Shown here: positions 1 through 63,454 of the stretch, in pieces
Layout: every line of letters starts with the position of its first letter
Position numbering within the stretch: position 1 is the stretch's first letter
Source: a virus
Strand: one strand, 5' to 3'
IMG/VR virus record: IMGVR_UViG_3300046517_000593
Location: 1 to 63,454 of that record
Length of the DNA stretch: 63,454 nt
Notes under the pieces: generated by a model
Seen by the model: only the letters and a program-made list of their open reading frames with translations
What the model was told of the DNA's origin: nothing
Database searches by the model: none
Program-made: the position numbers and the translations under genes

Positions 1-127
1 CATTTTTTATCGCGTTCCTCGATATTCGCCATGCCATGCAAATACCTAATCCACCTCTCGCCGATAACCAATGGTTCTTTGAGTTCCATTATTGGGTCTT
101 CCAGATAACCACCAGTCTCTCGAAGGC
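1..127. repeat. Terminal direct repeat, exact copy of 63328..63454 (circular-contig overlap)
   Basis: Read directly: bases 1-127 (cattttttatcgcg...ctctcgaaggc) recur exactly at 63328-63454. A length of 127 equals a common assembler k-mer. Confidence 0.95.
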
Positions 128-158
128 TCTCGCCGAGAATGCCAGGAATAATTTTCAT
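1..158 (-). CDS. 5' part of a 64-aa hypothetical ORF spanning the linearisation point (continues 63327 down to 63291)
   Basis: ATG at 158-156 overlaps the TGA of 155..607 (ATGA). Hand translation MKIIPGILGESLRETGGYLEDPIMELKEPLVIGERWIRYLHGMANIEERDKKCEAMHVLRMECL. Its TGA overlaps the ATG at 63294. Confidence 0.35.
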   Translation of the reverse strand, partial: MKIIPGILGESLRETGGYLEDPIMELKEPLVIGERWIRYLHGMANIEERDKK

Positions 159-607
159 GGCTTCACATTCTCGAATTCCCACTGGCCTTTCACCCTGCGA
201 ACTAAAACAAAATTGATGAACGGAAACAGCCGAGCCGCAACTTTGATTTTAACTTTTGCATCATCTCTAAAAAACTTTCCTTTCGTCTCCCATGCCGTAA
301 GCCCATTGCCTCCGACGGTCCACAGGTCAGGACTATATCGTGTGTCATGCCCTAGCTTGAGCGTAATATTTTGGATTCCAATCCAACCATGCCCAAGCGC
401 CCGCAGATAAGCCAAATAATCGCGCTCCAATTTATTCAGCTTCTCTTCATCTGTCGTGGCCTTGATTATCAGATTGCCTTTTGACCCCTCAGAAACGACC
501 GACTGCGCTACTTTCTTTATCGGATCTTCGTCAAGACAGCTTAAGCGCTCCACGGTGGCACTCATGCCGTATTTTGCCTTAACCTTGATTAGTTCTTCGC
601 GAGTCAT
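155..607 (-). CDS. PD-(D/E)XK nuclease, DUF1064-like (putative Holliday-junction resolvase type)
   Basis: 150 aa. Motif YSPDLWTV...LTAWETKG fits D...E-x-K. Preceded by an E..YL..L helix as in DUF1064 proteins. Confidence 0.6.
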   Translation of the reverse strand: MTREELIKVKAKYGMSATVERLSCLDEDPIKKVAQSVVSEGSKGNLIIKATTDEEKLNKLERDYLAYLRALGHGWIGIQNITLKLGHDTRYSPDLWTVGGNGLTAWETKGKFFRDDAKVKIKVAARLFPFINFVLVRRVKGQWEFENVKP

Positions 608-858
608 TCAAGTTCCCCAGTTCCCTTATTTTTCCAAAAGGTATCCGCGTCTATTTCAGACCACCAAAGCAATCTGTAATCCTGAAGATTGTTGCCAGGT
701 AACTTAGAACGAACTCGCGCAGTAGTCCTCTGAATGATGAGGAAGTCAATAGGATGATTTCCTTCCCAAATCACATTCTCAATAAGATTCTCTCGCACTC
801 TCGGAAGTTCCCACCATTCAAAAACTATGAACCAATATTTCATTCTGATTTCCCCCAA
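604..858 (-). CDS. hypothetical protein
   Basis: 84-aa ORF with a 4-nt overlap with the downstream gene. Confidence 0.55.
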   Translation of the reverse strand: MGEIRMKYWFIVFEWWELPRVRENLIENVIWEGNHPIDFLIIQRTTARVRSKLPGNNLQDYRLLWWSEIDADTFWKNKGTGELE

Positions 859-1232
859 TCGCCCGGCAATGCAAGCAGACGAATCAATCTATCGCCGATG
901 CGACACATCTCTTTACGAGCCTGGTTTGGATTCCGGTGCACCCATGCATGACAGTCGCGACACATCGGAATCCACCATCGCGCATCATTCAAAAGTTTTC
1001 CCGTTCTTCCGCGACTGTGATGAACTTCTGTCGCCTTCAGTCCACATTCAAAAGCGCATCTTCTTCCGACCAGGTAAATATCAACCAAGTCTCGATAAAT
1101 TCTTCGCTCCTTAGCTAACTTCGCCGTAATCCTTCGCACTGGCTTCTTTACTTTAGATTGCTTCAATCCACCGTTCGGGATTCGCCCGTGGCCTTGTTCG
1201 GCAAGCTGAGTCCAAAGTGCCTTAGCGCCCAT
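840..1232 (-). CDS. HNH-type endonuclease-like protein (NinG/Rap-like Cys/His pattern)
   Basis: ATG at 1232 is preceded by AAAGGAGAA. Motif EVHHSRGRTGKLLND..W.PMCRDCHAWVH. Confidence 0.5.
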   Translation of the reverse strand: MGAKALWTQLAEQGHGRIPNGGLKQSKVKKPVRRITAKLAKERRIYRDLVDIYLVGRRCAFECGLKATEVHHSRGRTGKLLNDARWWIPMCRDCHAWVHRNPNQARKEMCRIGDRLIRLLALPGDWGKSE

Positions 1233-1422
1233 CGTATTCTCCTTTCTTCGCACCTCTGTCCAAAGCGTCGTTCAGCATCGCGCAGATTTCTTCGGCTTCT
1301 TCCAAATACGAGTAGCTGGTTGCGCTTGCCACCTCGTCAGGGTCGATAATGAAATACATTTTACCGGCTCCACACGAAACGCATCCCGGCTTGTCAACTT
1401 CGACTCGATAACGCTTTTCCAT
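1222..1422 (-). CDS. hypothetical small protein
   Basis: 66 aa. ATG is preceded by AGGAAAGGA. Confidence 0.55.
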   Translation of the reverse strand: MEKRYRVEVDKPGCVSCGAGKMYFIIDPDEVASATSYSYLEEAEEICAMLNDALDRGAKKGEYDGR

Positions 1423-1687
1423 TTTTCCTTTCCTGCTCCAACATTCGTTGAATCATTTGGTCTGCGAATTCTAATTTTGCGCTGAGAATGTGCCAGCACT
1501 GAAGGTGCTTGCCTTGAAACCCGTCCTCAAGTTTTGGCTGCATCCTGAATCTGAATTGCGGACAATCGCACTGACCATTTCCTCGATAAGCAAAAACGTC
1601 GATGAGATATTTCTTGCCCGGTTCGGTTCGACTGAACACGTAGCACCGGCCAGTCTCGCCGATGATAGGTTGAATGATTGGATTCAC
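1394..1687 (-). CDS. SWIM zinc-finger protein
   Basis: CDCPQF...(x21)...CWH matches the CxCx(n)CxH SWIM pattern. GTG at 1687 overlaps the upstream TGA (GTGA), which is preferred over the TTG at 1765. Confidence 0.6.
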   Translation of the reverse strand: MNPIIQPIIGETGRCYVFSRTEPGKKYLIDVFAYRGNGQCDCPQFRFRMQPKLEDGFQGKHLQCWHILSAKLEFADQMIQRMLEQERKNGKALSSRS

Positions 1688-1914
1688 TCGTGAATGATTG
1701 CCATGAACGCCAGCATCAATGCCATTACCGAAAGCACTATTGAACCTGCCGATAACCAAATACAAATTTCGAGAGTGCGTTTGAGTTCGGAAAGCTCGTT
1801 TTCTTTTTCGTGCATTTTCATTCGTCGTCTATGGTTTCGATAATCACATTCGCAGTAACCGCACAACTTTTCTCCGGGTTCAACTTCACATTGACAACGC
1901 TCGCAAGTTTTCAT
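1684..1914 (-). CDS. small zinc-ribbon protein with C-terminal TM helix
   Basis: CERCQC..x..CGYCEC at the N-terminus and a hydrophobic ICIWLSAGSIVLSVMALMLAFMAII tail. ATGA overlap upstream. Confidence 0.6.
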   Translation of the reverse strand: MKTCERCQCEVEPGEKLCGYCECDYRNHRRRMKMHEKENELSELKRTLEICIWLSAGSIVLSVMALMLAFMAIIHE

Positions 1915-2543
1915 CTGAATTGAGCCATCGCTTGCTCGTAAGCTTCCTTCAATCTCGAAAATCCTTCAGCACTTCCACCCGCATCAGGATGAAGCTTCTT
2001 GGCTAGTTCCTTGTAAGAGAATTCAATAAGTGGCCTTCTGGAATCCGGCTGAACATTCAAAACCTCCCACCATGAAGGTCCACCGCACTTCTCAGGTATA
2101 GCAAGATAACCTCGAAAGCTCTGCTCGTAATTCGTGCAGCCCCACCGCTCGCGTGCTCGTTGAGCTTCCAAATCCTTCGCGATGGCATACAGGTTATCGG
2201 AAGTTTTTTTCCACTTGTCACAACTGACCACAATCGGACGTTCAATGATTTTTCCATTCCGATTGATGCGAAGCGTGAAGTAAACGGCTACTCCAGTATC
2301 CTCTGGCTCCTTCTGGTTCCCATATGGGTCACCATTGCGTTTCAATTCGAGATTGCTCGAAATGATTACGCTCTCATCATCGTGATTATACCAGCGGTCA
2401 TTCAGACGATTTATCTCTGCTCTCACGAAGCTGGCTGCGACCGCCAATGACCGCTCATCAAATCTCGGATTACCTCGAAGGTGAGGCGCGGTCCTAGGCA
2501 CTGAGTCAGGCCAGCATAGCGGGTTTCTAGTGATTTCATTCAT
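1911..2543 (-). CDS. J-domain (DnaJ-like) protein
   Basis: C-terminal WWEVLNV...YKELAKKLHPDAGGS...LKEAYEQA contains the HPD tripeptide. The N-terminal 150 aa are of unknown function. Confidence 0.7.
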   Translation of the reverse strand: MNEITRNPLCWPDSVPRTAPHLRGNPRFDERSLAVAASFVRAEINRLNDRWYNHDDESVIISSNLELKRNGDPYGNQKEPEDTGVAVYFTLRINRNGKIIERPIVVSCDKWKKTSDNLYAIAKDLEAQRARERWGCTNYEQSFRGYLAIPEKCGGPSWWEVLNVQPDSRRPLIEFSYKELAKKLHPDAGGSAEGFSRLKEAYEQAMAQFR

Positions 2544-2558
2544 GCGCTTTTTTCTCCC

Positions 2559-2876
2559 TTAATCATCCGATATATCCGTGCTTCCACCGTCCGCCTCCAC
2601 CTTCAAATTCTCCTTACCGGGAACGATGCGCACAAGCTTCTCGTCCTCGCACCGATAACGGTCAAGCTTGTGCTCCTTCATCGCACTCAAAAGAATCCCC
2701 TTGTTCTCAACCTCCTCTTCAGTCAGCGCCATTCGCTTGTCACGCACCCGAACGTAATCTTCAGCCGCTGCCTCAATGTCTTCGAATTTCTCACGCTCAA
2801 CGCCAGGCAACTCGACCTGCTTTGTTTTTGGTGTCTCCTGAGTTTGTTCTTTTTTTGCTTTTTGTTTTTTAGCCAT
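2559..2876 (-). CDS. hypothetical Lys/Glu-rich protein
   Basis: Start trimmed to the ATG at 2876 (MAKKQKAKKEQ...). The longer ORF to 2975 would read through the tRNA-like element. Confidence 0.5.
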   Translation of the reverse strand: MAKKQKAKKEQTQETPKTKQVELPGVEREKFEDIEAAAEDYVRVRDKRMALTEEEVENKGILLSAMKEHKLDRYRCEDEKLVRIVPGKENLKVEADGGSTDISDD

Positions 2877-2900
2877 AATTGGTTTTGTGTTTACTGACAT

Positions 2901-3029
2901 CGGTGAGCATGACGGGAATCGAACCCGCAACCTTGTGTTGCTCTGGGTATTACCCGGAGTAAGGCGCACAGCCAAGAGAGTTTCCGGTCACTCTTGCACA
3001 TCACGGCAATTTCCATTGCTTTCATGCTC
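2901..3029 (-). ncRNA. tRNA-like element (canonical T-arm plus 7-8 bp acceptor helix, about 127 nt, non-canonical core)
   Basis: Minus strand reads GCGGG-TTCGATT-CCCGT, then CATGCTC-A-CCG. The acceptor partner GAGCATG lies about 120 nt upstream (3023-3029). A D-arm-like GCAA-TGGAAA-TTGC is present, but no clean anticodon arm was found by eye. Confidence 0.35.
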
Positions 3030-3058
3030 ATCTAAATTCATATACCAACTGCAATTTT

Positions 3059-4786
3059 TCATTCTGCAATCTTGCTCCTCTCCGTTATCTTCATACGCGC
3101 TCCGTCAAAATTACATTCCACGGTTAAACCTGTCGCTCCTCTTGTGTTTTTGAGAACCCGAATAATCAATGTCTCAGGTTCGGGGCGCCACATCCCAAGC
3201 ACCAACTGACTCGACTGCTCTATTGATCCCGAGTCCTTAGCGTCGTGGAGTCTGACTTCGATATCCTTTTTCTTTTTGTCTGGCCTGGCAACTTGAGAAC
3301 CCATAAAGCAAATCGTATTTGTTCGAACAGCCATAATTTTCATTTTTTCGGCTGCGTCGCTCACTTTTTCGTATCGACTTCTGCCCGATGATTCACTCAC
3401 AAGCCCGATGTAATCCACCTCGACAACTTTCGGCCGCATTCCAAATTTCAACTCGCTGCGATTAATATATTCCTCCATGCGCTCAACGCCGATGCCTGTT
3501 TCGTTGCACACGAGTATATGATGGTTCCCGCGATAATTAAGCCATCTTGGAGTCAAATCGCTTCGATAGGCCTGCTCTACTTCTTCTCCAGTTGAATTCG
3601 TTTCCATTTGAACGAATCTTTCGAACATTAATTCAATAGGTAATTCGAGTTCAAAAAACAAAGTAGGTAATGGCTTTGCAGCGCGAGCTATTGACTGTAG
3701 CAGACAACTTTTACCCTGCCCCGTATCTCCTATGATAGTCACCAATTCTCCTGGAATGAGCGACCGAATCTTTCCGAAGGAAGGAAATAATCTCCCCAAA
3801 TTAAACACATAAGTAGCTGCCTCTGGAGAATAGAATCGAATGGATGCCTCCTCCATTTCTTTGATGGTGTATATAGGAAGCGGCTTCAGAACATGAGCCA
3901 TTTTGCTAATCAAATCACGCAATGCCTTAGCCGCATCTTCTGGTTTCTGAAACGTCGCTATGAAATCGCTCGCATCTTTTCCTGTGGGAAGCGTCACGAC
4001 CTTAATCGAATTCGCCTTTGTCCCAAGCGATTCAACGACCATCTCAGCATGGTCACGTCCAGGCTTGTCATTATCCGGTATGATGATGATGTCTTTTTCA
4101 GCCAAAAAATCAGAGTAAGCCGACAACCATTTACCGGCGCCTCCGACATTGCAGGTCGCCACGAATCCGAGCGAAACGAGATTATCGCAATCCTTCTCCC
4201 CTTCACAAATAAAGCACTCCGTCGCATTCAGAACTTCCGGCAATCGGTAAAGGTATCTCGTTTGCCCTTCCATATTCCAAAGCCATCCATCATTCCCGTC
4301 CGGCCTACGCTGGCGAAAATCTTTTGGCTCAAGCCTGACAGTTTGATAAACTATGCGCCCTCGCTCGTCGGTATAATCGTAAGTCTTGACGATTTTCGGT
4401 TTGGTGTTTGGCGAAGGATTTGAACCTTCTTTTGGTGTCCTCAGCGTTCCTTCCGAGTTCCGGGCTTCGCGCCCTGCGCCAAACTTAATGGGATCATTTG
4501 ATCCATTTAATTTTTCTGCCAATTCTTTGTAAACCGACTTCGCATCACGCCCGCTCTCAATGGCCATCCAGTCGATTACGCTGCCGCCTGTCTCGCAATC
4601 ATTACACCTAAAAATCCCTTCGCTCACCTTAACGCTGACGCACCAGTGGTCTTTCCTGTGTTGGACTGCCGGGCACCGGTTTCCTTTAAGCTGGTCGCCA
4701 GCACCTCGAAGCTTAATCCCTTGCTGCTCCAGATGCCGAATCAGCGGATGAGCAGCTATGATTTGTTCGCGTGTTACTTCGCTCAT
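3059..4786 (-). CDS. bifunctional DNA primase/helicase (T7 gp4-like: CHC2 zinc finger, Toprim, DnaB-like ATPase)
   Basis: CPAVQHRKDHW...FRCNDCETGGSVIDW (CHC2). CEGEKDCD...IIIIPDNDKPGRDHA (Toprim). GDTGQGKSCLL (Walker A). VDYIGLV (Walker B-like). Confidence 0.85.
   Translation of the reverse strand: MSEVTREQIIAAHPLIRHLEQQGIKLRGAGDQLKGNRCPAVQHRKDHWCVSVKVSEGIFRCNDCETGGSVIDWMAIESGRDAKSVYKELAEKLNGSNDPIKFGAGREARNSEGTLRTPKEGSNPSPNTKPKIVKTYDYTDERGRIVYQTVRLEPKDFRQRRPDGNDGWLWNMEGQTRYLYRLPEVLNATECFICEGEKDCDNLVSLGFVATCNVGGAGKWLSAYSDFLAEKDIIIIPDNDKPGRDHAEMVVESLGTKANSIKVVTLPTGKDASDFIATFQKPEDAAKALRDLISKMAHVLKPLPIYTIKEMEEASIRFYSPEAATYVFNLGRLFPSFGKIRSLIPGELVTIIGDTGQGKSCLLQSIARAAKPLPTLFFELELPIELMFERFVQMETNSTGEEVEQAYRSDLTPRWLNYRGNHHILVCNETGIGVERMEEYINRSELKFGMRPKVVEVDYIGLVSESSGRSRYEKVSDAAEKMKIMAVRTNTICFMGSQVARPDKKKKDIEVRLHDAKDSGSIEQSSQLVLGMWRPEPETLIIRVLKNTRGATGLTVECNFDGARMKITERSKIAE
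4491..4504 (+). repeat. 14-bp palindrome GGATCATTTGATCC, copy 1 of 5
   Basis: Exact 14-mer inside the primase-helicase gene, read as G-S-N-D-P. Confidence 0.9.
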
Positions 4787-5034
4787 TTTCCAAACGTCCT
4801 CAATCTTAAAATTTCCTCATTCTTGATTACCCTTTCCAAGTAAATCGCAAGGTCCATTGCCTCTTCTTGTGCGTGAATCAGCCATTGCAACTGAGACAGG
4901 TCGATTCTCTCCATTGATTTACCATACTTCGCACGCCCGGCGTCTCTACGTTTTCGAATCTTCTCGATAACGGATTCTTCACATTCCTGATGATCGCCGA
5001 TGACTTGATTCTCTAATGCGCTTTTTTCACTCAT
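4783..5034 (-). CDS. hypothetical protein
   Basis: Start trimmed to the ATG at 5034 (MSEKSALENQ...). The longer N-terminus would overlap two upstream genes. Confidence 0.5.
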   Translation of the reverse strand: MSEKSALENQVIGDHQECEESVIEKIRKRRDAGRAKYGKSMERIDLSQLQWLIHAQEEAMDLAIYLERVIKNEEILRLRTFGK

Positions 5035-5039
5035 AATTT

Positions 5040-5126
5040 TTAGACCTTGTTCCTGAAGGCCCACATTGAGCCTGCGAAAAATCCAATCAAAAAACCCGAT
5101 AACCAAAGTAGAATTGCTGTAATCAT
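5040..5126 (-). CDS. 28-aa hydrophobic peptide (MITAILLWLSGFLIGFFAGSMWAFRNKV)
   Basis: ATG at 5126 is preceded by GGGGAG at a 6-nt spacing. It fits exactly between neighbouring genes and has a single TM helix. Confidence 0.4.
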   Translation of the reverse strand: MITAILLWLSGFLIGFFAGSMWAFRNKV

Positions 5127-5152
5127 ATATTGCTCCCCATTTCTTCGGCGGT

Positions 5153-5869
5153 TTAAGTTCCCTCCCAAACGTGCGGGGCGTAACCCCTTCGATACTCTGT
5201 TTTCGATGGCTGCTGGTCTCCATTTTCTTTTGGCTCGAACAATCCTTGCCATCCGGCAGCTATCGCGTTGTCGATTGCTCGAATTGCTTTCTCCGCTCCC
5301 CATTCGGCTAGCTTCTTGAGTTGACGCTCGGCTGCGAGAGGGGAAATAGGTTTCTTCCTGTGCTTCCTGTCAGTGGTCCAGTCAGTCCAAGCTTTCAAGA
5401 ATTCCTCGGTATTGAGAGCCACTGGAATTTCCTGATGATTCTTTGATGGTTTAATTACGGTTCTATTATGGTTAGTGTCAACGTGGTTGACACCCCCTGT
5501 CAACGTGGTTGACACCCCCCTGTCAACGTGGTTGACACCCCCTGTCAACGTGGTTGACACCCTTCCTACTCGGATTGAAGGCGCGCAATCATTAGCAAAA
5601 AGCGCAGCTTCTTCCTTGTCCTGAAGCACCCAATATCTATTACTCGTGCCGTTAGTTGGACAGATGCGAATCAATTTCAATTCCTCTAATTGCTGCAAGT
5701 TTTTACTTACCGACTGCCGGGAGAGATTACATTTTTCAGATAGCGTATGGGTTGATGGCCAGCAAAATCCTTCATCACTGGCATTATCGGCAAGTGCAAT
5801 AAGCAAAAGTTTCTGCGTATGTGTATCGCATTTTGTTTTCCAAGCTTGGGTAATTTTAATGACACTCAT
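5153..5869 (-). CDS. winged-helix (HTH_36-like) putative replication initiator
   Basis: ATG at 5869 is preceded by GGAGA. KLLLIALADNASDEGFCWPSTHTLSEKCNLSRQSVSKNLQQLEELKLI. The gene contains four iterons, as in lambda O. Confidence 0.6.
   Translation of the reverse strand: MSVIKITQAWKTKCDTHTQKLLLIALADNASDEGFCWPSTHTLSEKCNLSRQSVSKNLQQLEELKLIRICPTNGTSNRYWVLQDKEEAALFANDCAPSIRVGRVSTTLTGGVNHVDRGVSTTLTGGVNHVDTNHNRTVIKPSKNHQEIPVALNTEEFLKAWTDWTTDRKHRKKPISPLAAERQLKKLAEWGAEKAIRAIDNAIAAGWQGLFEPKENGDQQPSKTEYRRGYAPHVWEGT
5477..5558. repeat. four tandem iterons (putative origin of replication)
   Basis: GTCAACGTGGTTGAC at 5477, 5499, 5522 and 5544 (22/23/22-bp spacing). Each is a 6-bp inverted repeat followed by ACCCCC(C)T. 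Confidence 0.6.
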
Positions 5870-6039
5870 AGTATGGTTTCTCCGTGGAAGCCGAGCCGCA
5901 TGGGGAAATAAACGCGCCAATGGAATGGCAGAAGAACCCCTACCCGGCTCCCACGAGGAAACCACACTGAGCTACGTTTATTATTCATTTGTGACTCCGA
6001 TACGGTTGCGGAACGCATCGGTAAAAGATTTCTATTCTC

Positions 6040-6207
6040 CTACTGATTGTTTGTAAAGCGATTTTTACTCCAAATTGTTTTCGTCTGCTTCGGGCTCTTG
6101 TAGCAAAGCAGCAGGTGCAACTGCAAACCGTAAACAGTCTCGAACCGTTGGCCGCAGTAGTCGCAGGCGAAGGGTTTCAGCTTGATATACGTTAGTCTGA
6201 CTTTCAT
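6040..6207 (-). CDS. 55-aa zinc-finger-like protein (below the ORF-track cutoff)
   Basis: Hand translation MKVRLTYIKLKPFACDYCGQRFETVYGLQLHLLLCYKSPKQTKTIWSKNRFTNNQ. The ATG overlaps the upstream TGA (ATGA). C-x2-C...H-x4-C pattern. Confidence 0.45.
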   Translation of the reverse strand: MKVRLTYIKLKPFACDYCGQRFETVYGLQLHLLLCYKSPKQTKTIWSKNRFTNNQ

Positions 6208-6398
6208 TCGGCTAATGAGATTTGCTCAACGTGCGTCGAGTAACGATGTGCCTCGCGCTGAAGCTCGCGCTTGATGAGAATAATTAGAGCCAACTTGTAA
6301 GCAGCTTGGTCCAGATGGCAAGCGCAGGCCTCCAGGTGAGCATTGCAATTTGAGCAGACGAGTGGAGCGAATACGATTGGTTTAAGCTTTAGTTTCAT
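6204..6398 (-). CDS. hypothetical Cys/His-rich small protein
   Basis: 64 aa. KLKPIVFAPLVCSNCNAHLEACACHL shares the KLKP...C-x2-C...H layout with 6040..6207. Confidence 0.5.
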   Translation of the reverse strand: MKLKLKPIVFAPLVCSNCNAHLEACACHLDQAAYKLALIILIKRELQREAHRYSTHVEQISLAE

Positions 6399-6865
6399 GC
6401 CAAGTTTTCAAGAATCGATTTAAGGTCCGGCTCTTTCCATCCACGCGGCTTCATTATTTTCCCATCGCTGCGCTTAATCGGTAATCCCTCCGGCCCTAAC
6501 TTGTCCATATTCGAGCGATGCACTTCCTTGAACGCAGCATCCTTCACCTTTCGAAAACCGAGCGCAAGAAATGCACCGTCGAGCACATATTGAAGGTCGG
6601 TGAGCGCATCCAAAGTAGCCACCGGGTCTCTGAAAAATAAAGCTTTCTCTAATTCGTCAAGCTCCTCCGAGAGTAATTTCAGCCTGAGATTGTTAAGGTC
6701 AATATCAGTAACATGCGGCTTATTCGCCGTGGCTACGTAGAAGGCTTGGTGAAATTCTTCGACAAGTGAAATTGTGTTCATGGTGGTGACGGTGGATGAT
6801 TTTTGGCTGCGAGCATTAACCCGAGAAGAAAGATTACCGATACCGCGAAGTAGACTAATACACAT
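6395..6865 (-). CDS. MazG-like nucleotide pyrophosphohydrolase
   Basis: LLSEELDELEKA...DALTDLQYVLDG...FKEVHRSNMDKL...DGKIMKPRGWKEPD. The ATG at 6865 is preceded by GGGGGAAGG. Confidence 0.7.
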   Translation of the reverse strand: MCISLLRGIGNLSSRVNARSQKSSTVTTMNTISLVEEFHQAFYVATANKPHVTDIDLNNLRLKLLSEELDELEKALFFRDPVATLDALTDLQYVLDGAFLALGFRKVKDAAFKEVHRSNMDKLGPEGLPIKRSDGKIMKPRGWKEPDLKSILENLA

Positions 6866-6866
6866 T

Positions 6867-7082
6867 TCATTGGCCTTCCCCCGTGATTTTTTCCTCTAAA
6901 AATAGCGCTACCTCACCTAAATCGGCAGCCTGCAATCGCACTGAATTAGCTTCAGGAATAGCCCCTGCCCGTTCAAAAAGAATTGCATCTTTCAATGCCA
7001 AATGCTGAAACGAACGAAGTATGTGACTCACGTAACGCAATGCTGTTCGTGATGGAATGATGTTCGGTTTACGTTTTTTCAT
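6867..7082 (-). CDS. hypothetical protein
   Basis: 71 aa with an ATGA overlap upstream. Confidence 0.55.
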   Translation of the reverse strand: MKKRKPNIIPSRTALRYVSHILRSFQHLALKDAILFERAGAIPEANSVRLQAADLGEVALFLEEKITGEGQ

Positions 7083-7312
7083 TCGTGGACCTCCATCAAA
7101 ATATCAATCTGCTCATCGATAGCCAACTCGGTTCGTACCAAATCAGCCTTGAACTTTTTGGCTTTCTCTGGCATCCGGTTGCAGAGTTCGGCGCATTGGC
7201 TCTTGATGCGTTTCAAGTCCCCTCGTAACTCCTCAAGCTCAGGCCAACGTGCGTCACCTTTTTCAACAAATGCCTTCGGTCCTTCTTTCCTCAATTTTTC
7301 TAGTCGTTTCAT
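7079..7312 (-). CDS. hypothetical coiled-coil protein
   Basis: 77 aa. The ATG is preceded by GAGAGGAA. Confidence 0.6.
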   Translation of the reverse strand: MKRLEKLRKEGPKAFVEKGDARWPELEELRGDLKRIKSQCAELCNRMPEKAKKFKADLVRTELAIDEQIDILMEVHE

Positions 7313-7342
7313 ATTCCTCTCAATTTACTTTTTACTTTAGTA

Positions 7343-7386
7343 AGCCCCGCAGGCCGCTAGGTTAGAAGTCGGCCACGGGGCTTTTT
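7343..7386 (+). terminator. strong GC hairpin with a T-run in plus orientation
   Basis: AGCCCCG-CA-GGCCG-(13-nt loop)-CGGCC-A-CGGGGCT followed by TTTTA. On the minus strand it has no downstream U-run, so it could instead be a 5' UTR stabiliser of the 7312 operon. Confidence 0.5.
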
Positions 7387-7522
7387 ATACAGGTTAATTT
7401 TCGTTTTCGTTAGTGCTTCATCCGTTCCTTTCGTTGAGGGTTCGAAATAGCTGGCTCTCGTTTCGTCGCTTGGAGTCCGGGTTATCCGCTTACCTCTTCA
7501 GAAAGTAAGATGAGTTCTGTAT

Positions 7523-7651
7523 ATGGATTCCAGTTTGTTCCATCAGAAACGAGAACCAAAAAGGTTAATTGGTATCTCTGTAATCTTCACTGGTCTCTTC
7601 ACTGTGGTTGCTTTTTTTCTCCTCGCGCTACAAATCCAGCATTCTAACTGA
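7523..7651 (+). CDS. 42-aa membrane peptide, the only free-standing plus-strand ORF
   Basis: Hand translation MDSSLFHQKREPKRLIGISVIFTGLFTVVAFFLLALQIQHSN. It lies in a 410-bp gap with no minus-strand ORF longer than 19 codons, and a plus-oriented terminator follows. Confidence 0.3.
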   Translation: MDSSLFHQKREPKRLIGISVIFTGLFTVVAFFLLALQIQHSN

Positions 7652-7692
7652 CCTCTCCAGCTATGGCGTTTACGCGGGCGCTTGCAACCTCC

Positions 7693-7720
7693 AAGCTCGA
7701 AGATTAGAGCTTTCTTTTTC
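7693..7720 (+). terminator. rho-independent terminator, plus orientation
   Basis: AAGCTC-GAAGATTA-GAGCTT followed by TCTTTTTC. Convergent with the stop of 7727..8632. Confidence 0.45.
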
Positions 7721-7726
7721 AAGCTT

Positions 7727-8632
7727 CTAGCTTCCTCGGATATCTGTCTTGCGCTCCCATCTCATATCAATGCCCGGAGTCGGCATCTCCGGCATGCAGA
7801 TTGCCTGTATCGCAGAAGCGTTGGGTTCCATCCGAACGAGCGCCCGGTTGTGAGCATAGAGACGATGAATAGCCTCGGGGTCATCTTGTAATGACCAAAC
7901 CTTTTTCTTGCCCCCGACTAAGCCTTTCTGCTTCGAAGCTTCAACCACCTGAACCAAAGTTGCTGCTCGCTCCTGCTCTGCTGCACGGTAAGCTGCTATC
8001 TCGGCTTGCGCTGCCGCTTCAGCTTCAGCCTGACCAACTGCTAGCGCAGCTTGCTGTGCTATCTTGGCCGCTACGCGAGCAGCCTGCTTATCCTTCGCAG
8101 TCTTAGCTTCGAGAACCATTCTCATTGCTTCTTCCTGTAAGCGTCTTGCTTCGATATTAGCTGCTTCAATCTCGCGCTGTTTCTTTTCCGCTTCGCGAGC
8201 AAGCCTGTCAGCCTCAGCTTGAGCTTCTCGAATCTTGCGTTGACGCTCCTCATTCTCGGCTCGCACTCGCCTTTCTTCAGCTACCGAAAATGCGGTTAGC
8301 ATCGTCTTAAGATTCTCAAGAAGCTTTTCTGCCGGCGCGCAAACGTCATTGGTCATCTGCCGAGACTTGCGCTGAATCGGCAGAATGATTGCGTTGATTG
8401 TCTCCTGATAATCCTCGGCTTGTTTCAGCCAATTCTTCAACTCTTTGGCATAAGTCGCAACCGTCTGCTGCTCCTGAGCCGTTGTGCACTGTTTGCACGC
8501 GACTTTTACAGTGGCCAGCATCTCATCACGAATCGCAATCACTTCCTCGGATGGAACGATGCGCTCCAAATACTGAGCAGCCATCGTTTTGATATCCGAT
8601 AGTGTATCAGCCTTTATTAATTCCATGCTCAT
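7727..8632 (-). CDS. hypothetical coiled-coil protein (Ala/Glu/Arg-rich centre)
   Basis: 301-aa ORF in the replication/recombination neighbourhood. No diagnostic motif was seen. Confidence 0.65.
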   Translation of the reverse strand: MSMELIKADTLSDIKTMAAQYLERIVPSEEVIAIRDEMLATVKVACKQCTTAQEQQTVATYAKELKNWLKQAEDYQETINAIILPIQRKSRQMTNDVCAPAEKLLENLKTMLTAFSVAEERRVRAENEERQRKIREAQAEADRLAREAEKKQREIEAANIEARRLQEEAMRMVLEAKTAKDKQAARVAAKIAQQAALAVGQAEAEAAAQAEIAAYRAAEQERAATLVQVVEASKQKGLVGGKKKVWSLQDDPEAIHRLYAHNRALVRMEPNASAIQAICMPEMPTPGIDMRWERKTDIRGS

Positions 8633-8808
8633 AATCCCAACTCCTTTCTTGCGAGCGTTCGAAAATCACTCGCAAGCTCCTGAAGCATTGTTGACATGTC
8701 ATTTGCGCTCCCGCTTTCCAATTTTCGATTGTTACCAGCCATCGCCCATTCCTCCGCTCGCTTTTCCATTATCTGCGCCATCGCATTCAAAAGTTCTGGA
8801 TTGTTCAT
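8629..8808 (-). CDS. 59-aa hypothetical protein (below the ORF-track cutoff)
   Basis: Hand translation MNNPELLNAMAQIMEKRAEEWAMAGNNRKLESGSANDMSTMLQELASDFRTLARKELGL. Its TGA overlaps the next ATG (ATGA). Confidence 0.45.
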   Translation of the reverse strand: MNNPELLNAMAQIMEKRAEEWAMAGNNRKLESGSANDMSTMLQELASDFRTLARKELGL

Positions 8809-8811
8809 AGG

Positions 8812-9705
8812 TCAAAAAGGCGCCTCTTCCGAGGAGTCATATCGCGTTATTGGATTTTGTTTCGAATCGGTAGCAGACTTCGGTTTCTGTTCAACTTTAG
8901 CCGGTTGCTTTTCTTCCTTCTCGATTAACTTGACCGGCATCCGATTGTGGACTCCCATCTGAAAAAGCTGAATCGCATTCATGGCAATCGAGCCTTGAAA
9001 CTGCTCTTCGGTAAGGTCAATCCCGCTTAATTCGATATACCGTTTTCGCGCTTCCAGTTGAGCCAGCGCAGCTACCAGCCAGACATTAGCATTCCTGCAA
9101 GCTTGCATTTTGCACGAAACGATGTTTTTGCGGTCCAGTTCAGCCTTCTCTTGAGCCGAAATTTGCCCTGAATTCGTTGCAGACTTAACCGGAGGCAAGC
9201 TTTTGGGCTTCTGCTGTGTCTTGACAGGCTCCGAATCGTCCTGAGCCGATTCTGGCTCATCCTCATTTGGAACCTCATCCGGCTCCGGTTCAGATGATTC
9301 CTGAGTTTTCTTCATCCCGCCTAACGAGATTTCAGCCGTCGGTGTAATCCAAAGAACTTTATCCTCATGCTCAGTCCCATCCTTGTCCGTCCACTTATTC
9401 TCCTTGGTCTTGAGTCCCGTCAGTCCACGCTCACCGTTGTAAGCCACAAGATGAATCGTTTTTCCAACCCAGTCCCTCGGTAATTCGTCTCGCCCGTTCG
9501 ATACTGCCGTGATTTCAAACTCAGCATCCTCTAAATCCTGAAGGATGAAATTCTGAATCTGGTAGACCTCACCCTTTTTTGCGCCCTTACGCTTTGATGG
9601 TCCGGTGAAAAATTTGAAGACTGCTTTTACCTTACCTTTGCATGCGCTGACGTTTTCACCGATATCAACCGTCTCAACCAACTGCTTAACCGTTTTTACT
9701 AACAT
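8812..9705 (-). CDS. putative ssDNA-binding protein (OB-like N-terminus, acidic C-terminal tip ...DSSEEAPF)
   Basis: 297 aa with a beta-rich N-terminal 130 aa and an acidic/Pro linker. The terminal EEAPF resembles the SSB D-D-D-I-P-F tip. Confidence 0.4.
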   Translation of the reverse strand: MLVKTVKQLVETVDIGENVSACKGKVKAVFKFFTGPSKRKGAKKGEVYQIQNFILQDLEDAEFEITAVSNGRDELPRDWVGKTIHLVAYNGERGLTGLKTKENKWTDKDGTEHEDKVLWITPTAEISLGGMKKTQESSEPEPDEVPNEDEPESAQDDSEPVKTQQKPKSLPPVKSATNSGQISAQEKAELDRKNIVSCKMQACRNANVWLVAALAQLEARKRYIELSGIDLTEEQFQGSIAMNAIQLFQMGVHNRMPVKLIEKEEKQPAKVEQKPKSATDSKQNPITRYDSSEEAPF

Positions 9706-9722
9706 AGTTTTCCTTTTCGTTT

Positions 9723-9995
9723 TTAATTGCTCCTGCTCCCGCTCCTGCTCCAGCTCCTGCTCCCGCTCCCGCTCCAGCTCCCGCTCCCGCTCCAGCTCCA
9801 GCTCCCGCTCCCGCTCCAGCTCCCGCTCCAGCTCCAGCTCCCGCTCCAGCTCCTGCTCCCGCTCCTGCTCCTGCTCCCGCTCCTGCTCCAGCTCCCGCTC
9901 CTGCTCCTGCTCCCGCTCCAGCTCCTGCTCCCGCTCCAGCTCCTGCTCCCGCTCCTGCTCCTGCTCCAGCCTTCAGCTAACAGACATGCGTTCAT
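9723..9995 (-). CDS. possible 90-aa (Arg/Gly/Trp)-Ser dipeptide-repeat protein; coding status doubtful
   Basis: This is the only frame through the array that has a start codon. The ATG overlaps the TGA of 9992..10327 (ATGA). All six frames are open here. Confidence 0.25.
   Translation of the reverse strand: MNACLLAEGWSRSRSGSRSWSGSRSWSGSRSRSGSWSRSGSRSRSGSRSWSGSWSWSGSWSGSGSWSWSGSGSWSGSGSRSWSRSGSRSN
9729..9968. repeat. (GCTCCN)x40 perfect hexanucleotide array
   Basis: Counted unit by unit: 40 units with no indels. Positions 1-5 are invariant. Position 6 is T in 13 units, C in 15, A in 12 and never G. Confidence 0.95.
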
Positions 9996-10327
9996 TTTTT
10001 AGAGCGTTGAAGTTTATCCACGATACATGCATCAAGAATTGCACCGCGTCCGATAATCACTTCACCATCTGGATACGGCTCTACTTCGGAAAACTCTCCA
10101 CTTTTTAGCGCATCTGAAAACCGACCGTCATCGGCAATCCATGCCGCATCGGTGAGCACCAGTTCCAATGGTCCTACTCGGTTGAGTCTACCGGTGTAAT
10201 GATGCGTCACCGTTCGAATGAAATAGATGGCACCAATTTTGTAAGGATGCTCCGATTGCTGTTGCTGCCCTGTGAACAATCGCGCTATCGCACGTGCTTC
10301 ACCTATCGTTAATGTTTCAATGTCCAT
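9992..10327 (-). CDS. hypothetical protein
   Basis: 111 aa. The ATG is preceded by AAGGAAAAAA. Confidence 0.65.
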   Translation of the reverse strand: MDIETLTIGEARAIARLFTGQQQQSEHPYKIGAIYFIRTVTHHYTGRLNRVGPLELVLTDAAWIADDGRFSDALKSGEFSEVEPYPDGEVIIGRGAILDACIVDKLQRSKK

Positions 10328-10411
10328 GCGTTTTTTCCTTTCAGTGTTTTCGTTTGATTGTGTAACTGCGCTTAATGAATCCGATGATTCGAATAAGATT
10401 GATGAGCCGTT

Positions 10412-10573
10412 TCATGGAACAAGTTCGTAATTGCTTTGCGTTTTAATCCAGTGCTCGATTGCTTCCTTGGTCCAGTCCAAATTAAATTCAGCCGCTATTT
10501 GATACTTTCTGCGTTCTGCGAACATCACAAGCCAGCTATTCGAAGTTTTCACAAGTCTCACTCGACGTTTCAT
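10412..10573 (-). CDS. 53-aa hypothetical protein (below the ORF-track cutoff)
   Basis: Hand translation MKRRVRLVKTSNSWLVMFAERRKYQIAAEFNLDWTKEAIEHWIKTQSNYELVP. ATGA overlaps at both ends. Confidence 0.4.
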   Translation of the reverse strand: MKRRVRLVKTSNSWLVMFAERRKYQIAAEFNLDWTKEAIEHWIKTQSNYELVP

Positions 10574-10656
10574 ACATTCGCGAGCACGCAAATTATTATC
10601 GCTCCAGCAGTGGCTAATGCGTAGAGCACGAACCAGATGTTGATGGATTTGTTCAT
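10570..10656 (-). CDS. 28-aa hydrophobic peptide (MNKSINIWFVLYALATAGAIIICVLANV)
   Basis: ATGA overlaps at both ends. Single TM helix. Confidence 0.35.
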   Translation of the reverse strand: MNKSINIWFVLYALATAGAIIICVLANV

Positions 10657-11000
10657 ACGAGTTTGTAGACCATCTTCACTCTGCTGCCAGGACGGTTTTC
10701 CCGCTTGTCTAAAACTTGACCGTCAACGACAGCAAATACATGCCGAGTTACTCTCACTACGTAACGACCGCTTTGAAGCTCCGGCAAAATTGTCTTGAGC
10801 GCGCGACATGAGAGTTCAGGCATTGCTTCAAATCCCAATCTTTCAGCAACACTCTTAAAGTGAATTCCCTGTCCCTGCTTTCGACCAACAGCTTGCAGCT
10901 TGCAATACGCTTCGTGATAAGGAATAGCCAATGCATGCGCAGTAGCTCTCACTGTGCAATCCTTCTTGTCACTTTGAATGTCAGTGTTAATTGGTTTCAT
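10653..11000 (-). CDS. hypothetical protein, possible papain-like Cys/His fold
   Basis: KDCTVRATAHALA ... RHVFAVVDGQVLD suggests a Cys...His...Asp arrangement. This is weak. Confidence 0.55.
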   Translation of the reverse strand: MKPINTDIQSDKKDCTVRATAHALAIPYHEAYCKLQAVGRKQGQGIHFKSVAERLGFEAMPELSCRALKTILPELQSGRYVVRVTRHVFAVVDGQVLDKRENRPGSRVKMVYKLV

Positions 11001-11197
11001 AATGGAACGGCTACCACACTGAAGCCGCCTTTTTCCAGCGGTTTCGATGAGAGCCGGAAAGTTATCACGCCGGCATCACGCAATGTTTTTGACTCACGGA
11101 GCCATTGCGCCCGCTCTCGAACAGTTGTAATCGTATGGACTTCGCCGACCTTCATTGCGCGAATCTTAGCCGCGACTTCAAGTGTTTTTGGTTTCAT
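10997..11197 (-). CDS. hypothetical protein
   Basis: Start trimmed to the ATG at 11197, which is preceded by GGGAGAA. Confidence 0.5.
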   Translation of the reverse strand: MKPKTLEVAAKIRAMKVGEVHTITTVRERAQWLRESKTLRDAGVITFRLSSKPLEKGGFSVVAVPL

Positions 11198-11272
11198 CAG
11201 AATTATTCTCCCGGATTTTCCGCGCCGGGAGCCGCGTTTGACAGATGGCAACAGACCACCCGTCGAAAGGGT

Positions 11273-11503
11273 TTAAGGATAGCATTCCGGATTGCTCACG
11301 CGATCAAGTCTCGAACCGCGTAGATCGTCGCATTGATCATGCCTTTGAATTAAGGCACGTTCTTTGCGAGCGTCCTCAATCGTCTCAAAAGGTCCGATTT
11401 CGATATCTCCGAGCGGGTGCCAATTAGGCGGAAAGAAAAAGAAGCCCAGTTCTCCCCGCCAAATTTCCCACGGAAGTTTTACTGTTTCGGTTTGTGTTTT
11501 CAT
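11273..11503 (-). CDS. hypothetical protein
   Basis: 76-aa ORF with an ATG start. Confidence 0.55.
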   Translation of the reverse strand: MKTQTETVKLPWEIWRGELGFFFFPPNWHPLGDIEIGPFETIEDARKERALIQRHDQCDDLRGSRLDRVSNPECYP

Positions 11504-11535
11504 CTGTCAATTTTGATTCGAGAGGGTTTGTTGTT

Positions 11536-11733
11536 TTACCTGTTTGCGATTATTTCACAGCATGCGTCCCACAAATCCTGCTCTTCGTCGAATGATTGAG
11601 AGAGCAGGATATTGATATACGCATTCAATGTTTCTTCGCTAAGCGCAACACCGTGTTTCCTCGCTGCCGCCTTCAGGTTTCTTGTAATTTTCTCTCGCAT
11701 CTGAGTAGAATGTATCTTGATAATATTATCCAT
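11536..11733 (-). CDS. hypothetical protein, first gene after the promoter/operator region
   Basis: 65-aa ORF. A 22-bp palindrome starts 3 nt upstream of the ATG. Confidence 0.55.
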   Translation of the reverse strand: MDNIIKIHSTQMREKITRNLKAAARKHGVALSEETLNAYINILLSQSFDEEQDLWDACCEIIANR

Positions 11734-11735
11734 GC

Positions 11736-11757
11736 AAGAATTATTTTAATAATTCTT
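11736..11757. promoter_or_regulatory. 22-bp AT palindrome (candidate operator or RBS-occluding hairpin)
   Basis: AAGAATTATT-TT-AATAATTCTT with 10-bp perfect arms. It sits between an AT-rich stretch (TTGCAA-16 nt-TAAAAT on the minus strand) and the ATG at 11733. Confidence 0.45.
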
Positions 11758-11796
11758 AATTTTATGTGTAATATCATACTTTGCAATATGTTGCAG

Positions 11797-11823
11797 GCAA
11801 TAAAAAACCTCGCGAGGTGAGGT
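11797..11823 (-). terminator. rho-independent terminator (minus strand)
   Basis: Minus strand: AACCTC-ACCTCGC-GAGGTT followed by TTTTTATT, 33 nt after the stop of 11856..12158. Confidence 0.6.
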
Positions 11824-11855
11824 TCTCGGAGGTTTCGGGAAGCGTTGAGGCTAGA

Positions 11856-12158
11856 TTATAGCTGGATTTTGATTGCGTAAGGCAAAGCCGAAACAAACTG
11901 CTGACGCATCAAAGCGGTATCCTGAGCAGCCTGCTCGGAGTGGCCGACCAGCTTGCCTGAGTATGCAAGCTGGTCTAGTGACTGAGCCAAGTCTGGATAT
12001 TTCTGCACGAGAACATCCATCGTTGCACCGAGCATCTCTTCAGTTTTTTGAGTGGTCGCTGCCTGCGTTACCAAATTCGCGTCGAATGGTTTCAAAGCTG
12101 ACTTCGCCTGTTCTACAGTCTCAATTTTTCTAGGGTTAATTGTATATGGGTTTAGCAT
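11856..12158 (-). CDS. hypothetical protein bracketed by two terminators
   Basis: 100 aa. The ATG is preceded by AAAGGAAAA. Confidence 0.6.
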   Translation of the reverse strand: MLNPYTINPRKIETVEQAKSALKPFDANLVTQAATTQKTEEMLGATMDVLVQKYPDLAQSLDQLAYSGKLVGHSEQAAQDTALMRQQFVSALPYAIKIQL

Positions 12159-12180
12159 TTTTCCTTTTGTTATTTACGCT

Positions 12181-12226
12181 TTGAAAAGAAACCGTCCCGA
12201 AGACGGTCAAGAACTTCGGGACGGTT
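12181..12226 (-). terminator. rho-independent terminator (minus strand)
   Basis: 13-bp perfect stem AACCGTCCCGAAG / CTTCGGGACGGTT, followed on the minus strand by TCTTTTC. Confidence 0.75.
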
Positions 12227-12273
12227 GGTGTCCCCGGTAGGAGAAAGCGCATGTGAAAACTCCAAACCGGAAA

Positions 12274-12579
12274 TCATTTTGCAAGCGCAGTGCGATTCGC
12301 TTTCAATTTCTGAATCTTCAGTGGCTCGTAGTGGTTAACCGCTGCTTCCATTTCCTTCTGCGCCGCGATGTAAGCCGCGACCGCTGCCTTCCATTTCGCA
12401 ACCTGGTCAGCAGGCACCTTGACGACTACGTTCTCAGGATTGCCCGGCTTCTGCAAATTGAATGTCGGATAAACTCCTTCATCAATCGAGACATAGGCCG
12501 TGGCAATCTTCGGACTCGAAGTGCTCGCACACGCCGGAAGCAACGCCAAAGCTATCGCAAAAACGAATGGAATCTTCAT
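12274..12579 (-). CDS. lipoprotein (possible o-spanin-like)
   Basis: MKIPFVFAIALALLPAC has a signal peptide with lipobox LPAC. Confidence 0.6.
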   Translation of the reverse strand: MKIPFVFAIALALLPACASTSSPKIATAYVSIDEGVYPTFNLQKPGNPENVVVKVPADQVAKWKAAVAAYIAAQKEMEAAVNHYEPLKIQKLKANRTALAK

Positions 12580-12584
12580 GGATG

Positions 12585-13073
12585 TTACTTCTTTGCCTTT
12601 AGCGTGGGTTCAGGAGTCGGAGTAGGTCCAGGCGTCAAATCGTCCAGCGCTTGAAGCGCAGCCCGGACAGCTTCAGTTTTTGAAGCTAGTGCACTTCCCT
12701 GAGATTGGAGCGAGTCAATGCGAGCCTGGTCTTCGGGAGTCACGCCACCCACGGAATTTTGAAGCTCCGTGATTTTATCGTTCAGGGACTGAATGTCCTT
12801 GCCGATATCCGATATGGAGGTAACAGCCGCTTCGAGCCCGTCATTTACGAGTTTGTTATTTGCTTCCTGGTTATCTGCGAAGTCACTAATTTTTGACATA
12901 AGTTTTCCAATTTGATTATGCAGGTCATCTATTTTATTTTCGATACGATGGAGTGTCCTGCGGTCCTCACCTCGTTCGAGTTTCTGACATTCAGAAATTA
13001 CTTTAGTTGCCAGAGCAATGTCTCCAACATTGCCGACCATCCTATCCAATAAACAATACTCCCGTTCTGTCAT
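12585..13073 (-). CDS. coiled-coil protein
   Basis: 162 aa with heptad-like repeats and a Pro/Thr-rich C-terminus. Confidence 0.6.
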   Translation of the reverse strand: MTEREYCLLDRMVGNVGDIALATKVISECQKLERGEDRRTLHRIENKIDDLHNQIGKLMSKISDFADNQEANNKLVNDGLEAAVTSISDIGKDIQSLNDKITELQNSVGGVTPEDQARIDSLQSQGSALASKTEAVRAALQALDDLTPGPTPTPEPTLKAKK

Positions 13074-13453
13074 GGTCGTTTGATTGGCAGGAGTTGTTCC
13101 CGATTCTGCGGTGGTAGAAGGATGCGAATCAAATCGCCAAGGTCAGACGCTGCGTAATTGAGAGCCGTAATCGCTAGCTGAACCGTGGAAGCATTTGGAT
13201 TCGATTTGTAGGCTGCCATCGCATCGGCGAAAACTTTCTTTGCTTGAGTGTAGGCTGCGAAAGCCTTGTTCACCTTATCAATATCGGACTGGCTCACTCT
13301 GCCTTCAGCTACGTAAACGCTCCATACGTTCATCGCGACCGTAACCGCGATGTCGATTACTCCAGCAGTAGTCTGAGAGTTCTTCTCGAAGGTCGCGCAG
13401 GAGCAAAAAAGAATCGAAGCCAGAACCAAAACGGATGCTAATTTATTTTTCAT
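13070..13453 (-). CDS. putative lipoprotein
   Basis: MKNKLASVLVLASILFCSC has a signal peptide ending in Cys residues. Confidence 0.55.
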   Translation of the reverse strand: MKNKLASVLVLASILFCSCATFEKNSQTTAGVIDIAVTVAMNVWSVYVAEGRVSQSDIDKVNKAFAAYTQAKKVFADAMAAYKSNPNASTVQLAITALNYAASDLGDLIRILLPPQNREQLLPIKRP

Positions 13454-13817
13454 TCAACTCGTTATCCACTTCTTCTTCTGACTTGTCAATATCCTCAGTG
13501 TGGTGAACTAAGTGACCACTCACCCCGCGTAGCTGATAAACCATCATCCAACAAGGTATCGTCATGCAAGCTCGACCCACCCAGTAGAAACAACCTCCAG
13601 CAGTAGTAAGCGGCACCATATTGTAACCATACCCATGAGAAATCATGTGAAACAAGCCACGCAAGAAAATGCCGAAGAATACTAAAGCTAGCACGCTGAC
13701 GAGATTAGTTTGACTTCCGTTGCGTAGTGAAAGCAGCCTCATTCCGCAGAACAGCGAAGCAATCATATCTGAAATCAAAGAGAGGATAATCATCAATCCA
13801 AATATTTCAGGCTTCAT
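13443..13817 (-). CDS. multi-pass membrane protein (holin candidate)
   Basis: Three to four hydrophobic helices and a charged C-terminal tail (EDIDKSEEEVDNELNEK). Confidence 0.5.
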   Translation of the reverse strand: MKPEIFGLMIILSLISDMIASLFCGMRLLSLRNGSQTNLVSVLALVFFGIFLRGLFHMISHGYGYNMVPLTTAGGCFYWVGRACMTIPCWMMVYQLRGVSGHLVHHTEDIDKSEEEVDNELNEK

Positions 13818-14140
13818 TTTTTAGTCTCAACTTTCCTTGCCAGATTTTTGAATTCCTCGATTAACACTTTCTGACCATCTGCTAGCTTCGTCATTGCACA
13901 AGTAAAATCATCACAAATCTTTTGATTTCTACTCTCGCTCCGAAGCACTTGCTCCTGCCGTTCCTTGATTTGTTCCTTCAAGAATTGCAGAGCAACCTCT
14001 TTTTGCCTCTCCATTTCCTCGAACCATTTTACCACCAATGGCCAAATCGAGAACTTGAAGAATCCTGAGAGGACCGCAAGTATCACGAATGAGATACCAA
14101 AGTCTTTCATCCATTGTGCTAGTTCTTTCACGTCTCCCAT
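13814..14140 (-). CDS. N-terminal TM anchor plus coiled coil (i-spanin or holin-like)
   Basis: FGISFVILAVLSGFFKFSIWPLVV followed by charged helical sequence. Confidence 0.5.
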   Translation of the reverse strand: MGDVKELAQWMKDFGISFVILAVLSGFFKFSIWPLVVKWFEEMERQKEVALQFLKEQIKERQEQVLRSESRNQKICDDFTCAMTKLADGQKVLIEEFKNLARKVETKK

Positions 14141-14189
14141 TGTTCCTTTTGTTATTCTGCATGCAATAGGGTATTCACCCCAAGTAGAA

Positions 14190-15620
14190 CTACGGATACC
14201 GCCACTCCTCGCGCCACTTTGTATTCGTATAGTCCCAGCTAAGTTTTAGCATGTCACCATCAGTTGGTATCCAATCAGCAGAAAGAATCATATTGGTATC
14301 TGAAGCAAGAATTTTTCCGGCATTGACTCCAGTCCAGCGAAGCTTCAATTCCTGATTATCAAAATCAACAGAGCTAAGACTTGCCAATGAAAATCTGCGG
14401 TTGGATGCAACCGGATCATCTGATGACATCAGAAGAAAACTCGTGTTTCCGGATACATCGTAAACCACATTGTTTGACGTAATGATTTGGCTGGTTTTTG
14501 TAGAAGCAATAGCAAACGGCTTAATGGTTCCAGCAAACTGAATGATCCCGTCCGTGCTTTCTGCAATAGCCCCCTGTTCGAGTCTTCCAGTATTAATATT
14601 TCGACCATAATATCCAAAACTCAATCCAGATAAATCAGTAGCAGCAATCGCAGGATGACGCCACTCCTCTCGCCAGACGCCTGGCATTCCAAATGAACCA
14701 ATCGTAATTGCATCAAAACGTAAATGCAGCATGTCTCCTTCAATCGGAATCCAGTCGGCAGAAAGAATATGATTTGTATCCGTTTTAAGAATTTGGCCAG
14801 CATTAGTCCCATCCCAACGTAAAAGAAGTTCCTGATTATCAAAATCTATCCCTCCATTCGTAGCAAAAGAAAAATTACGATTCGACGCCGTCGCATCATC
14901 AGATGACATCACCAAATAGCTGTTGATTCCAAAAGGACTATAACTGAAATTGTTAGCCGTAATTAGGATATTGTTCCTATAGGGAGCGGTTGCGTAGGGT
15001 TTCAATGCGCCAAATACAGTAACGATAGCCGCCAAGGAAAATCCTGAAATAATTTCATTAACTGAGCTCTGCTCAAGTCCAGTCGATGAATCTTTCTTTG
15101 GGAAATAGGTCGCCGCTATGCCCGACAAATCAATCGGAGAAGGAAGCTGCATCGGCCCGAACACGAGCCCAGTCACATTCAAAATCACCGGGTCGCCGGT
15201 AATAAGTTGCCAAGTGGTTCCCTCGTTCACGGATCCATCAGTAATCGAAGTCTGAATCCCGTGAAGCATTTCGTTCGAAGCATCAACATCAGTGGTCCTC
15301 TTGAGTATCCAGGGCGTTCCACCGTCACCTAAATGAATCACAGAGTAGAAACCATTCTTCTCGGTCGCAGCTTCGTCCTTAACCAAGATTCTATCTCCGA
15401 CTGCGATATCGGTTGCTCCGTCTATACCTACTCCATTCAGATTTCCGTTAACGTCTGCAATGAGTCGATTTCCAGGATGATGATTTGCCGGAAGCGCGGC
15501 CGTGGTAGCTAGTCGGCATTTACCTGCGTAAAGGAGTGCTCGCGTTTCAAGTGCGTTAAAGTTGCGTTGTGCAACTGTAGCCCCGTTTCTCGCTAGCTCT
15601 ATTTCGTCAAGAATGCTCAT
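14190..15620 (-). CDS. tail fibre protein with a duplicated C-terminal domain
   Basis: N-terminal GDRILVKDEAATEKNGFYSV...W.L.R..D.D...E fibre-type motif. Two units of about 150 aa each end in SADWIP..GDML.L....WREEWR.P. Confidence 0.65.
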   Translation of the reverse strand: MSILDEIELARNGATVAQRNFNALETRALLYAGKCRLATTAALPANHHPGNRLIADVNGNLNGVGIDGATDIAVGDRILVKDEAATEKNGFYSVIHLGDGGTPWILKRTTDVDASNEMLHGIQTSITDGSVNEGTTWQLITGDPVILNVTGLVFGPMQLPSPIDLSGIAATYFPKKDSSTGLEQSSVNEIISGFSLAAIVTVFGALKPYATAPYRNNILITANNFSYSPFGINSYLVMSSDDATASNRNFSFATNGGIDFDNQELLLRWDGTNAGQILKTDTNHILSADWIPIEGDMLHLRFDAITIGSFGMPGVWREEWRHPAIAATDLSGLSFGYYGRNINTGRLEQGAIAESTDGIIQFAGTIKPFAIASTKTSQIITSNNVVYDVSGNTSFLLMSSDDPVASNRRFSLASLSSVDFDNQELKLRWTGVNAGKILASDTNMILSADWIPTDGDMLKLSWDYTNTKWREEWRYP

Positions 15621-15805
15621 TTTGCTTTTCGATACGCTTCGATAATCAAAGCCCGACTCACTGCCTCAGCAGCAATGTTCCAAGCTTCCCGAATCTCATC
15701 CGTGCTCTGCTTCCATTTCGGAAGCCAGAGTCCAGTAACCAAGCTTCTATGCCTTGTCTTTTTACAATAGGCTTCGTAAGCAATCTGTCCTAGCGATTTT
15801 TTCAT
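15617..15805 (-). CDS. hypothetical protein
   Basis: 62 aa with a 4-nt overlap upstream. Confidence 0.5.
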   Translation of the reverse strand: MKKSLGQIAYEAYCKKTRHRSLVTGLWLPKWKQSTDEIREAWNIAAEAVSRALIIEAYRKAK

Positions 15806-15808
15806 GCG

Positions 15809-18583
15809 TTATACTTTGTCGATGAATATTTCATCGTAGTTAAGACTGACATTTCCCGAACCGTCACGAGAAAAAATTCTGAGCACTAAATCCACTTCAC
15901 CGAGATTCTCTACGATATCATCATTAGCTATGTCGTAACCGACTACGCTAGCGGCAGCACTCAAGGCGTAAATTGGAAATAAATCTGGATAGCTTGGAGT
16001 GGGGTCGCTTTGCTTTCGGAACTCAAGCTGCCACAAATCAGGAATAAAAGCCTGATTAAAATCTGCGCTTCCATCGTCGCGATTAACCGGAGTCCACTTA
16101 ACATGTATGTCATCTCCGGTTGAATATTCAGCATGCGCGGATTCATAATGCAGGACTCCATTCACCTGAAGATTGCGAGGCTTCCAAGGCCGCTTAGCTC
16201 GGTCCACAAACGTCAACGAAAACTCATCGGCTAAAGAAAGGTCCAACGCCGCTCCAGCGGCCATCGTTTGGATCCTGAATGCCTCAACGTCTCCAGCAGC
16301 ATCCGGGTTTCCGGTAATCACCGACTGCGCAATCATTCCACCCGAATAAACGATATAGCAAATGTCTCCAGCATTGTGCTGAAAACGCTTTGTATCGTAT
16401 CGCTCTCGAATCGCACTCATCGACCATGTGTTCGAAGGACCATCAACCAAGTTGGTCGAATGGATGCTCATTATCTCATCGCCAATAATCAGCAAAATAG
16501 AATCTGCCGAGCCTTGTTCGGGTGTCACCTGTGGAAGCAACCGCGTGATATCGCTATCGCCATCAATCGAAACTGATACCTGCTCCTCGGTTAAACCGAT
16601 AGTCGTCGAAAGCACCCCAAAGAAATCAACCGTGCTTCCAATCGGCAATGGCCTAAGCATCCCGTCATTCACGTAGGGCACATAACTAGTCACTGACGCC
16701 GGCCAACGGAATAGAAAGGCAACATAGGGCTTTTCTCCTTTGGTCTTAAAAAAAGGAATCTCAAAGGCTAGCTCATTCGTCGCCGGATTAGCAACTGGCG
16801 TGCTGCCGATTGGAGGAAGTGGAGTCGGATGGAAAGAATAACCGCCATCAATCACAAAGCCTCGGTCCACCTCGAACGTAATCGTTGCCACGGGTTGATA
16901 CGGGTCTTCGACTGAAATTTCCAGCACGCGCCCATACAGTCGGCACATATTATAGTGGTTCCAAGAAAGCTTTAGACCACCTCCAACCTGCAACCCTCTA
17001 AGCTTGGACTTGCGCACTCGAATAGTTCCTTGCGTGCGTGGAATTGCCTGCATAAAAGCTGCATTCTTCGCAATCGAATCAGCCAAAATCTGTTGAGTCA
17101 CCATTGGCCTATCGAGAGTCAACGTCTGAGGCTCGCCTGTGATTTGAAAATTCCCAAGATCTGGAGCCGGAGCCGCGTCGTCATTCCAATTCGCATCGCG
17201 ATTCTTAAACGTGACGTAAACGAAATTGTAAGTCTTGCTCCAGCTATCGGGGCTCAATGATGGAGGATCAACCAAACATGTTTCGTCAAACTCAATAACC
17301 TCCGGGTCAGCGCAACCAATCTCGCGAGCCAGACCAATAGCAAATTCACCACTTGGCAGAATCGTGTAATACCCGTCAAAGTTTTCGAGTAATTTAACGA
17401 TGGAAGTTTTCAAATCCTCCTGGCGCGTGAATACCGGACTGATTCCAAAATCGGCATAGCCTTGAAGTGCTGAGAAAACTTGAAAGAACTCGTGACTGCT
17501 CAATCGATTTACGCTCTGGCCTGCTCCATACCTGGTATTTGTCAGCGCGTCTGAAACGCAATTCGACATATTGATATCGTCGCCGAGATTTGGACTCACC
17601 GGCAATGAAAAGAAAGTGTCTGGGTATCGACCCACAACCACCTCAATATTCTGAAGATTAGTTTTCTGGTAACCAAATCCCATTCCTCGACGGTGGTCGA
17701 AATCGGTTGCTCCGCCATGACTACCGGTGGCCACTACGTAGCATTGGCCAATGTAAGCCGAATGGTCTTGCTCGGAGTTATCGTAGCTTCGTGGTCCACC
17801 ACTGCGGCCATCGTTCGGAGAAGGCATCCGGTAATCACGGTCTGAGGCTAGCTTAAGCAGGTCCGGATCGAAGTCTTGAGTTTCAGTTCCCCAGTAAAGT
17901 TTCCAAAGAATTTGATTCGGCACATTTTTGGAACGCATCGTCATTTCAACCCATGACTGAGAACCGATAACAGCCGTTGCCTTAGCCCCTGAGCCAGCGC
18001 CAAACAATCCATCAATTTGTATCATCGGTGGAAGTGTGTAGCCTTCACCTTGTTTCATCACCGCGATATGAGTCACGCGCCCATTGTTCACAATCGCTCT
18101 GCCAACAGCGCCAATCCCTGTAACGTCTCCAGCCGCATTTTTGAAAGTGATTTTTGTTCTCTCAACGAACGTAAAGTTTTCGTCGTAAGTGTTCGGTTGA
18201 TACCCTTGCCCTCCGTCGGTAATTTTGACGTAAGCAACCTTGTCAACCATTGTGTCCCTGACTATCCGTCCGGGGCTGATAAATTCATTCGTGTCAAGAT
18301 AAGCCCCTTCGAAAATGTCAACTGGACCGTGACCAATGAGAAATGCGATTTTAGAAAAATAATAGTATCCGACTACTATCGAGTCTTTGCCTGTATCCTG
18401 CGTGCGAGGCAAATAGTAGGCATCGAAAGCATCGCTGAGAAAAGTTACTCCCATCCTTTGCTTACCGTAAAGAACGGGAACCGGACGCGCCTGTTGATTC
18501 GTCGAAAGCTGAGTAGGACCTATGCCAAGCGAAGACTGGTCTGGCTCAGGCAGCTTTGCTGTATGACCAGAACCGAAGCTCAC
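15809..18583 (-). CDS. host-specificity / central tail tip protein (lambda J, GTA g15-like)
   Basis: 924 aa. N-terminal RPVPVLYGKQRMGVTFL is typical of Phage-tail_3 proteins. It follows an NlpC/P60 gene, as in lambda K-I-J. Confidence 0.65.
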   Translation of the reverse strand: MSFGSGHTAKLPEPDQSSLGIGPTQLSTNQQARPVPVLYGKQRMGVTFLSDAFDAYYLPRTQDTGKDSIVVGYYYFSKIAFLIGHGPVDIFEGAYLDTNEFISPGRIVRDTMVDKVAYVKITDGGQGYQPNTYDENFTFVERTKITFKNAAGDVTGIGAVGRAIVNNGRVTHIAVMKQGEGYTLPPMIQIDGLFGAGSGAKATAVIGSQSWVEMTMRSKNVPNQILWKLYWGTETQDFDPDLLKLASDRDYRMPSPNDGRSGGPRSYDNSEQDHSAYIGQCYVVATGSHGGATDFDHRRGMGFGYQKTNLQNIEVVVGRYPDTFFSLPVSPNLGDDINMSNCVSDALTNTRYGAGQSVNRLSSHEFFQVFSALQGYADFGISPVFTRQEDLKTSIVKLLENFDGYYTILPSGEFAIGLAREIGCADPEVIEFDETCLVDPPSLSPDSWSKTYNFVYVTFKNRDANWNDDAAPAPDLGNFQITGEPQTLTLDRPMVTQQILADSIAKNAAFMQAIPRTQGTIRVRKSKLRGLQVGGGLKLSWNHYNMCRLYGRVLEISVEDPYQPVATITFEVDRGFVIDGGYSFHPTPLPPIGSTPVANPATNELAFEIPFFKTKGEKPYVAFLFRWPASVTSYVPYVNDGMLRPLPIGSTVDFFGVLSTTIGLTEEQVSVSIDGDSDITRLLPQVTPEQGSADSILLIIGDEIMSIHSTNLVDGPSNTWSMSAIRERYDTKRFQHNAGDICYIVYSGGMIAQSVITGNPDAAGDVEAFRIQTMAAGAALDLSLADEFSLTFVDRAKRPWKPRNLQVNGVLHYESAHAEYSTGDDIHVKWTPVNRDDGSADFNQAFIPDLWQLEFRKQSDPTPSYPDLFPIYALSAAASVVGYDIANDDIVENLGEVDLVLRIFSRDGSGNVSLNYDEIFIDKV

Positions 18584-18768
18584 TTCAACTTCTCCTCATA
18601 TTTAGGAAGCCACTTCTCGATTGCTGCAATAGCTTTCGGGCAATCTGCTTTGGCTACTCGAAGTGCATTCACGGTATTGTCTGATACCACTCCAGCGCTC
18701 TGCAAAGCATTCATAACCTTATCCCAATCCAAACGACGCTTTGCGATATGGAGAACGAGGCTATTCAT
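18580..18768 (-). CDS. hypothetical protein
   Basis: 62 aa with 4-nt overlaps at both ends. Confidence 0.5.
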   Translation of the reverse strand: MNSLVLHIAKRRLDWDKVMNALQSAGVVSDNTVNALRVAKADCPKAIAAIEKWLPKYEEKLK

Positions 18769-19229
18769 ACTTCTAGCGGTCGAAACACTCCGACTAATAA
18801 ATCGCGATACTGCCGGTCACTTAGCTCCGTCTCTATCGTTCCAAAATTCTGACGAGCTTGAATGAACTTATTCCCAATGGTCTTCACTCCGACATGATGC
18901 GAAACCCTGCCAGTTCTGAAAGTAAGCAAATCTCCAGGCAAAAACCCGAAACCAATATCGAGATTATCAACCCTCTTAAAAATTCCTTGCTCGATAATAG
19001 TTTGTTCAAGCAGAGAAGTGTTCAGTCTGCAACCTCCGTCCATCGTGTAATCAGGGAACCTGTCATCAATCAATAAACCGCAAGCCTGGTAAATCTCCGA
19101 AGCCAAATGCACGCAATCAACCCCGTATCCTCGCGCATGCGCGTGATGACAAAATGGAGTCCCAAGCCACAAGTAAGCCTCGTGAATCAGCTTCTCGATT
19201 CGTTCGCGTGTTGAAAAGAAGTGGATCAT
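18765..19229 (-). CDS. NlpC/P60-family tail protein (lambda K / GTA g14-like)
   Basis: YGVDCVHLASEIYQACG ... PGDLLTFRTGRVSHHVGV gives the Cys...His catalytic pattern. Confidence 0.7.
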   Translation of the reverse strand: MIHFFSTRERIEKLIHEAYLWLGTPFCHHAHARGYGVDCVHLASEIYQACGLLIDDRFPDYTMDGGCRLNTSLLEQTIIEQGIFKRVDNLDIGFGFLPGDLLTFRTGRVSHHVGVKTIGNKFIQARQNFGTIETELSDRQYRDLLVGVFRPLEV

Positions 19230-19236
19230 TTGATCC
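19223..19236 (+). repeat. 14-bp palindrome GGATCATTTGATCC, copy 2 of 5
   Basis: Within the 22-nt cassette 19219-19240. It carries the ATG of 18765..19229. Confidence 0.9.
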
Positions 19237-19465
19237 CTTTAGCCCATTCAAGCCAAACCAAACCCTCGAAATAATCGGCAGCCTCTTTCCCAAGATTCAA
19301 AATTTGCTTCGCGCTTTCATCCGATAACCCAAATCCAATCGTAAGAGGTGAATCTGGCATCGGCCATCGATGCCTCAAAGCTTTCAACCAGTTTTCTCCA
19401 AATCTGGATTTAGCCACCGGAACCAATACACCAAGAAAAATATTTGCTATAGCTTGCGGCCTCAT
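19226..19465 (-). CDS. hypothetical tail-module protein
   Basis: Start trimmed to the ATG at 19465, which overlaps the upstream TGA (ATGA). Confidence 0.5.
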   Translation of the reverse strand: MRPQAIANIFLGVLVPVAKSRFGENWLKALRHRWPMPDSPLTIGFGLSDESAKQILNLGKEAADYFEGLVWLEWAKGIK

Positions 19466-19812
19466 ATTGGTTTCTGCCCTTGACCATCCCATAGCTTTGC
19501 ATGACCTGATTTAATCATTTCCTGAGCAAAGTCTATATCTTCCTTGAAGATTATATCAGCCAACACTCTTCCAAACTTTTCAGTCTGGCCCAACAGCTTC
19601 TTGGAAACGATTGTTACCGAGTCTCCTTGATGAAGTAAAGTCTCAGCAAATGCTTTCGCAGCTTTTCCTTCCGATGTGTTTTTCTCTGGAGCGTTAATCC
19701 CATCAACCCTAACTGCCGTTTGAATCTGAACGCACCAGCCTAAGTCGCATTGACAAATTATGGTATCACCATCAATCACCCGAGTTACATAGGCTGGCAC
19801 TGTCCAAGTCAT
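19462..19812 (-). CDS. staphylococcal-nuclease (SNase/thermonuclease)-like protein
   Basis: VTRVIDGDTI...VRVDGINAPE...GKAAKAF...EKFGRVLADI...MIKSGHAKLW. The start is uncertain (ATG at 19812 or TTG at 19857). Confidence 0.65.
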   Translation of the reverse strand: MTWTVPAYVTRVIDGDTIICQCDLGWCVQIQTAVRVDGINAPEKNTSEGKAAKAFAETLLHQGDSVTIVSKKLLGQTEKFGRVLADIIFKEDIDFAQEMIKSGHAKLWDGQGQKPI

Positions 19813-19930
19813 AGCGTGTTTTTCAGCGGATGCGGCCCCCGCTGGTCGTTGAAACAACCCGTTCGTAGGATTACTGATGATACCAGGGTCAATATTCCAA
19901 TATGTAGGTCCATGTCCACATCACCTCCAT

Positions 19931-21676
19931 TCATTTCTTATTTCCCGAAGCATCGTTCGGAGTAATTGCTTTCAGTGAAGGATTGTTCAACGGCGTAACG
20001 TGGCCACCGAATCGCCGGAAATTATTAAAGCCTTTACAAGACACAATGTGACCGTCGCATCCGGGATAAATCGAAGCCGGTTGACCTATCACGGCATGAT
20101 TCAATGGCATACTCAGCCTGAGAAAAATAACTCCAGCATCCTGAGCCGTGCTCTGCTTGATGCTTCGTATTTCGCGAGTAGGTCCAAAGCCTGTCACGAG
20201 AAATCCCTGACTGAATTTATTGAACAGCGCTCCATTGAATCGACCTTCGGTCGGACCACCTTGCGAGGCAACTTTGATAGGCCGCCCGGGAATAGGCTGC
20301 CCCAAGCTTCCACTGCCATCCACACGATACAGATTCACTTCGCAGCCGAAGTCCTCTTTCTTCACCTGGCAGTTAGCGTCATACACCGCATAATTGCACC
20401 GTGGCTGAATCAGGAATCGAGGAAACTTTCGGTTAATGCTTTCAAGGAATCCACTGCACTTTGCCGTAAGCATCTTCCCTTCAGCCGTTACCGTATCAAC
20501 TCGCCCATAGAAAATAACCTGCGCAGCGTTCGGCTGGTCGTAAGTTGTTTCGTAAATCGTGAGCCAAAGTGGAAACGGAAGCGCGAACGGAATAAAATAG
20601 GTCAACGGATTCGCCGCGTCCCACCACGATTTGACTTGAACGTCCGGTCTGTCAGCCGTCATCGAATACCGGAGCCCGCTGTGTTCGATTGGAAAGGTTG
20701 CAAACGTGTTCCCGAACGCAACGAAGTCAGAGTTCAAACCCGTGAAGCGAAAATACTGCCTATCATCGCCGGCATCGAAATAGTATTCGTAGAGGTAAAC
20801 CGGCATCAGCCCCGTCTCAATCTGAGCGTATTCAGTCGGAAGTTCAACCACTGAAAACTGCCGAACTTGAACATTGTCAGCCTCGAATGAGCCTTGCTCC
20901 AGGTCATCAGACATCCGAACATAGAGCAGCTTCGCACAAATCCATGTCTGGTCGATTACTGGAGACATCGGAGCTGTAAGCGTCACCGTCTCGCGTCCGG
21001 TGCCTATAACCGAAAGCTGAACGTTTTGAATCTCTGCATACTGGTCAACGTGTCCCGGCAACGAAAACACAAGATGCGTGCTCGGATGGTCCAAAAAGTA
21101 ACTCGTTAAGCCTTGTTCTTTTATTTCAAAACTCGTTGCAGACAATCCTCCAATTACCTCAAACGTCTCAAAAGGCGATGGCATCCAAAACCCATTCAAC
21201 CGACCTCGGAGTAATTCTGTGAACTGGTCGAATTGAGTTATCTTCGCTGACGTTTCCAACAATGCCGAAAAATCTATCCCCTGAATTGTGGCGCTCTGAA
21301 GCTGCTCATATCTCGGTAAAGCCAATCCGAGAAGCTTATCCCGAAGATTGTAAGCAAACTTTTTCTGAATCGCATTAGCCCAATTTCTATCCAACGTGTA
21401 AACCGGACGATTCAAATAATATTTTGCGGCCGCAATTAAACCCGAAGCTCGAAACAAAGTCGGAGCCGAAGCTTGAAGCCCTAGAATCTCCGTTAGTCTA
21501 CCAGTCGCCAAGGCCTCCGTGTCAGCTATTGCGGAAAGACTGTCCCGATATTCTAGGTCACCTGAAGAAAAGAACTGCGTCGAGATATTCGACGTTGGGT
21601 CAATGAAGCTCGTCGCTAGAAATCCCAGCGCAATAAACGCGGTCCTCGCATTCGCGCTGAAATCCACGATGGCCAT
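19931..21676 (-). CDS. tail tip protein, DUF2163/BR0599-like (GTA g13, lambda L-like position)
   Basis: 581 aa. RFTGLNSDFVAFGNTFATFPIEHSGL... and C-terminal IQPRCNYAVYDANCQV match the BR0599-type Cys pattern. Confidence 0.5.
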   Translation of the reverse strand: MAIVDFSANARTAFIALGFLATSFIDPTSNISTQFFSSGDLEYRDSLSAIADTEALATGRLTEILGLQASAPTLFRASGLIAAAKYYLNRPVYTLDRNWANAIQKKFAYNLRDKLLGLALPRYEQLQSATIQGIDFSALLETSAKITQFDQFTELLRGRLNGFWMPSPFETFEVIGGLSATSFEIKEQGLTSYFLDHPSTHLVFSLPGHVDQYAEIQNVQLSVIGTGRETVTLTAPMSPVIDQTWICAKLLYVRMSDDLEQGSFEADNVQVRQFSVVELPTEYAQIETGLMPVYLYEYYFDAGDDRQYFRFTGLNSDFVAFGNTFATFPIEHSGLRYSMTADRPDVQVKSWWDAANPLTYFIPFALPFPLWLTIYETTYDQPNAAQVIFYGRVDTVTAEGKMLTAKCSGFLESINRKFPRFLIQPRCNYAVYDANCQVKKEDFGCEVNLYRVDGSGSLGQPIPGRPIKVASQGGPTEGRFNGALFNKFSQGFLVTGFGPTREIRSIKQSTAQDAGVIFLRLSMPLNHAVIGQPASIYPGCDGHIVSCKGFNNFRRFGGHVTPLNNPSLKAITPNDASGNKK

Positions 21677-21677
21677 T

Positions 21678-22082
21678 TTAGCTCAGGCTGAAAACAAGTG
21701 TGTTACCAGTAAACCGAACCGTATCACCATTGAGCACAACTTTGGAAGCATTCACCGCAGCTTTGATTCTAAGATTGCCAACCGTCGCAGCATCGAACAA
21801 ACCGAAACCTATCACCGTTCCCCAATCAGCCGTTGCCGTTGGAAAAGTGAAGGTCACTCCATTTGAAATCACACCACCGGAAGCAACTGGAAAGTTTGTG
21901 CTGTTCGCAGTCACGGCAACGCGAGCATACGAACCTCCGGCCACCTCGACGCCTCCCGCCCCGTTGTCGTCAGGAAGCACCGTAAACAATCCGATATACC
22001 ACGTCACAGGAGGAGTGAAAGCCGCCGCTGCGAGAACGTGATTCAAGAGGATATTTTTGAAAGCCGTTACCATTGTTGCCAT
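21678..22082 (-). CDS. conserved phage tail-module protein, unknown function
   Basis: 134-aa Ala/Gly/Thr-rich beta protein. Confidence 0.55.
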   Translation of the reverse strand: MATMVTAFKNILLNHVLAAAAFTPPVTWYIGLFTVLPDDNGAGGVEVAGGSYARVAVTANSTNFPVASGGVISNGVTFTFPTATADWGTVIGFGLFDAATVGNLRIKAAVNASKVVLNGDTVRFTGNTLVFSLS

Positions 22083-22093
22083 AATTTTTCTTT

Positions 22094-23587
22094 CTACGTT
22101 GAGCAGTAGACTATTTCGACTGAAACATGACTACCGCCTAAAGTCACTATCCAAGTTCCATTCATCGCTGCACCGCTCTGCCAGTAGGTTCCAAATCCGT
22201 TCGGATTGATGGTCCAATAAAGGATGTTTCCAGACGCAACCAAGCCAGCTTGCCCGAATGCCTGAGTTGCTTTGCTCAGCATAAATGACAAATCATCACC
22301 AGGCGGCACCTCGGTTCCTCCGTGGCCCAAATCGTGTCCGGTTACATCGAAATCTCCATTCGCATCGTAAGTCGGATCAAAAATCAAAATCCCCATCGGA
22401 CAATTCGGAGGATTGTTCGAGTCATAGGGCAATACGCGAAGCTCACCGTCGAACGGAGGGTCTGGATAACAAACTTCAGCCGGACATGTCCCGGGAACTC
22501 CCACCGTTCCAGTCCCGACCGGTTCTTCAATGGTCAACTTACAATTCGCATGCCTCGTCGTGAGCGCATCCATATTACCTATGCTCAATCGTCCAAACAG
22601 TAAGGGATAAACAGTGGTCCCAACCGGCCAGTAACCAAGCAGTCGATGTCCAACGAAAGCAATCTGAGTCGCATCAGTCCCTTCCGTAAGCTGGATAACC
22701 TCATAAACCTTCTGATGAATCTCAACCGCATTAATGCTAGCCGTATTGTTCCCGCCAAGTATCGGAGTAAACTCGATTTGAATCATCCCGTCTTTGTCCG
22801 GTGTCACAACAGCCGAAAAAGCGATGGCCGTATCGTAGGCGCCTGCCGTCTGAAGCACCTCAACAAGTGCAATCGAAGTCCGGTCTACTCCAATAATATC
22901 GACTTTGAACTTCTGCCGATTCGCTCCGAGATTTATTGCGTGGTCGATTTGAGCCCAGTGCAAATGCACGCGACAAGGCAAACCCGGATTAAATCCTCCG
23001 ACTGACATGAACATAATGCCAGTTGAAACCCTAGCGGATTGATAAACAACTTGAGGCGGAGGTTCAGCAATCGGCGAACGGTCAATCGCTGCCCCGGTTG
23101 TAATCGAAGCTCCCGTATCAAAGTAAATCAAATCGCTCTCATAGCCGCTTACCGTCGGCCCACCACCGTTCAGATAAATCGAACGGTTCTCGAACCCGGT
23201 TGGAGTCTGAGTTGTGAAAAAAACATAGTCTCCTGCCTGCCATTTCCAGTAAGGATTCTCCAGGGTTAACCCGAAACCAAACGGCACACCAAGTCCCAAA
23301 GTTCCCCCTGTGGTTATGCTCTGTCGCGCCCAGAATGGCCCACAAGCTCTCCCAGTCTTCAAAGCCTCCAAGACTCGCGCCGTTAACCTCGCACGCTCCT
23401 GAAGCGATATTGCGAGAGTTTTATAGCTGATTTTTTGGTAGGATGTCGGAGTAGCCTGAGAACGGTCCTCGGCTGAAGTAACTCCTGCTGCAATCTGCGT
23501 ATCCCACTTCCTTGACCACTGAAATTTTTCAGACCAATCCGAATGGTGCGGAATCAAAACACAGTCGTTAATTTTCTCGACGCTCAT
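22094..23587 (-). CDS. distal tail protein (DUF2460-like position) with an inserted malectin-like carbohydrate-binding domain
   Basis: 497 aa. Residues 136-291 read LNGGG...VYQSARV...RVHLHWAQ...RQKFKVDIIG...ASINAVEI, matching malectin hallmarks. Confidence 0.55.
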   Translation of the reverse strand: MSVEKINDCVLIPHHSDWSEKFQWSRKWDTQIAAGVTSAEDRSQATPTSYQKISYKTLAISLQERARLTARVLEALKTGRACGPFWARQSITTGGTLGLGVPFGFGLTLENPYWKWQAGDYVFFTTQTPTGFENRSIYLNGGGPTVSGYESDLIYFDTGASITTGAAIDRSPIAEPPPQVVYQSARVSTGIMFMSVGGFNPGLPCRVHLHWAQIDHAINLGANRQKFKVDIIGVDRTSIALVEVLQTAGAYDTAIAFSAVVTPDKDGMIQIEFTPILGGNNTASINAVEIHQKVYEVIQLTEGTDATQIAFVGHRLLGYWPVGTTVYPLLFGRLSIGNMDALTTRHANCKLTIEEPVGTGTVGVPGTCPAEVCYPDPPFDGELRVLPYDSNNPPNCPMGILIFDPTYDANGDFDVTGHDLGHGGTEVPPGDDLSFMLSKATQAFGQAGLVASGNILYWTINPNGFGTYWQSGAAMNGTWIVTLGGSHVSVEIVYCST

Positions 23588-23670
23588 TCGTCAGATAAAA
23601 AACAGTCAGCCATCCAGCAAATCAAAGCCCATAAAAATAACGCGCAAGCCGTCACGTAATAATACCCAAT

Positions 23671-23901
23671 TTATATCTTTCCAGAGATCGGTGGCAATTT
23701 AGGAAATGCTTTCGCATCAATCACTACCGCCTTGCCGGTAAATCTATACACTTGCCCAAGATGACCTTCTTCACTTTCAACTATTTCATCCGTAGGTTCT
23801 AAATGTAGTGCGCATACATGATCTTTTTTACGTTCCCGAGAATCCGAAAGTTCATACCAATCAAGTCTTCCTTCTATTTTTATTACTATCCAATCATTCA
23901 T
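23671..23901 (-). CDS. hypothetical protein
   Basis: 76 aa with an ATGA overlap with the tape measure gene. Confidence 0.5.
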   Translation of the reverse strand: MNDWIVIKIEGRLDWYELSDSRERKKDHVCALHLEPTDEIVESEEGHLGQVYRFTGKAVVIDAKAFPKLPPISGKI

Positions 23902-26837
23902 GTTATTATTCCTATTTCTGTTTTTGAACCCTTTACGATATCCAAAATCGTTGTCCGCCCACGCTTGCTCTGAATGTATTGCTCTACTTTGGAAATGGAA
24001 TCCAACACGACCACATTGTTTTCGACTGTTGACGGACTGACGGAAACATTTGGAGCAAACAAAGCCGATTCGCTCAATGAGGTATTCGATATATCAGGCA
24101 CTACTCCACCACCCGCATAATGATTCGGAAGATTCGGCACTCCACCATTAAGGTATTGCTGAAAATGAGCCGTTCCAAGATTGGCGACCACTCGCGAAGG
24201 AATAATGAACTCGCCGCTGGCCACCCAAGCTAGCTGGTTGTCTTTGTCACTGCGCGGTCCAGGCACTACACCTCCCTCTTCGAAAGCGAGAGCCGCTACG
24301 ATTCCAGCAATAGCTGCGAGTGCAAGCACAAGACCAATCTGAGCCGATGAACCAAAGCTAAAGATTGAAGTTGCTGCTGCCGCTGGAGCCGCTGCCGCTG
24401 CGACTGCTCCAGATTGTGCGACTGATGTTGCAGTGCTCGTAGCCTTCAAACCCTCCCCAACCGCTGCCGTTCCGGCCATATTAGTTCTCGACGTAGTATG
24501 AAAAAGCGTATCGAGGAAGGTCCGAATCTGATTAAAAATCGTGTATTCCAGAATCAACTGAACCACTCCTCCAATGATGGAGTTTAATACCTGAGTTGAC
24601 ACCTGAGCCCACGTTTTAGTCCCGGTAATCAACCCGGTAATCGCATCCGACAATCCTTGGAAAGTTGTCTTGAGCGTAGTCGAAAGAAATGTGTCAAGTG
24701 CTCGGAATGGTTCCGTAAAATCGCGGCCCGTCACATTCCCGAATACATCGAACGTGCTCTTTATTCCAAGCTCAGATTGGAATTGAGGCAGCACCGTGGC
24801 ATCTGCTTGCTGGCGAAGTTGAATCTGCTTATCGATAAGCTGCGAGGTAAGGTCAACCACCTTTTGCAAATGGTCGCGTCTCGCCGGCTCAGAAACATTC
24901 GCATTTCTAGCAGCATCCAGTTCAGCGGATATCTCCTCGCGCTTAAGCTGAATCTGTTCCTCAAGCAAAGGAATACGAGCGGTCGCCTTCTCGATATCGT
25001 TCGCTGTTGAAGCATCAATCAGCTTCAATGCGTTCTCGTCATGCGATGCAACAAGTTGTTTTTGTGCTTCGAGAATCTTAAGTTTCAGCGCAAGGTCTGC
25101 CGTCTCTTTTGCAATGGTCTGATCAAGATTTATTTGCTCCTGTGTCGGGACTTTCGCATTTGGGTCTTTCGCGATTATCGTCGCTCGCTGAAGTAGTAAA
25201 TCCCTGAGCTTCTCGTTCTGCTGAAGCGTGAGTGTCAACTGCTCATTCCCGGCATCCTGAGCCGACTTGATTTCTAAATCAGCAGCCGACTTGAGAAGAT
25301 CCTCATGCTTCTTTTCTGTATCGGAATCAACCGTGGATAGCTTAGTTTGAAGTTGCAGCCTGTTCGCAACGATAGCCGCATTAGTATCAGCATCGATTTT
25401 CTTTTTAGCATTTGCTATTTCCAAATCGGTTGCACCGGTTCCCCTCTTGGCATCTTCCTGAGCTTTCTGAAGCTCCGCATTATTCTGAAGCGTTTCAATT
25501 TCTATATCGCTGACTGATTTTGCAGTTCTAATTTGAATTTTCGCGGCCTCGTCAATCGTAACCAATCGACGGTCATAAGATATTTTTACCTGAGCCTCTT
25601 CGTTCTCAAGAAAGCTTTTCTGAATCGAGAGCACCGCGTTCTGAATCGCGGTTTGAGCCGCTAGGGCATCGGCAATCCGTTTATCTGGTAATGGAGATGA
25701 CTGGGGAGAGAGAGTCCCACCACCTCTAACATCTTCTCTACCGAGAGACGGTCCGACTCCGAAAATATCTTCAACCTTCTTTTTTAACTCATCCTTGTTC
25801 TTGTCCAATATTTCGAGAATTCTTTTTATATCAAATTCGAATGCATGGACGTTGTTTTCATTAACAGCCTGTATCGCCGTCAAAGCTACTGGCACTACTT
25901 CCGAAAGCGTCTTGAATAATTGCCCGAGCGATACGCCTTCAGTAGCTATCGTCTTGACCCTATCTCCAATGAATTCAAGAATTTTTCCAGCAGCCGTTCC
26001 TGGTCCAACGATTTGATTTATTGTCCCTACAATATTAAGCAGCGAAGGAAGAAGCTCTTTAGCGAGAACGTCGGCCAATCCTCTGGCTGACAATTTCAAA
26101 ATGGCTAGCTGTGTATTCAGCTTGTCAGCTTGTTCCGCAGTCAGAGCTGAAATCTCCAAATTTAGATCCCGCGCTGCCTGCTGAAGCTTCTTTAAGCCTT
26201 CCGCACCATCCGCAAAAGATTGCAAGAATCTAGGTCCAGTCCTACCGAGTAGCTCCGTGGCTAGCTGAACGGCTAATGTTCTGTCCTCAATTTTTGAAAA
26301 ACCGTCAGCAACTTCGAATAGTATCTGCTCGTTATTCTTAAGCCTGAAGCTTGCATCGTTAATGTTGATTCCAAGTCTCTCGAAAGCTATTGCTCCCTGA
26401 CCAGTTCCCTCTTTAGCTTGGATTATAGCGATGGATAATCGCCGCATTCCTTGCTCAAAATCACTAGCGCTAACATTGCTTCGAGCAAACGCAAATTGAA
26501 GTGTTGAAAGCGCCTCAATCGAAAGCCCAGTTGCGAGAGACATTTGATTGAGGCTTTCGATTGCCTCAAAAGTGGAAACTACAAATTCCGCAACTGCCTT
26601 AACCGCCTCAAAAACACCCTCTACTAATTTATCTACAATGGCAGCAGTAGCACCCGCAGCTGTCCCAACTCCAAGTAAAGCTGCGGCCTGATGCTCGAAT
26701 GCCTCGGCAACCTGCTCGCCAATCGAAGCCGACTCCTTCGATGATTTATTGAGCGCGTCCGTGTCCTTTCCAATCTTTGCAAGCTCGGCACTTGCGCGAT
26801 TAATTGCATCAACGATGATTTGAATATTAGCTGCCAC
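23898..26837 (-). CDS. tail tape measure protein
   Basis: 979 aa, helical and Ala/Gln/Leu-rich, with a hydrophobic Gly/Ala segment near the C-terminus. It lies directly downstream of the G/GT pair. Confidence 0.85.
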   Translation of the reverse strand: MAANIQIIVDAINRASAELAKIGKDTDALNKSSKESASIGEQVAEAFEHQAAALLGVGTAAGATAAIVDKLVEGVFEAVKAVAEFVVSTFEAIESLNQMSLATGLSIEALSTLQFAFARSNVSASDFEQGMRRLSIAIIQAKEGTGQGAIAFERLGININDASFRLKNNEQILFEVADGFSKIEDRTLAVQLATELLGRTGPRFLQSFADGAEGLKKLQQAARDLNLEISALTAEQADKLNTQLAILKLSARGLADVLAKELLPSLLNIVGTINQIVGPGTAAGKILEFIGDRVKTIATEGVSLGQLFKTLSEVVPVALTAIQAVNENNVHAFEFDIKRILEILDKNKDELKKKVEDIFGVGPSLGREDVRGGGTLSPQSSPLPDKRIADALAAQTAIQNAVLSIQKSFLENEEAQVKISYDRRLVTIDEAAKIQIRTAKSVSDIEIETLQNNAELQKAQEDAKRGTGATDLEIANAKKKIDADTNAAIVANRLQLQTKLSTVDSDTEKKHEDLLKSAADLEIKSAQDAGNEQLTLTLQQNEKLRDLLLQRATIIAKDPNAKVPTQEQINLDQTIAKETADLALKLKILEAQKQLVASHDENALKLIDASTANDIEKATARIPLLEEQIQLKREEISAELDAARNANVSEPARRDHLQKVVDLTSQLIDKQIQLRQQADATVLPQFQSELGIKSTFDVFGNVTGRDFTEPFRALDTFLSTTLKTTFQGLSDAITGLITGTKTWAQVSTQVLNSIIGGVVQLILEYTIFNQIRTFLDTLFHTTSRTNMAGTAAVGEGLKATSTATSVAQSGAVAAAAAPAAAATSIFSFGSSAQIGLVLALAAIAGIVAALAFEEGGVVPGPRSDKDNQLAWVASGEFIIPSRVVANLGTAHFQQYLNGGVPNLPNHYAGGGVVPDISNTSLSESALFAPNVSVSPSTVENNVVVLDSISKVEQYIQSKRGRTTILDIVKGSKTEIGIIT

Positions 26838-27530
26838 TTGATTTCTTTCGTCCGAGAAGTTTCAGTCTTCGCTCCTGTTTTGCCTTTGGTTCTATTCCAA
26901 GATGTTTCTTCAACTGCGATTCGTAAGCTCTCAGCATCGGCATGTTCTTGCTATCCACCGCTGACAGAATCACAATCCTTAACCGATGCAACTCCGATAA
27001 GTCCGCGCTAGCTTTTTCTCTGACAACTCGTTTCTGCGCCAGCCCATAAAACAATCTGAGCTTCTCAGGTGAGTAACCAAGAAGCTCAGATTCACGATGC
27101 CCATTAGCTATGAGCCATTCGCATGACTCGGCTAAGGTCGCTGAGCTTGCAGCATCGCTTGCTCCACGATTTTGCTCACCGCTGATGTTTTTCCCATCAC
27201 TTCCAGAGCTTTCGTCTGGCGGCTGAACCATCTCCCGAAAGGGTCTGCATTCAACCGACGGCCCTCCTCCATTACAGCTTCCCATGATTCATCGATGAGT
27301 GTCTGAGCCCATTCAGCTGGGCGTTGAGTGTAAACTGGAATCTCCTTGTCTTCCTGACCCCATGCGCGAGCTAGAGATTGCATGTCACGAATTGGAACCT
27401 TGCGAATCTTAACGACCTCTTTCAAACCGCTGATGTAAGTCACCTCGACTTGGGAACCATCATTCAGAATCTCAAACTCCCGCTTTGCATCCGTTCCATT
27501 CACGCGATTTACTTCGGAGACAGCATTCAT
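26827..27530 (-). CDS. tail assembly chaperone GT (-1 frameshift product)
   Basis: Zero frame ...GTG ATG GGA AAA ACA... A slip on G GGA AAA gives ...EVMGK-NISGEQNRGASD..., which is exactly the frame of ORF 26827..27285. Confidence 0.65.
27132..27530 (-). CDS. tail assembly chaperone G
   Basis: 132 aa immediately upstream of the tape measure gene. It contains the slippery heptamer near its 3' end. Confidence 0.7.
   Translation of the reverse strand: MNAVSEVNRVNGTDAKREFEILNDGSQVEVTYISGLKEVVKIRKVPIRDMQSLARAWGQEDKEIPVYTQRPAEWAQTLIDESWEAVMEEGRRLNADPFGRWFSRQTKALEVMGKTSAVSKIVEQAMLQAQRP
27189..27195 (-). promoter_or_regulatory. -1 programmed frameshift slippery heptamer GGGAAAA
   Basis: X XXY YYZ pattern in the zero frame of the G gene. 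Confidence 0.65.
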
Positions 27531-27769
27531 TCAGTGTGACTTTCTCCTGCCTGTGGTTTCATCAAGTCGGCGACGAAGTTTCCATCGTGGCCACCGTTCT
27601 TGATAATTTGACGAAGTGTCTTATCTCGCTCATCCTCCGGCGTTCGGTTCTCCTCGTTGGCCAGCTTGTCGCCGGCTCGAATGTGTTCGATGAGTTGCAT
27701 CCGGCGTTCCTGGCTCAACTCGCTCTGAATTGTCGAAGCAATCTGTTCTGCATTCTTTGGTAGTGGCAT
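27527..27769 (-). CDS. hypothetical protein
   Basis: 80 aa with a 4-nt overlap with G. Confidence 0.55.
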   Translation of the reverse strand: MPLPKNAEQIASTIQSELSQERRMQLIEHIRAGDKLANEENRTPEDERDKTLRQIIKNGGHDGNFVADLMKPQAGESHTE

Positions 27770-27793
27770 AACTTTCGTTCCTTTCTTTTTTGT

Positions 27794-28720
27794 TTACGCA
27801 TTCGCGAGACGAATGAGCACGCTCGATACGGGCGGCTTAACTGTAACCGTCATCGAAATATTCGAGAAGGCAGTGCCGCCCACAGCATCAGTCGAATCAA
27901 GAATGATTTCACACAGAAAATCCGCATGGTCAATAACCACGTTCGGAGAATTTTGGTCAAACAAAACAATGCGGCCCATGCCTTGCCGACGAACATTAGT
28001 CAACGGAGTGATACTGAAAAAGCTTGCGGTGTCAGTCGATAGAATCGCAGCAGCGGTAACCACGGGAACCCTGTCGGCAGCTTGAGCAGTAAGGAATTTA
28101 ATGCGGCCGAGTTTCAAGTCCACCACAAAATCCGTTCCTTCAGACAAGGTCGCTACGGTCACCGTAGTCAGTGTTCGAACATGAAGACCGCTGAACAAAA
28201 TATCATACCAATTTCCGATGACTGCTGGTGTTGCCGTAAATCCCAACGTGTCCGCGCTCGCAGCAGTTTTAATCGTCTGAGTGAATGCGGTGCCAACGTC
28301 GCCACCAAATACAACCTGAAGTGTTTTCTTGTTCCATTCATCGCACTTCAATTTGTATTGCAGCTTCGACTGAGTAACCACGGTGGAGTCAAGCGTTCGC
28401 ACTCCACGATAGGCGCCAAGATGTTCTACCTTCTGTGTGTCAGTAGTCGGAGTCACGTCCACGATATCTCCAAAGTCCTGGTAGCCCAATGGAAGGGCAG
28501 TCGCGACACTCGTGGCATTCAGACAGAAACTAAATTCCGCCGTGGCCATGAGCAGCGCTGTGACGTTATGGCTAGGGTCAACCTGCGTCGAGACGTTCGC
28601 CATGTTCAGAACTTTTGCGCGCTTCCGACCAGTTAGCCACGCGCACGCACGTCCGAAGATGGCTACCATTCCGAGTATGAGGTTCATTGTAGACCCTTTC
28701 ATTTTGGTTTTTGTTATCAC
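27794..28720 (-). CDS. major tail (tube) protein candidate carrying a hydrophobic N-terminal leader
   Basis: Position upstream of the chaperones and a beta-rich 270-aa body. Possible starts: GTG 28720 (GTGA overlap), ATG 28687 (MNLILG...) and ATG 28603 (MANVST...). Confidence 0.5.
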   Translation of the reverse strand: MITKTKMKGSTMNLILGMVAIFGRACAWLTGRKRAKVLNMANVSTQVDPSHNVTALLMATAEFSFCLNATSVATALPLGYQDFGDIVDVTPTTDTQKVEHLGAYRGVRTLDSTVVTQSKLQYKLKCDEWNKKTLQVVFGGDVGTAFTQTIKTAASADTLGFTATPAVIGNWYDILFSGLHVRTLTTVTVATLSEGTDFVVDLKLGRIKFLTAQAADRVPVVTAAAILSTDTASFFSITPLTNVRRQGMGRIVLFDQNSPNVVIDHADFLCEIILDSTDAVGGTAFSNISMTVTVKPPVSSVLIRLANA

Positions 28721-29208
28721 GTTGCCGGCCCCAGCATCGCACGCCGAGCCGAAAACGAAAGACTATAAAATTCAGTGCTGATATCCGGTAGAGAGGTGCT
28801 CTTACCATCGCCAAACCTAATCGGAGTAAATCCACGCGCTGCCCGATGACTCCCAATATACCAAATCGTGTTGTGACAAAGCTCAAGTGCCCGCTTGTTG
28901 ATGCCTGTAGTCGGGTCAGTGTTCACCGGAACTTGCTCGTAGATTCCAACTTCAACATCAATCTCCAACTGGATAGCCTCGATTGGACGGTCGGTAATAT
29001 TCTTGAAGCTTGGTGTGATTATCAGCATCGCAATACCGTATTTCGGAGTCACGTCGCTCGCCGTAGCCACCGCTCCCTCAGCTAATGCCTTGTTTACCTC
29101 AGCCGTAATCTCCCCCTTGTCCTCGATGACAATCGGTATCGTCGTGAAATAACTTTGCGCTTGAAGCAAAGCCTTGATCTCATTCTGCAACGAGAGAAAT
29201 ATGTTCAC
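28717..29208 (-). CDS. neck / tail-terminator candidate
   Basis: 163 aa with a GTG start 3 nt after the upstream stop. The call rests on position only. Confidence 0.45.
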   Translation of the reverse strand: MNIFLSLQNEIKALLQAQSYFTTIPIVIEDKGEITAEVNKALAEGAVATASDVTPKYGIAMLIITPSFKNITDRPIEAIQLEIDVEVGIYEQVPVNTDPTTGINKRALELCHNTIWYIGSHRAARGFTPIRFGDGKSTSLPDISTEFYSLSFSARRAMLGPAT

Positions 29209-29211
29209 AAA

Positions 29212-29550
29212 TTAATAAAACTGTCTGTGCTCAGTGAATTTAACCGGCTTTCCATTTAACAATCCGTTAACTTCAACAATCTGATATCCCTTAGATTCTG
29301 GAAAAACAGCACCTGGATTGCTCACGGTATCCTTAATATTCTCACTGACTATCTTGATAGCCCGTATATCATCATTGGACAACTTCAGGGCATCAAGTCT
29401 TGGATACTCGTTTTTTGTTTTTCCAGTTGTCGATCCTCCTGCGTCTTTCGCCACACTGCCACCACGTTCTCCAGGCCTTCCAGCATGACCTTCAAAAGAA
29501 TTTACGGCCCGCATATTTGCCAACAAAATAAATCTTTCTTCGTAATTCAT
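29212..29550 (-). CDS. hypothetical protein
   Basis: 112-aa ORF. Confidence 0.55.
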   Translation of the reverse strand: MNYEERFILLANMRAVNSFEGHAGRPGERGGSVAKDAGGSTTGKTKNEYPRLDALKLSNDDIRAIKIVSENIKDTVSNPGAVFPESKGYQIVEVNGLLNGKPVKFTEHRQFY

Positions 29551-30173
29551 TTGTTCGCTCTCGCTACTTCAGCCAATACCTTTGACTCGACTGCTTTCGC
29601 TGCCTCATCCTGCATTTGCGAGTCAGTCGGCAAAGTCTCAGGATGCGCTCCGATGACGGCCTTCTTCACCAACCAAAACAAAACTTGTTGCGCTCTCGTT
29701 GGTCCTTGAACCTGCTTGCGTTTCACCCTGCCAAGTGCACCGACCACCTTCTGACCTCGAATGAGCATTGCGAGCACTGGACTTATTTGACGGAATTGAA
29801 GGTCCGGAAACTCTGAAGCTGTATGCCCGTAACTTTCAGACGTTGCAGAAATCGTAAGCCATTTCTTATTAACCGGTCGCACCGTTCCGCCAAACCGCTG
29901 CAAGGCTACTCCAATTTTATTAATGCTGATTATCGCCCTACCCGAATTTGCTGCGCTCAAATCAAGCAGCGTGCTCTTAGCTGCATCATTCCAAAAGTGA
30001 GTCTTTGGAAAACCCTGTTTGTTAGGCTTGCCTTCTAACGTCAGGAAATTCCTGCGCACCGCAGTCTGAACTCCAACACCTGCTGCTGTCGCAAGCTGTT
30101 TATCAGTCAAAGACTCGCGCAAGCTTTCAAGCATTTGACTGACGTTCTCTTTGATTTGAATGCTGACTGCCAT
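29547..30173 (-). CDS. head-tail joining / virion morphogenesis candidate
   Basis: Start trimmed to the ATG at 30173 (MAVSIQIKENV...), 1 nt after the upstream stop. Confidence 0.45.
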   Translation of the reverse strand: MAVSIQIKENVSQMLESLRESLTDKQLATAAGVGVQTAVRRNFLTLEGKPNKQGFPKTHFWNDAAKSTLLDLSAANSGRAIISINKIGVALQRFGGTVRPVNKKWLTISATSESYGHTASEFPDLQFRQISPVLAMLIRGQKVVGALGRVKRKQVQGPTRAQQVLFWLVKKAVIGAHPETLPTDSQMQDEAAKAVESKVLAEVARANK

Positions 30174-30174
30174 A

Positions 30175-31092
30175 TCAAGCTGCGATTCGTTCGATAAATT
30201 CGTAAACCTTTTCCCACGGGTCCAAAGCTTCGTTGGCCGTAAGTGTATCACCGCTGAACTTATACTTCGATTCACCATCGTTCTGCGAAGCAAGCAACGC
30301 TGCTCTCAAATCAGATGAAGTTATCGGAGGTGAAGCCTGGAGACTATCGGCTATCCCAACATCCTGAGATTCGACTGTTTCGTCAGCCGTCATTACACCC
30401 AAAGCAATCGCATCCTGCCGGTCAATGTCAAAAACATCCATGCCACTGTTAAACGCAAAAGGTGGAAAAGGGTTTCCGAGTGTGTCATCGTAGCCGCCAG
30501 CACCATCGCCCAAGTTTTGCCAAACATCTGAATCCTTCGTTGCAATCATTCGCCCATCGTAAAGCTCACCACCCGCAGCTTGCCATCTGTCCAGCCATTC
30601 CCTTGGCACCTTCCTATCCTCTGCACGCGCTAGCTCCCAGGCCGGATAGGCGTCAAGCACGTCTTGATTCTGGCTTTGTTGATAATGCCCCCAACCGTAA
30701 GCAAGGTCAGCATTAGTATTAAGCACCAGGGTAAGTCGTTGGTCACTAAAAAGGTCTTGGATTGTGCCAGATTTGCCCTGTGGCGCTTCGTAGCCGATAG
30801 ACTGTCCAAACTCCTTAAGGTCAGCCCTTGCGCTCGCCAGATTGAATCCTTGCTCCACTATTACCCCACCACGTTCGATTGTCTCAGGCTGGAGAATCGA
30901 GTTAATCAAATCCTGAATGCGTTGAAGAATCACAGCATTCTCATTTCTGGCTGAAAAGAAAGCCATTCTCTTAATATCAGCATCCAACTGCGAAAGCTGT
31001 GCTGAACTCAACGAAGTCGGAAGCAAAGCCTTAATCGCATTCGATTTCAGAATCTCCGACAAAGGCTGGATGCGTTCAAGAAGTGTGTTCAT
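30175..31092 (-). CDS. minor head protein, Mu F / SPP1 gp7-like (tentative)
   Basis: 305 aa. YPAWELARAEDRKVPREW...GNPFPPFAFNSG resembles the conserved core of head morphogenesis proteins. Confidence 0.4.
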   Translation of the reverse strand: MNTLLERIQPLSEILKSNAIKALLPTSLSSAQLSQLDADIKRMAFFSARNENAVILQRIQDLINSILQPETIERGGVIVEQGFNLASARADLKEFGQSIGYEAPQGKSGTIQDLFSDQRLTLVLNTNADLAYGWGHYQQSQNQDVLDAYPAWELARAEDRKVPREWLDRWQAAGGELYDGRMIATKDSDVWQNLGDGAGGYDDTLGNPFPPFAFNSGMDVFDIDRQDAIALGVMTADETVESQDVGIADSLQASPPITSSDLRAALLASQNDGESKYKFSGDTLTANEALDPWEKVYEFIERIAA

Positions 31093-31376
31093 TCAACTTG
31101 AGACATCGAATTTTGTTCCTGCCTGCGAAGTCCCTTCGAAATAGACCGGCGCCATAAACACTCCTCAACTTCTTCAAGCTTCGTAATCGCCCGGCTTGTG
31201 GCTTTGCTCGAACATTGCTGGCCCTGAATTCTCAACCTGTGAATAAGTATCCCAACAAGCTCTTCGTTGGTCACACCAAGCCCAGTCGTTGGCTCAATGA
31301 AGTCAATTACTACTCCGGTTGACAACTTGTAGGACTTACCAGCTTCGATGACTTCGTATTTTTGTTCGCCAATCAT
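31089..31376 (-). CDS. conserved small phage protein, unknown function
   Basis: 95 aa. GVTNEELVGILIHRLR...AITKLEEVEECLWRR resembles a widespread phage family. Confidence 0.55.
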   Translation of the reverse strand: MIGEQKYEVIEAGKSYKLSTGVVIDFIEPTTGLGVTNEELVGILIHRLRIQGQQCSSKATSRAITKLEEVEECLWRRSISKGLRRQEQNSMSQVE

Positions 31377-31380
31377 TTTG

Positions 31381-31857
31381 TCAGAGCCCAGCTAAGGTTG
31401 TCGGAGTAGCATATCGCGTTGCTGGATTTATAAGGAAAGCGTTCGGTCCACTCAAAACCGGGAAGTTTGGGTCCGGGTCAATCGGCTGCTCGATACCCAA
31501 CTTACAAGCCGCAACATCCACCAACCATTTCTTCGCATCAGCTATGATTTGAATCTGCGCCTTCGTGAAATTCAAACCTGGAATGCGAGTCTGCATTTCT
31601 TCCAGCGTCAGCCAAATCAAAACCCACTTAGCACTCGGAGGCACCGAGTTGGTAGTCAAACTAATCTGATTCGCTGGACAAGTTGCGATAGCCGCACGTA
31701 TGCGAGAAGCCATCGCCGGCATTATCGGAATAAACGGGTCGCCTTGATTCGGGCTTACTGTGCTGAGAGCCGCTGTTCTTAGCGCTCCAATCTGAGCAGA
31801 AACTAAGTAAGGAAAAAGGTCATCGACGATAATTGAGGACCATGCTGTTCCACTCAT
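31381..31857 (-). CDS. head completion / connector candidate
   Basis: 158 aa. The call rests on position only. Confidence 0.45.
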   Translation of the reverse strand: MSGTAWSSIIVDDLFPYLVSAQIGALRTAALSTVSPNQGDPFIPIMPAMASRIRAAIATCPANQISLTTNSVPPSAKWVLIWLTLEEMQTRIPGLNFTKAQIQIIADAKKWLVDVAACKLGIEQPIDPDPNFPVLSGPNAFLINPATRYATPTTLAGL

Positions 31858-32205
31858 TTATTTTTGTTCAGCCTCTTCAGGCTTTTCCGTTTTTACTTTG
31901 CTCACCTCGGTTACTTGAACTTGCTGCACAACGCCAGGTAAAACTTCTCCCTGGGTCGTGGTCTGTCGAGTGATAATCGTTGTATCGTCATCCGGTGGCA
32001 AAGGAGATTGCTTCAGAAAAAGAAACGCTGACAACAAACCACTCGTGAGCAAGAGAACCCCAAGCGACTTCCAGTTAAGCAGGGGAACATCAATTCCGAT
32101 TCCATGGGCCCCAGCCATTCCAAGAAAGCTGCTTCCGGCACTCGCTGAAGCCGAAATAACTCCACCAACTAAACCGCGAAACCATTTCTTTTCAGATGTT
32201 CTCAT
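31858..32205 (-). CDS. membrane protein (two hydrophobic segments, charged tail)
   Basis: GLVGGVISASASAGSSFLGMAGA and LGVLLLTSGLLSAFLFL. Confidence 0.55.
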   Translation of the reverse strand: MRTSEKKWFRGLVGGVISASASAGSSFLGMAGAHGIGIDVPLLNWKSLGVLLLTSGLLSAFLFLKQSPLPPDDDTTIITRQTTTQGEVLPGVVQQVQVTEVSKVKTEKPEEAEQK

Positions 32206-32206
32206 T

Positions 32207-35200
32207 TCAATATCTCGTTCCGCGTTTAGCTGCCGATGCTGGAGTGCTGAAAGTTGTCCCTCCAGAAATTATTGGAGCAGGTCCGTAAACGGCTGTATAA
32301 GTAATTCCCGCTGCATTATTGGTGAACGTAGCACCCAAAGCAGTTGTGTAATCAACTCCGCTCCGCTGCCACTTCTGGAAGATTGCTCCGTCCTTCTCGG
32401 CCTGACTCACAGTCAAAGTTACAATCGTTCCGGTATCCCAAACGCGAGTCAAAGGAGTGCTACCACCCGAAGCTCCGGTATTATCAGCAGGAAAGATTGT
32501 CACCGGACACACTGTCGGAGCTACGGACGCAATATCAACCGAGTAAAAAGCATTCGTGTAAACCGCAGTCAGCGCGACATTGTGATTGTTCGTGTAAGTG
32601 ATAGCCGCACTCGTCGAATAGAGGACCCCGTCAAGCAACCACTCCAGAAAATCGAATCCGTTAACCACCGCTGGATCTTCGGCGGATAAACTCGTAACTC
32701 GACCATCAATATTTGTTCGAGAAAACGGAGTATCTCCAGAAGCCAACCCTCCGTTGTCGAGAGTTGAAATAGTGAACTTCACCGTCGAAGCGCCAACCGA
32801 ATCAAAAGCGGTGGTCCAGTTAACTGGCGGTGCAGGAGTTGTGTAAACCGCAGCCATACTCACATTCGAAACATTCGTAAACGTCGCGGCAGCGTTCGTC
32901 GTGTAGAGCACCCCATCTCGTTCCCATCGCGCAAAATTATTACCGCTTGCTGTTGATGGCGCAGTCAAAGTCGTAATCACGTTCAAAGCATTTGTCCTTG
33001 TGAAGCCGGTTGTCCCGTTTCCAAGGCCTCCAGCATCATTCGGGCTGCTCGTGATAGCTACTCCTGAACTCGGATTCTGGCTACTTACCGAAACGATGTA
33101 GGGATTATTCGGTGCGGCCGGAGTCGCGTAGAAAGCAACGAAACTTGAATTTGAAACATTGGTGTAAAGAATCCCAAAAGCATTCGTATCAGTCGAGTAA
33201 TCAGAACCATCACGAGTCCACTTCTGAAATACGTTCCCTCCAGCCGTTGACGGAGCAGTCAGAGTTATCACAATGCCGCTCACGTTAGTCCGAAGAAAGG
33301 TTGTGCTGCCATTCCCAAGCCCTGAGTTGTCATTCGGACTCACTGTAATCGAGACAGCAGAATTAGGGTTCACCGAGCCAATGGTTGTCACGAAATTAGC
33401 CGGAGGCTGAGTGTTAACTCCGTTCTTTTCCAAGACCCAAGCTCCGAACAAAGGAAAGCTTTTCGGCGAAAGAGCGCCACCAGTCTCGCCATACGGTATC
33501 GCTACTGTGTGCGCGCTCGCTTGCATATTCACGATAATCGTATTGCTGACCGTTGTCGTCATCGGCACCGCGTCAACGTAGTAGTCCTGAACATTACGCA
33601 CGAGCACGCTGGTATTTGTTCCCCACCCTAAAGCTGAAACATCAAGAGCCACAAAATTGTCGCCTCTCCAGTTATAGGAGAAAGCCTGCGCTCGATTCGC
33701 ATCGTAAGCATTATTGTAGACCCGAGTTAAGTTAGTCCCGGACGGTATCGAAAAACTGGAAGTGGAATTCGTATCGAAACCAGTAATAGCTTGCCAGCCT
33801 GCAAAGTTTGTGGGAGTTGCAGTCTCTATCCCGAACACCTTTCCGTTATTCGTGGTCACATAGGTATTGTAGTTCATCGTCCAAGGCAAAAACGTAATAG
33901 GTGGACGTGGAGTGTTCGGGTAGTAGTCCACGATTCGCTGAACTCCTCCGAGAGCCGGACTGATAATGTAATTGTTCGTGATGATTGCCGATTTCCAGCT
34001 ACTCAAATTGAACTGGCAGTTGTAAAAGTAGTTCCCGGTGCAAATCACATCATGATACGCGTTATTGTCTTGCTCGTAATAAAGTGAAAGGTCACAACTG
34101 AACCCGTAATTGTCAGTCACCTGGTCATCAACCAATCTGTCTGCCGAACCACCATTTCGACTCCCAAGCAAGACTCCTCCGTGGCCGGCTCCACGGTTTC
34201 CGAGATAAATATTTTCCTTGGTTCGATACTTCGAAAACTGCTCGCTCGATGAGCCATACATCTGAATGTTTTTGTCGTAAGGATTCAGGCAAATATTCCT
34301 CTGAATAGTAACGAATCCGGAAGCTGTATTGTGCTGAGTATAAAACCCATGGCCGTGAAGCTGTGGAGTTCCAACCCATCCATTATTGAAAGTTACATTC
34401 CCGTAAGCCTCAGTGGTGCTCGCCTGCTTCCAAAATGAAAGTCCGTTGGACAAATCATGAGACACGCAGTTCACGATTTTGCTTCGCGTCCCGTAAACGT
34501 ATGGACCTTCCGTTCTGAAATAGTCATTTGGAAAAGAAGGGTTCACTGTGTCGGCCGAAAATCTTGCGCTGGTCGAACTCGAAAAGAATTCCAAATCCTG
34601 CAAAATAATATCCGTTCCCTTCGTCGCATCTCCTGAATCTCCAATGATGAAGGCAGGCCTGGCAGCCGCATGGTAAGCGTAAATGCCGCTGTATTCCCCA
34701 CCGTCAATCCTCGCCTTTTCTCCCGGATACGAACGAATCGTTATCGGTGCAACTGAAGTGCCTGAAATTGTGCACTTGAAAATCCAACCCTCCAGACTTC
34801 CCGGAATTGAACCTTGAGGTAAATGTGTGTAAGCCGCAAACCCCGGAGAGCCTCTAAGGTAAATCGTGTCTCCAGGCTGCACGCTGGCTGAAGAGATAGC
34901 GGTCTGCAAATCCCACGGGCTTGCCAAAGTTCCAGCCCCACCAGCCGAGCCGGTTGGTGATGCGATCCAGACCCGGCCAAGGCAGGGGGAGACCGGTGGA
35001 GCTGTAAGTATATTTGCGTAAACCAGAATCGGCTGGCTTATCGCGTTCGTGCCAGCATGCGTGCCTATCACGGAAAGCACATACATGCCGGGCTGAATAT
35101 TCGTAATGACGAAGCTTGCCGTTCCTGTGGTCTTGTTCGCGATGTTAGTCGAGAAGTTGAACAGCGCTAAATTCGTCCAGCCAACGAAAAGGGAGTCATC

Positions 35201-36208
35201 AACCGTCACCGTGATATTTTGATTCGGCGCAACCTCAAGCTCAGTAGTCGGCGCAGTAATCGAAAGTCGATTGTCCCAACTCGCAAAAGCCCGCTCCACA
35301 TAAGCCGCGTCTTTGTCCGGACACCACCAGGCATTATTCGTCTTGTCCAGAGGGTAAGCGGAGTAATTCGTAATCAACGGAAACGGCACGTTATTAAATG
35401 CTGGCTGAATCAGCCACCCATCCGACTTGGCCATCCGATTCAATGTAAGCTTCCCAAATGATACGCATTGATTAGTCGGATACTCGTATTTTATGGCGCT
35501 CTTAAGCCAAGACATGCCCGGCGCGTGCTGATTCCATGTCTCGGCATGTGTTGTGCCGGTCTGAATCAAATCGAACGTCCCAAGTAATCCTGAGCGCACA
35601 TTGGTCGAAATAAAAATGTAGTTCGAGTTCGTTATCGAACCAACATCAGTCTTGCTCGCATCCATGTAAGTGGGAATCAATAAGCAGTCTGTCGGTGAAG
35701 CAGGAGGAGGGTCGCCTATGTTGAATCCTACGCCGCCAGAAATCAGAGCTAACCCCAGAGACATTGACGCGTTGGTCCTGGTAACGTCGTAGCCCCTAGT
35801 TGCTCCAGCGCTGAACCCATAGAACGCCCACGGGCAATTAGTAATTTCCGGACGATTGGCCTGAACGGCAAATGAAGCTAAAGCTCTCTGAAACACTTCA
35901 CCAGGTAATTGGGTGTTCGGTGCAAGCTCAGTCCCGATACTTCCCACGAATGCAAACTGATGCTCCGGTAGCCTCATCCAGTTAGCGAAATACTTCCGGA
36001 CATACTCACCTCGTGAATCGCCAGATGAACCATTGAAATTCACAAGCAGCCCTCGAACCAAATTGTAATCCGATGGTATCGCGAGACGGAAAGCACGGGT
36101 CGTGTTGTTACTCGAAAGAGTTTCCGAATAATCGTAGGTCACCCACGTATATGCTTGCGCAAACGTAGGAAACAACAGACTCAAAAAAAGAATCAGCCTT
36201 AGTGCCAT
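32207..36208 (-). CDS. exported multidomain protein: GxSxG esterase-like, right-handed beta-helix, four InlB-B-repeat-like units
   Basis: Start at the ATG at 36208. MALRLILFLSLLFPTFA-QA signal peptide. YGFSAGAT (GxSxG). SPWDLQTAISSASVQPGDTIYLRG (beta-helix N-cap). Four C-terminal units of about 90-96 aa with F..W..DG.....(T/Y)TN...(A/T)VY. Confidence 0.7.
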   Translation of the reverse strand: MALRLILFLSLLFPTFAQAYTWVTYDYSETLSSNNTTRAFRLAIPSDYNLVRGLLVNFNGSSGDSRGEYVRKYFANWMRLPEHQFAFVGSIGTELAPNTQLPGEVFQRALASFAVQANRPEITNCPWAFYGFSAGATRGYDVTRTNASMSLGLALISGGVGFNIGDPPPASPTDCLLIPTYMDASKTDVGSITNSNYIFISTNVRSGLLGTFDLIQTGTTHAETWNQHAPGMSWLKSAIKYEYPTNQCVSFGKLTLNRMAKSDGWLIQPAFNNVPFPLITNYSAYPLDKTNNAWWCPDKDAAYVERAFASWDNRLSITAPTTELEVAPNQNITVTVDDSLFVGWTNLALFNFSTNIANKTTGTASFVITNIQPGMYVLSVIGTHAGTNAISQPILVYANILTAPPVSPCLGRVWIASPTGSAGGAGTLASPWDLQTAISSASVQPGDTIYLRGSPGFAAYTHLPQGSIPGSLEGWIFKCTISGTSVAPITIRSYPGEKARIDGGEYSGIYAYHAAARPAFIIGDSGDATKGTDIILQDLEFFSSSTSARFSADTVNPSFPNDYFRTEGPYVYGTRSKIVNCVSHDLSNGLSFWKQASTTEAYGNVTFNNGWVGTPQLHGHGFYTQHNTASGFVTIQRNICLNPYDKNIQMYGSSSEQFSKYRTKENIYLGNRGAGHGGVLLGSRNGGSADRLVDDQVTDNYGFSCDLSLYYEQDNNAYHDVICTGNYFYNCQFNLSSWKSAIITNNYIISPALGGVQRIVDYYPNTPRPPITFLPWTMNYNTYVTTNNGKVFGIETATPTNFAGWQAITGFDTNSTSSFSIPSGTNLTRVYNNAYDANRAQAFSYNWRGDNFVALDVSALGWGTNTSVLVRNVQDYYVDAVPMTTTVSNTIIVNMQASAHTVAIPYGETGGALSPKSFPLFGAWVLEKNGVNTQPPANFVTTIGSVNPNSAVSITVSPNDNSGLGNGSTTFLRTNVSGIVITLTAPSTAGGNVFQKWTRDGSDYSTDTNAFGILYTNVSNSSFVAFYATPAAPNNPYIVSVSSQNPSSGVAITSSPNDAGGLGNGTTGFTRTNALNVITTLTAPSTASGNNFARWERDGVLYTTNAAATFTNVSNVSMAAVYTTPAPPVNWTTAFDSVGASTVKFTISTLDNGGLASGDTPFSRTNIDGRVTSLSAEDPAVVNGFDFLEWLLDGVLYSTSAAITYTNNHNVALTAVYTNAFYSVDIASVAPTVCPVTIFPADNTGASGGSTPLTRVWDTGTIVTLTVSQAEKDGAIFQKWQRSGVDYTTALGATFTNNAAGITYTAVYGPAPIISGGTTFSTPASAAKRGTRY

Positions 36209-36417
36209 GAGATAAAAGGATGCCCGATTAAACTCAACAAAATGTTCACGAGAACGACAACGGTCAGCAATACGAGAATCACCGTTCCTATTTTCATCCA
36301 AGGTTCAGGCGGAGCTATCTTATTCAAGGCCCACCAAAGCACCCAAACAATGATTCCCCAAATTACGAGCACGAAAAGCGTGTTCAATAAGGCTTCTCCG
36401 CTGATTAGCATCATCAT
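36199..36417 (-). CDS. small two-TM membrane protein
   Basis: LFVLVIWGIIVWVLWWAL and IGTVILVLLTVVVLVNILLSLI. Confidence 0.55.
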   Translation of the reverse strand: MMMLISGEALLNTLFVLVIWGIIVWVLWWALNKIAPPEPWMKIGTVILVLLTVVVLVNILLSLIGHPFISWH

Positions 36418-36426
36418 AAATTCCTT

Positions 36427-36951
36427 TCAGGGGCTGGCCCAAATCTCTCCTTGGACGTTCTTGAACCAAGGCCACGCACGAGCCGCATTCGTCGGCAATG
36501 GTCCGTTCGGTAGCTTTATTCCGCTCGGCCATGTCATCAGATTCGACGCTCCATTAAAAATCTCAATCACAAACTCATCTCCAACTGCCATCTGCCCCAT
36601 TGTGAAAACCGTTGGTTGATTAACAAATTTGAAATAGTCCATCCGCGTGCCCGGCATTGGGGTAGTCAGGATGTTATTCGTCAACTCCATGCTCGGACGC
36701 GGAACACTGTTTGTCGCTGTGATGAAAACGTAGTTCGTCACTGTGCTGAATACATAGTTGGTGACGTAAACATAATTCGTCCAGGTAACTACTACTCCAC
36801 CGTTAGCCAAATTGCTTGACGGAGGAAAGAACGGGCAATCAACCACAAACTGACCATTGATTAACTGAACTGGAGTGCGTGCAAATTGAAGCCCCTGCGC
36901 TTCGGCAAATCGACACGCTAGTAAATTGAGTATGACCAGAAATATTTTCAT
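36427..36951 (-). CDS. exported protein, unknown function
   Basis: MKIFLVILNLLACRFAEA-QG signal peptide. Confidence 0.6.
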   Translation of the reverse strand: MKIFLVILNLLACRFAEAQGLQFARTPVQLINGQFVVDCPFFPPSSNLANGGVVVTWTNYVYVTNYVFSTVTNYVFITATNSVPRPSMELTNNILTTPMPGTRMDYFKFVNQPTVFTMGQMAVGDEFVIEIFNGASNLMTWPSGIKLPNGPLPTNAARAWPWFKNVQGEIWASP

Positions 36952-37688
36952 GGACCTGTAATTACAACTTCTGCTTTTGCAACCGGACTGTTAGTGGGGT
37001 TACCGTGATGGCCTTTACCAGACGAATCAATAATCGAACCTACTCCCGTTATCGTAGCTCCATCGGTGAAGTCGTTAAGCTTCCAATAACACTCAGGCAA
37101 GATTGAACACATCAGAGGAAAGTCTGCCGTTCGAGAAAACGCGAGCTTATTGATATCCGCAGCCGTAACTACATTCGTATACATAGCCACTTCAGTTATG
37201 CGACCATCAAACGTGTTAGCAGTATTCAAATCATTCCCGATGGTGAGGGAATCCGCAGCATTGTCAGTTGGTGTTTGGCCGTTGGTCGTCGTGGCGTAAG
37301 AAGCCTCAACTCCGTTCACGTAAATATGGCAATTTGCAGCGTTCGTTGAACCATCCCAAGTCATAATGAGATGATTCCAAATATTGGTCACCCAAGCGTC
37401 ATTGCTCGTCAACCGCGTAAGCACCGTCCCACCTCCAACCGTAAAGCGCACCGCGTGGGGGGATGAGCACTTCAAAATATTCTGACCTTTACGCGCAAAG
37501 ATTCCTGCATTGGCTTCCCCATCGCTCGACGCAATGAACCAAGCCGAGTAAGTGACCGCACTGTTCTCCTTGTAGATAGCATCCGATAACGTCCCGAATC
37601 CCAAGATGTCATTCACACCATCAAACAGAACCGCTGCCCCAAGGCAGCGGCACAGTGAGACGATTAAAAATGTAATCGCTATCCTCAT
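36948..37688 (-). CDS. exported LamG (concanavalin-like) domain protein
   Basis: MRIAITFLIVSLCRCLGA leader. LFDGVNDIL...WNHLIMTWDG...IYVNG...FDGRITEVAMY. Confidence 0.65.
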   Translation of the reverse strand: MRIAITFLIVSLCRCLGAAVLFDGVNDILGFGTLSDAIYKENSAVTYSAWFIASSDGEANAGIFARKGQNILKCSSPHAVRFTVGGGTVLTRLTSNDAWVTNIWNHLIMTWDGSTNAANCHIYVNGVEASYATTTNGQTPTDNAADSLTIGNDLNTANTFDGRITEVAMYTNVVTAADINKLAFSRTADFPLMCSILPECYWKLNDFTDGATITGVGSIIDSSGKGHHGNPTNSPVAKAEVVITGP

Positions 37689-38740
37689 TTTCTGAAATAC
37701 TCCAACATCACATCACCCCTCACTCGAATGTCATTCAGCGCGGACGGTGTAGTGCTCGTAATCCTAATGGCTACTGTATCACCAGCAGCCATCGAGTCCA
37801 CGGTCGTCAGAGACATGACCAACACTTCCGGAAAATTGAGAGTCCCTGGAACAGCTTTCGAACCGGTATTCGCAGTATCGTAAGACTCTGTATCAGCCGC
37901 AAGCGCATCGCCAGGAGTTTGGGCCCAAACGCTGATTGAAAATGAAGCGCTATTGGTGATTGCCCCTGAACACGAAAATGGAATCCTTAATTGCGGACTG
38001 CTCCCATAATCTTGCGGTAGCGTGAACTGAAAATAAGCTGTCTCGTTCGTCGCAAATGCTAGTCTCTTCAGTCCCGTAGTCGAAACATACTCCAGTCTTG
38101 CCGGACTCGTTGTGGGTAGCGTTACTTGCGAAATAGGAAGCCTCACTTGGGCCATCGACCTACCTTCAAGGGAACCTTTAATCCTGCTCCCGTCTTGGAA
38201 GAAATGATAGATACCAATTATTCCAGATACCTGCTCAAGCGGTGGCTGAGTCGAAGTTCCGCTGAAGGTCCAGTAAACGGTATTCGTAATCGTGAGCGTG
38301 AAAGCGCCCTGATTCGTAATCGTGAGGTTAATCGGATGACCATTAGACCAATTCGTTATTCCGAGAGTCAAGTTACCGGCCATTGTCCCTGTCCACTCTG
38401 AAGCAAGTGAAGCGTCGATGTTAATCGTCCCCTGATTCGTTCCGATATCCAAAGTTGGGTAAATACTATTCCCGATGAAAAACACGTTCGTCAGAGACAC
38501 GTTCGGGCCGATGGCAACATTCGTATTACCGGTTCCGGTTTGCGTGAACTGGTCTGAAAAATTGTAGGTCGTCCCTCCAATCAAACCCAATCCAGATAAA
38601 CCTGATAGCGGCACAACATCGCCGTTGCCATTCACGTAACTTCCGGGGTCGCCCGTGAAAGGGATTATTTGTTGCTGAGCGTTAACCGAAAGAGCAATCA
38701 ACGCTAAAGCAAAAACCAGAAGTTTTTTTAAGTGGATCAT
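37685..38740 (-). CDS. exported beta-rich protein with jelly-roll-like C-terminus
   Basis: MIHLKKLLVFALALIALSVNA-QQQ signal peptide. The start codon lies in the conserved 22-nt cassette. Confidence 0.65.
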   Translation of the reverse strand: MIHLKKLLVFALALIALSVNAQQQIIPFTGDPGSYVNGNGDVVPLSGLSGLGLIGGTTYNFSDQFTQTGTGNTNVAIGPNVSLTNVFFIGNSIYPTLDIGTNQGTINIDASLASEWTGTMAGNLTLGITNWSNGHPINLTITNQGAFTLTITNTVYWTFSGTSTQPPLEQVSGIIGIYHFFQDGSRIKGSLEGRSMAQVRLPISQVTLPTTSPARLEYVSTTGLKRLAFATNETAYFQFTLPQDYGSSPQLRIPFSCSGAITNSASFSISVWAQTPGDALAADTESYDTANTGSKAVPGTLNFPEVLVMSLTTVDSMAAGDTVAIRITSTTPSALNDIRVRGDVMLEYFRK

Positions 38741-38747
38741 TTGATCC
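38734..38747 (+). repeat. 14-bp palindrome GGATCATTTGATCC, copy 3 of 5
   Basis: Within the 22-nt cassette 38730-38751. It carries the ATG of 37685..38740. Confidence 0.9.
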
Positions 38748-38749
38748 CT

Positions 38750-39184
38750 TTATTTCACGAGAGCGTGAATGACGATGTTAGAGAGACACCCGTTTGTCGT
38801 TGGATTCTCAATCGATGAAAGCCTGAGATACTGATACCCCTGACAACCGATATTCGTCCAGCCTGTTACCTCGGTGGTATCGTTCAGCGTAAGCGGAAAT
38901 CTGAATCGCGCATCCTTGTAATACATCGAATCATTGATGCTCACGTCAAACACTAGTGTAATCGTGCCACCTCCAGGCGTAGCCGCATTTGTCCACGCAA
39001 CTCCAGTCCCACGAAAGAACAAGCTCACCTTATTAGCCGCAGCGAGCACTGGAATACTCGAACTCGCCGTCGTGTTCGTTTGAACCGGTGGAACCTTATT
39101 CGTCGAAAGCGTCAGAAGCGTCACCGTCTGAGCCGACGCACTCAATCCGAAAACCATCAACAAAAAACTGAGTATGAATTTCAT
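38750..39184 (-). CDS. exported small protein
   Basis: MKFILSFLLMVFGLSASA-QT signal peptide. Confidence 0.6.
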   Translation of the reverse strand: MKFILSFLLMVFGLSASAQTVTLLTLSTNKVPPVQTNTTASSSIPVLAAANKVSLFFRGTGVAWTNAATPGGGTITLVFDVSINDSMYYKDARFRFPLTLNDTTEVTGWTNIGCQGYQYLRLSSIENPTTNGCLSNIVIHALVK

Positions 39185-39202
39185 TCTGACCTTTTCAGAA
39201 CC

Positions 39203-39240
39203 GTCGGGGAAGTGAACTTTTACATTCAGGCTTCCCCGAC
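39203..39240. other. 10-bp perfect GC hairpin just downstream of the capsid gene
   Basis: GTCGGGGAAG-(18 nt)-CTTCCCCGAC. The T-run is only on the plus side, so on the minus mRNA it is a 3' stem-loop without a U-tract. Confidence 0.6.
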
Positions 39241-39264
39241 ATTTTATGGTTTTAAGAAAACCGA

Positions 39265-40242
39265 TTACGAAATAGTGAGCTGACGAACTCCGAGCGTGGA
39301 AGTCATTACCACGTCGCTATACATCTCAACAGTAATATCGATGTTCTTCATCGAAACTTGCTGTTCGTAAACACGCGTCTTGGTGCCGCCAATGGTTGCA
39401 GTCGTGAACCGCTTGATGTTGGACGGGTCGAACGGAGTTGCGTTCGGCTTCGTGAGGTAGACTAGCACCCGGTTGCCACCGAGAATTGAAGTCTTGGTTG
39501 AAGGGCCGGTCTGGTAATAGCTCCGAGCTACGTAGCCGCGTTGCAGACCACAGAACTGAGCAACCTGGTCAACCGCCTGACTTGCCGAAGCAAAGCCGCC
39601 TGCGGTATTCTGTGCGCGATGCGATACGATACGCTTGCTCCAAGCTGTAAGGTCATAAAGCACGTTGCTCGCTGGAACGCCCACGAGTGAATTGAATGTC
39701 ACAGCCTCGTTCATCACGTCTTGGTCCGGGTCTTTTCCGGCAGTCGTGTCCCATGTTTTAGCCGTGTTGGTCGCAGCCGCCGAAAGCAGCGTGATAGCGC
39801 GGCGAATTTCATTTCGCAGCAAGCGTTCCATCAAACGGGAAACAGTAAGCTCCCTCCAATTCGAGGACTGGTCCACATTGTCCATGTCCACTCGAACGGT
39901 CAGCCCCTTGTTCTTCGTGGTGCCGTTAGCCTTCGTGCTGGTGTATTCCACCCGCTTGAAGTCGGCTCCGATTGCTCGAATGTCGTCAGTCTCCGAAATG
40001 AAGGCCTCAATATTCGGGAAAGTCGCATATTCGAACCGGCGGCTCGTCGGAACTTCAGGTGCGAGAAAATCAAGCAACGCCTGAAGGTTCTCCTGGTCAG
40101 TCCAGCCGGTCGAGTAAGCCGTCAATGGCTCGCTGAAAAAAGCTTCAACGAATCGGCTGGAGGCATTCGCTGCGCATATCACGTCAGCAGCCTGTCTCCC
40201 CGTATCCTCCGGCATTTCATTTACAAAAGCGTGGTCATTCAT
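39265..40242 (-). CDS. major capsid protein (Mu gpT-like position)
   Basis: 325 aa from the ATG at 40242. It follows protease, scaffold and decoration genes. The A-rich leader is AAACAAAATAAAAAT. Confidence 0.6.
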   Translation of the reverse strand: MNDHAFVNEMPEDTGRQAADVICAANASSRFVEAFFSEPLTAYSTGWTDQENLQALLDFLAPEVPTSRRFEYATFPNIEAFISETDDIRAIGADFKRVEYTSTKANGTTKNKGLTVRVDMDNVDQSSNWRELTVSRLMERLLRNEIRRAITLLSAAATNTAKTWDTTAGKDPDQDVMNEAVTFNSLVGVPASNVLYDLTAWSKRIVSHRAQNTAGGFASASQAVDQVAQFCGLQRGYVARSYYQTGPSTKTSILGGNRVLVYLTKPNATPFDPSNIKRFTTATIGGTKTRVYEQQVSMKNIDITVEMYSDVVMTSTLGVRQLTIS

Positions 40243-40270
40243 ATTTTTATTTTGTTTCTGAATTTGCCGA

Positions 40271-40771
40271 TTACGCGAGAGGCGCAAACGCGAGGCACGG
40301 AGTAATTTCGATAACATCGCCAGTCGCCCCGGATGCCTTCAAGGCTTTCCCGACTACGTAACCAGTGGATACAGCCGTCTTAACAGTCCCGTCGCCGTTC
40401 GACTGAACAAAAGCGTCAACCGCTATCACCCCGGTAGCAATAACGCGCTGAGTGCCCTTTACCGCTCCAAGGACAGCGATACTAATCGGGTCTCCAAGCA
40501 AATCAGCCTGGTCTTGAGCGATGCCGATGATTTTATCTGTAGCGCCCGCACTGACGGCAACGTGGTTCTCATCGGAACCGGTCTTTACGAGGTGGTATCG
40601 CGTGATTGCCGCATCAGCCAAATAAGTAACATAACCATCACCATGAACACCCGCATTCGGAGAGTTCGCTGCATTGGCCATGTTGAGGACTTCTCCGCGC
40701 TTCCGGTAAGCAAGCCACGCGCAGGAGAAAATGGCCAGCAGGAGCACCGCTCCAAGCATTAGGTAATTCAT
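40271..40771 (-). CDS. head decoration protein (DUF2190-like) carrying a hydrophobic N-terminal leader
   Basis: Body YHLVKTG...IIGIAQD...GDPISIAVLGAVKG...GDGTVK...YVVGKALKASGATGDVIEI. The leader MNYLMLGAVLLLAIFSCAWLAYRKRGEVLN precedes MAN. Confidence 0.55.
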   Translation of the reverse strand: MNYLMLGAVLLLAIFSCAWLAYRKRGEVLNMANAANSPNAGVHGDGYVTYLADAAITRYHLVKTGSDENHVAVSAGATDKIIGIAQDQADLLGDPISIAVLGAVKGTQRVIATGVIAVDAFVQSNGDGTVKTAVSTGYVVGKALKASGATGDVIEITPCLAFAPLA

Positions 40772-40806
40772 AGTTTAGATTTTGTTTTTGGCCGGACGAT
40801 ATTCGT

Positions 40807-41100
40807 TCAAGCCGATTTTGCTTTTTGTTCTGCTAACTGACGGTCATGTGCGCGTTGTCGGCGCGTGACTTCGATTGCATCTTCCCGGCCGAGCCCGGCT
40901 CGCATTCGTTCATTCACTTCGTCGCGAATGTCTTCGGTGATGCCGGCAGCTCCGAGCTGCACTTCCAAATCTTTCACAAGCTTTTTGAGAGCTTGAATTT
41001 CTTCCTTCATCTTCGCGTTCTCAACTAACGCTGCCTCAAGAGTCGGGTTATTCACAACTGCCGATGTCGGCCCGCCCCACTGCTTTTCATCCTTTGCCAT
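40807..41100 (-). CDS. hypothetical coiled-coil head-module protein
   Basis: 97 aa. The ATG is preceded by AAAAGGAAAT. Confidence 0.55.
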   Translation of the reverse strand: MAKDEKQWGGPTSAVVNNPTLEAALVENAKMKEEIQALKKLVKDLEVQLGAAGITEDIRDEVNERMRAGLGREDAIEVTRRQRAHDRQLAEQKAKSA

Positions 41101-41189
41101 ATTTCCTTTTTACTTTTTTGGTTTTTCCAAATCCCACACAATGATTGTGCTGAGAACCATAAATCCCAGTATTGCGAACATAGCTTTCC

Positions 41190-41888
41190 TTACTTCTTGA
41201 GGTGTTCTGGTTGCTTCATCTGAGCCATGAGAGCTTTGCCTTCGTCGGTGGCCTCAACAGCCTTCCATGAACCAAGGTGGCCTTCGCCCGGGAACTTCTG
41301 CTTTCGCTCGTTCACAAGGTTAGTGAACTTTTTGGACGCGGCCGACGGCTCGTTCAGCCCCTTCACCTCATTACCGAGTCCCGCGCTTTTCTGAGCTGGT
41401 ATCTTCTTTTCCTTCTTATCTAATGAGGAAACTTCGGCATCAAAATCCTTGGCGTTAGCTAAAATTTGAATAGTCGGCTCCACATCCGCTCCGGTTAGCC
41501 GACCATCCAACACAGCCTGATTCACAATCAACTTAATGCGGGCCTGCCGCTCATTGGCAAACAACCCGTCAGCAGAAGTTTTGGCTGTAGTCAGTTCGGT
41601 GATTTTCACCTCGAAGCCGGTCTTCGCTTTTTCAGCATCTGATAGCTGAGTTTTCAACGTGGCATTCGCTGCCTCAAGCTCGTTGCATTTGGCCACCATC
41701 TTTTTCGAGGTATCATCGGCGGACACTGACATGGCCTTCTTGAATCGCTCGTTGACCATCGAATCGTCGGCGGTCGCCGGCAACCCAAGCAGGTCGTAAA
41801 TCATCTTTTTGAAATCGACCGCTTCGTTAGCCATCTGAATAACTGCATTGAAACCGAATAAGGCTTTAAGAATTTTTTTCATTTTCAT
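41190..41888 (-). CDS. scaffolding protein candidate
   Basis: 232 aa, helical and Lys/Ala/Glu-rich, between the protease and the capsid genes. Confidence 0.5.
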   Translation of the reverse strand: MKMKKILKALFGFNAVIQMANEAVDFKKMIYDLLGLPATADDSMVNERFKKAMSVSADDTSKKMVAKCNELEAANATLKTQLSDAEKAKTGFEVKITELTTAKTSADGLFANERQARIKLIVNQAVLDGRLTGADVEPTIQILANAKDFDAEVSSLDKKEKKIPAQKSAGLGNEVKGLNEPSAASKKFTNLVNERKQKFPGEGHLGSWKAVEATDEGKALMAQMKQPEHLKK

Positions 41889-41895
41889 TTTTGGT

Positions 41896-42960
41896 TTAAG
41901 GCAGCACTGCTGCCAACTTTTCTCCGTGTGTCTTAGGATTCCTCATCTGAGCCATCGCCAAATCCCTAGAATACGGAGAAGTCGTATTTTGAATGTCGGA
42001 CATACCTGCCTGAGCCTCAGGATGAAACTGACTGTGAGGCGAATTGAGAATGGCTTGAAAATGACCACGAGCATCAGCATAAGCTTGCTGCGCCTGTTCA
42101 GGATTAGTATTCAAATCGTAGGCGCGAGCCGTTCGAAGTGAAGCATTCCCATTATCCAATCTTTTCTGAGCATCCTCAGCCGTCATCTCTGCTGACTCTT
42201 GAGTCGGTGATTCGGTCGCCTCCTCCGCCGGGTCTTCTCCGGCTTCACTCATTACGTTTCCGAAATGACGAAGCATGGCAACGGTCAAAAACCGCTTCTC
42301 GTTCACGCTCTGGTCAGCCGCGATTTTACCGCAGATTTTCTTAGCGCTATCCTCGTCATGTCCGCCTCCGGAATCAGTCTGCATGTAAGCTACGCAGCCA
42401 TCAAAACCACCTTTGAAACTTCCATCCGAATTTTTATAATCGGACTCATTTGCCGTGGTTACTGGCGGAACTGGTATGTTTGGCTCATTCGTGAAACCGA
42501 CCGACTTGAGCTTGAACGGACGCCAAACACCTTTTGCATTCGGGTCTTCCTTCAGGAACCAGTTTACCGAATGACCATGAAAAGCTTCATCTGAAATCAG
42601 CTTCTCGCCCTCTGCCCCAAATCTCACCCCGGCCCAAAGACCATCGTTACGAGCTTCGAGCGTCTTAATGCGCCCGTAAGCTTTTCCGTCCTTGTAACGG
42701 TCGCTGAAAGCAGGGTGGTCGGGATGACCGATAAAAAATGGTAGACCAATCGTTTTGTGCGCGATGTTCGTGATAGAATTGAAGCTCTGAACAATGTTAT
42801 CAGCATCTTGTTTTTGGATCCTTTGAAGACCTTGCTGATTCGGCCAATCACCGAACGGACTGAGCATCACCCAGCGAAGCTTAGTCGCCTCGTTAGGAGC
42901 CGAAAACTCATTTACAAACAGGATTGAAGGAAACTCGATTGTGCCAATCACGACGCACAA
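41896..42960 (-). CDS. Mu gpI-like head maturation protease
   Basis: RWVMLSPFGDWPN...DADNIVQSFN...GLPFFIGHPDH...AYGRIKTLEARNDGLWAGVRF resembles Mu-like prophage I proteins. The start is uncertain (TTG at 42960 or GTG at 42951). Confidence 0.55.
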   Translation of the reverse strand: MCVVIGTIEFPSILFVNEFSAPNEATKLRWVMLSPFGDWPNQQGLQRIQKQDADNIVQSFNSITNIAHKTIGLPFFIGHPDHPAFSDRYKDGKAYGRIKTLEARNDGLWAGVRFGAEGEKLISDEAFHGHSVNWFLKEDPNAKGVWRPFKLKSVGFTNEPNIPVPPVTTANESDYKNSDGSFKGGFDGCVAYMQTDSGGGHDEDSAKKICGKIAADQSVNEKRFLTVAMLRHFGNVMSEAGEDPAEEATESPTQESAEMTAEDAQKRLDNGNASLRTARAYDLNTNPEQAQQAYADARGHFQAILNSPHSQFHPEAQAGMSDIQNTTSPYSRDLAMAQMRNPKTHGEKLAAVLP

Positions 42961-42989
42961 ATCGCACTTACAAAAGAAACTGACAAGAC

Positions 42990-43160
42990 TTACCGTGTGC
43001 GCACACCAGTTTTACGCTGCTGCTCATTGGCCGCTTCTCTAAGCTTTCGCTTGGCCCACTCGGACATATTTTCCCCACCGGCCTCGGCAATAATTCGCTT
43101 ATCAGTCGGAGTAACTCGAATGAAAATTCTCTCGCTGGCCTTTTCCGGGTTGTGGCTCAT
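42990..43160 (-). CDS. ribbon-helix-helix (MobC/CopG-like) small protein
   Basis: The ATG at 43160 overlaps the upstream TGA. IFIRVTPTDKRIIAEAGGENMSEWAKRKLREA. Confidence 0.5.
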   Translation of the reverse strand: MSHNPEKASERIFIRVTPTDKRIIAEAGGENMSEWAKRKLREAANEQQRKTGVRTR

Positions 43161-45013
43161 CTGAAATTTCCCTTCCCATTTAATCTTACTGATCCACCCC
43201 AATTATTATTTCCAATTTGAACAGTTGTTCCCTGAAGAGGATGAGGGTAGGTGTAAGGAGTATAATATAGAGTCCAAGTATTAGGAGCAGTAGCTTTATA
43301 CAACACTCCATCAGCCCCGTTTTGCTGGACTCCATAAGGATTAGATGTGCTAGTATTCCATGAACCTTGATCTGTTGCAAAATATCCTACTCCCGTCGTG
43401 CAAGTGGCAGGACGATTGGCGATGGTGCCCCATCCAGTCCCAGAGGTGCCGTCAAATGGACTCGTCGGAGATGTCTGAATCCCGCTCGCCTGCGCGTAGT
43501 AATCTCGGTCGGAAGCAATCCTGTTGGTGTCCGCATTGCTATATGCCGTTACTGTAGGCGTGGCCGTATTGTTGAACACGTAAACAGGCTCCAGCGCTTG
43601 ATTCGGCCAGGCAATCGTTCCCGTAGTGGAATTTATCTTTGTTGGATGACTCCCGGTTAACAAATCGCCGCGGCCACGCCCGGTCTGATCGATTGCCGGA
43701 TATCCGTAAGCAGTCGTATTTCCGTCCCATGCGGACCCGACAAAATAAGCGGCTCCAGTAAGGGGAGCTCCGGTATGCCCGCCATTCTGCAAGGTGATTG
43801 AAGTTGTTGAAATTACTGACGCAATCCCCGCAGTTGGACCAGGGGAGGGTTCCTGATCGAGCACCCCGACGGCGGTCATACCGACGATGTATATCATTGT
43901 CCCTGCCGGCCACAGCAAGCTGAAATCCGTGCCGCCTGTTTTGGTGACAGCGGTCGCCGTCACAGATACCGTTCCGGTCGCTACCGGCACAGGTCCAGCA
44001 TAACCCCATCCCGTTGGATTCGGGCTTTGCGGATACGTGATCGAGTTCTTGCGAACCGTGTTCAGGGTGATGAGAGATTGAATGGCTCCAGTCTCGGCGG
44101 TGTTACCCCATACCAATGAGGTCCCACCTTGGGTATCTGCCATCGCCCTGGCATTGCGTTCGGTTATTGATTCATTGGCTGCCAGTGCGTAAAGATTTCC
44201 GTAAGTTTCCGCCGCCCGTCCACCTCGGTCATTTCCGGCATGGCCGGTGGCGTGAATTTCTCCACCGGAGCAAAAATAAAGCGTATTGAATCGACAAACG
44301 GCCTTCCCTCCTCCGGTCATATCCCAGACGCGAGACGGTATATCTCCAAAGACCAAAGATGCCGATCCACCGTTGATAATGTTATCCTCCAGATAGAGGA
44401 AGTCAGACGTTCCAAATCCTGTGTCTGCCGCCCACGTCTCGTCACCGACTAAACTGGAGCCGCTCCTGTAAATATAGAGCGATGAATTTCCTGCGTGCGA
44501 CATGATGCAGTGATCCACGACGCCAGTGAGATTAAAGAAGACTGGCATGTGTGTTCCGCTCGTAAGCGCAGGACTGTAGATCTGGTTATCGAACCTGCAA
44601 TGGTCCACGCGAATTTGTCCGGTGTTGGTTGGCCCAAGAAATCGGATGACGCCTTCCTCGTCTTTGATGGCTCCATTTCCTCCGATCACGCTTATTCCAG
44701 AGAAGCGAAAAGTCCCGGAGGATGCTAATGTGATGTCGAAAATAGGGCTATTCCCTGGATTATTGTCCACGATTACCGTTTGGTCGCCGCCGCCCGTGGC
44801 CGTTGTGCCGGCTCCGATAACAGTAACATTGCTAGGAGCCGTCCATGCAATCCCGTAGGTCCAATTAGAAAGTCCTGCCGGAATGGAAAGAGTATCTCCC
44901 GCCGAAACCAGTTGCATCGCGTTGGACACCGCCACGGGTCCGGGATTGACCGCAATGATTGTTGCGGCCTTTGCAATGGAGCAAGAGAGCAGTAAAGCCA
45001 GAAACAATCTCAT
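43157..45013 (-). CDS. exported parallel beta-helix-like protein (polysaccharide lyase/hydrolase type)
   Basis: MRLFLALLLSCSIAKA-A signal peptide. Repetitive G/N/T-rich rungs. C-terminal YTPYTYPHPL. Confidence 0.6.
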   Translation of the reverse strand: MRLFLALLLSCSIAKAATIIAVNPGPVAVSNAMQLVSAGDTLSIPAGLSNWTYGIAWTAPSNVTVIGAGTTATGGGDQTVIVDNNPGNSPIFDITLASSGTFRFSGISVIGGNGAIKDEEGVIRFLGPTNTGQIRVDHCRFDNQIYSPALTSGTHMPVFFNLTGVVDHCIMSHAGNSSLYIYRSGSSLVGDETWAADTGFGTSDFLYLEDNIINGGSASLVFGDIPSRVWDMTGGGKAVCRFNTLYFCSGGEIHATGHAGNDRGGRAAETYGNLYALAANESITERNARAMADTQGGTSLVWGNTAETGAIQSLITLNTVRKNSITYPQSPNPTGWGYAGPVPVATGTVSVTATAVTKTGGTDFSLLWPAGTMIYIVGMTAVGVLDQEPSPGPTAGIASVISTTSITLQNGGHTGAPLTGAAYFVGSAWDGNTTAYGYPAIDQTGRGRGDLLTGSHPTKINSTTGTIAWPNQALEPVYVFNNTATPTVTAYSNADTNRIASDRDYYAQASGIQTSPTSPFDGTSGTGWGTIANRPATCTTGVGYFATDQGSWNTSTSNPYGVQQNGADGVLYKATAPNTWTLYYTPYTYPHPLQGTTVQIGNNNWGGSVRLNGKGNFR

Positions 45014-45813
45014 TGGGCACCCGCCGAATTGAGGGTTGAAATTTGACCGCTGGAAAGCTCGGTATTGTAGATTCGAATATCGTCAAGCTCTCCCCAGAAG
45101 GGTTGGCCAAGTCCTGCAAAAACTCCAATCCTGACCGCTTCATCGTGCAACAACGTGTTAGACAATGTTCCCGATGGGGCAACAGCGGGCGTCCCGGCAT
45201 TAACGTAAATTTTCACTCCGCTCGCAGCCGAGCTTCCACTGTAAGTGCCCGCGATGAAATACCACGTGCCCGCGATGATCGAGCCTCCTCCAGTTGCGGC
45301 GATCAATGCGTTTCCGGAAGAGTCAACGAGCGCAAATTTTAGCTGCGTGTTGTCGGTGTCGGCGGCAAAATTGTAACCCTGCACATTCCCGAAACTGTAG
45401 TTTTTTCCAAGAATGAAATGGCCACCAGAGGCTGACGCATTGACCTTGATCCAGAAAGTAATGCTAAACGTGTTCGTCCGTTCAAAGTCGAAATTACTCT
45501 CGTTGGCGACCGTGATCAGATCGTCGGTGCCGTCAAAAGTAAGGTCTCCATTGCTGTTTGGTCCAGTCCCCCACGCGGGACTCCCGGTGAGCGTTCCAGC
45601 GTTTCCATTCCCTGTGCTATCAGTCGCATTTGTTCCGCTGGCGTCGTTTAGCTTCCACCAACCGACGAGGGTTGTATCTCCAGTATTTGAAGCCGGAAAA
45701 CGCACGTCTTTGCGCCCTTGTAAGAGGACTTGCGGGAAAGCAATTCGCGGAGCCAGAACGAAAGGCACAAGCATCCCATTCCGAAGAATGAATTTGCGGC
45801 GGTTCATCACCAT
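45010..45813 (-). CDS. Tat-signal LamG-domain protein
   Basis: M(V)MNRRKFILRNGMLVPFVLAPRIAF (twin-arginine RRxFI). WWKLNDASG...DLTFDGTDD...TFWIK...WYFIAGTY...IYVNG...ELDDIRIYN. Confidence 0.65.
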   Translation of the reverse strand: MVMNRRKFILRNGMLVPFVLAPRIAFPQVLLQGRKDVRFPASNTGDTTLVGWWKLNDASGTNATDSTGNGNAGTLTGSPAWGTGPNSNGDLTFDGTDDLITVANESNFDFERTNTFSITFWIKVNASASGGHFILGKNYSFGNVQGYNFAADTDNTQLKFALVDSSGNALIAATGGGSIIAGTWYFIAGTYSGSSAASGVKIYVNAGTPAVAPSGTLSNTLLHDEAVRIGVFAGLGQPFWGELDDIRIYNTELSSGQISTLNSAGAQ

Positions 45814-47906
45814 GCGGTAGGTTCGGTGGCGCTTTCCTGATATCCCATATTGATGAGCCATAGTTCAGCCGATGAATTTAGCGTATCGGAAGCGTCTCCC
45901 GCGTCTCGATAGACTTCTATTACGGCCACGCTTCCCGCTGCGGGTGTCCCTCCAAAAGTCATCGCTCCAGTAGCTCCTGACTGTAATGGACGACTAGCAG
46001 TTTGAGCAGTATCAACTATGCTTACCGAAGTTCCCCAGGCGGTGTTTGGGTCTCCATTGTCGGGCAGGATTTTCCCATGTGCAAACCACTTCACGTCGCC
46101 GCTTCCGGTGGCGCTCCAAGTGAATTTTAATTTAACTGTTCCACCATCATAAGCTTCCGGCGTGTTGAAGATTCGCGTTATACGATTGGTCTGCGCGTCG
46201 GCGAATGAGTAAAGAGGAACGTCGAAATACCCAGTCCCCGCATAAGAGTTCGTCGCTTGAGTTGCAGAGTTCGTCCGATTGATCATCCACCCATCAGCCG
46301 GAATCGTGATGTTCCTCCAGACGCCAGTCCTGGTCCTCATAACATTTCCTGACCCGGTATAGGCTACGGAAGCGAGTGATTTATCCGCTGCTGTCACTAC
46401 TGCTTGCGAGGCTGTAAGAGCAGAGTTCGTCAAACCCGTCACTGTAAGAGTGCCGGACATTGTGTCTCCCGCCTTGAGAACGAAAGTAGAAATAGCAGTA
46501 ATGTTGGATTTCACGAAAGCCGTATTCGCGATTGTTGTGTCGCTATCTGACAGGACAACGTTCGGAGCCTGGGGGTCGCCTGTGAATGTTGGGCTAGCAA
46601 GTGGCGCCTTCAGGTTTAACGCGGAAACGAAGTTCGTAGCTCCGGCGATGAAGTTCGCTGCCGTTACAGTTCCACCCACGACAATGTTGCTCACGACCGT
46701 AAGACCGCCGACGTTCACGGAATTAGTCACGTTCAAATCGCTCATCGTATTCGTCCCAGTCCCGAGAACCGTAATGCTTCCAGCCGTCAAATTTGAAGTC
46801 ACGATCAAACTGCCTGCTGTCCCTCCATCAGCCAATAGAACTTTGCCAACGCCAGTCTCATCTGAAATCACGCCGGCAAACTGAGCGCTCGTTGTCGCTG
46901 CAAATTGACTCAATGGATTAGCTACAAGCGCATCTCCGGTTCCTGAGCCTGCATTCCCCAACTGAGAAATCATTTGCATATTCGTGCCGTCGTAAACAAC
47001 TTCTACCCACTGACCGGCTCGAATATCGTTATCCGAAAGGTCAGTTGTGATGCCTCCCACTGGCTTCTTGATAGTCTTAGCGCCGAGTGTATTGAGATTA
47101 ATGGTTGCCGCTCCCGTGTTCGCAGTGTTCGCTTTGAACCTGTAGTGAACACCTGTTACATAAGCCGTGATGGCCGGCGAAAGCGTAGCTGAATAAGTAT
47201 CGCTCCCACCAGCATCAGCAGCAAAAAACCCAGCGTCAAGAACATCAGCTTTAGTGAGCACGGTAAATAAATCCGTCGTCGCAAGCGTGCTGTTCGTAAG
47301 TAAATTGATGCTATCTGTAATCACCAACTTACTCGCTGTCGCATTCCTGAGCTTCACAAAATTTGTAATATCCAAGCTCGGACTACTCATACCGAAGAAG
47401 GATTGGATGTCTCCGTTCGTATAAACAAGCGCATCTACCGTTCCGTTATGACTCAACTCCAAAAAATCTTGAGCACCGGTTCCGCCTTGGAGCATCAATG
47501 TAGAAAAAGCAGTCGAGCTATTGTTAATCACTTTTGCCCTGCCTCCTGAATTCAATACGGCGAGAGTTACTGGACCAAGCAACGCACCGCTCGGAAAAAG
47601 AACTCCATTCGTCGGAATAACTCGATTGACAAAAATGTTCCCATCCATCGCTTCATTCGTGCCCGAAACTACATACCAAAGATTGCTAGTAGAGGAAAGC
47701 TTAAGACCAATGGCAGTCCACACTTGGGCATTCAAGTTAGTAACCTGAATCTTCACTGAATTAGTCTTTCCGCTTCCGTAATCCGTAGAGAGAAGCAGAG
47801 TATCCGTTGACTGCGCTAGATTCGTAGACACCAAATCACTCGGCCTCTGAGCAAGTGCGCCAAAAGAAATTAAACAGACTAAGACTATCCAAATTCGCGT
47901 TGTCAT
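45807..47906 (-). CDS. exported fibre-like beta protein with jelly-roll-like C-terminus
   Basis: MTTRIWIVLVCLISFGALA-QRP signal peptide. 699 aa, Thr/Ser/Gly/Asn-rich. Confidence 0.65.
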   Translation of the reverse strand: MTTRIWIVLVCLISFGALAQRPSDLVSTNLAQSTDTLLLSTDYGSGKTNSVKIQVTNLNAQVWTAIGLKLSSTSNLWYVVSGTNEAMDGNIFVNRVIPTNGVLFPSGALLGPVTLAVLNSGGRAKVINNSSTAFSTLMLQGGTGAQDFLELSHNGTVDALVYTNGDIQSFFGMSSPSLDITNFVKLRNATASKLVITDSINLLTNSTLATTDLFTVLTKADVLDAGFFAADAGGSDTYSATLSPAITAYVTGVHYRFKANTANTGAATINLNTLGAKTIKKPVGGITTDLSDNDIRAGQWVEVVYDGTNMQMISQLGNAGSGTGDALVANPLSQFAATTSAQFAGVISDETGVGKVLLADGGTAGSLIVTSNLTAGSITVLGTGTNTMSDLNVTNSVNVGGLTVVSNIVVGGTVTAANFIAGATNFVSALNLKAPLASPTFTGDPQAPNVVLSDSDTTIANTAFVKSNITAISTFVLKAGDTMSGTLTVTGLTNSALTASQAVVTAADKSLASVAYTGSGNVMRTRTGVWRNITIPADGWMINRTNSATQATNSYAGTGYFDVPLYSFADAQTNRITRIFNTPEAYDGGTVKLKFTWSATGSGDVKWFAHGKILPDNGDPNTAWGTSVSIVDTAQTASRPLQSGATGAMTFGGTPAAGSVAVIEVYRDAGDASDTLNSSAELWLINMGYQESATEPTAW

Positions 47907-48190
47907 TGAATTGGTGTGTCATTCAGCAAATCGGCTCCTGTCGCATCATTCAATAAATGTGCTCCAGTGGCATCATGCAGTAAGAAATTTGTTACGGTTA
48001 TTCCCGGAACATCGATTACCGTTCCTCCTATTTTAGTAATACCCGGTGCGCCTATTTTAAGCGTCGTGTCTGTCGTGAAAAGAATCACCTGAGCCACAAG
48101 ATTGAATGCAACCGTTGCAACTAATATGAATGCAATAATCCCTTTCAAACTATCAATAGCAACGAGCCCGAATCCAAAAATCTTTTTCAT
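47903..48190 (-). CDS. small membrane-anchored protein with a 9-aa tandem repeat
   Basis: The ATG at 48190 overlaps the upstream TGA. IIAFILVATVAFNLVAQVILF. C-terminal HDATGAHLLNDATGADLLND. Confidence 0.5.
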   Translation of the reverse strand: MKKIFGFGLVAIDSLKGIIAFILVATVAFNLVAQVILFTTDTTLKIGAPGITKIGGTVIDVPGITVTNFLLHDATGAHLLNDATGADLLNDTPIQ

Positions 48191-48555
48191 GGAATTAATT
48201 CGCACGAAACTCCATCGCTCGCCGTCTCAACATCAATCCACCAGTTTGTCGGACAAACTCCATTCTGCTGGTCGGTGATAATGATTCTCTCGCCCGGCTG
48301 AATATAAAATCCACCCGCATCATTAGTGGGATTCTGCTGCAACCATACCTTGCTCGTGTTGGTTGTCCTAGCCGATTTGTTTCCAGTAAACACAATCGTC
48401 CTGTAATGCGTATCGTTATTCGTCGAAAGCTGCTCAGGCACCGAGGAAGAGGAGACAGTTTTGATTAGCTCTGGCAATGGGAATATAGCCATTAAGTTGA
48501 ATGTCACAATCATCACAACAATGACCATCGCAAACTGACTCAAGAACTTTTTCAT
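48187..48555 (-). CDS. signal-anchored small protein
   Basis: MKKFLSQFAMVIVVMIVTFNLMAIFPL. Confidence 0.55.
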   Translation of the reverse strand: MKKFLSQFAMVIVVMIVTFNLMAIFPLPELIKTVSSSSVPEQLSTNNDTHYRTIVFTGNKSARTTNTSKVWLQQNPTNDAGGFYIQPGERIIITDQQNGVCPTNWWIDVETASDGVSCELIP

Positions 48556-48558
48556 TTA

Positions 48559-50310
48559 TCATCTTTCGACATGTCGAGCCGTATTCAGCCCGGACGTTAA
48601 CCCGTTAATTGCCATCGTCGCAATAATTTCTCTCAATGCCTGACCATTGGCTGGACTCTTATTGATGGTCTTGAGCATTGAAGGAAGCTTATCTTTCAAA
48701 TCCAAGAGCGCGGCTTGCATTTGTTCCGCGTTGCTCATCTCTGATATTGCAAGCACGCGCTCTCGCAGTGGTCGCACTGCCAGGGAAGTGTCTTTCGCGA
48801 GCCTCACCATCGCGTTCCTCAAAAATACTTTCGACTGAGCGATAGCATTCGCTGTATTGAGCGAAGCTGTAGTCGCTGAAATATCCAAAGCTCCCTTGGC
48901 TCCGAAAGTATCCTGCCCTTGTTGTCCAGTAGGAGGTGGAGTAGCCGTCGGTTCGCCTTCCTGAGCTTCAACTCGATTGTATCGCTCCAGCATATCCTCA
49001 ATTCCAAGCTTCGCACCGCATTGCAAAAGAAATTGGTCAATCTCAATCTCAAGCTGAACATCCTTCTTCTTTGGAATATTCAATTTGACGTAAGCTTTCG
49101 GAGTTGTGGAAGGTCCGAAATGCCACTTCAAAACCGGAATATCCACGTAATGATTGAGCGTTTCGGAAATGATTTGACCGTAGTGCTGTTCAATCATTTC
49201 GGCCTCTTCACCCTGCAAACTCGCTCCTCGACCACCCGAAGACCCTCCACCATGAGACGAGATGGTTGACAAGTCGGCACCTCTCGCCAGAGCGCAAATC
49301 GCTCTGTCCATGTAATCCACTAACGGCTCATACGGAAGTTGACCTGTTGAGCCAAAATCAATCTTCTCAATCTTGTCGTTCACGCTCGCGATGATTGCGC
49401 TGTTCGGACCTACATTTGAGAGCACATCCTGAAGCGCATTCCAGCCGGCTGAACCTTGAGCGTGATTCGTGAGCCCAATCGGCACCGGCATACCATTGCG
49501 CTCATTGTAAATCAACCAATCACGTATCGCGATGGTTTTATACATCCAGGCTACGGATACGGCTTCCATGATGCCCTCGCCTACTGTAACCATCCATTGC
49601 CCATCGCGAAGCGGTTCCCCATCCCATTGGTAATTACCAGCAAACCTGAGCGAACCAGTGCGATTCTCGAAGAACCAGAGCGGCACGAAAATGAATTTGG
49701 CAGTCAACAAATCGCTACCCCTTGGATCAAGAATCATCTCGTGAACCGCATACTTCTTTGGACCAGCATCCATCATTTGATGAATCAATGAATGGAATCC
49801 ACCTATCTGATTGCGGTCTACAGCGTTCGTGCACTGAAGATTCGAATAGAAATACCTGAGAGCCTCGCTGTGAGCCTGAGCTTCAGCCTGGTCAGCACCT
49901 TCTACCTCGACAATCTCATACTCCCTACGACTCACCGTCATCTTGAGCTTGCCAAGCACTGACTTGCTTACAGCATCGCGATTCTCGATTGCATCCATCG
50001 TGAGACTAAACGAACGCATCGTTCCAGTGGCCCACTCACTAAGCTGCTGAGTAAGTGACTCGGGAGTAAGGAATGAAATCGGATTAAATCGGCTCTGCTT
50101 ATACTGGTAGACAGAAAATGGAGTAATCAGCGAATCGGTCTGCGATACCTGCTGGACATCAGGCTTGCCGAGCCTAGCTGCTACCGCTTCAGGAGGAGGG
50201 CTGAACTGACCACCGATGAGGCTATTAACCGGAGTAGACGGAATCGCATTAGCGACCGCACCTCCAGACTCATTTTCATTAGCCACGTCGCAAGCTGTTA
50301 CGACAAGCAA
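48559..50310 (-). CDS. portal protein (Mu gp29 / DUF935-like)
   Basis: 583 aa, downstream of the terminase. The start is uncertain (TTG at 50310). Confidence 0.6.
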   Translation of the reverse strand: MLVVTACDVANENESGGAVANAIPSTPVNSLIGGQFSPPPEAVAARLGKPDVQQVSQTDSLITPFSVYQYKQSRFNPISFLTPESLTQQLSEWATGTMRSFSLTMDAIENRDAVSKSVLGKLKMTVSRREYEIVEVEGADQAEAQAHSEALRYFYSNLQCTNAVDRNQIGGFHSLIHQMMDAGPKKYAVHEMILDPRGSDLLTAKFIFVPLWFFENRTGSLRFAGNYQWDGEPLRDGQWMVTVGEGIMEAVSVAWMYKTIAIRDWLIYNERNGMPVPIGLTNHAQGSAGWNALQDVLSNVGPNSAIIASVNDKIEKIDFGSTGQLPYEPLVDYMDRAICALARGADLSTISSHGGGSSGGRGASLQGEEAEMIEQHYGQIISETLNHYVDIPVLKWHFGPSTTPKAYVKLNIPKKKDVQLEIEIDQFLLQCGAKLGIEDMLERYNRVEAQEGEPTATPPPTGQQGQDTFGAKGALDISATTASLNTANAIAQSKVFLRNAMVRLAKDTSLAVRPLRERVLAISEMSNAEQMQAALLDLKDKLPSMLKTINKSPANGQALREIIATMAINGLTSGLNTARHVER

Positions 50311-50331
50311 AGAAAAGAGTCAAATTAAAAC

Positions 50332-50763
50332 TTATTTTCCAGAAGACTTAATAAGTGATGATTTGCCAGTTCCGACGAATATGTAATCTGAATAATTTCC
50401 ATTCGGCTTATGACCTTTGATCACGCACTCCGTATAAGGCTTCATCTTGCCACCGATATTTATCCAGGTTCTTACCGACTGCTTTTCGAACTGTTCCCGC
50501 GAAAAATAAAAATCCCATATTGCCCGACTATCGTCTGGAATATATTCATATCCTTCGATATCAACCGAGCCGTCCGCATTCGTGATAAAGTTCCAACCAT
50601 TGTGGAATTCAAGATGAGTGATTCCGTTATTCGTCACGGTTAAGTAGATCATTTGATCCCTTTCTTTTTCAACCTTCTTAGCTTCCAGGATTCTTACGAA
50701 AACCAGAAGCGCAATAAAATACGAAGACCAAATCGAAAATAGAATCATTTTACGCTTGCTCAT
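50332..50763 (-). CDS. N-terminally anchored protein, unknown function
   Basis: Start at the ATG at 50763 (MSKRKMILFSIWSSYFIALLVFVRIL). The internal Met (MIYLTV...) sits in the conserved cassette at 50642-50663. Confidence 0.5.
   Translation of the reverse strand: MSKRKMILFSIWSSYFIALLVFVRILEAKKVEKERDQMIYLTVTNNGITHLEFHNGWNFITNADGSVDIEGYEYIPDDSRAIWDFYFSREQFEKQSVRTWINIGGKMKPYTECVIKGHKPNGNYSDYIFVGTGKSSLIKSSGK
50646..50659 (+). repeat. 14-bp palindrome variant AGATCATTTGATCC, copy 4 of 5
   Basis: One mismatch. Within cassette 50642-50663. It carries an internal in-frame ATG of 50332..50763. Confidence 0.85.
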
Positions 50764-50765
50764 TT

Positions 50766-50993
50766 TCAAAACACTTTCTTGCAATTCGTGCAGCGATATT
50801 TCTGTTCTTGATACCAAAACGAAGCAATGACCAGCGGTATCCCGATTAGGAAAGGACTGAAGCATAGTCCAATCACAAGGCATATCCAGCCGCTAACCGT
50901 GAAACTCTTTCCAGCCTTAACAATTATTTGCGTGCCGCATCTAGGACAAGCCATCCCTGCCGGCACTGAGTAGATATTCGATATTAATTTCAT
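50766..50993 (-). CDS. LITAF-like zinc-ribbon membrane protein
   Basis: CPRCG-(x)-hydrophobic WICLVIGLCFSPFLIGIPLVIASF-(x)-CTNC. Confidence 0.5.
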   Translation of the reverse strand: MKLISNIYSVPAGMACPRCGTQIIVKAGKSFTVSGWICLVIGLCFSPFLIGIPLVIASFWYQEQKYRCTNCKKVF

Positions 50994-51298
50994 ACCTCTG
51001 GTAATGCGTCGAATTCCTTCTGGGTCATGGCGCGAAATTCAAATATCACCTTTTCCGTGAATTCATTGTCGAGTGTGCCTTCGCCTCGCTCCAGATTATC
51101 GAGAAGCGCATCTAACCACTCGTGAGCTGTTTTTCGGTTATGCGCGATGTTTCCCAAATCGCTTCCGTCCTTTATGAAAAAGATTTTCAAAAGATCGTCT
51201 CGGCATTTGACAACCTCATTCTGATTAGATTCTAATCGCTTATTTAATATCTCTTTTGGAGCAGGTGGATGGAAACCCATAATGCTTTTTTTATTCAT
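50990..51298 (-). CDS. hypothetical protein
   Basis: Start trimmed to the ATG at 51298 (MNKKSIMGF...). Confidence 0.5.
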   Translation of the reverse strand: MNKKSIMGFHPPAPKEILNKRLESNQNEVVKCRDDLLKIFFIKDGSDLGNIAHNRKTAHEWLDALLDNLERGEGTLDNEFTEKVIFEFRAMTQKEFDALPEV

Positions 51299-51299
51299 T

Positions 51300-51467
51300 T
51301 CATTTTTCCCAGTAATCATCCCAAATTGGACAAATGACGATTGCAACAAATAATTGAAAGGCTCCTTCTGTGTATTCCTTAAGGAAAATCATTCCGGCTC
51401 CAGCAACTACCAATCCTAAGCAAATCCCGCAACGCGATAAGAACATTGCTCTCGACAGTAAATCCAT
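51300..51467 (-). CDS. 55-aa two-TM peptide (below the ORF-track cutoff)
   Basis: Hand translation MDLLSRAMFLSRCGICLGLVVAGAGMIFLKEYTEGAFQLFVAIVICPIWDDYWEK. It begins 5 nt after the TerL stop. Confidence 0.35.
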   Translation of the reverse strand: MDLLSRAMFLSRCGICLGLVVAGAGMIFLKEYTEGAFQLFVAIVICPIWDDYWEK

Positions 51468-51472
51468 TATCT

Positions 51473-52915
51473 TCATAAGACCCTCCTTGAATACCTCGGC
51501 ATGCCATATTCACGCCGGTCGATTGCTTCAACTCGTGTAGCCATCACATTCGTATTACCAGACAAATATTTATAAGCACTGCTCACACCGTCAACACAAT
51601 CGTCATGGTCGCTGCCAGGAAACTGGTCGCACTGGTCAAAGAAGTCGCCATTCCAATCCGCACGCACACAAAATATCAATCCATCCTGCATCCGGCTACC
51701 CCAAAGGCTTGCTCGCATCTCTTTATTACCTTCGGGGATATCCTCGAATATTACGTGCTGCTGTAGCTCTGGATGAACCTTCAAATCCTGGTAGTAACCT
51801 TTCTGTGGTCCGTTGCTCTCGATTGTCATTATGACTTTTGTTCCGTCTTGGTGCGCCGTTGAGATAATCTCGCGCTTACCATCCGGCCATTTACCTTGCC
51901 GCCTCTTGACGTGCAGAATGTAGTAATTCCCTTTCCCATCCATGCCCACCTTCGCGCCAGCCAAATAATCCGCTGACTGCTTGTCAGAGAAAGCCAAATC
52001 CCAAGCCCTGACTATTTGAACAAGCTCAGGCACTGAGTCGGCATCAATCATCACAAACTTGGAACTATCCAAAACATTGCCTTCATCCGGTCGAGGGCGC
52101 CCTTGATATTTCGCAGCAAATGCTTTTGAGCCGACACCCTTCTTAATCCCGTCTAAAGCTTCGAGCGGATATTTCTCAGGCCAGAGAGCTTCACCTTGCT
52201 CGGAGATAGCTGGCATGTGAAGCGTTTCCCACTTCTCGCCGTCTCCAGCCTCTGAAGCCTGCATCAATCTTCCGGCCAAATCCTCGGAGTGCCATCGCGA
52301 CATGATGAGCACGATTGCACCATTCGGGTCCAGCCTATCTCTGAGTGTCTGCTTATACCAATCCCATACCGCATCACGACGCACCTTGGAATTAGCCTCA
52401 ACATTGTCTGCTATTGGGTCATCAATAATTATCAGATTTGCCCCACGGCCAGTCGGGGCCGCTCCAACGCCTAAAGCACGCATCGTGGACCGATAAGCGC
52501 CTAGAAGTGCCCAATCCTGCGTGCTGCTGAAATCTTGGTTGACCTCCACGTTCGGGAACAGTTCTCGATAACGATTATTACCAATGATGCAATCCCGGAC
52601 ATTCCTGCTGAAACCTAAAGCGAGATTCCCGCTGTGGCTGGTTAGGATGACTGAATCTTTTGGATGGCGGCTGAGATACCACGTCGGGAATTTCTCGGAA
52701 CAAAGGGAACTCTTCCAATGACGTGGAGGACAGGTTACAAAGAGCCGCTTAATCTCACCTCGTTCGACTGCCTCCAGTTTCTCAGAAATCCTCCGAAGAT
52801 GCTCAGCCTCGTAATTCTGAGCCGCATTCGGGTCTATATAGCACGAGAACTCAGTAAGATAATTGCGAGCGTGATTAACCCGAATGGCTCTCGCCATTTG
52901 AATCGCCTGCTCCAT
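51473..52915 (-). CDS. terL: terminase large subunit
   Basis: CPPRHWKSS (P-loop-like), IIIDDPIAD, nuclease-domain WDLAFSDKQSADY ... SDHDDCVDG. The start is uncertain (ATG at 52915 or 52897, TTG at 52948). Confidence 0.8.
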   Translation of the reverse strand: MEQAIQMARAIRVNHARNYLTEFSCYIDPNAAQNYEAEHLRRISEKLEAVERGEIKRLFVTCPPRHWKSSLCSEKFPTWYLSRHPKDSVILTSHSGNLALGFSRNVRDCIIGNNRYRELFPNVEVNQDFSSTQDWALLGAYRSTMRALGVGAAPTGRGANLIIIDDPIADNVEANSKVRRDAVWDWYKQTLRDRLDPNGAIVLIMSRWHSEDLAGRLMQASEAGDGEKWETLHMPAISEQGEALWPEKYPLEALDGIKKGVGSKAFAAKYQGRPRPDEGNVLDSSKFVMIDADSVPELVQIVRAWDLAFSDKQSADYLAGAKVGMDGKGNYYILHVKRRQGKWPDGKREIISTAHQDGTKVIMTIESNGPQKGYYQDLKVHPELQQHVIFEDIPEGNKEMRASLWGSRMQDGLIFCVRADWNGDFFDQCDQFPGSDHDDCVDGVSSAYKYLSGNTNVMATRVEAIDRREYGMPRYSRRVL

Positions 52916-53393
52916 TGGAAGCGCCGTTATGTCCGATTCTGTTTTCAAGTAACTCTAACATCTTCCTTCCGGCTTCCCGGCTCAATGGTTTTTCTATCGT
53001 GAAAGTCTCGCTCTGGATAGGACCGCCTTCAGGCCCGCTGATTTGCTGGACTCTCGGAGCATCCAATCCCAGAAGCTCATCAATCCTTTGCCGGGCGCGC
53101 AATCGGGCGCCTGGGCTAGCCTTGCCTCCTGGTGCTGCGATGGCTTGGTAGAATGCGAATGAATCTTTTCTGTGCTGGTCTTTATTCTGGCCAAACTGCT
53201 TGCGGATGGCATCCTTCGCACGAGAGATATATTCTTCGCATTGGCGGGCTGTGATGCCATATTTAGCAAGGATAACGCGTTTAATTTGACCTTTTAGGAC
53301 ACCTTGACTGAGCAAAGATTGGACAAGCTCGATACGTTCCTCGATTTGTTCGTAAGTAGCTTTACGGAAAGGCTTGATGTCTTTGCGTTTCAT
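52875..53393 (-). CDS. terminase small subunit candidate
   Basis: 172 aa directly upstream of TerL. HTH-like ILAKYGITARQCEEYISRAK. Confidence 0.5.
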   Translation of the reverse strand: MKRKDIKPFRKATYEQIEERIELVQSLLSQGVLKGQIKRVILAKYGITARQCEEYISRAKDAIRKQFGQNKDQHRKDSFAFYQAIAAPGGKASPGARLRARQRIDELLGLDAPRVQQISGPEGGPIQSETFTIEKPLSREAGRKMLELLENRIGHNGASNGAGDSNGESHSG

Positions 53394-54277
53394 TTCTTGA
53401 GCAAAGCTTTGATTGCTGGACTGCGAATGGGTTTTACTTGGATGAGTTTAAGACCGTAATCATTCGGCTTTATTGCCTTCAAATCTATTCCAGGCTTCAA
53501 GATGAGTTGATTATCGAATCTTTTCCAAGAATCTTTTACGATATGCTGAGCGCGTTTGAAACGTCTACCTACTTTTACGACTCCAGGCCATACCCGTTCA
53601 AGTGAACGAGCCATTTTGGTTCTGCCGTCCGCTTTGTAAAGCTGGTCTGAGTTGCCGCCTTTCATAGACATCGTTTGCATCTTTTCGATGAGAAAAGCAT
53701 TGACTGAAATAGTGCACAACCCTCTTGAGAGGGCCTGCAAACACAAATCGGTATCTTCATTATACCTACCGCGCCAGCGAAACGGTAAATCATTTTGAAT
53801 AAGTAAGCAGGAATAAACTCTTGAATTGAGATAAAATGGTGGGGTTTGTCTGCCGTTCGTTATGAATGCGAACATAGAATAATTGAGTCAAGCTATCGCC
53901 ACATTTTCATATCTATCGATAAGCGATTCGACGGCAGCGAAAGCATTCCCTGATTTACACTTGATACGATAGCCAAAATATCGGCGTTTTATGCTCCGAA
54001 TATTATCATCGAGAATCCAATGCCTTGAATGCCCTTCAGATTTAGCATGCTCCCAGACCCAATTACGCGCCGGTATACTACCTTGTCCAAGATTACTGAA
54101 TGGGAGAATTAGCAATCGATCTTTCCCTACGATAGGAGCATATTCGGATTCTTCCTGTGGCTCTATTGCGATTTGAAATGGAACTTCATCCTTAATCAAG
54201 AATCTAGCCGTTAGAAGATTCTTAGCCCTACCTTTGGAGATTATATAAACCGGATATTTTGGAAGGGTAAATTTCAT
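53390..54277 (-). pseudogene. GT-A-like glycosyltransferase gene interrupted by a single in-frame TGA (halves 53888..54277 and 53390..53875)
   Basis: Both ORFs are in the same frame. Sequence reads ...GTG GCG ATA GCT TGA CTC AAT TAT TCT ATG TTC... Motifs YIISKGR, WILDDN (DxD-like) and NEDTDLCL. Confidence 0.45.
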
Positions 54278-54924
54278 CCTGAAAATTGCACTGATGAAGG
54301 ATCATCTTTTTCTTTAGAAGGCCACCAAGTTGACCATCTATCGTTGTCCTCTGGAACTTTCAATCCAACGCGCTTAGCGAATGCTGCTCTATCTTTCCTA
54401 TTCCGGAAAAGAACGTAAATTTTAAGTGCCTTTTCATCTGAACCAAATTCCGGCATCCCAGCCCAATGGGCGGCTTCATCGAAGTCTTTTATTTCACTCT
54501 CCGGCCTTGTTACCATCGCAAGGGCTGCCAACATCTGCGCGTCATAGCCAGTCCCAAGAAGTCCATCTGCATCTTCGTTTAGCTCCTTGAGTATTTCCGT
54601 TAATGCTCTGTCATTTACTTCGATAAGGTGGCCGACTTCATTATCTCCAGCGAGCACCTTCAAGGCCGAAGGAGAATCAGCCTCAATATTTAGTCGAATC
54701 ACCGGAACGAATTTCATCTCCATCTTTTGCGCCGCTGCAACTACTCCATGACCGGCGAGAATCGTGAAATCTTTGGCCGTGACGATATTGCGATAGAAAC
54801 CATTTTTCTTGATGCTATGAATCAAATGTTCGAGCTGGTCAGCAGGATGCTCTCGATAATTGCGAGGATGCGGCTTGAGCTTTCCTATCGCAATCGACTC
54901 TACTTTTAGCTTTGCTTGTTTCAT
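54274..54924 (-). CDS. ParB-like nuclease-domain protein
   Basis: IAIGKLKPHPRNYREHP...LIHSIKKNGF...ILAGHGVVAAA. Confidence 0.65.
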   Translation of the reverse strand: MKQAKLKVESIAIGKLKPHPRNYREHPADQLEHLIHSIKKNGFYRNIVTAKDFTILAGHGVVAAAQKMEMKFVPVIRLNIEADSPSALKVLAGDNEVGHLIEVNDRALTEILKELNEDADGLLGTGYDAQMLAALAMVTRPESEIKDFDEAAHWAGMPEFGSDEKALKIYVLFRNRKDRAAFAKRVGLKVPEDNDRWSTWWPSKEKDDPSSVQFSG

Positions 54925-55913
54925 TACACCAATTCTGGAATCAATTCATTCAACACTGTCAACGGCAATTCTTCCTGCGCGTGTTTTTTATTCGATGCGT
55001 CATGAATGTTTTTTGCTGCCTGCCGATAGTAGCTCGGCTTTAGCTCGATTCCAATAGCTAATCGTCCAAGAACTATAGACTCATGAACCTCTGAGCCTAC
55101 TCCCATAAATGGAGTAACTACTACTTCGCCAGGATTTGACCACAGCGTAATTATTCGGTCGATAACGTCGAGTTGCAGCGGATGAATATGTTTCTCATCT
55201 TCCGAATCTCGCGCTGCTTCAAACGGAAGCACGCGACCGATTCGGATATCGTCCCAAAATGCACTCGCATATTGTCGCCAAATCCAATGCGAATACCGAT
55301 TCTGAATCTGATTGCCAGTCCAGCCTTTATATTGCTGAAGCTCATGCGGTATCTGGCGTTCACCGGCGTATTCCATCAATCCGTTTGGATGCGCTATCGG
55401 AACTTTATTCTCACCTTTTTTCCTGAAAACGACCACGTAGTCAGCAGATGCAACGGAACACCTCGAAGAATCATCAACAATAGTCTTGTGAGCCAAATTC
55501 TTTGCCATCGTTCGATTGCGAACTGCCAGCGGCTCTTTCCAGACCGCGTATCTCCCGATGAATTCAAACTTGTGCTTTTCGTGTAATCGAATGATATCAC
55601 CAGGGAAATCAACGAGATGGTCTATGCCGCAATTACCAGATGGCACATCCATACAATGCACTGCTGTAATTCTGCCTGGCATTGTAAGGCGAGAAATTTC
55701 CTTCACAACGAAAGCGTAATGCTCGAAAAACTTTCCATAATCCAAACAGTTCGATAAGTCCCGCTCGCTGGAGCTATAGCAATACAGACCTCCGAACGGA
55801 GGAGAATATATCGAAAGATGAACTGATTTGTCTGGAAACTTTTGAAGAACCTCACAGCAGTCTCCATTGTATATCGCATACCGCTCTTTAATTTCTTGTT
55901 CGATTATAGCCAT
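54924..55913 (-). CDS. DNA methyltransferase (N4/N6 beta class)
   Basis: Motif IV is SIYSPPFGG (SPPF). Motif I is VVTPFMGVGSE. Confidence 0.75.
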   Translation of the reverse strand: MAIIEQEIKERYAIYNGDCCEVLQKFPDKSVHLSIYSPPFGGLYCYSSSERDLSNCLDYGKFFEHYAFVVKEISRLTMPGRITAVHCMDVPSGNCGIDHLVDFPGDIIRLHEKHKFEFIGRYAVWKEPLAVRNRTMAKNLAHKTIVDDSSRCSVASADYVVVFRKKGENKVPIAHPNGLMEYAGERQIPHELQQYKGWTGNQIQNRYSHWIWRQYASAFWDDIRIGRVLPFEAARDSEDEKHIHPLQLDVIDRIITLWSNPGEVVVTPFMGVGSEVHESIVLGRLAIGIELKPSYYRQAAKNIHDASNKKHAQEELPLTVLNELIPELV

Positions 55914-57271
55914 GCTGGCACTCTTTCTTTTTTCTTGAATTTTACTCCCCTACTTATACCCATTGAATCATTCATTTGCGCTACTAAATCCGAAAACATT
56001 TTATCAGCGGCAGCACTCTTACGCTTGAGATTTCTCAGCACTGACTTCTCTCCTTCGGTCGTAACGATATCAACTCGCACTTCACGCTTCTGACCGAACC
56101 TCCAGCAACGTCTTACCCCTTGATAATATTGCTCAAAACTATGAGATGGGAAAGATGTTACGTGAGCGCAATGTTGGAAATTCAATCCCCAAGCTCCAAT
56201 CTTAGGCTTGGTAACTAAGACTCGCGTCTGGCCTTTGGCGAATCGCGTAAACTTTTCTTCCTTCACTTCATCTGAATCGCTACCGCTCACCTGCTCGGAG
56301 TCAGAAATCAATTTCTCCAACAAGTCACCCTCCGGGTTTAGATGGCACCAAACTAATGCAGGATCTCCAGTATCCTTCACCAATTCCATAATACGATTAC
56401 ATCGCTCCTCAATCGTTCGTCTGCGTTCTTCGCGCTGCTCATTGAGTCCTACTGCCTCCAATGCGAAAAGCATATCTGGAGCTAACCTCGAAGCCTTAAC
56501 GCAATGTTCCTGCTCTACAAGCGGTGGCAATTTGAAGTCGCTATCATCAAATCCTAAATCAGAAGGCTTTCGAATCGCCCTCGACCACGAACATACCCAC
56601 TTCCAAAACGACTTCTCGGCATGTCCTTTGAATCTCCATTGCGCTCCATCCCAATTCCTATTCACATGCGAAGAATTTTGGTCATTCTTAAAGAACCTCT
56701 GAAGCATGTCCATATATCCTAGCTCTCCAAGAGCCTCGCTGCTTGTTCCCAGCTCGATATAGTCATTCGGAGCCGCTGTAGCTGTGCAGAGCAGTCGATA
56801 AGCAATACAACGAATGAATTCGGTTACCTGTTGACGAGTAGTTCCATCAAACGCTTTAAGCCGGGAACTTTCATCGGCAACGACTGCGACAAAATCTTCA
56901 GGCTTTAACAAATGCAACCGCTCATAGTTCGTCACATTTATACCAGTGAATAATTCTCCATTGATTGACCGCCTAACTTCGATTCCAAACTTCTGACCTT
57001 CATCCACTGTCTGATGCGCGACTGCCAGTGGTGTCAGTATCAACACTCTTTTTCCGGTCTTGCGAACGATGTTTTCAGCCCATACTAATTGTTGTGGAGT
57101 TTTGCCAAGACCGCAGTCCTCAAATAACGCAGCCTTCCCTTTCTCCTGCGACCAGCCGACTAGCTTTTTTTGAAATCCAAACAGGAAGTCCGGCATCCAA
57201 ACCGGTTCAAATCCCGATTTAGTTCCAATCTGCGACTTATTCCGAATAAACTCCTCGTAACCGTTTTTCAT
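55904..57271 (-). CDS. DEAD/SNF2-like helicase
   Basis: DCGLGKTPQ (Walker A), VVADESSRLK (DExx), C-terminal QYYQGVRRCWRFGQKREV. Confidence 0.7.
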   Translation of the reverse strand: MKNGYEEFIRNKSQIGTKSGFEPVWMPDFLFGFQKKLVGWSQEKGKAALFEDCGLGKTPQQLVWAENIVRKTGKRVLILTPLAVAHQTVDEGQKFGIEVRRSINGELFTGINVTNYERLHLLKPEDFVAVVADESSRLKAFDGTTRQQVTEFIRCIAYRLLCTATAAPNDYIELGTSSEALGELGYMDMLQRFFKNDQNSSHVNRNWDGAQWRFKGHAEKSFWKWVCSWSRAIRKPSDLGFDDSDFKLPPLVEQEHCVKASRLAPDMLFALEAVGLNEQREERRRTIEERCNRIMELVKDTGDPALVWCHLNPEGDLLEKLISDSEQVSGSDSDEVKEEKFTRFAKGQTRVLVTKPKIGAWGLNFQHCAHVTSFPSHSFEQYYQGVRRCWRFGQKREVRVDIVTTEGEKSVLRNLKRKSAAADKMFSDLVAQMNDSMGISRGVKFKKKERVPAWL

Positions 57272-57795
57272 GCCTTAAAACACTTCCTTCCTCGCGGAAT
57301 AGCTCCAGGCAAATGCGACCACGTGTAACCACTCATCGCAGCCCACAAAGCGAACTTAGATAGACATGGATTCTCTCGGCAAATCACCGATAGCGACTTA
57401 TGCACGTAATCCTCTCGAAGTCTCAGCACCATCGCCTCGGTCATTCGCGCTGCTGGATTTTTAATCCCTTTGGATGAACCGTGAAGCCTCTTATCCTGAC
57501 CGTTCTCAGTGGCTGTTCCCCAAGCTAAATTAGCGGGTAGATTTACTGTCCTTCGGCCATTCAAATGCCTTGCTTGCGCTCCGGCTGGCCGTGGTCCTTT
57601 CCAAGCTAGCAGCACCGCATGATGAATCTTTATTTCAGGCCTCGAGACTTTCAAATAGCCATCCTTGTCCGGTGCCGATCGAAGTATCTTCATGCAACCT
57701 TGCCTCATGGAAAGAATCCGGCCGTCGCGAGACACGAATCTGTCATCATTGGGAATCTTCCTGAAGATACCTCGCTCAAACCGAATCGTTTTCAT
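57268..57795 (-). CDS. HNH homing-type endonuclease (NUMOD4/HNH_3-like)
   Basis: RFVSRDGRILS...DKDGYLKV...IHHAVLLAW...ARHLNGRRTVNLPANLAWGTATEN. Confidence 0.7.
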   Translation of the reverse strand: MKTIRFERGIFRKIPNDDRFVSRDGRILSMRQGCMKILRSAPDKDGYLKVSRPEIKIHHAVLLAWKGPRPAGAQARHLNGRRTVNLPANLAWGTATENGQDKRLHGSSKGIKNPAARMTEAMVLRLREDYVHKSLSVICRENPCLSKFALWAAMSGYTWSHLPGAIPRGRKCFKA

Positions 57796-58634
57796 GCGAG
57801 CACGCGCCGAACCAGCGTCAAAAACTCTTCAACCATTACACCGACATTGACAGTCTCGTTGTATTTGTCACCAGGCCATTTCTCCTCGATAGCCAATATT
57901 AATTCGTGCCGAGGACTGATTACAGGATTCGCGATACCGGCCTTCTCCTGCTCGCGCTTCGCAAACTCGCGGGCTTCTTTCGCAATCTGCTCGCCGTCCT
58001 GCTTCACGTTGTCGATGTAAGCATTGTATTGGATTGCCTCAACGGATTTTTTCTTTCGGTCATTCGCCAATCCGCCTCGCGGTTTTCTCATTTCCAACGT
58101 CTGTTTATTCTTCGGAAGCTTCGCAATCTTCGCCGCCCGACTCACCGCGATGCTCCCTTTCAACACAGCTTTATTGAGAGCCTTGTTCCCTTTGTCCTTC
58201 ACAATTTTTGCGCGCTTGACCGATGGCTCCGATACGTTCGCAGCTTTCGCGGCTTCGGCGATTGTGGAAAGTGGATCATTTGATCCCTTTCTCCCTTTCT
58301 TATTCGTCACGAATTCCGCTGCCAATCGGGCACGTTGTGAATCGTCGAGATGCCGACGGTGAAGATTGAGGCTTGCAACAAGCGCGTGCGGGTCGCCACT
58401 CATCACACTCTCAAATTGCATTTTTACTTTGGCCTTCTTGCAGGCCAGATACCGATTCCTGCCGTCAATGATTTGACCTTCGAACAAAAGTATCGGCTCG
58501 TGCAATCCGTGTGCGCGAATGTCCTTCGAGAGTTCTTCCAGCTTATCCGGCTCCAGCACCGGGAAGAGTTCGGAGAGTGGATGGAACTTTAGTTTACCTG
58601 TCGGGAATGCTTTTGTTTTTATGTTAGTGCTCAT
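57792..58634 (-). CDS. ParB/KorB-like DNA-binding protein (ParB N-domain plus HTH)
   Basis: LHEPILLFEGQIIDGRNRYLACK. HTH-like STIAEAAKAANVSEPSVKRAKIV. Contains one copy of the 14-bp palindrome. Confidence 0.65.
   Translation of the reverse strand: MSTNIKTKAFPTGKLKFHPLSELFPVLEPDKLEELSKDIRAHGLHEPILLFEGQIIDGRNRYLACKKAKVKMQFESVMSGDPHALVASLNLHRRHLDDSQRARLAAEFVTNKKGRKGSNDPLSTIAEAAKAANVSEPSVKRAKIVKDKGNKALNKAVLKGSIAVSRAAKIAKLPKNKQTLEMRKPRGGLANDRKKKSVEAIQYNAYIDNVKQDGEQIAKEAREFAKREQEKAGIANPVISPRHELILAIEEKWPGDKYNETVNVGVMVEEFLTLVRRVLA
58273..58286 (+). repeat. 14-bp palindrome GGATCATTTGATCC, copy 5 of 5
   Basis: Within cassette 58269-58290 inside the ParB/HTH gene, read as G-S-N-D-P. Confidence 0.9.
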
Positions 58635-58648
58635 TTATTTCTGTTGTT

Positions 58649-58858
58649 TTATTTACCGAGGTTTACTGCCAAAAGTAGAATCGCCTTTTCGTCTCCGGTC
58701 AATTCCGATCCTTCGATGATTTTGCAATCGAGCAATACGCGATTGATTTTGTTATGCAATCCAGCATGACCATAAATTCGGTCCTGAACCGTAAGCTTCA
58801 ATTTCTTGCCGAGATGCGTTAGCCATTCGACTTCGTATGTGTCGCTCCAATCGCTCAC
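58649..58858 (-). CDS. hypothetical protein
   Basis: 69 aa. The GTG start overlaps the upstream TGA (GTGA). Confidence 0.5.
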   Translation of the reverse strand: MSDWSDTYEVEWLTHLGKKLKLTVQDRIYGHAGLHNKINRVLLDCKIIEGSELTGDEKAILLLAVNLGK

Positions 58859-60873
58859 TTGAGAAGCTCCTGAATCTGTTCACCAATACCACCAAGCTGC
58901 CTCTTGTATTTCACGGCCAACCGGCAAGCAATGACTGCTTGCTTTGGACTCAGGAAGGAACGCTCTGCGAAGCTGTGGCCTATCGCACAATCAATCTTCG
59001 AGAATCCCATGCCGTTCAACTCTTGAGCTTTATCCTGGTCCATGCCTGCAAGTATTTGCATCGCTCGCAAAGCCAATGCGACTGCCCCAGCAGGAATCAC
59101 TTTAGCTTCCTTTTCGATTTCTTTGACTGTGATTTGAATCGACTTAACCGGACCTCGCTCAGCAATCATCGGCTCATTCAATTCACTTGCGGCTGCCGTC
59201 TCTCCCATTCTGTCCAGAAACTTATCAATCGTGTCCTGCTTCTCAACCACTCGTTGAATCATCACCGAATCAATGGAACCTTCCAAAACCAAATGGCTCA
59301 CGACAACCGAATCCTTTTGACCAATCCTGTGAGTTCGGTCCTCCATCTGGCAAAGATTCCCAGGCACCCAATCACCCTCGACAAACACAACATGATGCGA
59401 TGCCGTCAGCGTCAATCCCTCTTTCGCTGCTTGATTACCGATGAACAAATTGCAGGCAGGGTCATTCTGAAAGCGGTCAACCTGTGGCATTCTCTCTTCT
59501 GCTTTCGTTTCACCGGTCACAACTGCTGCCTGCGGAAATTCGGCAAGCAACGCATGCGCGATATCGAGGTGATGGCAAAAGCAAACAACTTTCCCATTCT
59601 CCAACGCATCATGCAAAAATGAGATGCACTGGGCTAGTTTCGCCTTCGCAGTCTCATGCCGAACGAGCGACATTTCAGCAAAAGCTGCCCCTTGGCCTTT
59701 CCTGAGCGCTTCGACCGCCTCTTCATACTCCTGACGATTATCCGACGCCTTGGCGACCACTAAGCGAGCCTGTAGGGCAACAAGCTCGGCTGCATGGGAA
59801 TCGTATTGCTGCCGCTCCTTGGCTATGAGTTCTTCGCAACCGTCGGATGGAAGTTCTATTACTTGTCTACGCTTTGCCGGAAGTTCGGTGAGCACATCGC
59901 ATTTAAGTCTGCGCACCATAATGGTGGACCTGAGTTTTTCCTGCAACTCCTGTTCATGCGAATGACCGGAAAAATCCCAACCAAAACCAGTCCTCATCCC
60001 AGCACAATACCGCATCGCGAACTTGAAGAAACCTTTCTTCGGGTCGAATGACTGAGGGTCAATATCGGATATCACCGGCCAAAGTTCAATAGGCCGATTC
60101 AGTATCGGAGTGCCGGTTAAAGACAATTTGCGCTTCGCCGGAATCGAAAGAGTCACCTTAGTTCGCCGGGCTTTCGGAGATTTGCAATAGTGCGCCTCGT
60201 CAATAATTCTCAAGTCCCACTGAGTCGCATTAAGCTGATTCGTGAACTTATGCGCGATATCGAAATTCAAAATCACGATATCAGCATCCTTCTGAAACAT
60301 CATCTGCGAAGTCTGGACTGCGACCGTCATCGGCTTAATCAACCATTTTTGAAGTTCGCGAGCCCAATTCCGTTTAAGCGTATTCGGACAAATGATAACA
60401 ACTTTCTTGATGTCCACATTTGAATTGATGACGCCAATGGCCTGTATCGTTTTGCCAAGCCCCATTTCGTCCGCAATGAGGCATCCGTTCTTGCCGCGAC
60501 TGAATAATCCGTTCGCGAACGCGATACCAGCCTTCTGATATCCGAGGTAATTCAAGCCGTCCGGCTTCGGGATTTCAACCGCTGCGTCCGTCGCCCGGCT
60601 TTTCTCCAACGCCTCGACTTTCGCTTCTTTATCCTTCTGTGCTTGAATCGGGTCTACTGCCTGCCACCAATTTGCTATCCATGCTCCGGGATTTCTCTTA
60701 TCAGGAGCACACGAAAGACCGGCGTCTTTCAATTCCTCTTTCGCTTCCCTCCAAATCCTCCAAAATTCCTGAGTAGGTTCAGCCGTTCGGAGAAGTCGCA
60801 GGCCGAGTGGAGTCTCAATCTGTTTCGGTTCCGACCACCGCAGAAGCTTTTCAATCTCAATCGTCGTTGTCAT
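58855..60873 (-). CDS. SNF2-family helicase
   Basis: ADEMGLGKTIQAIG, IIDEAHYCKSP, LSLTGTPILNRPIELW, DRTHRIGQKDSV. Confidence 0.85.
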   Translation of the reverse strand: MTTTIEIEKLLRWSEPKQIETPLGLRLLRTAEPTQEFWRIWREAKEELKDAGLSCAPDKRNPGAWIANWWQAVDPIQAQKDKEAKVEALEKSRATDAAVEIPKPDGLNYLGYQKAGIAFANGLFSRGKNGCLIADEMGLGKTIQAIGVINSNVDIKKVVIICPNTLKRNWARELQKWLIKPMTVAVQTSQMMFQKDADIVILNFDIAHKFTNQLNATQWDLRIIDEAHYCKSPKARRTKVTLSIPAKRKLSLTGTPILNRPIELWPVISDIDPQSFDPKKGFFKFAMRYCAGMRTGFGWDFSGHSHEQELQEKLRSTIMVRRLKCDVLTELPAKRRQVIELPSDGCEELIAKERQQYDSHAAELVALQARLVVAKASDNRQEYEEAVEALRKGQGAAFAEMSLVRHETAKAKLAQCISFLHDALENGKVVCFCHHLDIAHALLAEFPQAAVVTGETKAEERMPQVDRFQNDPACNLFIGNQAAKEGLTLTASHHVVFVEGDWVPGNLCQMEDRTHRIGQKDSVVVSHLVLEGSIDSVMIQRVVEKQDTIDKFLDRMGETAAASELNEPMIAERGPVKSIQITVKEIEKEAKVIPAGAVALALRAMQILAGMDQDKAQELNGMGFSKIDCAIGHSFAERSFLSPKQAVIACRLAVKYKRQLGGIGEQIQELLK

Positions 60874-60876
60874 AGG

Positions 60877-61116
60877 TCAAAACATAGCCGAGCCGCAATT
60901 ATCGCATTGCGCCCAAAAATGAGGCTTGATTCCCAATGTGCCGTGAATGACCGAAACTTTTCGCCCTACGCGGTAGATATTCCCGCAGTCGCACCGATAG
61001 CCCGGTGTCGATTGATATTGCGGCCTATCGCCCGGTTCCCATCCATCGATCTCGTCAAGGAATGTTATGCCAGAGAGCCATTTTTCCGTAATTGTGTGCG
61101 TTTTCGAAGTTTTCAT
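60877..61116 (-). CDS. small zinc-ribbon protein
   Basis: YRCDCGNIY...AQCDNCGS. Confidence 0.55.
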   Translation of the reverse strand: MKTSKTHTITEKWLSGITFLDEIDGWEPGDRPQYQSTPGYRCDCGNIYRVGRKVSVIHGTLGIKPHFWAQCDNCGSAMF

Positions 61117-61197
61117 TTTACCTTTCTTTCTGAGTTACGCTCAGTCGTTTTTTCTTTCTACGTTCAGAATCTATCAGCTTATCTCAAGTTGAAGCGA

Positions 61198-61458
61198 TTA
61201 CAAAATCAGCTTTGATTTATATCTTCCGGAAAGATTGAATCCGAATGGCATTACCGAAAGTCCGGCATCAAACGATTTAATAAATCTTTGAACTGAACGA
61301 GAAGCCATAAATTTCTGACCATGAATCCAAATCGCCTTATCAGTAATAGCAACTGAAAAATTTGGATAAATCCGTTTTACGGCGAGAGCTACCGGACATT
61401 CTAAGTAGCTTTTACTTACTCCATTCCTAATATCTTGCTGCGTCACTTGGATTTTCAT
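61198..61458 (-). CDS. hypothetical protein
   Basis: 86-aa ORF. Confidence 0.55.
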   Translation of the reverse strand: MKIQVTQQDIRNGVSKSYLECPVALAVKRIYPNFSVAITDKAIWIHGQKFMASRSVQRFIKSFDAGLSVMPFGFNLSGRYKSKLIL

Positions 61459-61587
61459 CGCTTTAATTTATCCACAATTTTAAGCCATGCTCCAATCGAC
61501 AAGTAAACAACTGCCAAGAAAATCATCTGAAACGCGAAGCCAATACAGCTTAAAAACTCGCGACCCCGCCGGATGTAATCATCCGCT

Positions 61588-61890
61588 TCAGAGTCCACGA
61601 TTTAGCTCCTCCCGGCTAAGGTTTTCATCGTCACCAGCGTGATGCGATTCCATCGGCTCGAACTCTTGCTTCTCAACTTCGCCGTCCTGGACCGCCTGGC
61701 AGTCCTCACAGTAACCCGATGGCTTGCTGAGGTTGCAGCCGCATTGCTCGCACTGCGCCAGCCTCGCAGGAGAACTCAAAGCCGCGTAGGTCGCATCCAA
61801 AGCAATAGCCGTCGCTCGCAGCAATCGTTCTGCTGCCGCATCGTTCCCCGGATAAACCAATTCATCGAAAATCGCATTCGATATTTTCAT
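61588..61890 (-). CDS. hypothetical Cys-rich acidic protein
   Basis: Start at the ATG at 61890, overlapping the upstream TGA. CEQCGC...YCEDCQ. Confidence 0.5.
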   Translation of the reverse strand: MKISNAIFDELVYPGNDAAAERLLRATAIALDATYAALSSPARLAQCEQCGCNLSKPSGYCEDCQAVQDGEVEKQEFEPMESHHAGDDENLSREELNRGL

Positions 61891-62084
61891 TTCGTTGCCT
61901 CGGTTAAAATTTTGATTACCCAATCCGAAAGTTTACCGTTACCAAACCGTTGAGCCACCCGCACGCATCTACCTTTAAGGGTCGGAGTCATCCTCACGTA
62001 AAGAAATGACGTAGACGGTTCTTCGCGCTTCAGCGCATTCTGGTTTTCTTTCGGAGCAGACATATTTTTTCTTAACCAATCCAT
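61887..62084 (-). CDS. ribbon-helix-helix-like small protein
   Basis: LYVRMTPTLKGRCVRVAQRFGNGKLSDWVIKILTEA, similar in layout to 42990..43160. The start is either the ATG at 62084 or the ATG at 62063. Confidence 0.45.
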   Translation of the reverse strand: MDWLRKNMSAPKENQNALKREEPSTSFLYVRMTPTLKGRCVRVAQRFGNGKLSDWVIKILTEATK

Positions 62085-62281
62085 TCCAGCAAATGCGACT
62101 GATGCTTCTTCACAAGCCTTGCATCCACGAGAATCTGAATCACCTTCTCGTATTGCTCAAGGCTGAGCTTGCCCATGACCATTGCATAGAGTTTGCCGGA
62201 AGGCACCTGCTTGAGTTCGCGAATCGCTTCCGCTATCGCTTGGACCACCTGAAGACCGCCATTAATTTGTTCTTTTGTCAT
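62072..62281 (-). CDS. hypothetical protein
   Basis: 69 aa, preceded by the 21-nt conserved element. Confidence 0.55.
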   Translation of the reverse strand: MTKEQINGGLQVVQAIAEAIRELKQVPSGKLYAMVMGKLSLEQYEKVIQILVDARLVKKHQSHLLEWIG

Positions 62282-62296
62282 ATTCTCTCACTTTCG

Positions 62297-62317
62297 TCGG
62301 TTTCCGCCGAGCCGGTT
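62297..62317 (-). promoter_or_regulatory. 21-nt conserved leader element, copy 1
   Basis: tcggtttccgccgagccggtt ends 15 nt upstream of the ATG at 62281. Confidence 0.6.
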
Positions 62318-62570
62318 AGACAATGACTGATTCAGGATATGAAATATCATGACCAGCGTTTCGATACCACTCCTCACCTTGACAACAAGGCCAAGCAGGA
62401 TTAATCGGAAACGCTTCTCCGCGCATTACGAGCCTGGATATCGTTTCTGGACTAACAGATCCAAGCGCATCCTGGATTACGCAAAACGTATGATAGTCAC
62501 GATTTTCAAGCAAAGCCCGATTTTCTTCGATATGTTTCGTGAATCGAATTACTGAGTAGTCTGATTTCAT
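62316..62570 (-). CDS. hypothetical protein
   Basis: 84 aa, preceded by the 21-nt conserved element. Confidence 0.55.
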   Translation of the reverse strand: MKSDYSVIRFTKHIEENRALLENRDYHTFCVIQDALGSVSPETISRLVMRGEAFPINPAWPCCQGEEWYRNAGHDISYPESVIV

Positions 62571-62586
62571 TATTTGCCTTTCTCTC

Positions 62587-62607
62587 TCGGTTTCCGCCGA
62601 GCCGGTT
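62587..62607 (-). promoter_or_regulatory. 21-nt conserved leader element, copy 2
   Basis: Identical 21-mer, ending 16 nt upstream of the ATG at 62570. Confidence 0.6.
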
Positions 62608-62687
62608 GTAATTTTCTTATTACGTGATGAATCTAGCAGACCTGAATTGATTGTCTATAAAAATCGCATTCCAATTTCTACCTATTT

Positions 62688-62921
62688 TTATAATGCCTCG
62701 TAACACTCGCAGTCCTCACCCTTATCGACCCAAATGTAATACCTTTCATTTATATGAATCAGTAATTGAGAGCGTGTCTCCCGACTTGCGTACGGAAGCT
62801 TAATTTGAATATCCGATTCCACGGCTTTCGGGAAGAAGCATCTTCCCGCACGCTTAGTGCGAATGTTTCCCTTTTCACTGCGCTCCCATACAGCCCATCT
62901 ACATGTCTTGCAACATTTCAT
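62688..62921 (-). CDS. hypothetical Cys-rich protein
   Basis: 77 aa. CCKTC...C...CEC. Confidence 0.5.
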   Translation of the reverse strand: MKCCKTCRWAVWERSEKGNIRTKRAGRCFFPKAVESDIQIKLPYASRETRSQLLIHINERYYIWVDKGEDCECYEAL

Positions 62922-63294
62922 TTTTTTGTAACGCCTGCTCTTTCAGTTGCGCGTAATGCGCCTCGCAATAACCCGTAGAAACATCCTTCAGCGCCAGCAG
63001 GATTTCTTTCGGACAGCACTCACAGCAAGCCCAGAGATTCACAAACTCTCCAAATTTTCGGCATGACAGAACAAAAAACAGAGCCGCTTCACGCTCGTAA
63101 CTCGTGTTGACTTTTGACAGTGGTATCTCCTTTAGGTTCGTCCAGTTCAATGCGAAATGAGTTTCGCTTGCCGGTCGAATCTCCAAATATCTTCGCGCCT
63201 GTTTTCCTGTCTTGGCCGGAAGGCTCACATTGTAACCAATCAACGGATGCGTCCTTTTCAATTCCCAAATCTCTTTCGCTTCTTGTTTAGTCAT
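62899..63294 (-). CDS. hypothetical protein
   Basis: Start trimmed to the ATG at 63294 (MTKQEAKEIW...), which overlaps the TGA of the junction-spanning ORF. Confidence 0.5.
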   Translation of the reverse strand: MTKQEAKEIWELKRTHPLIGYNVSLPAKTGKQARRYLEIRPASETHFALNWTNLKEIPLSKVNTSYEREAALFFVLSCRKFGEFVNLWACCECCPKEILLALKDVSTGYCEAHYAQLKEQALQKNEMLQDM

Positions 63295-63327
63295 AAACAT
63301 TCCATTCTTAATACGTGCATCGCTTCG

Positions 63328-63454
63328 CATTTTTTATCGCGTTCCTCGATATTCGCCATGCCATGCAAATACCTAATCCACCTCTCGCCGATAACCAATG
63401 GTTCTTTGAGTTCCATTATTGGGTCTTCCAGATAACCACCAGTCTCTCGAAGGC
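63328..63454. repeat. Terminal direct repeat, exact copy of 1..127
   Basis: Same 127-nt string as the window start. Confidence 0.95.

Follow-up and report, generated by a model that had tools for sequence, protein, structure and literature searches.

Seven genes inserted between the major capsid gene and a conserved head-completion gene of a phage, probably one of Verrucomicrobiota, encode five proteins with Sec-type leaders and two small membrane proteins. The largest product is a 1333-aa protein in which a predicted serine esterase is fused to a PL9-like beta-helix. Together with a second block (cassette A), these genes (cassette B) may form a mobile, late-expressed and Sec-exported module that binds and degrades polysaccharide of the host envelope, a reading to which we give an even chance. 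The products are probably an exported sugar-cutting toolkit rather than parts of the virion. The window, i.e. the whole stretch of DNA analysed (63,454 nt; IMG/VR record IMGVR_UViG_3300046517_000593), contains a complete phage genome of 63.3 kb with a 127-bp terminal repeat. The phage encodes its own helicases and primase.

The seven minus-strand open reading frames (ORFs) of cassette B were read from the sequence at exactly the coordinates of the original prediction (Table 1). JGI gene calls for the contig gave the same seven products, including the ATG at position 36208 for the 1333-aa protein, and all seven are at present annotated as hypothetical proteins. The prediction of a block of leader-bearing and membrane proteins, flanked by the capsid gene on one side and conserved head-completion genes on the other, was borne out, and cassettes A and B do occupy about 20% of the genome (12.7 of 63.3 kb). 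The true start of the capsid protein is probably Met26 of the longest ORF; its length in the JGI calls is 325 aa. The hairpin described after the capsid gene is present, with no T-run behind it. The cassette B genes overlap (by 4 nt and 10 nt) or abut, and sigma-70-like promoters and intrinsic terminators were not in excess in the block, with the proviso that the sigma-70 consensus may not be that of the host. Since the block lies in the late head operon with no promoter or terminator signal of its own detected, it would be expressed before lysis.

Table 1. Positions of cassette B, its boundaries and the domains of its largest product, and of cassette A. Nucleotide positions are those of the window; a slash marks the predicted cut of a leader.
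Feature	Position (nt)	Strand	Residues	Remarks
158-aa conserved head-completion gene	31381..31857	-		Downstream boundary of cassette B; directly follows the capsid gene in most relatives
115-aa protein	31858..32205	-		Two hydrophobic segments, charged C-terminal tail; last gene of the block
1333-aa predicted multidomain enzyme	32207..36208	-		74% identical orthologue in L002
Leader of the 1333-aa protein	36158-36208	-	1-17	
Predicted serine esterase domain (alpha/beta-hydrolase), 1333-aa protein	35273-36157	-	~18-312	
Ig-like domain, 1333-aa protein	35009-35272	-	~313-400	
PL9/Pel9A-like beta-helix, 1333-aa protein	33509-34951	-	~420-900	
Four ~95-aa repeats, 1333-aa protein	32279-33436	-	~925-1310	
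Arg-rich tail KRGTRY, 1333-aa protein	32210-32233	-		
72-aa protein	36199..36417	-		Two transmembrane helices; 10-nt overlap with the start of the next gene
174-aa protein	36427..36951	-		Leader FAEA/QG; VTNYV repeats; 48% identical orthologue in L002
246-aa LamG (concanavalin-like lectin/glucanase) protein	36948..37688	-		Leader; PF13385, E = 3e-21
351-aa protein	37685..38740	-		Leader SVNA/QQQ; N-domain aa ~45-195; C-terminal ~150-aa module aa 196-351
144-aa protein	38750..39184	-		Leader SASA/QT; 75% identical orthologue in L002
Stable RNA hairpin	39203..39240	-		Between capsid gene and first cassette gene; -32.8 kcal/mol, z = -5.2
Major capsid protein	39265..40242	-		phrog_1005 major head protein, E = 2e-8; upstream boundary of cassette B
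Cassette A	43157..48555	-		Between portal and prohead protease

Canonical Sec-type leaders were present on five of the seven cassette B products. Read from the sequence, they are MKFILSFLLMVFGLSASA in the 144-aa protein (cut before QT), MIHLKKLLVFALALIALSVNA in the 351-aa protein (before QQQ), MRIAITFLIVSLCRCLGAA in the 246-aa protein (before VL), MKIFLVILNLLACRFAEA in the 174-aa protein (before QG) and MALRLILFLSLLFPTFA in the 1333-aa protein (before QA); the predicted cut precedes Gln in four of the five. All have a basic n-region, a hydrophobic core of 9–12 residues and small residues at −3 and −1. Judged by one fixed hydrophobicity rule and by inspection, the five sequences agree with those expected for Sec and signal peptidase I (basic n-region, hydrophobic core of 7–15 residues, small −3/−1). 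The clustering of leaders in the cassettes is beyond chance: N-terminal hydrophobic leaders were found in 10/12 ORFs of cassettes A and B and in 9/86 elsewhere (Fisher p = 3.6e-7), four of these nine being in the putative lysis region. Between the window and its relative L002, leaders are 18–45% identical and mature parts 49–80%. Since the leaders diverge faster than the mature parts while their architecture and the A/Q site are retained, they behave like working signal peptides. Gln is at +1 in 5/7 clear leaders in the window and in 4/6 in L002. A hydrophobic N-terminus by itself is compatible with a place in the virion, because a capsid-associated protein of the same phage family and the major tail protein of this phage also have one; those leaders differ in having no basic n-region and in carrying basic residues after the helix. 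Sorting of cassette B proteins by T9SS, PEP-CTERM or as lipoproteins was rejected: the corresponding NCBIfam search gave no match, and there was neither a lipobox nor a C-terminal transmembrane segment.

Cleavage before Gln is known as the 'Q-rule' of Bacteroidetes (PMC5837995), and P. gingivalis phage genes with signal peptides follow it (PMC10367356). The Ala-x-Ala then Gln context had been regarded as a clue to the host lineage. It did not discriminate, as 13/51 leader-like ORFs in Verrucomicrobiota loci share it, and with these ORFs and the capsid relatives in view the A/Q context was rejected as decisive for a Bacteroidota host. Genome matches of the capsid family were named Verrucomicrobiota in 33 of 36 cases, plus one Kiritimatiellae; no match was obtained among GenBank phages when the capsid protein was searched by tblastn. 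Judging from these relatives, the host probably belongs to Verrucomicrobiota.

The proposal that the 1333-aa protein joins an esterase and a beta-helix agreed with its homologues, profile matches and AF2/Foldseek models. The esterase domain contains the motif GFSAG, and Ser133 and His221 are invariant among 17 sequences. Its AF2 model had a pLDDT of 84.8, and the best Foldseek matches were carboxyl/feruloyl esterases and PETase (probability 1.0, E~1e-8). By its modelled fold and its GxSxG elbow with conserved Ser and His, the domain is an alpha/beta-hydrolase serine esterase. Bacterial homologues of the domain adjoin GH39, GH16 and GH42 genes. The beta-helix segment of the window alone had no Pfam match at E ≤ 1. 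Its homologues at 27–50% identity carry PF22842, with which the L002 orthologue is also annotated, and the family profile matched the PL9 rhamnogalacturonan lyase 5olq (E = 2e-8) as well as PL6. A leader directly precedes the conserved start YxxPxG...SPWDL in 41/69 homologues, which argues that the family consists of secreted enzymes. The closest homologues form a clade on contigs of 8–55 kb (L003–L005, L116–L121) with phage genes wherever the contig was read. This phage clade shares the repeats and the Arg-rich tail and retains the leader at 40–53% identity, and the beta-helix begins right after it. Searches of the PDB by phmmer with the 1333-, 618-, 699- and 246-aa proteins gave nothing useful.

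The LamG call for the 246-aa protein was correct (PF13385, 76.6 bits against a cut-off of 27.6). The gene is absent from L002, where an 85-aa ORF takes its place. The C-terminal module of the 351-aa protein is of a type common at phage tail-fibre tips. HMMER found 554 relatives of this protein, with members matching PHROG tail fibre and tailspike families, and its N-domain is present in leader-bearing proteins of L003, L120, L121 and L123. A profile of the C-terminal module found nothing in the PDB, and AF2 with a two-sequence alignment of the protein reached a pLDDT of 42. The 144-aa protein has two Cys in its mature part, which is 80% identical between the window and L002 versus 39% for the leader; Pfam, PHROG and NCBIfam searches found no known family for it. 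Scans of IMG/VR with alignments of the 351- and 144-aa proteins found no relatives. Several phages have a member of the 174-aa family directly upstream of the gene for the beta-helix enzyme; there are relatives in L118 (35%) and, weakly, L005, and 174-like genes assigned only by position and C-terminal motif in L120 and L121. In L003/L117, the third gene downstream from the beta-helix gene encodes a 65% identical homologue of the 72-aa protein, and the 115-aa protein has a 72% identical orthologue in L002 and a weak homologue in L059.

A total of 110 loci related by the capsid gene were found, and the related head modules compared were mostly from Verrucomicrobiota prophages. The gap between the capsid gene and the 158-aa gene had a median of 106 nt and was ≤209 nt in 31/37 related head modules; because the two genes are adjacent in these relatives, cassette B is an insertion. 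The window and one relative (L002) have 7.4–7.5 kb extra at this junction. At the site of cassette A, the gap between portal and protease had a median of 249 nt among 57 relatives. Both cassettes are absent from L001 and most other relatives. Distant relatives have other leader-bearing genes at the same junctions, i.e. genes for 229-, 1201- (beta-helix) and 581-aa proteins in L016 and further ones in L029, L111 and L028, and the inserted leader-bearing proteins of these four had no Pfam match. Cassette B proteins are 64–75% identical between the window and L002, and core virion proteins 60–88%. By these identities, the conservation is core-like, which is unusual for dispensable accessory genes and counts against reading the block as an accessory module.

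Cassette A encodes a 122-aa leader/anchor protein, a 100-aa membrane protein, a 699-aa fibre-like protein with a leader, a 283-aa LamG protein (motif RRKFIL; PF13385, 77.9 bits) and a 618-aa leader-bearing protein. The last could not be confirmed as a beta-helix. The 699-aa protein (45807..47906) ends in the same C-terminal module as the 351-aa protein; the predicted likeness is real but weak, as a 138-sequence HMM of the module matched residues 564–677 with E = 0.015 and hhalign gave E = 8e-4 over 143 columns. The interpretation as a duplicated functional module was wrong. An all-against-all blastp detected within the genome only LamG versus LamG (20% identity), and a recent duplication of cassette A into B was rejected. 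Between the cassettes, only the LamG domains and the fibre-tip module were remotely similar. In the pairwise HHalign comparison that had been suggested as a check, the 122-aa versus the 144-aa protein (27 columns aligned) and the 618-aa protein versus the beta-helix profile (15 columns) had no significant similarity. Two gene pairs recur in other phages at different late-operon junctions, namely a fibre-tip gene followed by LamG and a 174-aa-like gene followed by the beta-helix enzyme. L020 has a leader-bearing fibre-tip protein and then a leader-bearing LamG protein, in the order of both cassettes, and L120 holds the 122-like, 351-N-domain, 174-like and beta-helix families in one block. A better explanation of the parallel is that cassettes A and B are two instalments from a single pool of mobile genes.

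Phage morons, such as lom and bor of lambda, are leader-bearing accessory genes in late operons. They share with cassette B the position at junctions of conserved structural genes and Sec-leader, envelope-predicted products often cut before Gln. Cassette B differs from them as a run of seven contiguous, translationally coupled genes (7.3 kb) in which own promoters and terminators were not detected, with large enzymes, with gene pairs recurring across unrelated phages and with no lysogeny genes found.

We hypothesize that the module, inserted in the late operon of the phage, is transcribed together with the capsid and head-completion genes and in part coupled to them in translation. Sec would carry five of the seven products across the cytoplasmic membrane, and cleavage by signal peptidase I would leave Gln at the new N-terminus of most of them; the two small proteins with two helices each would remain in the membrane. 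In the giant enzyme, the serine esterase would de-esterify a polysaccharide that the PL9-like beta-helix cleaves, with the four C-terminal repeats holding the substrate. Its partners in the toolkit would be the LamG lectin-like protein, the protein with the fibre-tip-type binding module and two small proteins. The substrate is likely to be a polymer of the host itself (capsule, EPS or O-antigen-like), which would be attacked from the periplasm and, after lysis, also from outside. Progeny might in this way be freed of the polysaccharide layer and not re-adsorb to infected cells or debris, and neighbouring cells might be stripped. A cellular precedent is WceF of Pantoea stewartii, a tailspike-like, Tat-exported protein that trims EPS (PMC7949094). 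The 1333-aa protein resembles WceF and the PL9 lyase 5olq as a predicted exported glycan-cleaving beta-helix; unlike them it is phage-encoded, fused to an esterase and four repeats, and its leader is of the Sec and not the Tat type. It is hard to see what a fibre exported in free form would do, and the virion-fibre-type module of the 351- and 699-aa proteins counts against the toolkit.

This module is common at the tips of tail fibres and tailspikes, and the 699-aa protein matches tail-fibre PHROGs. It is nevertheless unlikely, in our estimate, that the proteins are virion appendages, i.e. head or tail fibres and a virion-borne depolymerase, whose N-termini are not signals or which join the particles after the inner membrane is breached at lysis. 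Such a role would suit a beta-helix enzyme, the classical form of a tailspike, and the core-like conservation of the cassette. It would also suit the finding that the block directly follows the capsid gene in window/L002, L016 and L118, whose three head modules are unrelated. Other true structural proteins of the family also have hydrophobic leaders, as do large fibre-like proteins of L003, L005 and L121 in the stretch fetched. However, canonical cleavable Sec leaders are kept across 40–50% identical homologues, although assembly in the cytoplasm disfavours them, and the shorter phage homologues P0003 and P0009 have no N-terminal particle-attachment domain between leader and catalytic domain. 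Most relatives make virions without these genes, and the window already has a complete leaderless tail-fibre set elsewhere (a J-like 924-aa tip protein and a 476-aa fibre). Tailspike and capsule depolymerases of phages are right-handed beta-helix proteins, some of them with esterase domains. The 1333-aa protein is predicted to resemble them in joining a polysaccharide-cleaving beta-helix to an esterase that removes acyl groups and to repeats that bind carbohydrate, and its gene likewise lies in the late region. The 1333-aa protein departs from them in its signal peptide, in the lack of a particle-binding domain in its phage clade, in the location of its gene between capsid and head-completion genes and in the presence of those separate fibres.

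Quite unlikely, we think, are auxiliary metabolic or conversion genes, by which secreted CAZymes and lectins would extend host foraging or remodel the surface for the host's benefit. The genome does resemble prophages with CAZymes and other viral auxiliary metabolic genes, in which enzymes with signal peptides are documented, though as only 5% of such enzymes (PMC13507307): CAZyme-like domains are encoded on a phage genome, and the esterase domain has homologues in bacterial glycoside-hydrolase loci. Secreted enzymes of the beta-helix family are widespread in bacteria, and the capsid relatives are prophages of a polysaccharide-degrading phylum. In contrast to the prophage enzymes, a whole block has leaders here, inside the head operon and with non-metabolic fibre-tip and LamG proteins alongside. 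No integrase or repressor was recognised among the phage proteins tested, the genes are embedded and translationally coupled in the late head operon with no promoter or terminator signal of their own found, and the closest beta-helix homologues lie on contigs with phage genes.

Decidedly improbable is that part of morphogenesis is extracytoplasmic. Fibre-like, lectin-like and depolymerase proteins exported by Sec would then undergo signal cleavage, acquire an N-terminal pyroglutamate and form disulfides in the periplasm, and would attach to capsids or tails only when the inner membrane has been broken. If true, this would explain signal peptides on whole fibre-type blocks beside the capsid gene in Verrucomicrobiota-associated phages.

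LysB of mycobacteriophages, an esterase and extra lysis enzyme, has a single domain and no signal peptide and is encoded in the lysis cassette. The 1333-aa protein can be likened to it, by description only, as a putative phage alpha/beta-hydrolase serine esterase aimed at an outer envelope layer. A narrow LysB-like lysis or egress unit, in which an outer polysaccharide or esterified layer is broken by the exported esterase/lyase and the 72- and 115-aa proteins are holin-like, would fit the endolysin searches (no classical endolysin recognised among the ORFs searched) and the match of the 72-aa protein to the holin phrog_263. The topology of the 72- and 115-aa proteins suits holins; no endolysin lies near them. 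The beta-helix gene lies amid small membrane proteins and lipoproteins in L003, L116, L117 and L119, where it neighbours a homologue of a 100-aa gene of the window (11856-12158) that adjoins the putative lysis region. Such a unit is very unlikely, since the holin match is weak (E = 0.018), the presence of lectin and fibre-tip proteins is left unexplained and other membrane proteins and lipoproteins are clustered apart from the block, at 12.3–14.1 kb of the window.

Phage depolymerases are usually regarded as virion components, and the exported proteins that phages encode as products of single conversion genes. Here, leader-bearing lectin, fibre-tip and enzyme proteins take up a fifth of a genome and are wired into its head operon, and related gene pairs move among uncultivated phages that have little else in common. 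Should the proteins indeed be exported, the phage would condition the polysaccharide envelope of its host from within, before lysis, for which there is little experimental precedent. The block also supplies candidate enzymes, with an esterase fused to a PL9-like lyase, putatively for the surface glycans of Verrucomicrobiota.

Seven ORFs with putatively exported or membrane products were found in cassette B, as the original prediction had described. Five of the products had a short basic n-region, a hydrophobic core of 9–12 residues and an Ala-x-Ala-type site, and Gln came next in four. Two hydrophobic helices were present in each of the 72-aa and 115-aa products. By a single fixed hydrophobicity rule, a leader (an N-terminal, signal-peptide-like hydrophobic segment) was present in 10 of the 12 ORFs of cassettes A and B versus 9 of the 86 other ORFs in the window (p = 3.6e-7). 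For a cultured verrucophage, all 52 genes were reported to lack signal peptides (PMC4642752), and only 5% of prophage CAZymes were found to have one (PMC13507307). The leaders diverged faster than the mature parts whilst keeping their form and cleavage context. They were retained in the phage clade of the beta-helix enzymes, a family whose cellular members are secreted. This combination of canonical form, faster but constrained evolution and retention is the strongest argument that the cassette proteins would be exported.

A serious alternative is that the cassette proteins are virion appendages, including, as an unusual possibility, ones that would dock outside the cytoplasm. Virion components that assemble in the cytoplasm would be expected to lose a leader of this kind, yet the leaders were kept. 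However, the decoration/scaffold-like protein (deco) and the major tail protein of the window also had a common, in-frame hydrophobic leader (...CAWL..RKR..VLNM|AN), so a hydrophobic N-terminus alone does not prove a non-virion fate. The charge arrangement of this leader was opposite to that of the cassette leaders. It appears to be translated, since its two copies differed mostly by synonymous third-position changes. Of 70 family loci (L001–L113), 44 had a similar transmembrane-like leader ahead of the deco homologue, and in Akkermansia-type prophages a leader followed by REECHNA was present on both protease and deco.

The contig represents an entire phage genome that is either circularly permuted or terminally redundant: 63.3 kb are unique, and 127 bp are repeated exactly and in direct orientation at the two ends (1–127 = 63328–63454). 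Essentially all genes were on the minus strand. The JGI record called the same products, each named "hypothetical protein". Among the products of the replication genes were a DnaD-like protein, an SNF2 helicase and a fused primase-DnaB. Although the portal is of the Mu type, scanning of ORFs in the window revealed no recognisable transposase, integrase or endolysin. One ORF consisted almost wholly of Arg/Ser/Gly/Trp repeats (SRSGSRSWSGSRSW...) and fell in the most GC-rich and most GC-skewed part of the genome. An endonuclease-family gene was located within the tail-gene block, flanked by tail assembly genes and an NlpC/P60 gene.

Features of the window, with structural genes in the order of transcription, and leader-bearing genes of other loci
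Feature	Position	Strand	Remarks
Terminase	51473–52948	minus	First in order
Mu-type portal	48559–50310	minus	PF06074, E = 1.5e-51
Cassette A	43157–48555	minus	After portal
Prohead protease and scaffold	41190–42960	minus	After cassette A
Decoration/scaffold-like protein (deco)	40271–40771	minus	phrog_673
Major capsid protein	39265–40242	minus	Before cassette B
Cassette B	31858–39184	minus	After capsid gene
Conserved 158-aa gene	31381–31857	minus	After cassette B; then 95-aa gene, then 305-aa minor-head-like gene
Major tail protein, tape measure, J-like 924-aa tip protein, 476-aa fibre			In this order after 305-aa gene
Membrane-protein and lipoprotein cluster			Last, after 476-aa fibre
Leaders of deco and major tail protein	40679–40771, 28601–28687	minus	
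LamG gene, cassette A	45010–45861	minus	
LamG gene, cassette B	36948–37688	minus	
KRGTRY tail	32210–32233		End of 1333-aa protein
Endonuclease-family gene	19462–19857	minus	phrog_452, E = 2e-26
100-aa gene, 127-aa lipoprotein gene	11856–12158, 13070–13453		Homologues in L003, L116, L117, L119, L121, L122, L123
Arg/Ser/Gly/Trp-repeat ORF	9723–9995	minus	
L016 junction genes			229-aa, 1201-aa (beta-helix), 581-aa; leader-bearing
L029 junction genes			156-aa, 351-aa; leader-bearing
L111 junction genes			128-aa, 116-aa; leader-bearing
L028 junction gene			226-aa; leader-bearing
L003 leader-bearing run	139–11968		
L005 leader-bearing run	400–11962		
L121 leader-bearing run	126–12445		

Adjacent cassette B genes abutted or shared 4- or 10-nt overlaps, promoter-like and terminator-like sites were not in excess in the region, and the stable hairpin 3' of the capsid gene lacked a T-run. 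These features speak for co-transcription with the late genes without proving it.

Searching with a capsid alignment turned up 72 metagenomic loci and 36 genomic ones. Since 33 of the genomic loci were from named Verrucomicrobiota lineages (the others being one Kiritimatiellae, one Methylomirabilota and one unnamed), a Verrucomicrobiota host is the best inference. In capsid-family loci, the median gap was 106 nt between the capsid and 158-aa genes (31 of 37 gaps ≤209 nt) and 249 nt between portal and protease (n = 57); in the window these junctions span 7.4 kb and 5.6 kb, respectively. Cassette B is an insertion at the capsid/158-aa junction. Among capsid relatives, it was common only to the window and L002, a relative with an 81% identical capsid. 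The L002 orthologues of the 144-, 351-, 174-, 1333- and 115-aa proteins were 75, 64, 48, 74 and 72% identical, respectively; L002 also had the 72-aa protein, an 85-aa ORF in place of the LamG gene and an additional 203-aa gene. Of cassette A, L002 had only an orthologue (117 aa) of the 122-aa protein, alongside a different, leader-bearing pectate-lyase-like protein. Distant relatives (L016, L029, L111, L028) had unrelated leader-bearing genes at the same two head-operon junctions.

The N-terminal 400 residues of the 1333-aa protein, its esterase part, had stand-alone homologues of ~405 aa without any Pfam family; on bacterial contigs, two of these were encoded beside GH39/GH16 and GH42 genes. 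GFSAG, Ser133 and His221 were invariant in the homologue alignment. The AF2 model of this part (pLDDT 84.8), an alpha/beta-hydrolase followed by an Ig-like sandwich, matched carboxyl/feruloyl esterases and PETase. Residues ~420–900 had 69 homologues, the majority annotated as PF22842 (Pel9A-like beta-helix), and the family profile matched PL6 lyases, a GH120 xylosidase and, with E = 2e-8, the PL9 rhamnogalacturonan lyase 5olq. In 41 of the 69, a leader stood immediately before the conserved beta-helix start. The C-terminal region comprised four ~95-aa repeats (F-x-K-W-x-R-D-G motif) and the KRGTRY tail. The nearest homologues retained leader, repeats and Arg-rich C-terminus; all were on 8–55-kb contigs, with phage genes wherever the neighbourhood was read. 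Phage-clade enzymes (C-termini of P0002–P0015, L116–L121) carried at their ends a short tail rich in Arg whose last residue was often aromatic (RRGARQ, RRRLSRF, AARRFF, RRRGTRL and GRRRRP besides that of the window), and no transmembrane segment preceded it.

The 351-aa protein consisted of two widespread modules (554 matches in an exhaustive HMMER search). Its C-terminal ~150 residues, the fibre-tip module, recurred at the C-termini of proteins matching PHROG tail-fibre, tailspike and EPS-depolymerase families and as stand-alone 160-aa proteins; its N-domain was present in leader-bearing proteins of L003, L120, L121 and L123. The 144-aa and 174-aa proteins matched no known family. The LamG assignment of the 246-aa protein was confirmed. 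Past this domain, residues 201–235 contained a copy of the LamG-opening motif (WKLND..DSSG.G..G) that matched residues 68–95 of the cassette A LamG protein; either a second domain cut short or circular permutation might explain it.

The two cassettes had been proposed to be a duplicated functional module, but within-genome comparison showed no recent duplication. The two LamG proteins (246 and 283 aa) were 20% identical. The C-terminal likeness claimed for the 351-aa and 699-aa proteins held as a remote similarity: residues 564–677 of the latter were the only other match of the fibre-tip HMM in the genome (E = 0.015), and hhalign paired the two over 143 columns (E = 8e-4), where both had the F..P..Y and AAGD...R motifs, so that the modules are probably remote homologues. 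Other pairs compared showed no similarity. The cassette A LamG protein (residues 19–45) had a twin-arginine-like motif (MNRRKFILRNG...) instead of a classical Sec leader, suggesting Tat export; its LamG domain alone weakly matched NCBIfam TafC (Tat-fimbriae subunit), far under the cut-off.

Despite the lack of recent duplication, families of both cassettes co-occurred across phages. All members of a single block in L120 had leaders; in order, these were a relative of the 122-aa protein (40%), proteins of 714 aa and of 482 aa (the latter with the N-domain of the 351-aa protein), a small protein in the 174-aa position and the beta-helix enzyme. Between tail tube and tape measure, L020 encodes a fibre-tip protein and then a LamG protein, both with leaders, the order of 699 then 283 and of 351 then 246. 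A 174-family protein preceded the enzyme in the window, L002, L005 and L118; small leader-bearing proteins of L120 and L121 were matched to it by position and C-terminal motif only. The block again followed the capsid gene in L118, where the capsid was unrelated, and lay at the end of the structural region in L003, L116 and L119, its neighbours there being small membrane proteins and a homologue of the 100-aa protein that the window encodes next to the putative lysis region. This protein was homologous (35–44% identity) to the gene product directly upstream of the enzyme in six phage loci, and the 127-aa lipoprotein was 42% identical to an L121 lipoprotein. These homologues near beta-helix genes elsewhere suggest that the enzyme module once adjoined the lysis-side region. 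Other uncultivated phages had runs of consecutive large leader-bearing proteins (five in L121, six in L005), and three large proteins of L003 had signal-peptide-like leaders; these runs included BACON-repeat proteins of 1374–1759 aa.

Phage depolymerases and phage CAZymes are already known. Leader-bearing phage genes have also been described (PMC10367356). In the literature searched, we found no description of a multi-gene, putatively exported lectin/fibre-tip/enzyme module inserted in the head operon, with recurring gene pairs across uncultivated phages. Exported bacterial tailspike-like enzymes trim EPS (PMC7949094), a precedent for the exported EPS trimming proposed here. That the products are CAZymes benefiting the host is a serious alternative, as is a narrow role in lysis as an accessory. 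Lysogeny genes were not recognised in this phage, and with the inferred late expression this makes a benefit to the phage itself the likelier one. We infer instead a mobile, late-expressed, Sec-exported module for binding and degrading glycans. De-esterification by the esterase, lyase-type cleavage and the binding repeats together fit an attack on an acylated acidic polysaccharide. Its target would be the host's own capsule or EPS, cleared or trimmed from the periplasm and after lysis, and the module may thereby limit re-adsorption or superinfection, to the benefit of the phage.

Follow-up and report, generated by a model that had tools for sequence, protein, structure and literature searches.

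Lambda Lom and Bor, T5 Llp, and Cor are exported proteins whose genes lie in late or tail operons. Llp and Cor block receptors, are encoded by genes adjoining structural genes, and by inactivating the receptor protect the progeny or the infected cell. Phages also carry enzymes directed at glycans: glycoside-hydrolase auxiliary genes have been reported in soil viruses (PMC11924767), and a signal peptide is predicted in ~5% of prophage CAZymes (PMC13507307). As is usual for phage copies, GH32 enzymes encoded by Bacillus phages do without the signal peptide found in their cellular relatives (PMC4595243). Among bacterial enzymes, WceF of Pantoea stewartii, which has a Tat signal, trims the length of stewartan chains (PMC7949094).

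The window studied here, i.e., the whole stretch of DNA that was analysed (63,454 nt), represents the complete 63.3-kb genome of an uncultured siphophage with a Mu-like head, whose host probably belongs to the Verrucomicrobiota. Five ORFs on the minus strand (43157-48555), which we term cassette A, lie between the gene for a Mu-type portal (48559..50310, minus strand; PF06074, E 1.5e-51; phrog_113) and that for a Mu I-like head-maturation protease (41896..42960, minus strand; phrog_328, E 2e-9; a weak Mu-like_Pro match, PF10123, fell below the cut-off), with TerL at 51473-52948 and the major capsid protein at 39265-40317. The coordinates, the strand and both flanks thus agree with a preliminary description of this DNA, as does the translational coupling of the five genes: gene 1 starts 3 nt past the portal stop, genes 2, 3 and 5 start within ATGA overlaps, and gene 4 shares 1 or 7 nt with the end of gene 3. 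A sixth coupled gene, an RHH-like ORF of 56 aa (42990..43160, minus strand), is placed between gene 5, with which it shares an ATGA overlap, and the protease; it belongs to the backbone, outside the insert. No promoter or terminator of the cassette's own was detected in the structural operon, and cassette A is presumably co-transcribed with the late head genes. This setting speaks for a reading that we consider unlikely, namely that the five products end up in the virion, as accessory head or tail fibres and a tailspike depolymerase, their hydrophobic N-termini being unused relics, temporary membrane tethers or one step in an unusual loading route.

The related phages point elsewhere. Portal and protease genes are 5,599 nt apart here, whereas in 25 related phages that share the head module this distance never exceeds 806 nt and has a median of -3 nt. 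The closest relative, L154 (58% identity in the portal, 69% in the capsid), has immediately after its portal gene a 53-aa RHH gene, 49% identical to the product of 42990..43160. Since portal and protease abut in these relatives, cassette A is an accessory insertion, and most likely a mobile module separate from the head-assembly pathway. The synteny comparison proposed in the preliminary description therefore finds that the 25 relatives sharing this head lack the cassette, which argues against a virion role; so does the complete, leaderless RcGTA-like tail and receptor-binding set, fibres included, that is encoded elsewhere in the genome.

By rules applied to their leaders, and by their homologues, the infected cell appears to export all five products. 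Each begins with a hydrophobic leader with positive charge ahead of its core, predicted to lie N-in/C-out, in keeping with the export signals or membrane anchors first proposed for all five. The Kyte-Doolittle value of the hydrophobic core is 1.83 in gene 4 and 2.6-3.0 in the other four; AxA sites are found in genes 3 and 5. When a conservative rule was used, 8 of the 10 genes of cassette A and its sister, cassette B (see below), scored as signal peptides, as opposed to 2 of 71 other ORFs (Fisher p = 6e-8). The presence of such leaders in a late operon had been called unexpected; the lambda, T5 and Cor proteins and the prophage CAZymes cited above are precedents for it. In this phage lineage the decoration-like head protein also has a hydrophobic N-terminal helix, seen in at least 22 of 24 relatives, and here the major tail protein apparently has one too; hydrophobic leaders are therefore not exclusive to non-virion proteins, which favours placing the cassette products in the particle. 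However, the charge orientation of these two leaders is the reverse of that in the cassette, whose leaders are N-in/C-out with AxA sites.

Gene 1 (48187..48555, minus strand) encodes 122 aa, comprising a leader (MKK and a 20-residue hydrophobic core; signal rule score 4.5) and a beta-rich domain of ~90 aa (KTV..TVPE..). It had no match in Pfam, PHROG or NCBIfam, and is 27% identical to the 126-aa product of the gene heading the same cassette in a podovirus-like contig (L003). Its family spans 97 representative clusters, of which ~45% have a signal peptide or a transmembrane leader and the others have neither; canonical AxA signal peptides are found among its relatives. Gene 2 (47903..48190, minus strand; ATGA-overlap start) encodes a 95-aa bitopic membrane protein with lysines ahead of its one transmembrane helix and an acidic tail predicted to lie outside; it contains an internal 27-bp repeat (x2.3) encoding LLNDATGA, and likewise matched no family in these three collections.

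Gene 3 (45807..47906, minus strand; 699 aa) has a canonical SPase I signal (leader MTTR-IWIVLVCLISFGALA followed by QRP; cleavage ALA/QRP). Its AF2 model is confident only for a shaft and a C-terminal beta-sandwich, and a Ser/Thr/Asn-rich region is of low confidence. The shaft (aa ~214-325) is a tail-fibre domain common to 118 of 120 matches, which comprise both leaderless tail fibres and signal-peptide proteins, and the beta-sandwich (aa ~570-695) resembles a carbohydrate-binding module. Foldseek returned the Pa193 tail fibre (E 8e-5, rmsd 2.6 Å) and CBM6/36/61 modules, and the last 259 aa share 81% identity with the C-terminal end of a 2094-aa signal-peptide protein (L151). The label "fibre-like" in the preliminary description is borne out in part, by the shaft, the PHROG tail-fibre matches, the short matches to annotated tail fibres and the Pa193 hit. 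The shaft is a further point in favour of virion components.

Gene 4 (45010..45813, minus strand) encodes a LamG (Laminin_G_3) lectin-fold protein, as first described (PF13385, E 1.2e-21). Its RR-type leader, M(V)MNRRKFILRNGMLVPFVLAPRIAFPQ, contains the motif N-R-R-K-F-I, and the suggestion that one of the five proteins uses Tat is half supported: a Z-R-R-x-hydrophobic-hydrophobic motif is present, but the uncharged core is only 11 residues long, interrupted by Arg and without an AxA site, and orthologues in other phages have plain Sec leaders. One with such a leader is a LamG protein (L006) that is 57% identical and adjoins a beta-helix gene. A single relative (P0249) shares the leader, with residues 1-38 89% identical and the mature domain only 31%; there the leader is shared as part of a recombination block.

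Gene 5 (43157..45013, minus strand; 618 aa) has a Sec signal, MRLFLALLLSCSIAKA followed by AT (predicted cleavage AKA/AT), and belongs to a large, unnamed family, of which we found 143 homologues. Within the alignment a variable hydrophobic leader gives way abruptly to conservation, three homologues without a leader begin "MAT", exactly at the predicted cleavage site, and at least 67 of 120 family members pass the conservative signal-peptide rule. Searches of Pfam, NCBIfam and the PDB gave no sequence match, and none was found among GenBank phages. An AF2 model (pLDDT 74) and Foldseek agree on a right-handed parallel beta-helix, as had been proposed, with matches to PL6 lyases, tailspikes, WceF and RbmB. 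Both the tailspike fold and the leaderless family members in phage contigs L088, L115 and L145 would fit virion components, but the modelled mature chain begins at the helix cap, without an adaptor or an N-terminal particle-binding domain. Invariant charged residues are numerous, including D137, E209, D210, D231, R241, H254, R263 and E269, and the modelled protein is probably a polysaccharide hydrolase or lyase; the structural matches being at fold level only (TM 0.2-0.3), its catalysis and substrate are what we infer.

The cellular members of this family are telling. The 79 genome loci with gene 5 homologues are mostly from Acidobacteriota and Verrucomicrobiota, the closest cellular homologues (66-69% identity) being from Verrucomicrobiota. 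They have Sec signals and sit in Wzx/Wzy-type exopolysaccharide loci; the homologue at an Opitutaceae locus, examined in detail, has the leader MKILVLFILAFALVHSANA followed by A. Among 123 genes lying up to two genes either side of a homologue in 32 loci, the commonest were GT2 (15), GT1/GT4 (12), AsnB-like amidotransferases (12-13), Wzy_C (7), Wzx and methyltransferases, with no phage family in the top 25. In some cellular proteins the beta-helix is fused to LamG. Based on the fold, the invariant charged residues and this genomic context, we infer that gene 5 encodes the phage version of an exported enzyme whose gene normally resides in Wzx/Wzy-type exopolysaccharide or O-antigen loci, which again counts against a virion component.

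This context also bears on an improbable alternative, in which cassette A is an auxiliary metabolic module whose secreted carbohydrate-active proteins digest environmental polysaccharides and feed the infected cell. A beta-helix, a LamG domain and a carbohydrate-binding-module-like domain are together typical of secreted polysaccharide degraders, and the soil-virus auxiliary genes and signal-peptide-bearing prophage CAZymes provide parallels. Yet the cellular homologues are in polysaccharide biosynthesis loci and not in utilisation loci with transporters, coupling to late head genes would leave little time for a nutritional gain, and gene 3 is made of phage-fibre modules. Moreover, no integrase was found in the complete genome, making a lasting benefit to the host in lysogeny unlikely.

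A run of signal-peptide genes that ends in a beta-helix gene is found again in 55 distinct viral contigs, where its place in the late operon varies and its neighbours are head genes, adaptors, endolysins or TerL. In these IMG/VR loci, signal-like leaders occur at positions -1, -2 and -3 of the beta-helix gene in 42%, 39% and 28% of cases, against a background of 4.1% (p = 4e-22). The order small signal-peptide gene, fibre-like signal-peptide gene, LamG, beta-helix recurs in four phage backbones that are unrelated to each other, and not at the same place; an insertion site that differs among phages counts against a particle component. In the podovirus-like contig L003, of which part of the genome was seen, the cassette follows internal virion proteins and precedes holin-like genes. 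This slot is where a tail-fibre gene is expected, a point for the virion reading.

The phage has a sister, cassette B (32207..39184, minus strand), of five signal-peptide genes (38750-39184, 37685-38740, 36948-37688, 36427-36951 and 32207-36301), one of them LamG (36948-37688; PF13385, E 3e-21), between the major capsid protein and head-completion genes. Capsid gene and W305 gene are separated by 8,173 nt here, while the median distance among relatives is 1,023 nt. In contig L151 the homologues of both cassettes form one contiguous array. Together, cassettes A (5.4 kb) and B (7 kb) make up ~20% of the genome.

Taken together, we find it somewhat more probable than not that cassette A is a late-expressed exported module which binds and cleaves polysaccharide and aids release or destroys receptors. 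It is the most likely reading because a complete leaderless tail and receptor-binding set is encoded elsewhere. Apparent export and the slime-locus relatives of the enzyme-like protein make remodelling of the host's sugar coat, and not virion building, probable. The exported envelope or capsule remodelling put forward in the preliminary description is accordingly favoured, by the exopolysaccharide-locus homologues with Sec signals, the insertion and the separate leaderless tail, and its glycan-directed content holds for the beta-helix, LamG and carbohydrate-binding-module-like tip. The non-classical route for loading fibres, also put forward there, found no direct support. Observations that count against an exported module include the missing promoter and terminator, the genuine shaft domain of gene 3, the L003 slot, the hydrophobic helices on the decoration-like and major tail proteins, and the fold-level nature of the gene 5 matches.

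Given their N-in/C-out leaders, the five products would be placed in the cytoplasmic membrane, or carried through it, by the Sec pathway, and one may go by Tat. Gene 3, through its tip, and the LamG domain of gene 4 would bind host surface polysaccharide, which the gene 5 beta-helix would cut outside the cytoplasm. Late in infection the polysaccharide of the infected cell would thereby be stripped or shortened, and progeny could leave the matrix without being lost by re-adsorption to debris or already infected cells, amounting to a receptor-destroying or exit function. What export gains is not accounted for with certainty, since lysis would free a cytoplasmic enzyme too; speculatively, the signal peptide may have been kept for folding outside the cytoplasm. 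A non-catalytic variant, superinfection exclusion or receptor masking by exported lectin-like and fibre-like proteins that coat receptor polysaccharide or envelope, is to our minds a slim prospect. Binding-type folds in two of the three large proteins (fibre-like, LamG), two small proteins that could tether a complex in the membrane, and the precedents of T5 Llp and Cor would suit it. Opposing it are the enzyme-like invariant acidic, basic and histidine residues of the beta-helix family, and cellular relatives that hold the position of the chain-trimming glycanases of exopolysaccharide loci. In addition, reaching the surface of a diderm host needs an extra secretion step, for which no signal was found; a Pfam search of the cassette proteins gave no T9SS or other C-terminal sorting domain.

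Cassette A, read as such an exported module, joins known kinds, namely morons (defined in PMC3594210), soluble depolymerases and viral CAZymes. WceF, RbmB (Vibrio cholerae) and PslG/AlgL-type enzymes are glycanases encoded in exopolysaccharide loci, the genomic setting that the cellular homologues of gene 5 have too. WceF, like gene 5, combines a right-handed, tailspike-like beta-helix with an N-terminal export signal and no particle-binding domain; however, the two sequences show no detectable homology, their likeness does not go beyond the fold (E about 2e-3, TM about 0.2), and the leader is Tat in WceF and Sec-type in gene 5, which is phage-borne, in a head operon, with lectin-like and fibre-like partners. 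Tailspike and fibre depolymerases (P22, HK620, Sf6, Kp32gp38 of Klebsiella phage) share the beta-helix fold with gene 5, and with the cassette the fibre shaft modules (gene 3) and polysaccharide as the probable target, but tailspikes have an N-terminal particle-binding domain, no signal peptide and a gene in the tail module, none of which applies to gene 5. Lom/Bor, Llp and Cor (T1/phi80/N15) resemble cassette A as proteins with signal peptides or lipoprotein signals encoded among structural genes, and as accessory insertions relative to related phages. Each of these is one small gene, which in many cases has a promoter and terminator of its own and in many cases is expressed from a prophage, whereas cassette A has five coupled genes, no separate promoter or terminator detected and no integrase found, and encodes large glycan-directed proteins with no lipoprotein among them. 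Soluble non-virion phage enzymes and viral CAZyme auxiliary genes are, like cassette A, phage-encoded glycan degraders outside the particle; unlike GH32-type phage copies, gene 5 keeps its leader in most phage copies, and unlike viral CAZymes it moves with a conserved multi-gene array of signal-peptide genes.

Cassette A, five genes numbered 1 to 5 from the portal side (43157-48555, minus strand), is carried by a complete phage genome: the window begins and ends with an exact direct repeat of 127 bp (1-127 and 63328-63454), which indicates a genome of ~63.3 kb whose ends are terminally redundant or whose assembly was circular. Every gene is encoded on the minus strand. The head and packaging set comprises TerL (51473-52948), a Mu-type portal (48559-50310), a head protease (41896-42960), a scaffold-like protein and the major capsid protein (39265-40317). 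The tail genes form a complete RcGTA-like siphovirus set, including the tape measure (23898-26837), a hub protein with PF09931 and PF09356 (19931-21676), an NlpC/P60 protein (18765-19229), a 924-aa tail protein (15809-18583) and a 476-aa fibre (14190-15620), and none of these five carries a hydrophobic leader. Replication genes (a primase-helicase, an SNF2 helicase, a methylase and ParB-like proteins) are also present. No integrase was found in this complete genome, and on these grounds lysogenic conversion was discarded as the leading interpretation of the cassette. Two repeats stand out elsewhere: four copies of a 22-bp unit containing the inverted repeat TGTCAAC..GTTGACA (5476-5562), which lie inside an HTH_36/DnaD-like gene (5153-5965) and look like replication-origin iterons, and ~40 tandem copies of GCTCCC (9729-9967, with an 18-bp super-unit) inside an ORF (9723-9995) whose predicted product is a Ser/Gly/Arg/Trp repeat protein.

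No close relatives were found among GenBank phages by megablast with 14 kb of the window, and single-protein scans of IMG/VR with the portal and with gene 5 gave no matches; scanning metagenome contigs with the portal yielded nothing, and a second metagenome scan returned one 2.3-kb contig. Relatives were reached by two-sequence alignment of the head-completion protein (30175-31092), which led to 57 IMG/VR contigs whose head genes are ordered as in the window. The five ORFs exist as the preliminary description had them, joined throughout by 3-nt gaps or ATGA/TGATG overlaps, and the synteny comparison with related Mu-like-head phages that it had called for identifies cassette A as an insertion between otherwise adjacent genes. 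In the 25 contigs where both portal and protease were identified, the two lie a median of -3 nt apart and never more than 806 nt, versus 5,599 nt in the window. Likewise, the gap from capsid to head-completion gene (median 1,023 nt in 15 contigs) reaches 8,173 nt in the window, where it is occupied by a sister cassette, cassette B (32207-39184, minus strand); two relatives hold inserts of 4.6 kb and 6.0 kb at this site. Cassette B consists of five consecutive signal-peptide genes, one encoding a second LamG protein and one a protein of 1364 aa, and the two cassettes together take up ~20% of the genome.

Between gene 5 and the protease lies a sixth coupled ORF (42990-43160, minus strand), encoding an RHH-like (CopG/Arc-type) protein of 56 aa. 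The closest relative, contig L154, has the gene order portal, RHH (2591-2752 of that contig), protease, and since the RHH homologue directly follows the portal there, the RHH ORF marks the right-hand edge of the insertion. The conservation of a DNA-binding protein within a head operon is itself unusual.

With flanking genes that stand side by side in related phages, cassette A resembles a moron (PMC3594210). The definition of a moron also includes a promoter and a terminator of its own (PMC3594210), which cassette A seems to lack. Sigma-70-like promoters were not enriched (10 versus 19.7 expected), nor were intrinsic terminators (17 versus 19.6 expected), a weak negative, as the scan may be ill suited to the promoters of the host. 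The cassette has no compositional anomaly either, with a GC content of 0.41-0.52 against 0.48 for the genome and an unremarkable GC3, leaving a recent acquisition unsupported. Together, the even composition and the lack of promoter or terminator excess mark cassette A as an old element integrated into the late operon, as opposed to a self-contained unit of transcription.

All five leaders of cassette A place positive charge ahead of the hydrophobic core, i.e., in the orientation of an export signal. Judged by the Sec SPI features (a positive n-region, an uncharged hydrophobic core of 7-15 residues and small residues at -3/-1 within about 15-35 residues), gene 3 (45807-47906; MTTR...GALA↓QRP, with the arrow marking the predicted cleavage site) and gene 5 (43157-45013; MR...AKA↓AT) display all three. 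Gene 1 (48187-48555) has the charge and the core, as MKK followed by 20 hydrophobic residues, and AxA sites occur in its relatives; gene 2 (47903-48190) has a single transmembrane helix, an anchor without a cleavable signal; and gene 4 (45010-45813) has NRRKFI followed by a weaker core. When we applied a conservative signal-peptide rule of our own (charge, uncharged core and -3/-1 residues), 8 of the 10 genes of cassettes A and B were flagged, as opposed to 2 of the 71 other ORFs (p = 6e-8).

The gene 5 family offers a closer view of such a leader. In the family alignment (A1), the hydrophobic leader varies in sequence, conservation rises abruptly where the mature chain is predicted to start, many charged residues are invariant, and three leaderless homologues (P0022, P0023 and P0025) begin with 'MAT' exactly at the predicted cleavage site, indicating that the leader is separable. 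At least 67 of 120 members pass the conservative rule. A lipoprotein reading of the LLSC motif in gene 5 was rejected, as the Cys is not conserved and the AxA site is. Predicted AxA↓Q cleavage sites are frequent, accounting for 4 of 9 in the window's cassettes; among the relatives of gene 3 with signal-like leaders (hits P0125-P0178), 21 of 48 have one. This recalls the preference of Bacteroidota signal peptides for glutamine at +1; despite the pattern, the closest cellular relatives of gene 5 are Verrucomicrobiota.

Gene 4 had been described as a LamG protein with a Tat leader. The LamG part stands, with a Laminin_G_3/concanavalin A-like lectin fold (PF13385) matched at 77.9 bits against a cut-off of 27.6, whereas the Tat part holds only partially. 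In its favor, residues 2-7 of the trimmed protein (N-R-R-K-F-I) follow the twin-arginine consensus Z-R-R-x-hydrophobic-hydrophobic, and the core hydrophobicity, 1.83, falls below the values of the Sec leaders, in keeping with a Tat signal. However, TATFIND-type rules require the RR to be followed by an uncharged, weakly hydrophobic core of about 13 residues or more and then by an AxA-type site, and the uncharged stretch of gene 4 (NGMLVPFVLAP) extends for 11 residues before an Arg breaks it, with no AxA site after the core (..RIAFPQ..). In P0249, a homologue on contig L151, a Gln replaces the interrupting Arg, which would satisfy the length rule. The leader of P0249 is 89% identical to that of gene 4, compared with 31% for the LamG domain and 81% for the end of the upstream gene; leader and upstream gene end thus seem to have been conserved together as one recombination block, so that conservation of the leader is no proof of Tat function. 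Among close homologues of gene 4, six have plain Sec leaders (the orthologue on contig L006, 57% identical, and five others) and two have none.

The beta-helix proposed for gene 5 (618 aa, 143 homologues detected) was borne out by an AF2 model, in which a right-handed beta-helix (pLDDT 74) starts directly after the leader. Foldseek matched it to PL6 lyases, phage tailspikes, WceF and RbmB, all at the level of fold only, and no homology to characterized enzymes (PL6, GH28, WceF and others) was detected. Gene 5 has no match in Pfam, PHROG or NCBIfam, its family profile has none among PDB sequences, and tblastn found no relatives in 50,697 GenBank phages. Among genomes, the family is commonest in Acidobacteriota and Verrucomicrobiota, and since the closest copies (66-69% identity) belong to Verrucomicrobiota, we tentatively assign the host to this phylum. 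A lysis-like cluster (12274-14140, minus strand) contains two ORFs with lipobox-like leaders (..LLPAC and ..LFCSC), which are spanin or lipoprotein candidates, and two small holin-like transmembrane ORFs; such a cluster is consistent with a diderm host.

The cellular homologues of gene 5 sit in a telling neighborhood. One from Opitutaceae, with the leader MKILVLFILAFALVHSANA↓A, is flanked by an FkbM methyltransferase and a Wzy-like gene, near transferases of the GT4 and GT2 families, a Wzx/MatE-like flippase and amidotransferases akin to those of the XrtA/PEP-CTERM system. Across 32 cellular loci, the 123 genes within two positions on either side are dominated by glycosyltransferases (GT2, GT4), AsnB-like amidotransferases, Wzy, Wzx and methyltransferases. 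This is the setting of exported exopolysaccharide-locus glycanases of the WceF/RbmB/PslG kind; the phage copy lies outside any such cluster.

The remaining genes are less uniform. Gene 1 is a member of a family (97 clusters) of small domains of ~90 residues, in which leaders are present in about 45%. As a universal cassette component it was rejected, being found among the fetched loci only in the window and in L003, a podovirus-like contig, where it heads the cassette. For gene 2 no relatives were found; a 27-bp tandem repeat within it (2.3 copies, 47919-47980) encodes a repeated LLNDATGA in the predicted external tail. Gene 3 is a mosaic in which only residues ~214-325 are widely shared, and this domain is found in leaderless proteins whose N-termini are typical of tail fibres as well as in AxA↓Q signal-peptide proteins. 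The AF2 model of the full-length protein is poor (pLDDT 55.6) with two usable domains: residues ~214-325 superpose on a tail-fibre chain of Pseudomonas phage Pa193 (E 8e-5), and the C-terminal beta-sandwich resembles CBM6, CBM36 and CBM61 modules. Comparison of gene 3 with PDB sequences gave noise only. Its description as fibre-like is confirmed in part. An origin of gene 3 as an exported copy of the virion fibre was rejected, as it is unrelated to the phage's own 476-aa fibre and to the second gene of cassette B. NCBIfam names no cassette protein, apart from a sub-threshold LamG-type match.

The cassette is not confined to one type of phage, as its gene order is repeated at different positions in four unrelated backbones. 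On L006, which has a Mu-like head, it follows the head-completion genes; on L089, a lambda-like siphovirus, it lies between the capsid gene and the adaptor; on L003 it comes after internal virion proteins and before holin-like genes; and on L001 it adjoins lysis-like genes and an integrase. Its flanks are correspondingly heterogeneous, including capsid, protease and head-morphogenesis genes, head-tail adaptors, endolysins and TerL. Around the members of the gene 5 family at 55 distinct IMG/VR loci, signal-like leaders occur in 42% of genes at position -1, 39% at -2, 28% at -3 and 19% at +1, compared with a background rate of 4.1% (p = 4e-22). The LamG gene adjoins the beta-helix gene in the window, L003 and L006, and, judging by contigs of equal length, apparently on three more contigs, and the two are fused in some cellular proteins. 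Contig L151 unites homologues of genes from both cassettes in a single array (3717-15839). It encodes a 2094-aa beta-helix (NosD-like) protein that has a signal peptide and ends in the C-terminal domain of gene 3, a LamG protein sharing the RR leader of gene 4, an SGNH/GDSL esterase-like protein with a signal peptide, and a further signal-peptide protein, of 738 aa, which has 44% identity to the 1364-aa protein of cassette B.

The main rival explanation, which we consider unlikely, is that the cassette proteins are attached to the virion. Gene 3 carries fibre modules, cassette A lies inside a structural operon, and in L003 the cassette takes the slot of the fibre. Moreover, hydrophobic N-terminal helices also occur on two proteins of the window outside the cassettes. 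One is a decoration-like protein encoded between scaffold and capsid (40271-40771, minus strand), in which the helix, found in the window and at least 22 of 24 distinct relatives (L154-L209), is followed by RKR and has no positive charge before it; the other is the major tail protein (27794-28720, minus strand), whose leader is similar (25 of 29 nt identical). These leaders might be translated and tether the proteins to the membrane, might be propeptides, or might act as a regulatory element. Their charge orientation, however, is opposite to that of the cassette leaders, which places the bulk of both proteins in the cytoplasm. Nor do the products of genes 3 and 5 look like tailspikes or fibres, which have an N-terminal particle-binding or adaptor domain and no export signal: the mature chain of gene 5 starts at the beta-helix cap, and gene 3 has a signal peptide where its leaderless homologues have fibre N-termini. 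A variant in which fibre-like, lectin-like and depolymerase proteins are exported by Sec or Tat and attached at or after lysis, making virion decoration in this group of soil phages partly extracytoplasmic or membrane-bound, would fit membrane-tethering helices on the decoration-like and major tail proteins. We know of no such extracytoplasmic assembly path in tailed phages, and regard this variant as highly improbable.

Taken together, the insertion, the export-type leaders, the glycan-binding and glycanase-like folds, the origin of gene 5 in exopolysaccharide loci, the mobile recurrence and the presence of a complete, separate tail and receptor-binding set suggest that cassette A is probably a late-expressed exported module that binds and cleaves host surface polysaccharide, most plausibly freeing progeny and destroying receptors. 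The cassette would be expressed late and its products exported; these would then bind and cleave polysaccharide on the host surface, whereby progeny would be freed and receptors destroyed on infected cells and debris. That the genes instead serve a nutritional auxiliary role seems improbable to us, and we give as little credence to a non-catalytic role in masking the surface.

If the exported-module reading is true, a widespread unnamed enzyme family joins exopolysaccharide loci of Verrucomicrobiota and Acidobacteria, abundant soil bacteria that are hard to culture, to a mobile export cassette borne by their phages, and phages can spend about a fifth of their genome on extracytoplasmic proteins that are not part of the particle. 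It would also provide a testable answer as to whether viral 'carbohydrate-active auxiliary genes' are tail enzymes, nutritional genes or envelope-remodelling tools, and the mature beta-helix proteins would be candidate specific depolymerases for the exopolysaccharides of these two groups.

Exported proteins encoded in late operons, such as Lom, Bor, Llp and Cor, are of an already known kind, as are tailspike-fold enzymes of exopolysaccharide loci and prophage CAZymes with signal peptides. The latter make up 5% of prophage CAZymes (PMC13507307), and phage copies of secreted enzymes have often lost the leader (PMC4595243). In the literature we found no description of a conserved multi-gene array of signal-peptide proteins around an unnamed beta-helix family of exopolysaccharide loci; this array is inserted in head modules and widespread in uncultured phages. 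The nearest counterpart of gene 5 on the cellular side is WceF, which combines a tailspike-like fold with an export signal (PMC7949094): the cellular homologues of gene 5 share the genomic setting of chain-trimming exopolysaccharide glycanases of this type.

Follow-up and report, generated by a model that had tools for sequence, protein, structure and literature searches.

Described systems with dispersed sites

Proteins of the ParB family act at palindromic sites of 13-16 bp. The parS site lies inside spo0J, and the sites of Noc (NBS) and KorB (OB) occur as multiple dispersed copies. The phage-plasmid N15 has a few sopC-like inverted repeats within phage genes, which are bound by the ParB-family protein SopB. 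The stoperators of mycobacteriophage L5 (discussed in PMC4351075) are asymmetric 13-mers to which the immunity repressor of this temperate phage binds. Motifs dispersed on the same strand are a hallmark of nick sites in phages (T5, phiKMV).

Specificity within the ParB family maps to the recognition helix (Jalal et al. 2020, as cited in PMC12704722). Of the phage ParB folds published, some bind CTP or ATP and others nothing (PMC12704722); such folds are fused to, or encoded beside, methyltransferases, glycosyltransferases and dioxygenases (PMC13229309, PMC12704722); one phage ParB activates a DNA-modifying dioxygenase on dsDNA (PMC13229309). These surveys leave the role of the fold open and name no DNA target (PMC12704722, PMC13229309), and no cognate DNA site for the phage methyltransferase fusions was described in the literature searched. 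In a Cluster O mycobacteriophage (Corndog), 17-bp dyad repeats, TGTTCGG-NNN-CCGAACA, were reported whose function was unknown to the authors and which were not linked by them to the ParB-like protein gp90 (PMC4351075).

Five palindromes and a ParB-like protein

The window, that is the whole stretch of 63,454 nucleotides analysed here, is a circular assembly with a terminal overlap of 127 bp, so that the true genome length is 63,327 bp. All genes of the phage are carried by the minus strand. The following features were considered:

57792 to 58634, minus strand: ParB/Noc/KorB-fold protein of 280 aa, predicted palindrome binder (profile, AlphaFold/Foldseek, covariation)
58273 to 58286, minus strand: palindrome, exact; in the ParB_N+HTH gene above, at the linker between N-terminal domain and helix-turn-helix (HTH), read G-S-N-D-P
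50646 to 50659, minus strand: palindrome with one mismatch (GGATCAAATGATCT); in the gene that immediately precedes the portal gene
38734 to 38747, minus strand: palindrome, exact; boundary of a 144-aa gene (38750-39184) and the gene of a 351-aa secreted protein (37685-38740)
19223 to 19236, minus strand: palindrome, exact; junction of an 88-aa gene (19226-19492) and an NlpC/P60 tail-associated gene (18765-19229)
4491 to 4504, minus strand: palindrome, exact; in the primase-helicase gene (3059-4786), read G-S-N-D-P

The window protein is like ParB, Noc and KorB in the fold of its N-terminal domain and HTH. The site, at 14 bp, is a palindrome within the size range of theirs, with one copy inside the gene of the putative binder as in ParB-parS and with multiple dispersed copies as for NBS and OB. 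Helix-borne specificity would be common to both families, as judged by the covariation described below. Unlike ParB, Noc and KorB, the window protein has a box II reading G-R-N-R-Y-L-A, its module is often fused to adenine methyltransferases, and the in-gene site of its family is fixed at the linker between N-terminal domain and HTH. The published phage ParB that activates 5mYOX has no DNA-binding domain, whereas the window protein has an HTH; a modification cassette comparable to those of the modification-linked phage ParB folds is present at 53390-55913.

The Corndog pattern is similar in kind: inverted arms of 7 bp that do not vary, around an A/T-rich spacer (AAA/TTT), repeats scattered between genes, near gene starts and inside genes, and a ParB-like protein (gp90) with N-terminal domain and HTH in a phage which is not obviously temperate and has no parA. 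The resemblance goes no further than kind, as Corndog has more than 30 copies versus five in the window, the sequences are unrelated and gp90 is only remotely similar to the window protein family (hhalign E = 0.003). Three Corndog repeats flank the gp90 gene and no copy lies inside it. With the L5 stoperators the window has in common dispersed short sites which are oriented with transcription, often lie at gene junctions and are assigned to one phage protein. The window does not belong to that class, its site being palindromic and its candidate binder ParB-like, with no lysogeny module among the ORFs scanned. N15 differs by its SopA (a ParA) and its life as a plasmid prophage, neither of which was seen in the window.

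Number, strand and placement of the sites

The motif GGATCATTTGATCC was found exactly on the plus strand at 4491, 19223, 38734 and 58273, while the copy at 50646, AGATCATTTGATCC, differs from it by one mismatch. When both strands were searched with up to two mismatches, nine matches were obtained, each exact site being scored again on the opposite strand, versus 0.70 expected, and none of 100 shuffles gave as many; the recurrence claimed in a preliminary description of this DNA is thus well beyond chance. Allowing three mismatches added nine further matches versus approximately 7.4 expected. No weaker copies above chance are therefore present in the window, which has exactly five sites without a degenerate halo. 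Around the circle they are spaced by 7.6, 11.9, 19.5, 14.7 and 9.5 kb.

On the coding (minus) strand the motif reads GGATCAAATGATCC and is flanked by AAAG...ACTT in four of the five copies. The asymmetric AA centre has a single orientation in all five, as was previously noted (central TT on the plus strand), but the rule is weaker than was claimed since related phages use the symmetric GGATCAATTGATCC. Both the AA centre in one orientation and the flanks, which add three base pairs past a bulge, count against a symmetric dimer.

GATC is four-fold depleted in this genome (60 observed versus 243 expected), and 10 of the 60 fall within the five sites. The two GATCs per copy, formerly taken as a Dam-type feature, are better regarded as a by-product of the half-site class; other family members have the cores GCAAATTTGC, CCAATTGG and others.

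The copies occupy places of low apparent constraint. The linker which holds the 58273 copy is not conserved among homologs and has a pLDDT below 50 at residues 114-116. The 4491 copy falls between the zinc finger and Toprim domains of the primase-helicase, in a linker that is variable. At 19223 the junction is an ATGA stop/start overlap, and both here and at 38734 the ATG of the motif is the start codon. The third start codon assigned earlier, at 50646, is probably not one: a start 37 codons upstream, at 50763, is very probable, with a transmembrane helix in frame in a relative too, so that this copy also falls within coding sequence, probably between the transmembrane helix and the globular part (read D-Q-M-I-Y). 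The association with a Shine-Dalgarno sequence plus ATG is weaker than was claimed, and most genes of the phage have A-rich leaders without a Shine-Dalgarno sequence; a Shine-Dalgarno cassette was rejected on this ground.

A replication origin at the motif was also rejected, the origin being located elsewhere, at four TGTCAACGTGGTTGACA iterons (5477-5560) inside the initiator gene. The idea of a recombination boundary ("linker sequence") was dropped, as no consistent mosaic break in gene identities was seen across the sites.

Conservation in the nearest relative

A relative from sample SRR29078260, with 68-78% protein identity, retains the motif at three corresponding places, twice exactly and once with one mismatch, while the surrounding sequence, the reading frame, the use of the start codon and the place in the linker are not the same. 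The counterpart of 50646 (L003:2739) is an exact GGATCAAATGATCC with unalignable DNA upstream. The counterpart of 38734 (L003:11257) is exact, and an 11-nt indel places the real start 20 nt downstream, leaving the motif intergenic. The counterpart of 4491 (L001:1230) is AGATCAAATGATCC, in the same primase linker but approximately 50 nt off and read K-R-S-N-D-P. Based on these comparisons, and on palindrome cores of the family which are read in different frames, the motif is under selection at the nucleotide level and not for the encoded protein, as had been proposed.

In the variants with one mismatch, the base at the outer end of one or the other half-site is changed (G to A, read as a half-site). 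For a dimer these changes are symmetric; as RNA, one pair is kept and the other broken. This bears on a reading of the copies as an RNA hairpin which sequesters the start codon and which gene conversion would have spread as an operator or cassette for translation initiation. Such a hairpin would have a 5-bp stem, an AAAU loop and an AAG/CUU extension past a bulged A. Two copies do supply a start codon, the copies in the window give somewhat more stable folds than shuffled sequences (z from -1.3 to -3.0), and the 4491 copy has compensatory flanks, AAT/ATT in place of AAG/CTT. Three of the five copies, however, are inside coding sequences in two different frames, the L003:11257 copy is intergenic and unused as a start, and the L001 variant loses the closing pair of the stem (-2.8 kcal/mol, z = -0.4). 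An RNA operator would be expected always on a used start codon with its pairing kept by covariation, which is not what was found. Most genes lack a Shine-Dalgarno sequence, the copies of an independent phage, L008, are perfect palindromes in coding-sequence tails and intergenic DNA, and the covariation with a protein recognition helix given below would be unexpected for an RNA element. The hairpin is accordingly regarded as very unlikely.

A search of sample SRR29078260 for an ortholog of the ParB-like protein gave none, which counts against the pairing of motif and protein. No close relatives were found in IMG/VR by exact 22-mer search or by protein searches (ParB-like protein, portal), and a phage GenBank search with a 4.7-kb segment of the window gave no cultured relatives. 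No palindrome occurs in several copies in L002 or in the distant relatives by portal (L005, L006 and L007, 45-58% identity), hence the dispersal is not general in this phage group.

The ParB-like protein

The product of 57792-58634 has an N-terminal ParB domain and an HTH whose recognition helix (residues 134-143) reads V-S-E-P-S-V-K-R-A-K. Its long C-terminal helix contains the motif P-R-G-G-L-A-N-D (residues 189-196, just past the HTH domain). The Pfam ParB_N match was weak (22.4 bits, under the cut-off of 26.3). The family profile matched solved ParB and Noc with E of about 1e-6 over the N-terminal domain and HTH, the alignment running through the recognition helix ('vsersvkrArkv' versus ParB 'gkerstVanALrLL'). 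In Foldseek searches with an AlphaFold model, in which the HTH region had a pLDDT of 90-95, the 32 best matches were all Spo0J, ParB, Noc, KorB or pNOB8 ParB. Profile and model thus place the protein in the ParB/Noc/KorB superfamily by a predicted N-terminal ParB/Srx (CTPase-type) fold and a central HTH. At the C-terminus, where a dimerisation domain would be expected in this superfamily, a long helix (residues 189-231) followed by two more helices was predicted, with a pLDDT of 53-76 and no Pfam match.

Box I (GLxxPI) and box III (N-L-x-R) of the NTP pocket are conserved in the family. Box II is D-G-R-N-R-Y-L-A versus the canonical G-E-R-R-x-R-A, with one of the two arginines kept; this non-canonical box counts against a clamp model. 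The protein has two cultured relatives, both remote, the better being that of Acidovorax phage AP1 (35%).

A palindrome within the gene throughout the family

Of more than 570 relatives of the ParB-like protein in IMG/VR, 80 were kept, and 84 loci with genes for such relatives were examined. In 63 of the 84 the same linker contained a perfect palindrome whose arms were 7 bp or longer, versus 5% of control segments; arms reached at least 8 bp in 47 loci and 13 bp (26 bp in total) at the longest. The mean maximum arm was 8.25 bp versus 4.27 bp after synonymous recoding, and identical cores were read in different frames among relatives. The copy in 57792-58634 is therefore the site typical of the family, and the significance which had been attached to its position is borne out. 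In arms of 11-13 bp the outer bases vary yet remain complementary; such arms are longer than a ParB-type footprint and may point to a hairpin or cruciform role or to homogenisation by template switching.

Pairs of loci with a common half-site had a recognition-helix identity raised by 0.17 (permutation p = 0.0005; 54 lineages), versus +0.02 for the segments before and after the helix and -0.01 for the N-terminal domain. Since protein and in-gene site are physically linked, shared ancestry could inflate this covariation; the flanking-segment and N-terminal-domain controls argue against such an effect without removing it. The pairings make chemical sense, R going with GGCAAA, A with TGCAAA and K-R with GATCAA. 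Relatives with the helix type of the window, P-S-V-K-R-A, have GATCA-type sites, for example GATCAATTGATC in the gene linker of L071 and L026. The homolog in L008 (47% identical, helix G-P-T-L-K-R-A) is encoded in a genome with four dispersed GGATCAATTGATCC, and L014 has two GGATCACATGATCC. L008 and L004 are without an in-gene palindrome, which counts against the pairing of protein and site. As a control, IMG/VR was scanned for GGATCAATTGATCC; among the matches listed there were at least 120 single, apparently chance occurrences, none of them with a second copy or a ParB-HTH gene. Taken together, the 63 palindromes, the covariation and L008 constitute computational evidence for a palindromic cognate site recognised by the HTH. 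In 58 of 61 relatives no second copy of the in-gene palindrome occurs within +-10 kb, which makes dispersal over several sites a lineage peculiarity.

The covariation also bears on other proteins which might bind or cut at the motif, namely the HNH endonuclease encoded directly after the ParB-like gene (57268-57795; T5-like nicks or packaging cuts), small RHH/HTH proteins, a host protein or a GATC-directed system. Besides this gene order, the dispersed same-strand arrangement recalls phage nick sites, and a GATC-avoiding genome retains these ten. Across 54 lineages, however, the class of palindrome follows the ParB-HTH recognition helix, and L008, L014 and L071 were retrieved by ParB-HTH homology only. 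L008 is not depleted in GATC (141 observed versus 73 expected), and the replication initiator has its own, different iterons. A binder of this kind is highly improbable. The second ParB-like protein, 54274-54924, had been put forward earlier as a further candidate; it has no HTH and sits in the DNA-modification cassette, and so is not a candidate binder.

Genomic neighbourhood

The gene 57792-58634 lies in a helicase / methyltransferase / ParB_N / glycosyltransferase module. The DNA-modification cassette at 53390-55913 comprises an N6_N4 MTase, a TAGT glycosyltransferase and the 54274-54924 protein. Homologs of the 57792-58634 protein are fused to MT-A70, Dam or N6_N4 methyltransferases.

Domains were scanned in 47 distinct window proteins (37 were compared to Pfam, 20 to PHROGs and 10 to both). 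No ParA was found among them, and no ORF in any frame had a Walker A of the KGGxGK[ST] type. The ParA-stimulating peptide LG(R/K)GL is absent from the N-terminus of the ParB-like protein, which reads MSTNIKTKAFPTGKLKFHPL. No integrase, repressor, protelomerase or plasmid functions were seen among the ORFs scanned, and the genome resembles those of lytic phages. In these respects the window is unlike ParB-parS, and a centromere-like role, as suggested in the preliminary description, is unlikely, given that no partner ParA is present.

The ParB-like protein could also bind the sites as regulatory operators or roadblocks in the style of KorB-OB or stoperators. The in-gene site would then be autoregulatory, and the other four, placed where modules meet (primase-helicase, head genes, genes that follow the capsid gene, tail tip), would throttle read-through of long transcription units. 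The sites are indeed at or near module borders, elongation control is plausible in a genome of co-directional, tightly packed genes, and the constant orientation relative to transcription suits a roadblock. A second copy is located just upstream of the gene in L027, and a palindrome approximately 60 nt before the real start in L004; gene silencing by a clamp of the ParB family is exemplified by KorB (PMC11790492). Against this, the family sites are mostly perfect in their symmetry and occur singly, an association with promoters cannot be demonstrated, and the methyltransferase fusions would be unexplained beyond autoregulation. The shift of the primase-linker site in the relative is more in keeping with a site somewhere in that region than with an operator at a set position. 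On balance an operator function was considered unlikely.

Proposed function

The best explanation is a dispersed site set for the ParB-like HTH protein, based on the family-wide linker palindrome, the covariation of helix and half-site, and the dispersed motif of L008. The five palindromes are probably the cognate sites of the phage's own ParB/Noc/KorB-fold protein, as predicted for this window from homology and covariation. A dimer would read the two GGATCA half-sites via the recognition helix E-P-S-V-K-R-A. One site would be kept in the protein's own gene, in DNA coding for the flexible linker between N-terminal domain and HTH; as this arrangement is conserved across the family, protein and site would travel as a unit. 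The other four would be placed where coding constraint is low, in inter-domain linkers and at gene junctions, every 8-20 kb.

Downstream of binding, the sites would serve either clamp loading that marks phage DNA for modification, or regulation. In the former case the protein would load as an NTP-gated clamp and spread over the phage chromosome, so that five sites could cover 63 kb. Phage DNA would thereby be labelled as self towards the modification enzymes encoded nearby, a link suggested by genomic context; in many relatives the same module of N-terminal domain and HTH is fused directly to an adenine methyltransferase. For the family as a whole, which is widespread, it is tentatively proposed that phage ParB-fold proteins, standalone or methyltransferase-fused, carry the loading site in their own gene and clamp phage DNA only, thus providing a cis-acting self-address for promiscuous modifying enzymes, which would then act on the virus and spare the host chromosome. 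The five sites here would extend this address over 63 kb.

ParB-fold domains are common in phages and often methyltransferase-fused, and the analysis supplies a testable DNA target for the whole family: a palindrome at a fixed place within the gene together with a readable code between helix residues and half-site bases. If the code is true, the helix V-R-S-A would prefer GGCAAATTTGCC and V-Q-H-A would prefer GCGCAAATTTGCGC. The window, L008 and L014 are natural cases in which the site has been multiplied around the genome. The dyad repeats of the Cluster O mycobacteriophages may have the same explanation, and if the sites load an NTP-gated clamp, this would explain how modification or coating could be confined to the phage chromosome.

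Dispersed palindromes in the genome

Exact copies of the 14-bp palindrome GGATCA-TT-TGATCC stand at 4491, 19223, 38734 and 58273, and a fifth copy, at 50646, carries a single mismatch. The coding-strand form of the palindrome is GGATCAAATGATCC; four of the five copies have AAAG...ACTT flanks, and the copy at 4491 has AAT/ATT in place of AAG/CTT. When up to two mismatches were allowed, about 0.7 matches were expected and the observed count was reached by no shuffle. Allowing three mismatches added matches only at the chance level, so there are exactly five sites, and the preliminary description was correct in both their number and their positions. Two copies lie in unrelated protein-coding contexts:

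4491, in the primase-helicase gene, in the linker joining the zinc finger to the Toprim domain, read G-S-N-D-P
58273, in the ParB-like gene (57792-58634, minus strand) at nucleotide 349, between the N-terminal domain and the HTH, read G-S-N-D-P

The remaining three had been described as a Shine-Dalgarno sequence plus ATG. The motif ATG does serve as start codon at 19223 and 38734, and at these two only; the leaders of most genes are A-rich and have no Shine-Dalgarno sequence. The copy at 50646 very probably lies within coding sequence, where it is read D-Q-M-I, because the in-frame upstream sequence codes for a transmembrane helix which is also present in the close relative. The emphasis placed on a Shine-Dalgarno sequence plus ATG is not supported.

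Conservation in the closest relative

The closest relative is represented by two contigs of Logan sample SRR29078260, L001, with a primase of 68% identity, and L003, with a portal of 78% identity. The motif is kept at corresponding positions, three in all. At L003:11257 it is exact and intergenic, since an 11-nt indel has moved the true start codon downstream by 20 nt, and at L003:2739 it is exact though the DNA immediately upstream is unalignable. The L001 copy is in the linker of the primase, about 50 nt off the window position, read K-R-S-N-D-P, in a linker which otherwise does not align with that of the window. The relative, unlike the window, has a DDE transposase (IS1/IS240-like, weak Pfam matches) after its primase-helicase gene, at L001:3534-4763, and synteny is not kept around the primase gene.

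The one-mismatch variants (window 50646 and L001) have the outermost base changed, one in each half-site, and are the identical substitution in half-site terms, a pattern that would be tolerated by a dimeric DNA binder. At the RNA level a G:U pair survives in one variant, and the stem is broken in the other. Since the motif is kept while its flanks differ between window and relative, and the variants are dimer-symmetric with the RNA stem broken in one, the motif is selected at the nucleotide level, most simply as a double-stranded DNA site.

GATC is four-fold depleted in the window (60 observed, 243 expected); the five sites account for ten of these 60. CTAG (64) is similarly depleted, about four-fold, and GTAC is nearly missing (2 observed, 243 expected). 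The GTAC depletion is common to L001 and L003; GATC is depleted about two-fold in L001 and more weakly in L003. Neither depletion is shared by the more distant relatives compared. Tetranucleotide depletion probably represents restriction avoidance in a specific host.

The ParB-like protein

The family profile of this 280-aa protein matches experimental structures of ParB, Spo0J and Noc over the N-terminal domain and HTH. In the AlphaFold model (pLDDT 75.5) the N-terminal domain and HTH are predicted with confidence; there is a long C-terminal helix, and the linker is disordered exactly at the motif position (residues 114-116, pLDDT <50). Foldseek matches were exclusively Spo0J, ParB, Noc, KorB and pNOB8 ParB. 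Boxes I and III of the putative nucleotide pocket are conserved; box II is non-canonical (G-R-N-R-Y-L-A versus G-E-R-R-x-R-A). A motif P-R-G-G-L-A-(A/N)-D is located just past the HTH domain (58047-58070, residues 189-196) and is shared by the standalone ParB-HTH proteins P0242, P0249, P0253 and P0259 of phages with dispersed sites, being C-terminal in shorter members. It faintly resembles the LG(R/K)GL ParA-interaction peptide but lies at the opposite end of the protein; no ParA-binding peptide was found in the ParB-like protein.

In-gene palindromes across the family

Many standalone phage proteins share homology with residues 1 to about 165, as do the N-terminal modules of MT-A70, Dam (PF05869) and N6_N4 methyltransferases from phages. 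Among the first three homolog loci, picked by protein similarity only, L008 (protein 47% identical) has four exact copies of GGATCAATTGATCC inside 20 kb, while L009 and L010 each have one perfect palindrome of 16-18 bp at gene nucleotides ~293-321, near the place of the window copy. Eighty IMG/VR loci with relatives (of more than 570) were fetched, and 84 loci were analyzed overall. In 63 of the 84 the linker DNA holds a perfect palindrome whose arms are 7 bp or longer, compared with 5% of controls of the same length from the same loci; arms reach at least 8 bp in 47 and at least 11 bp in 29, with a maximum of 13 bp. The mean maximum arm was 8.25 bp versus 4.27 bp under synonymous recoding (p <= 0.05 in 57 of 85 loci, the window included). 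The palindromes exceed the length demanded by the encoded peptides, and the same cores are read in differing frames among homologs: GCAAATTTGC as A-Q-I-C or A-N-L, CCAATTGG as P-I-G and GATCAATTGATC as S-I-D.

The in-gene site has one copy within +-10 kb in 58 of 61 relatives. Multi-copy dispersal was observed just in the window lineage, L008, L014 and perhaps L004. The L004 phage (portal 58% identity, ParB-HTH 46% identical) carries GGTTGC-N4-GCAACC twice (2851, 13812) plus a one-mismatch copy (11276), one of these preceding the true start of its ParB-HTH gene by about 60 nt; they may be its own dispersed site set, although statistically marginal. The ParB-HTH proteins of these four phages are all standalone and share P-R-G-G-L-A-(A/N)-D. 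Many in-gene palindromes of loci L011-L090 have 11-13-bp arms, larger than a typical footprint, and the outer arm bases vary between close homologs with perfect complementarity (e.g. GAAAATGCGCAAATTTGCGCATTTTC versus GAAGATGCGCAAATTTGCGCATCTTC), which suggests hairpin/cruciform selection or template-switch homogenisation.

Half-sites were paired with recognition helices as follows:

GGCAAA, helix V-R-(S/H)-A
GCGCAAA, helix V-Q-(H/N/Y)-A
TGCAAA, helix V-A-x-A
CGCCAA, helix V-(E/Q)-R-A
GATCAA, helix P-S-V-K-R-A

Members of the GATCAA class are the window (EPSVKRA), L071 (TPSVKRA), L026 (VPSVKRA), L008 (GPTLKRA) and L014 (GTIKRA). With other half-sites in the rest of the family, the emphasis formerly placed on GATC is unsupported. 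The palindromes are conserved DNA elements, and across the family they covary with the recognition helix: after dereplication to 54 lineages, and using only pairs with <65% N-terminal-domain identity, helix identity was 0.17 higher in pairs sharing a half-site (permutation p = 0.0005). The same test gave no such effect in the segments on either side of the helix (+0.02, p ~0.1) or in the N-terminal domain (-0.01). This is the pattern expected were the helix reading the palindrome, and the ParB-like protein is predicted to bind these sites. The comparative evidence thus supports the proposal of a dispersed site set, one copy in-gene, for a phage ParB-like HTH protein. The binding model leaves unexplained the asymmetric AA centre, in a single orientation in all five window copies, and their shared genome-specific flanks, which extend pairing beyond a one-base bulge.

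Genome context

Positions 1-127 are identical to 63328-63454, a 127-bp terminal overlap typical of circular closure; the assembly is circularly closed, with a true genome length of 63,327 bp. The phage is siphovirus-like, and all genes are on the minus strand:

3059-4786, primase-helicase
5153-5965, HTH_36/DnaD-like (DnaD_N-like) initiator
23898-26837, tape measure protein
39265-40317, major capsid protein
41896-42960, protease
48559-50310, Mu gp29-type portal
51473-52948, large terminase
53390-55913, DNA-modification cassette
53390-53875 and 53888-54277, TET-associated glycosyltransferase (PF20691) of the cassette, split into two ORFs
54274-54924, ParB_N-only protein of the cassette
54924-55913, N6_N4 methyltransferase of the cassette
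57268-57795, HNH endonuclease

Two SNF2-type helicases are also encoded. No TET/JBP dioxygenase, ParA, integrase or RNA polymerase was found among the window ORFs scanned. The cassette at 53390-55913 resembles published ParB-dependent 5mYOX systems (PMC13229309). The host is likely a PVC (Planctomycetota-Verrucomicrobiota-Chlamydiota) bacterium, since distant homologs of the portal carry names from Kiritimatiellae and Puniceicoccales. Within the initiator gene, at 5477-5560, four tandem 22/23-bp iterons, TGTCAACGTGGTTGACA(CCCCC), adjoin an AT-rich stretch and form a lambda-like replication origin embedded in that gene. A periodic 6/18-nt repeat, GCTCCNGCTCC..., with several 12-mers at >=7 copies each, occupies 9729-9950; the ORF (9723-9995, minus strand) encodes a low-complexity Gly/Ala-rich repeat protein.

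Relation to known systems and possible function

In mechanism, ParB-parS, Noc-NBS and KorB-OB come closest. As a phenomenon, the nearest precedent is found in Cluster O mycobacteriophages, which carry more than 30 TGTTCGG-NNN-CCGAACA dyad repeats; the authors drew no connection between these and the ParB-like gp90 (PMC4351075). Corndog gp90 has an N-terminal domain and HTH, as does the window's protein, with box II G-Q-R-R and HTH V-S-S-E-K-V-K-H-A-K, and three 17-bp dyad repeats flank the gp90-gp91 operon (Corndog segment L211, 53500-57000); gp90 is a candidate binder of these unexplained repeats. In the literature searched, no paper was found that describes a cognate palindrome inside the gene of a phage ParB-HTH or ParB-methyltransferase protein; coverage being incomplete, the novelty is provisional.

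A centromere, as first suggested, is unlikely because ParA and a ParA-binding peptide are both absent, and the second ParB-like protein once proposed as a binder (54274-54924) belongs instead to the modification cassette. The main rival is KorB- or stoperator-like transcriptional control by the same binder (PMC11790492). In the preferred reading, the sites would load an NTP-gated clamp, which would then spread along the phage DNA. The 8-20-kb spacing suits known ParB spreading ranges, and a site able to move within the linker suits 'a site somewhere here'. The spread clamp would direct or license DNA modification, a reading favored by the fusion of the module to three methyltransferase families, the position of the ParB-like gene in a modification module, and the activation of a DNA dioxygenase on dsDNA by a phage ParB (PMC13229309).
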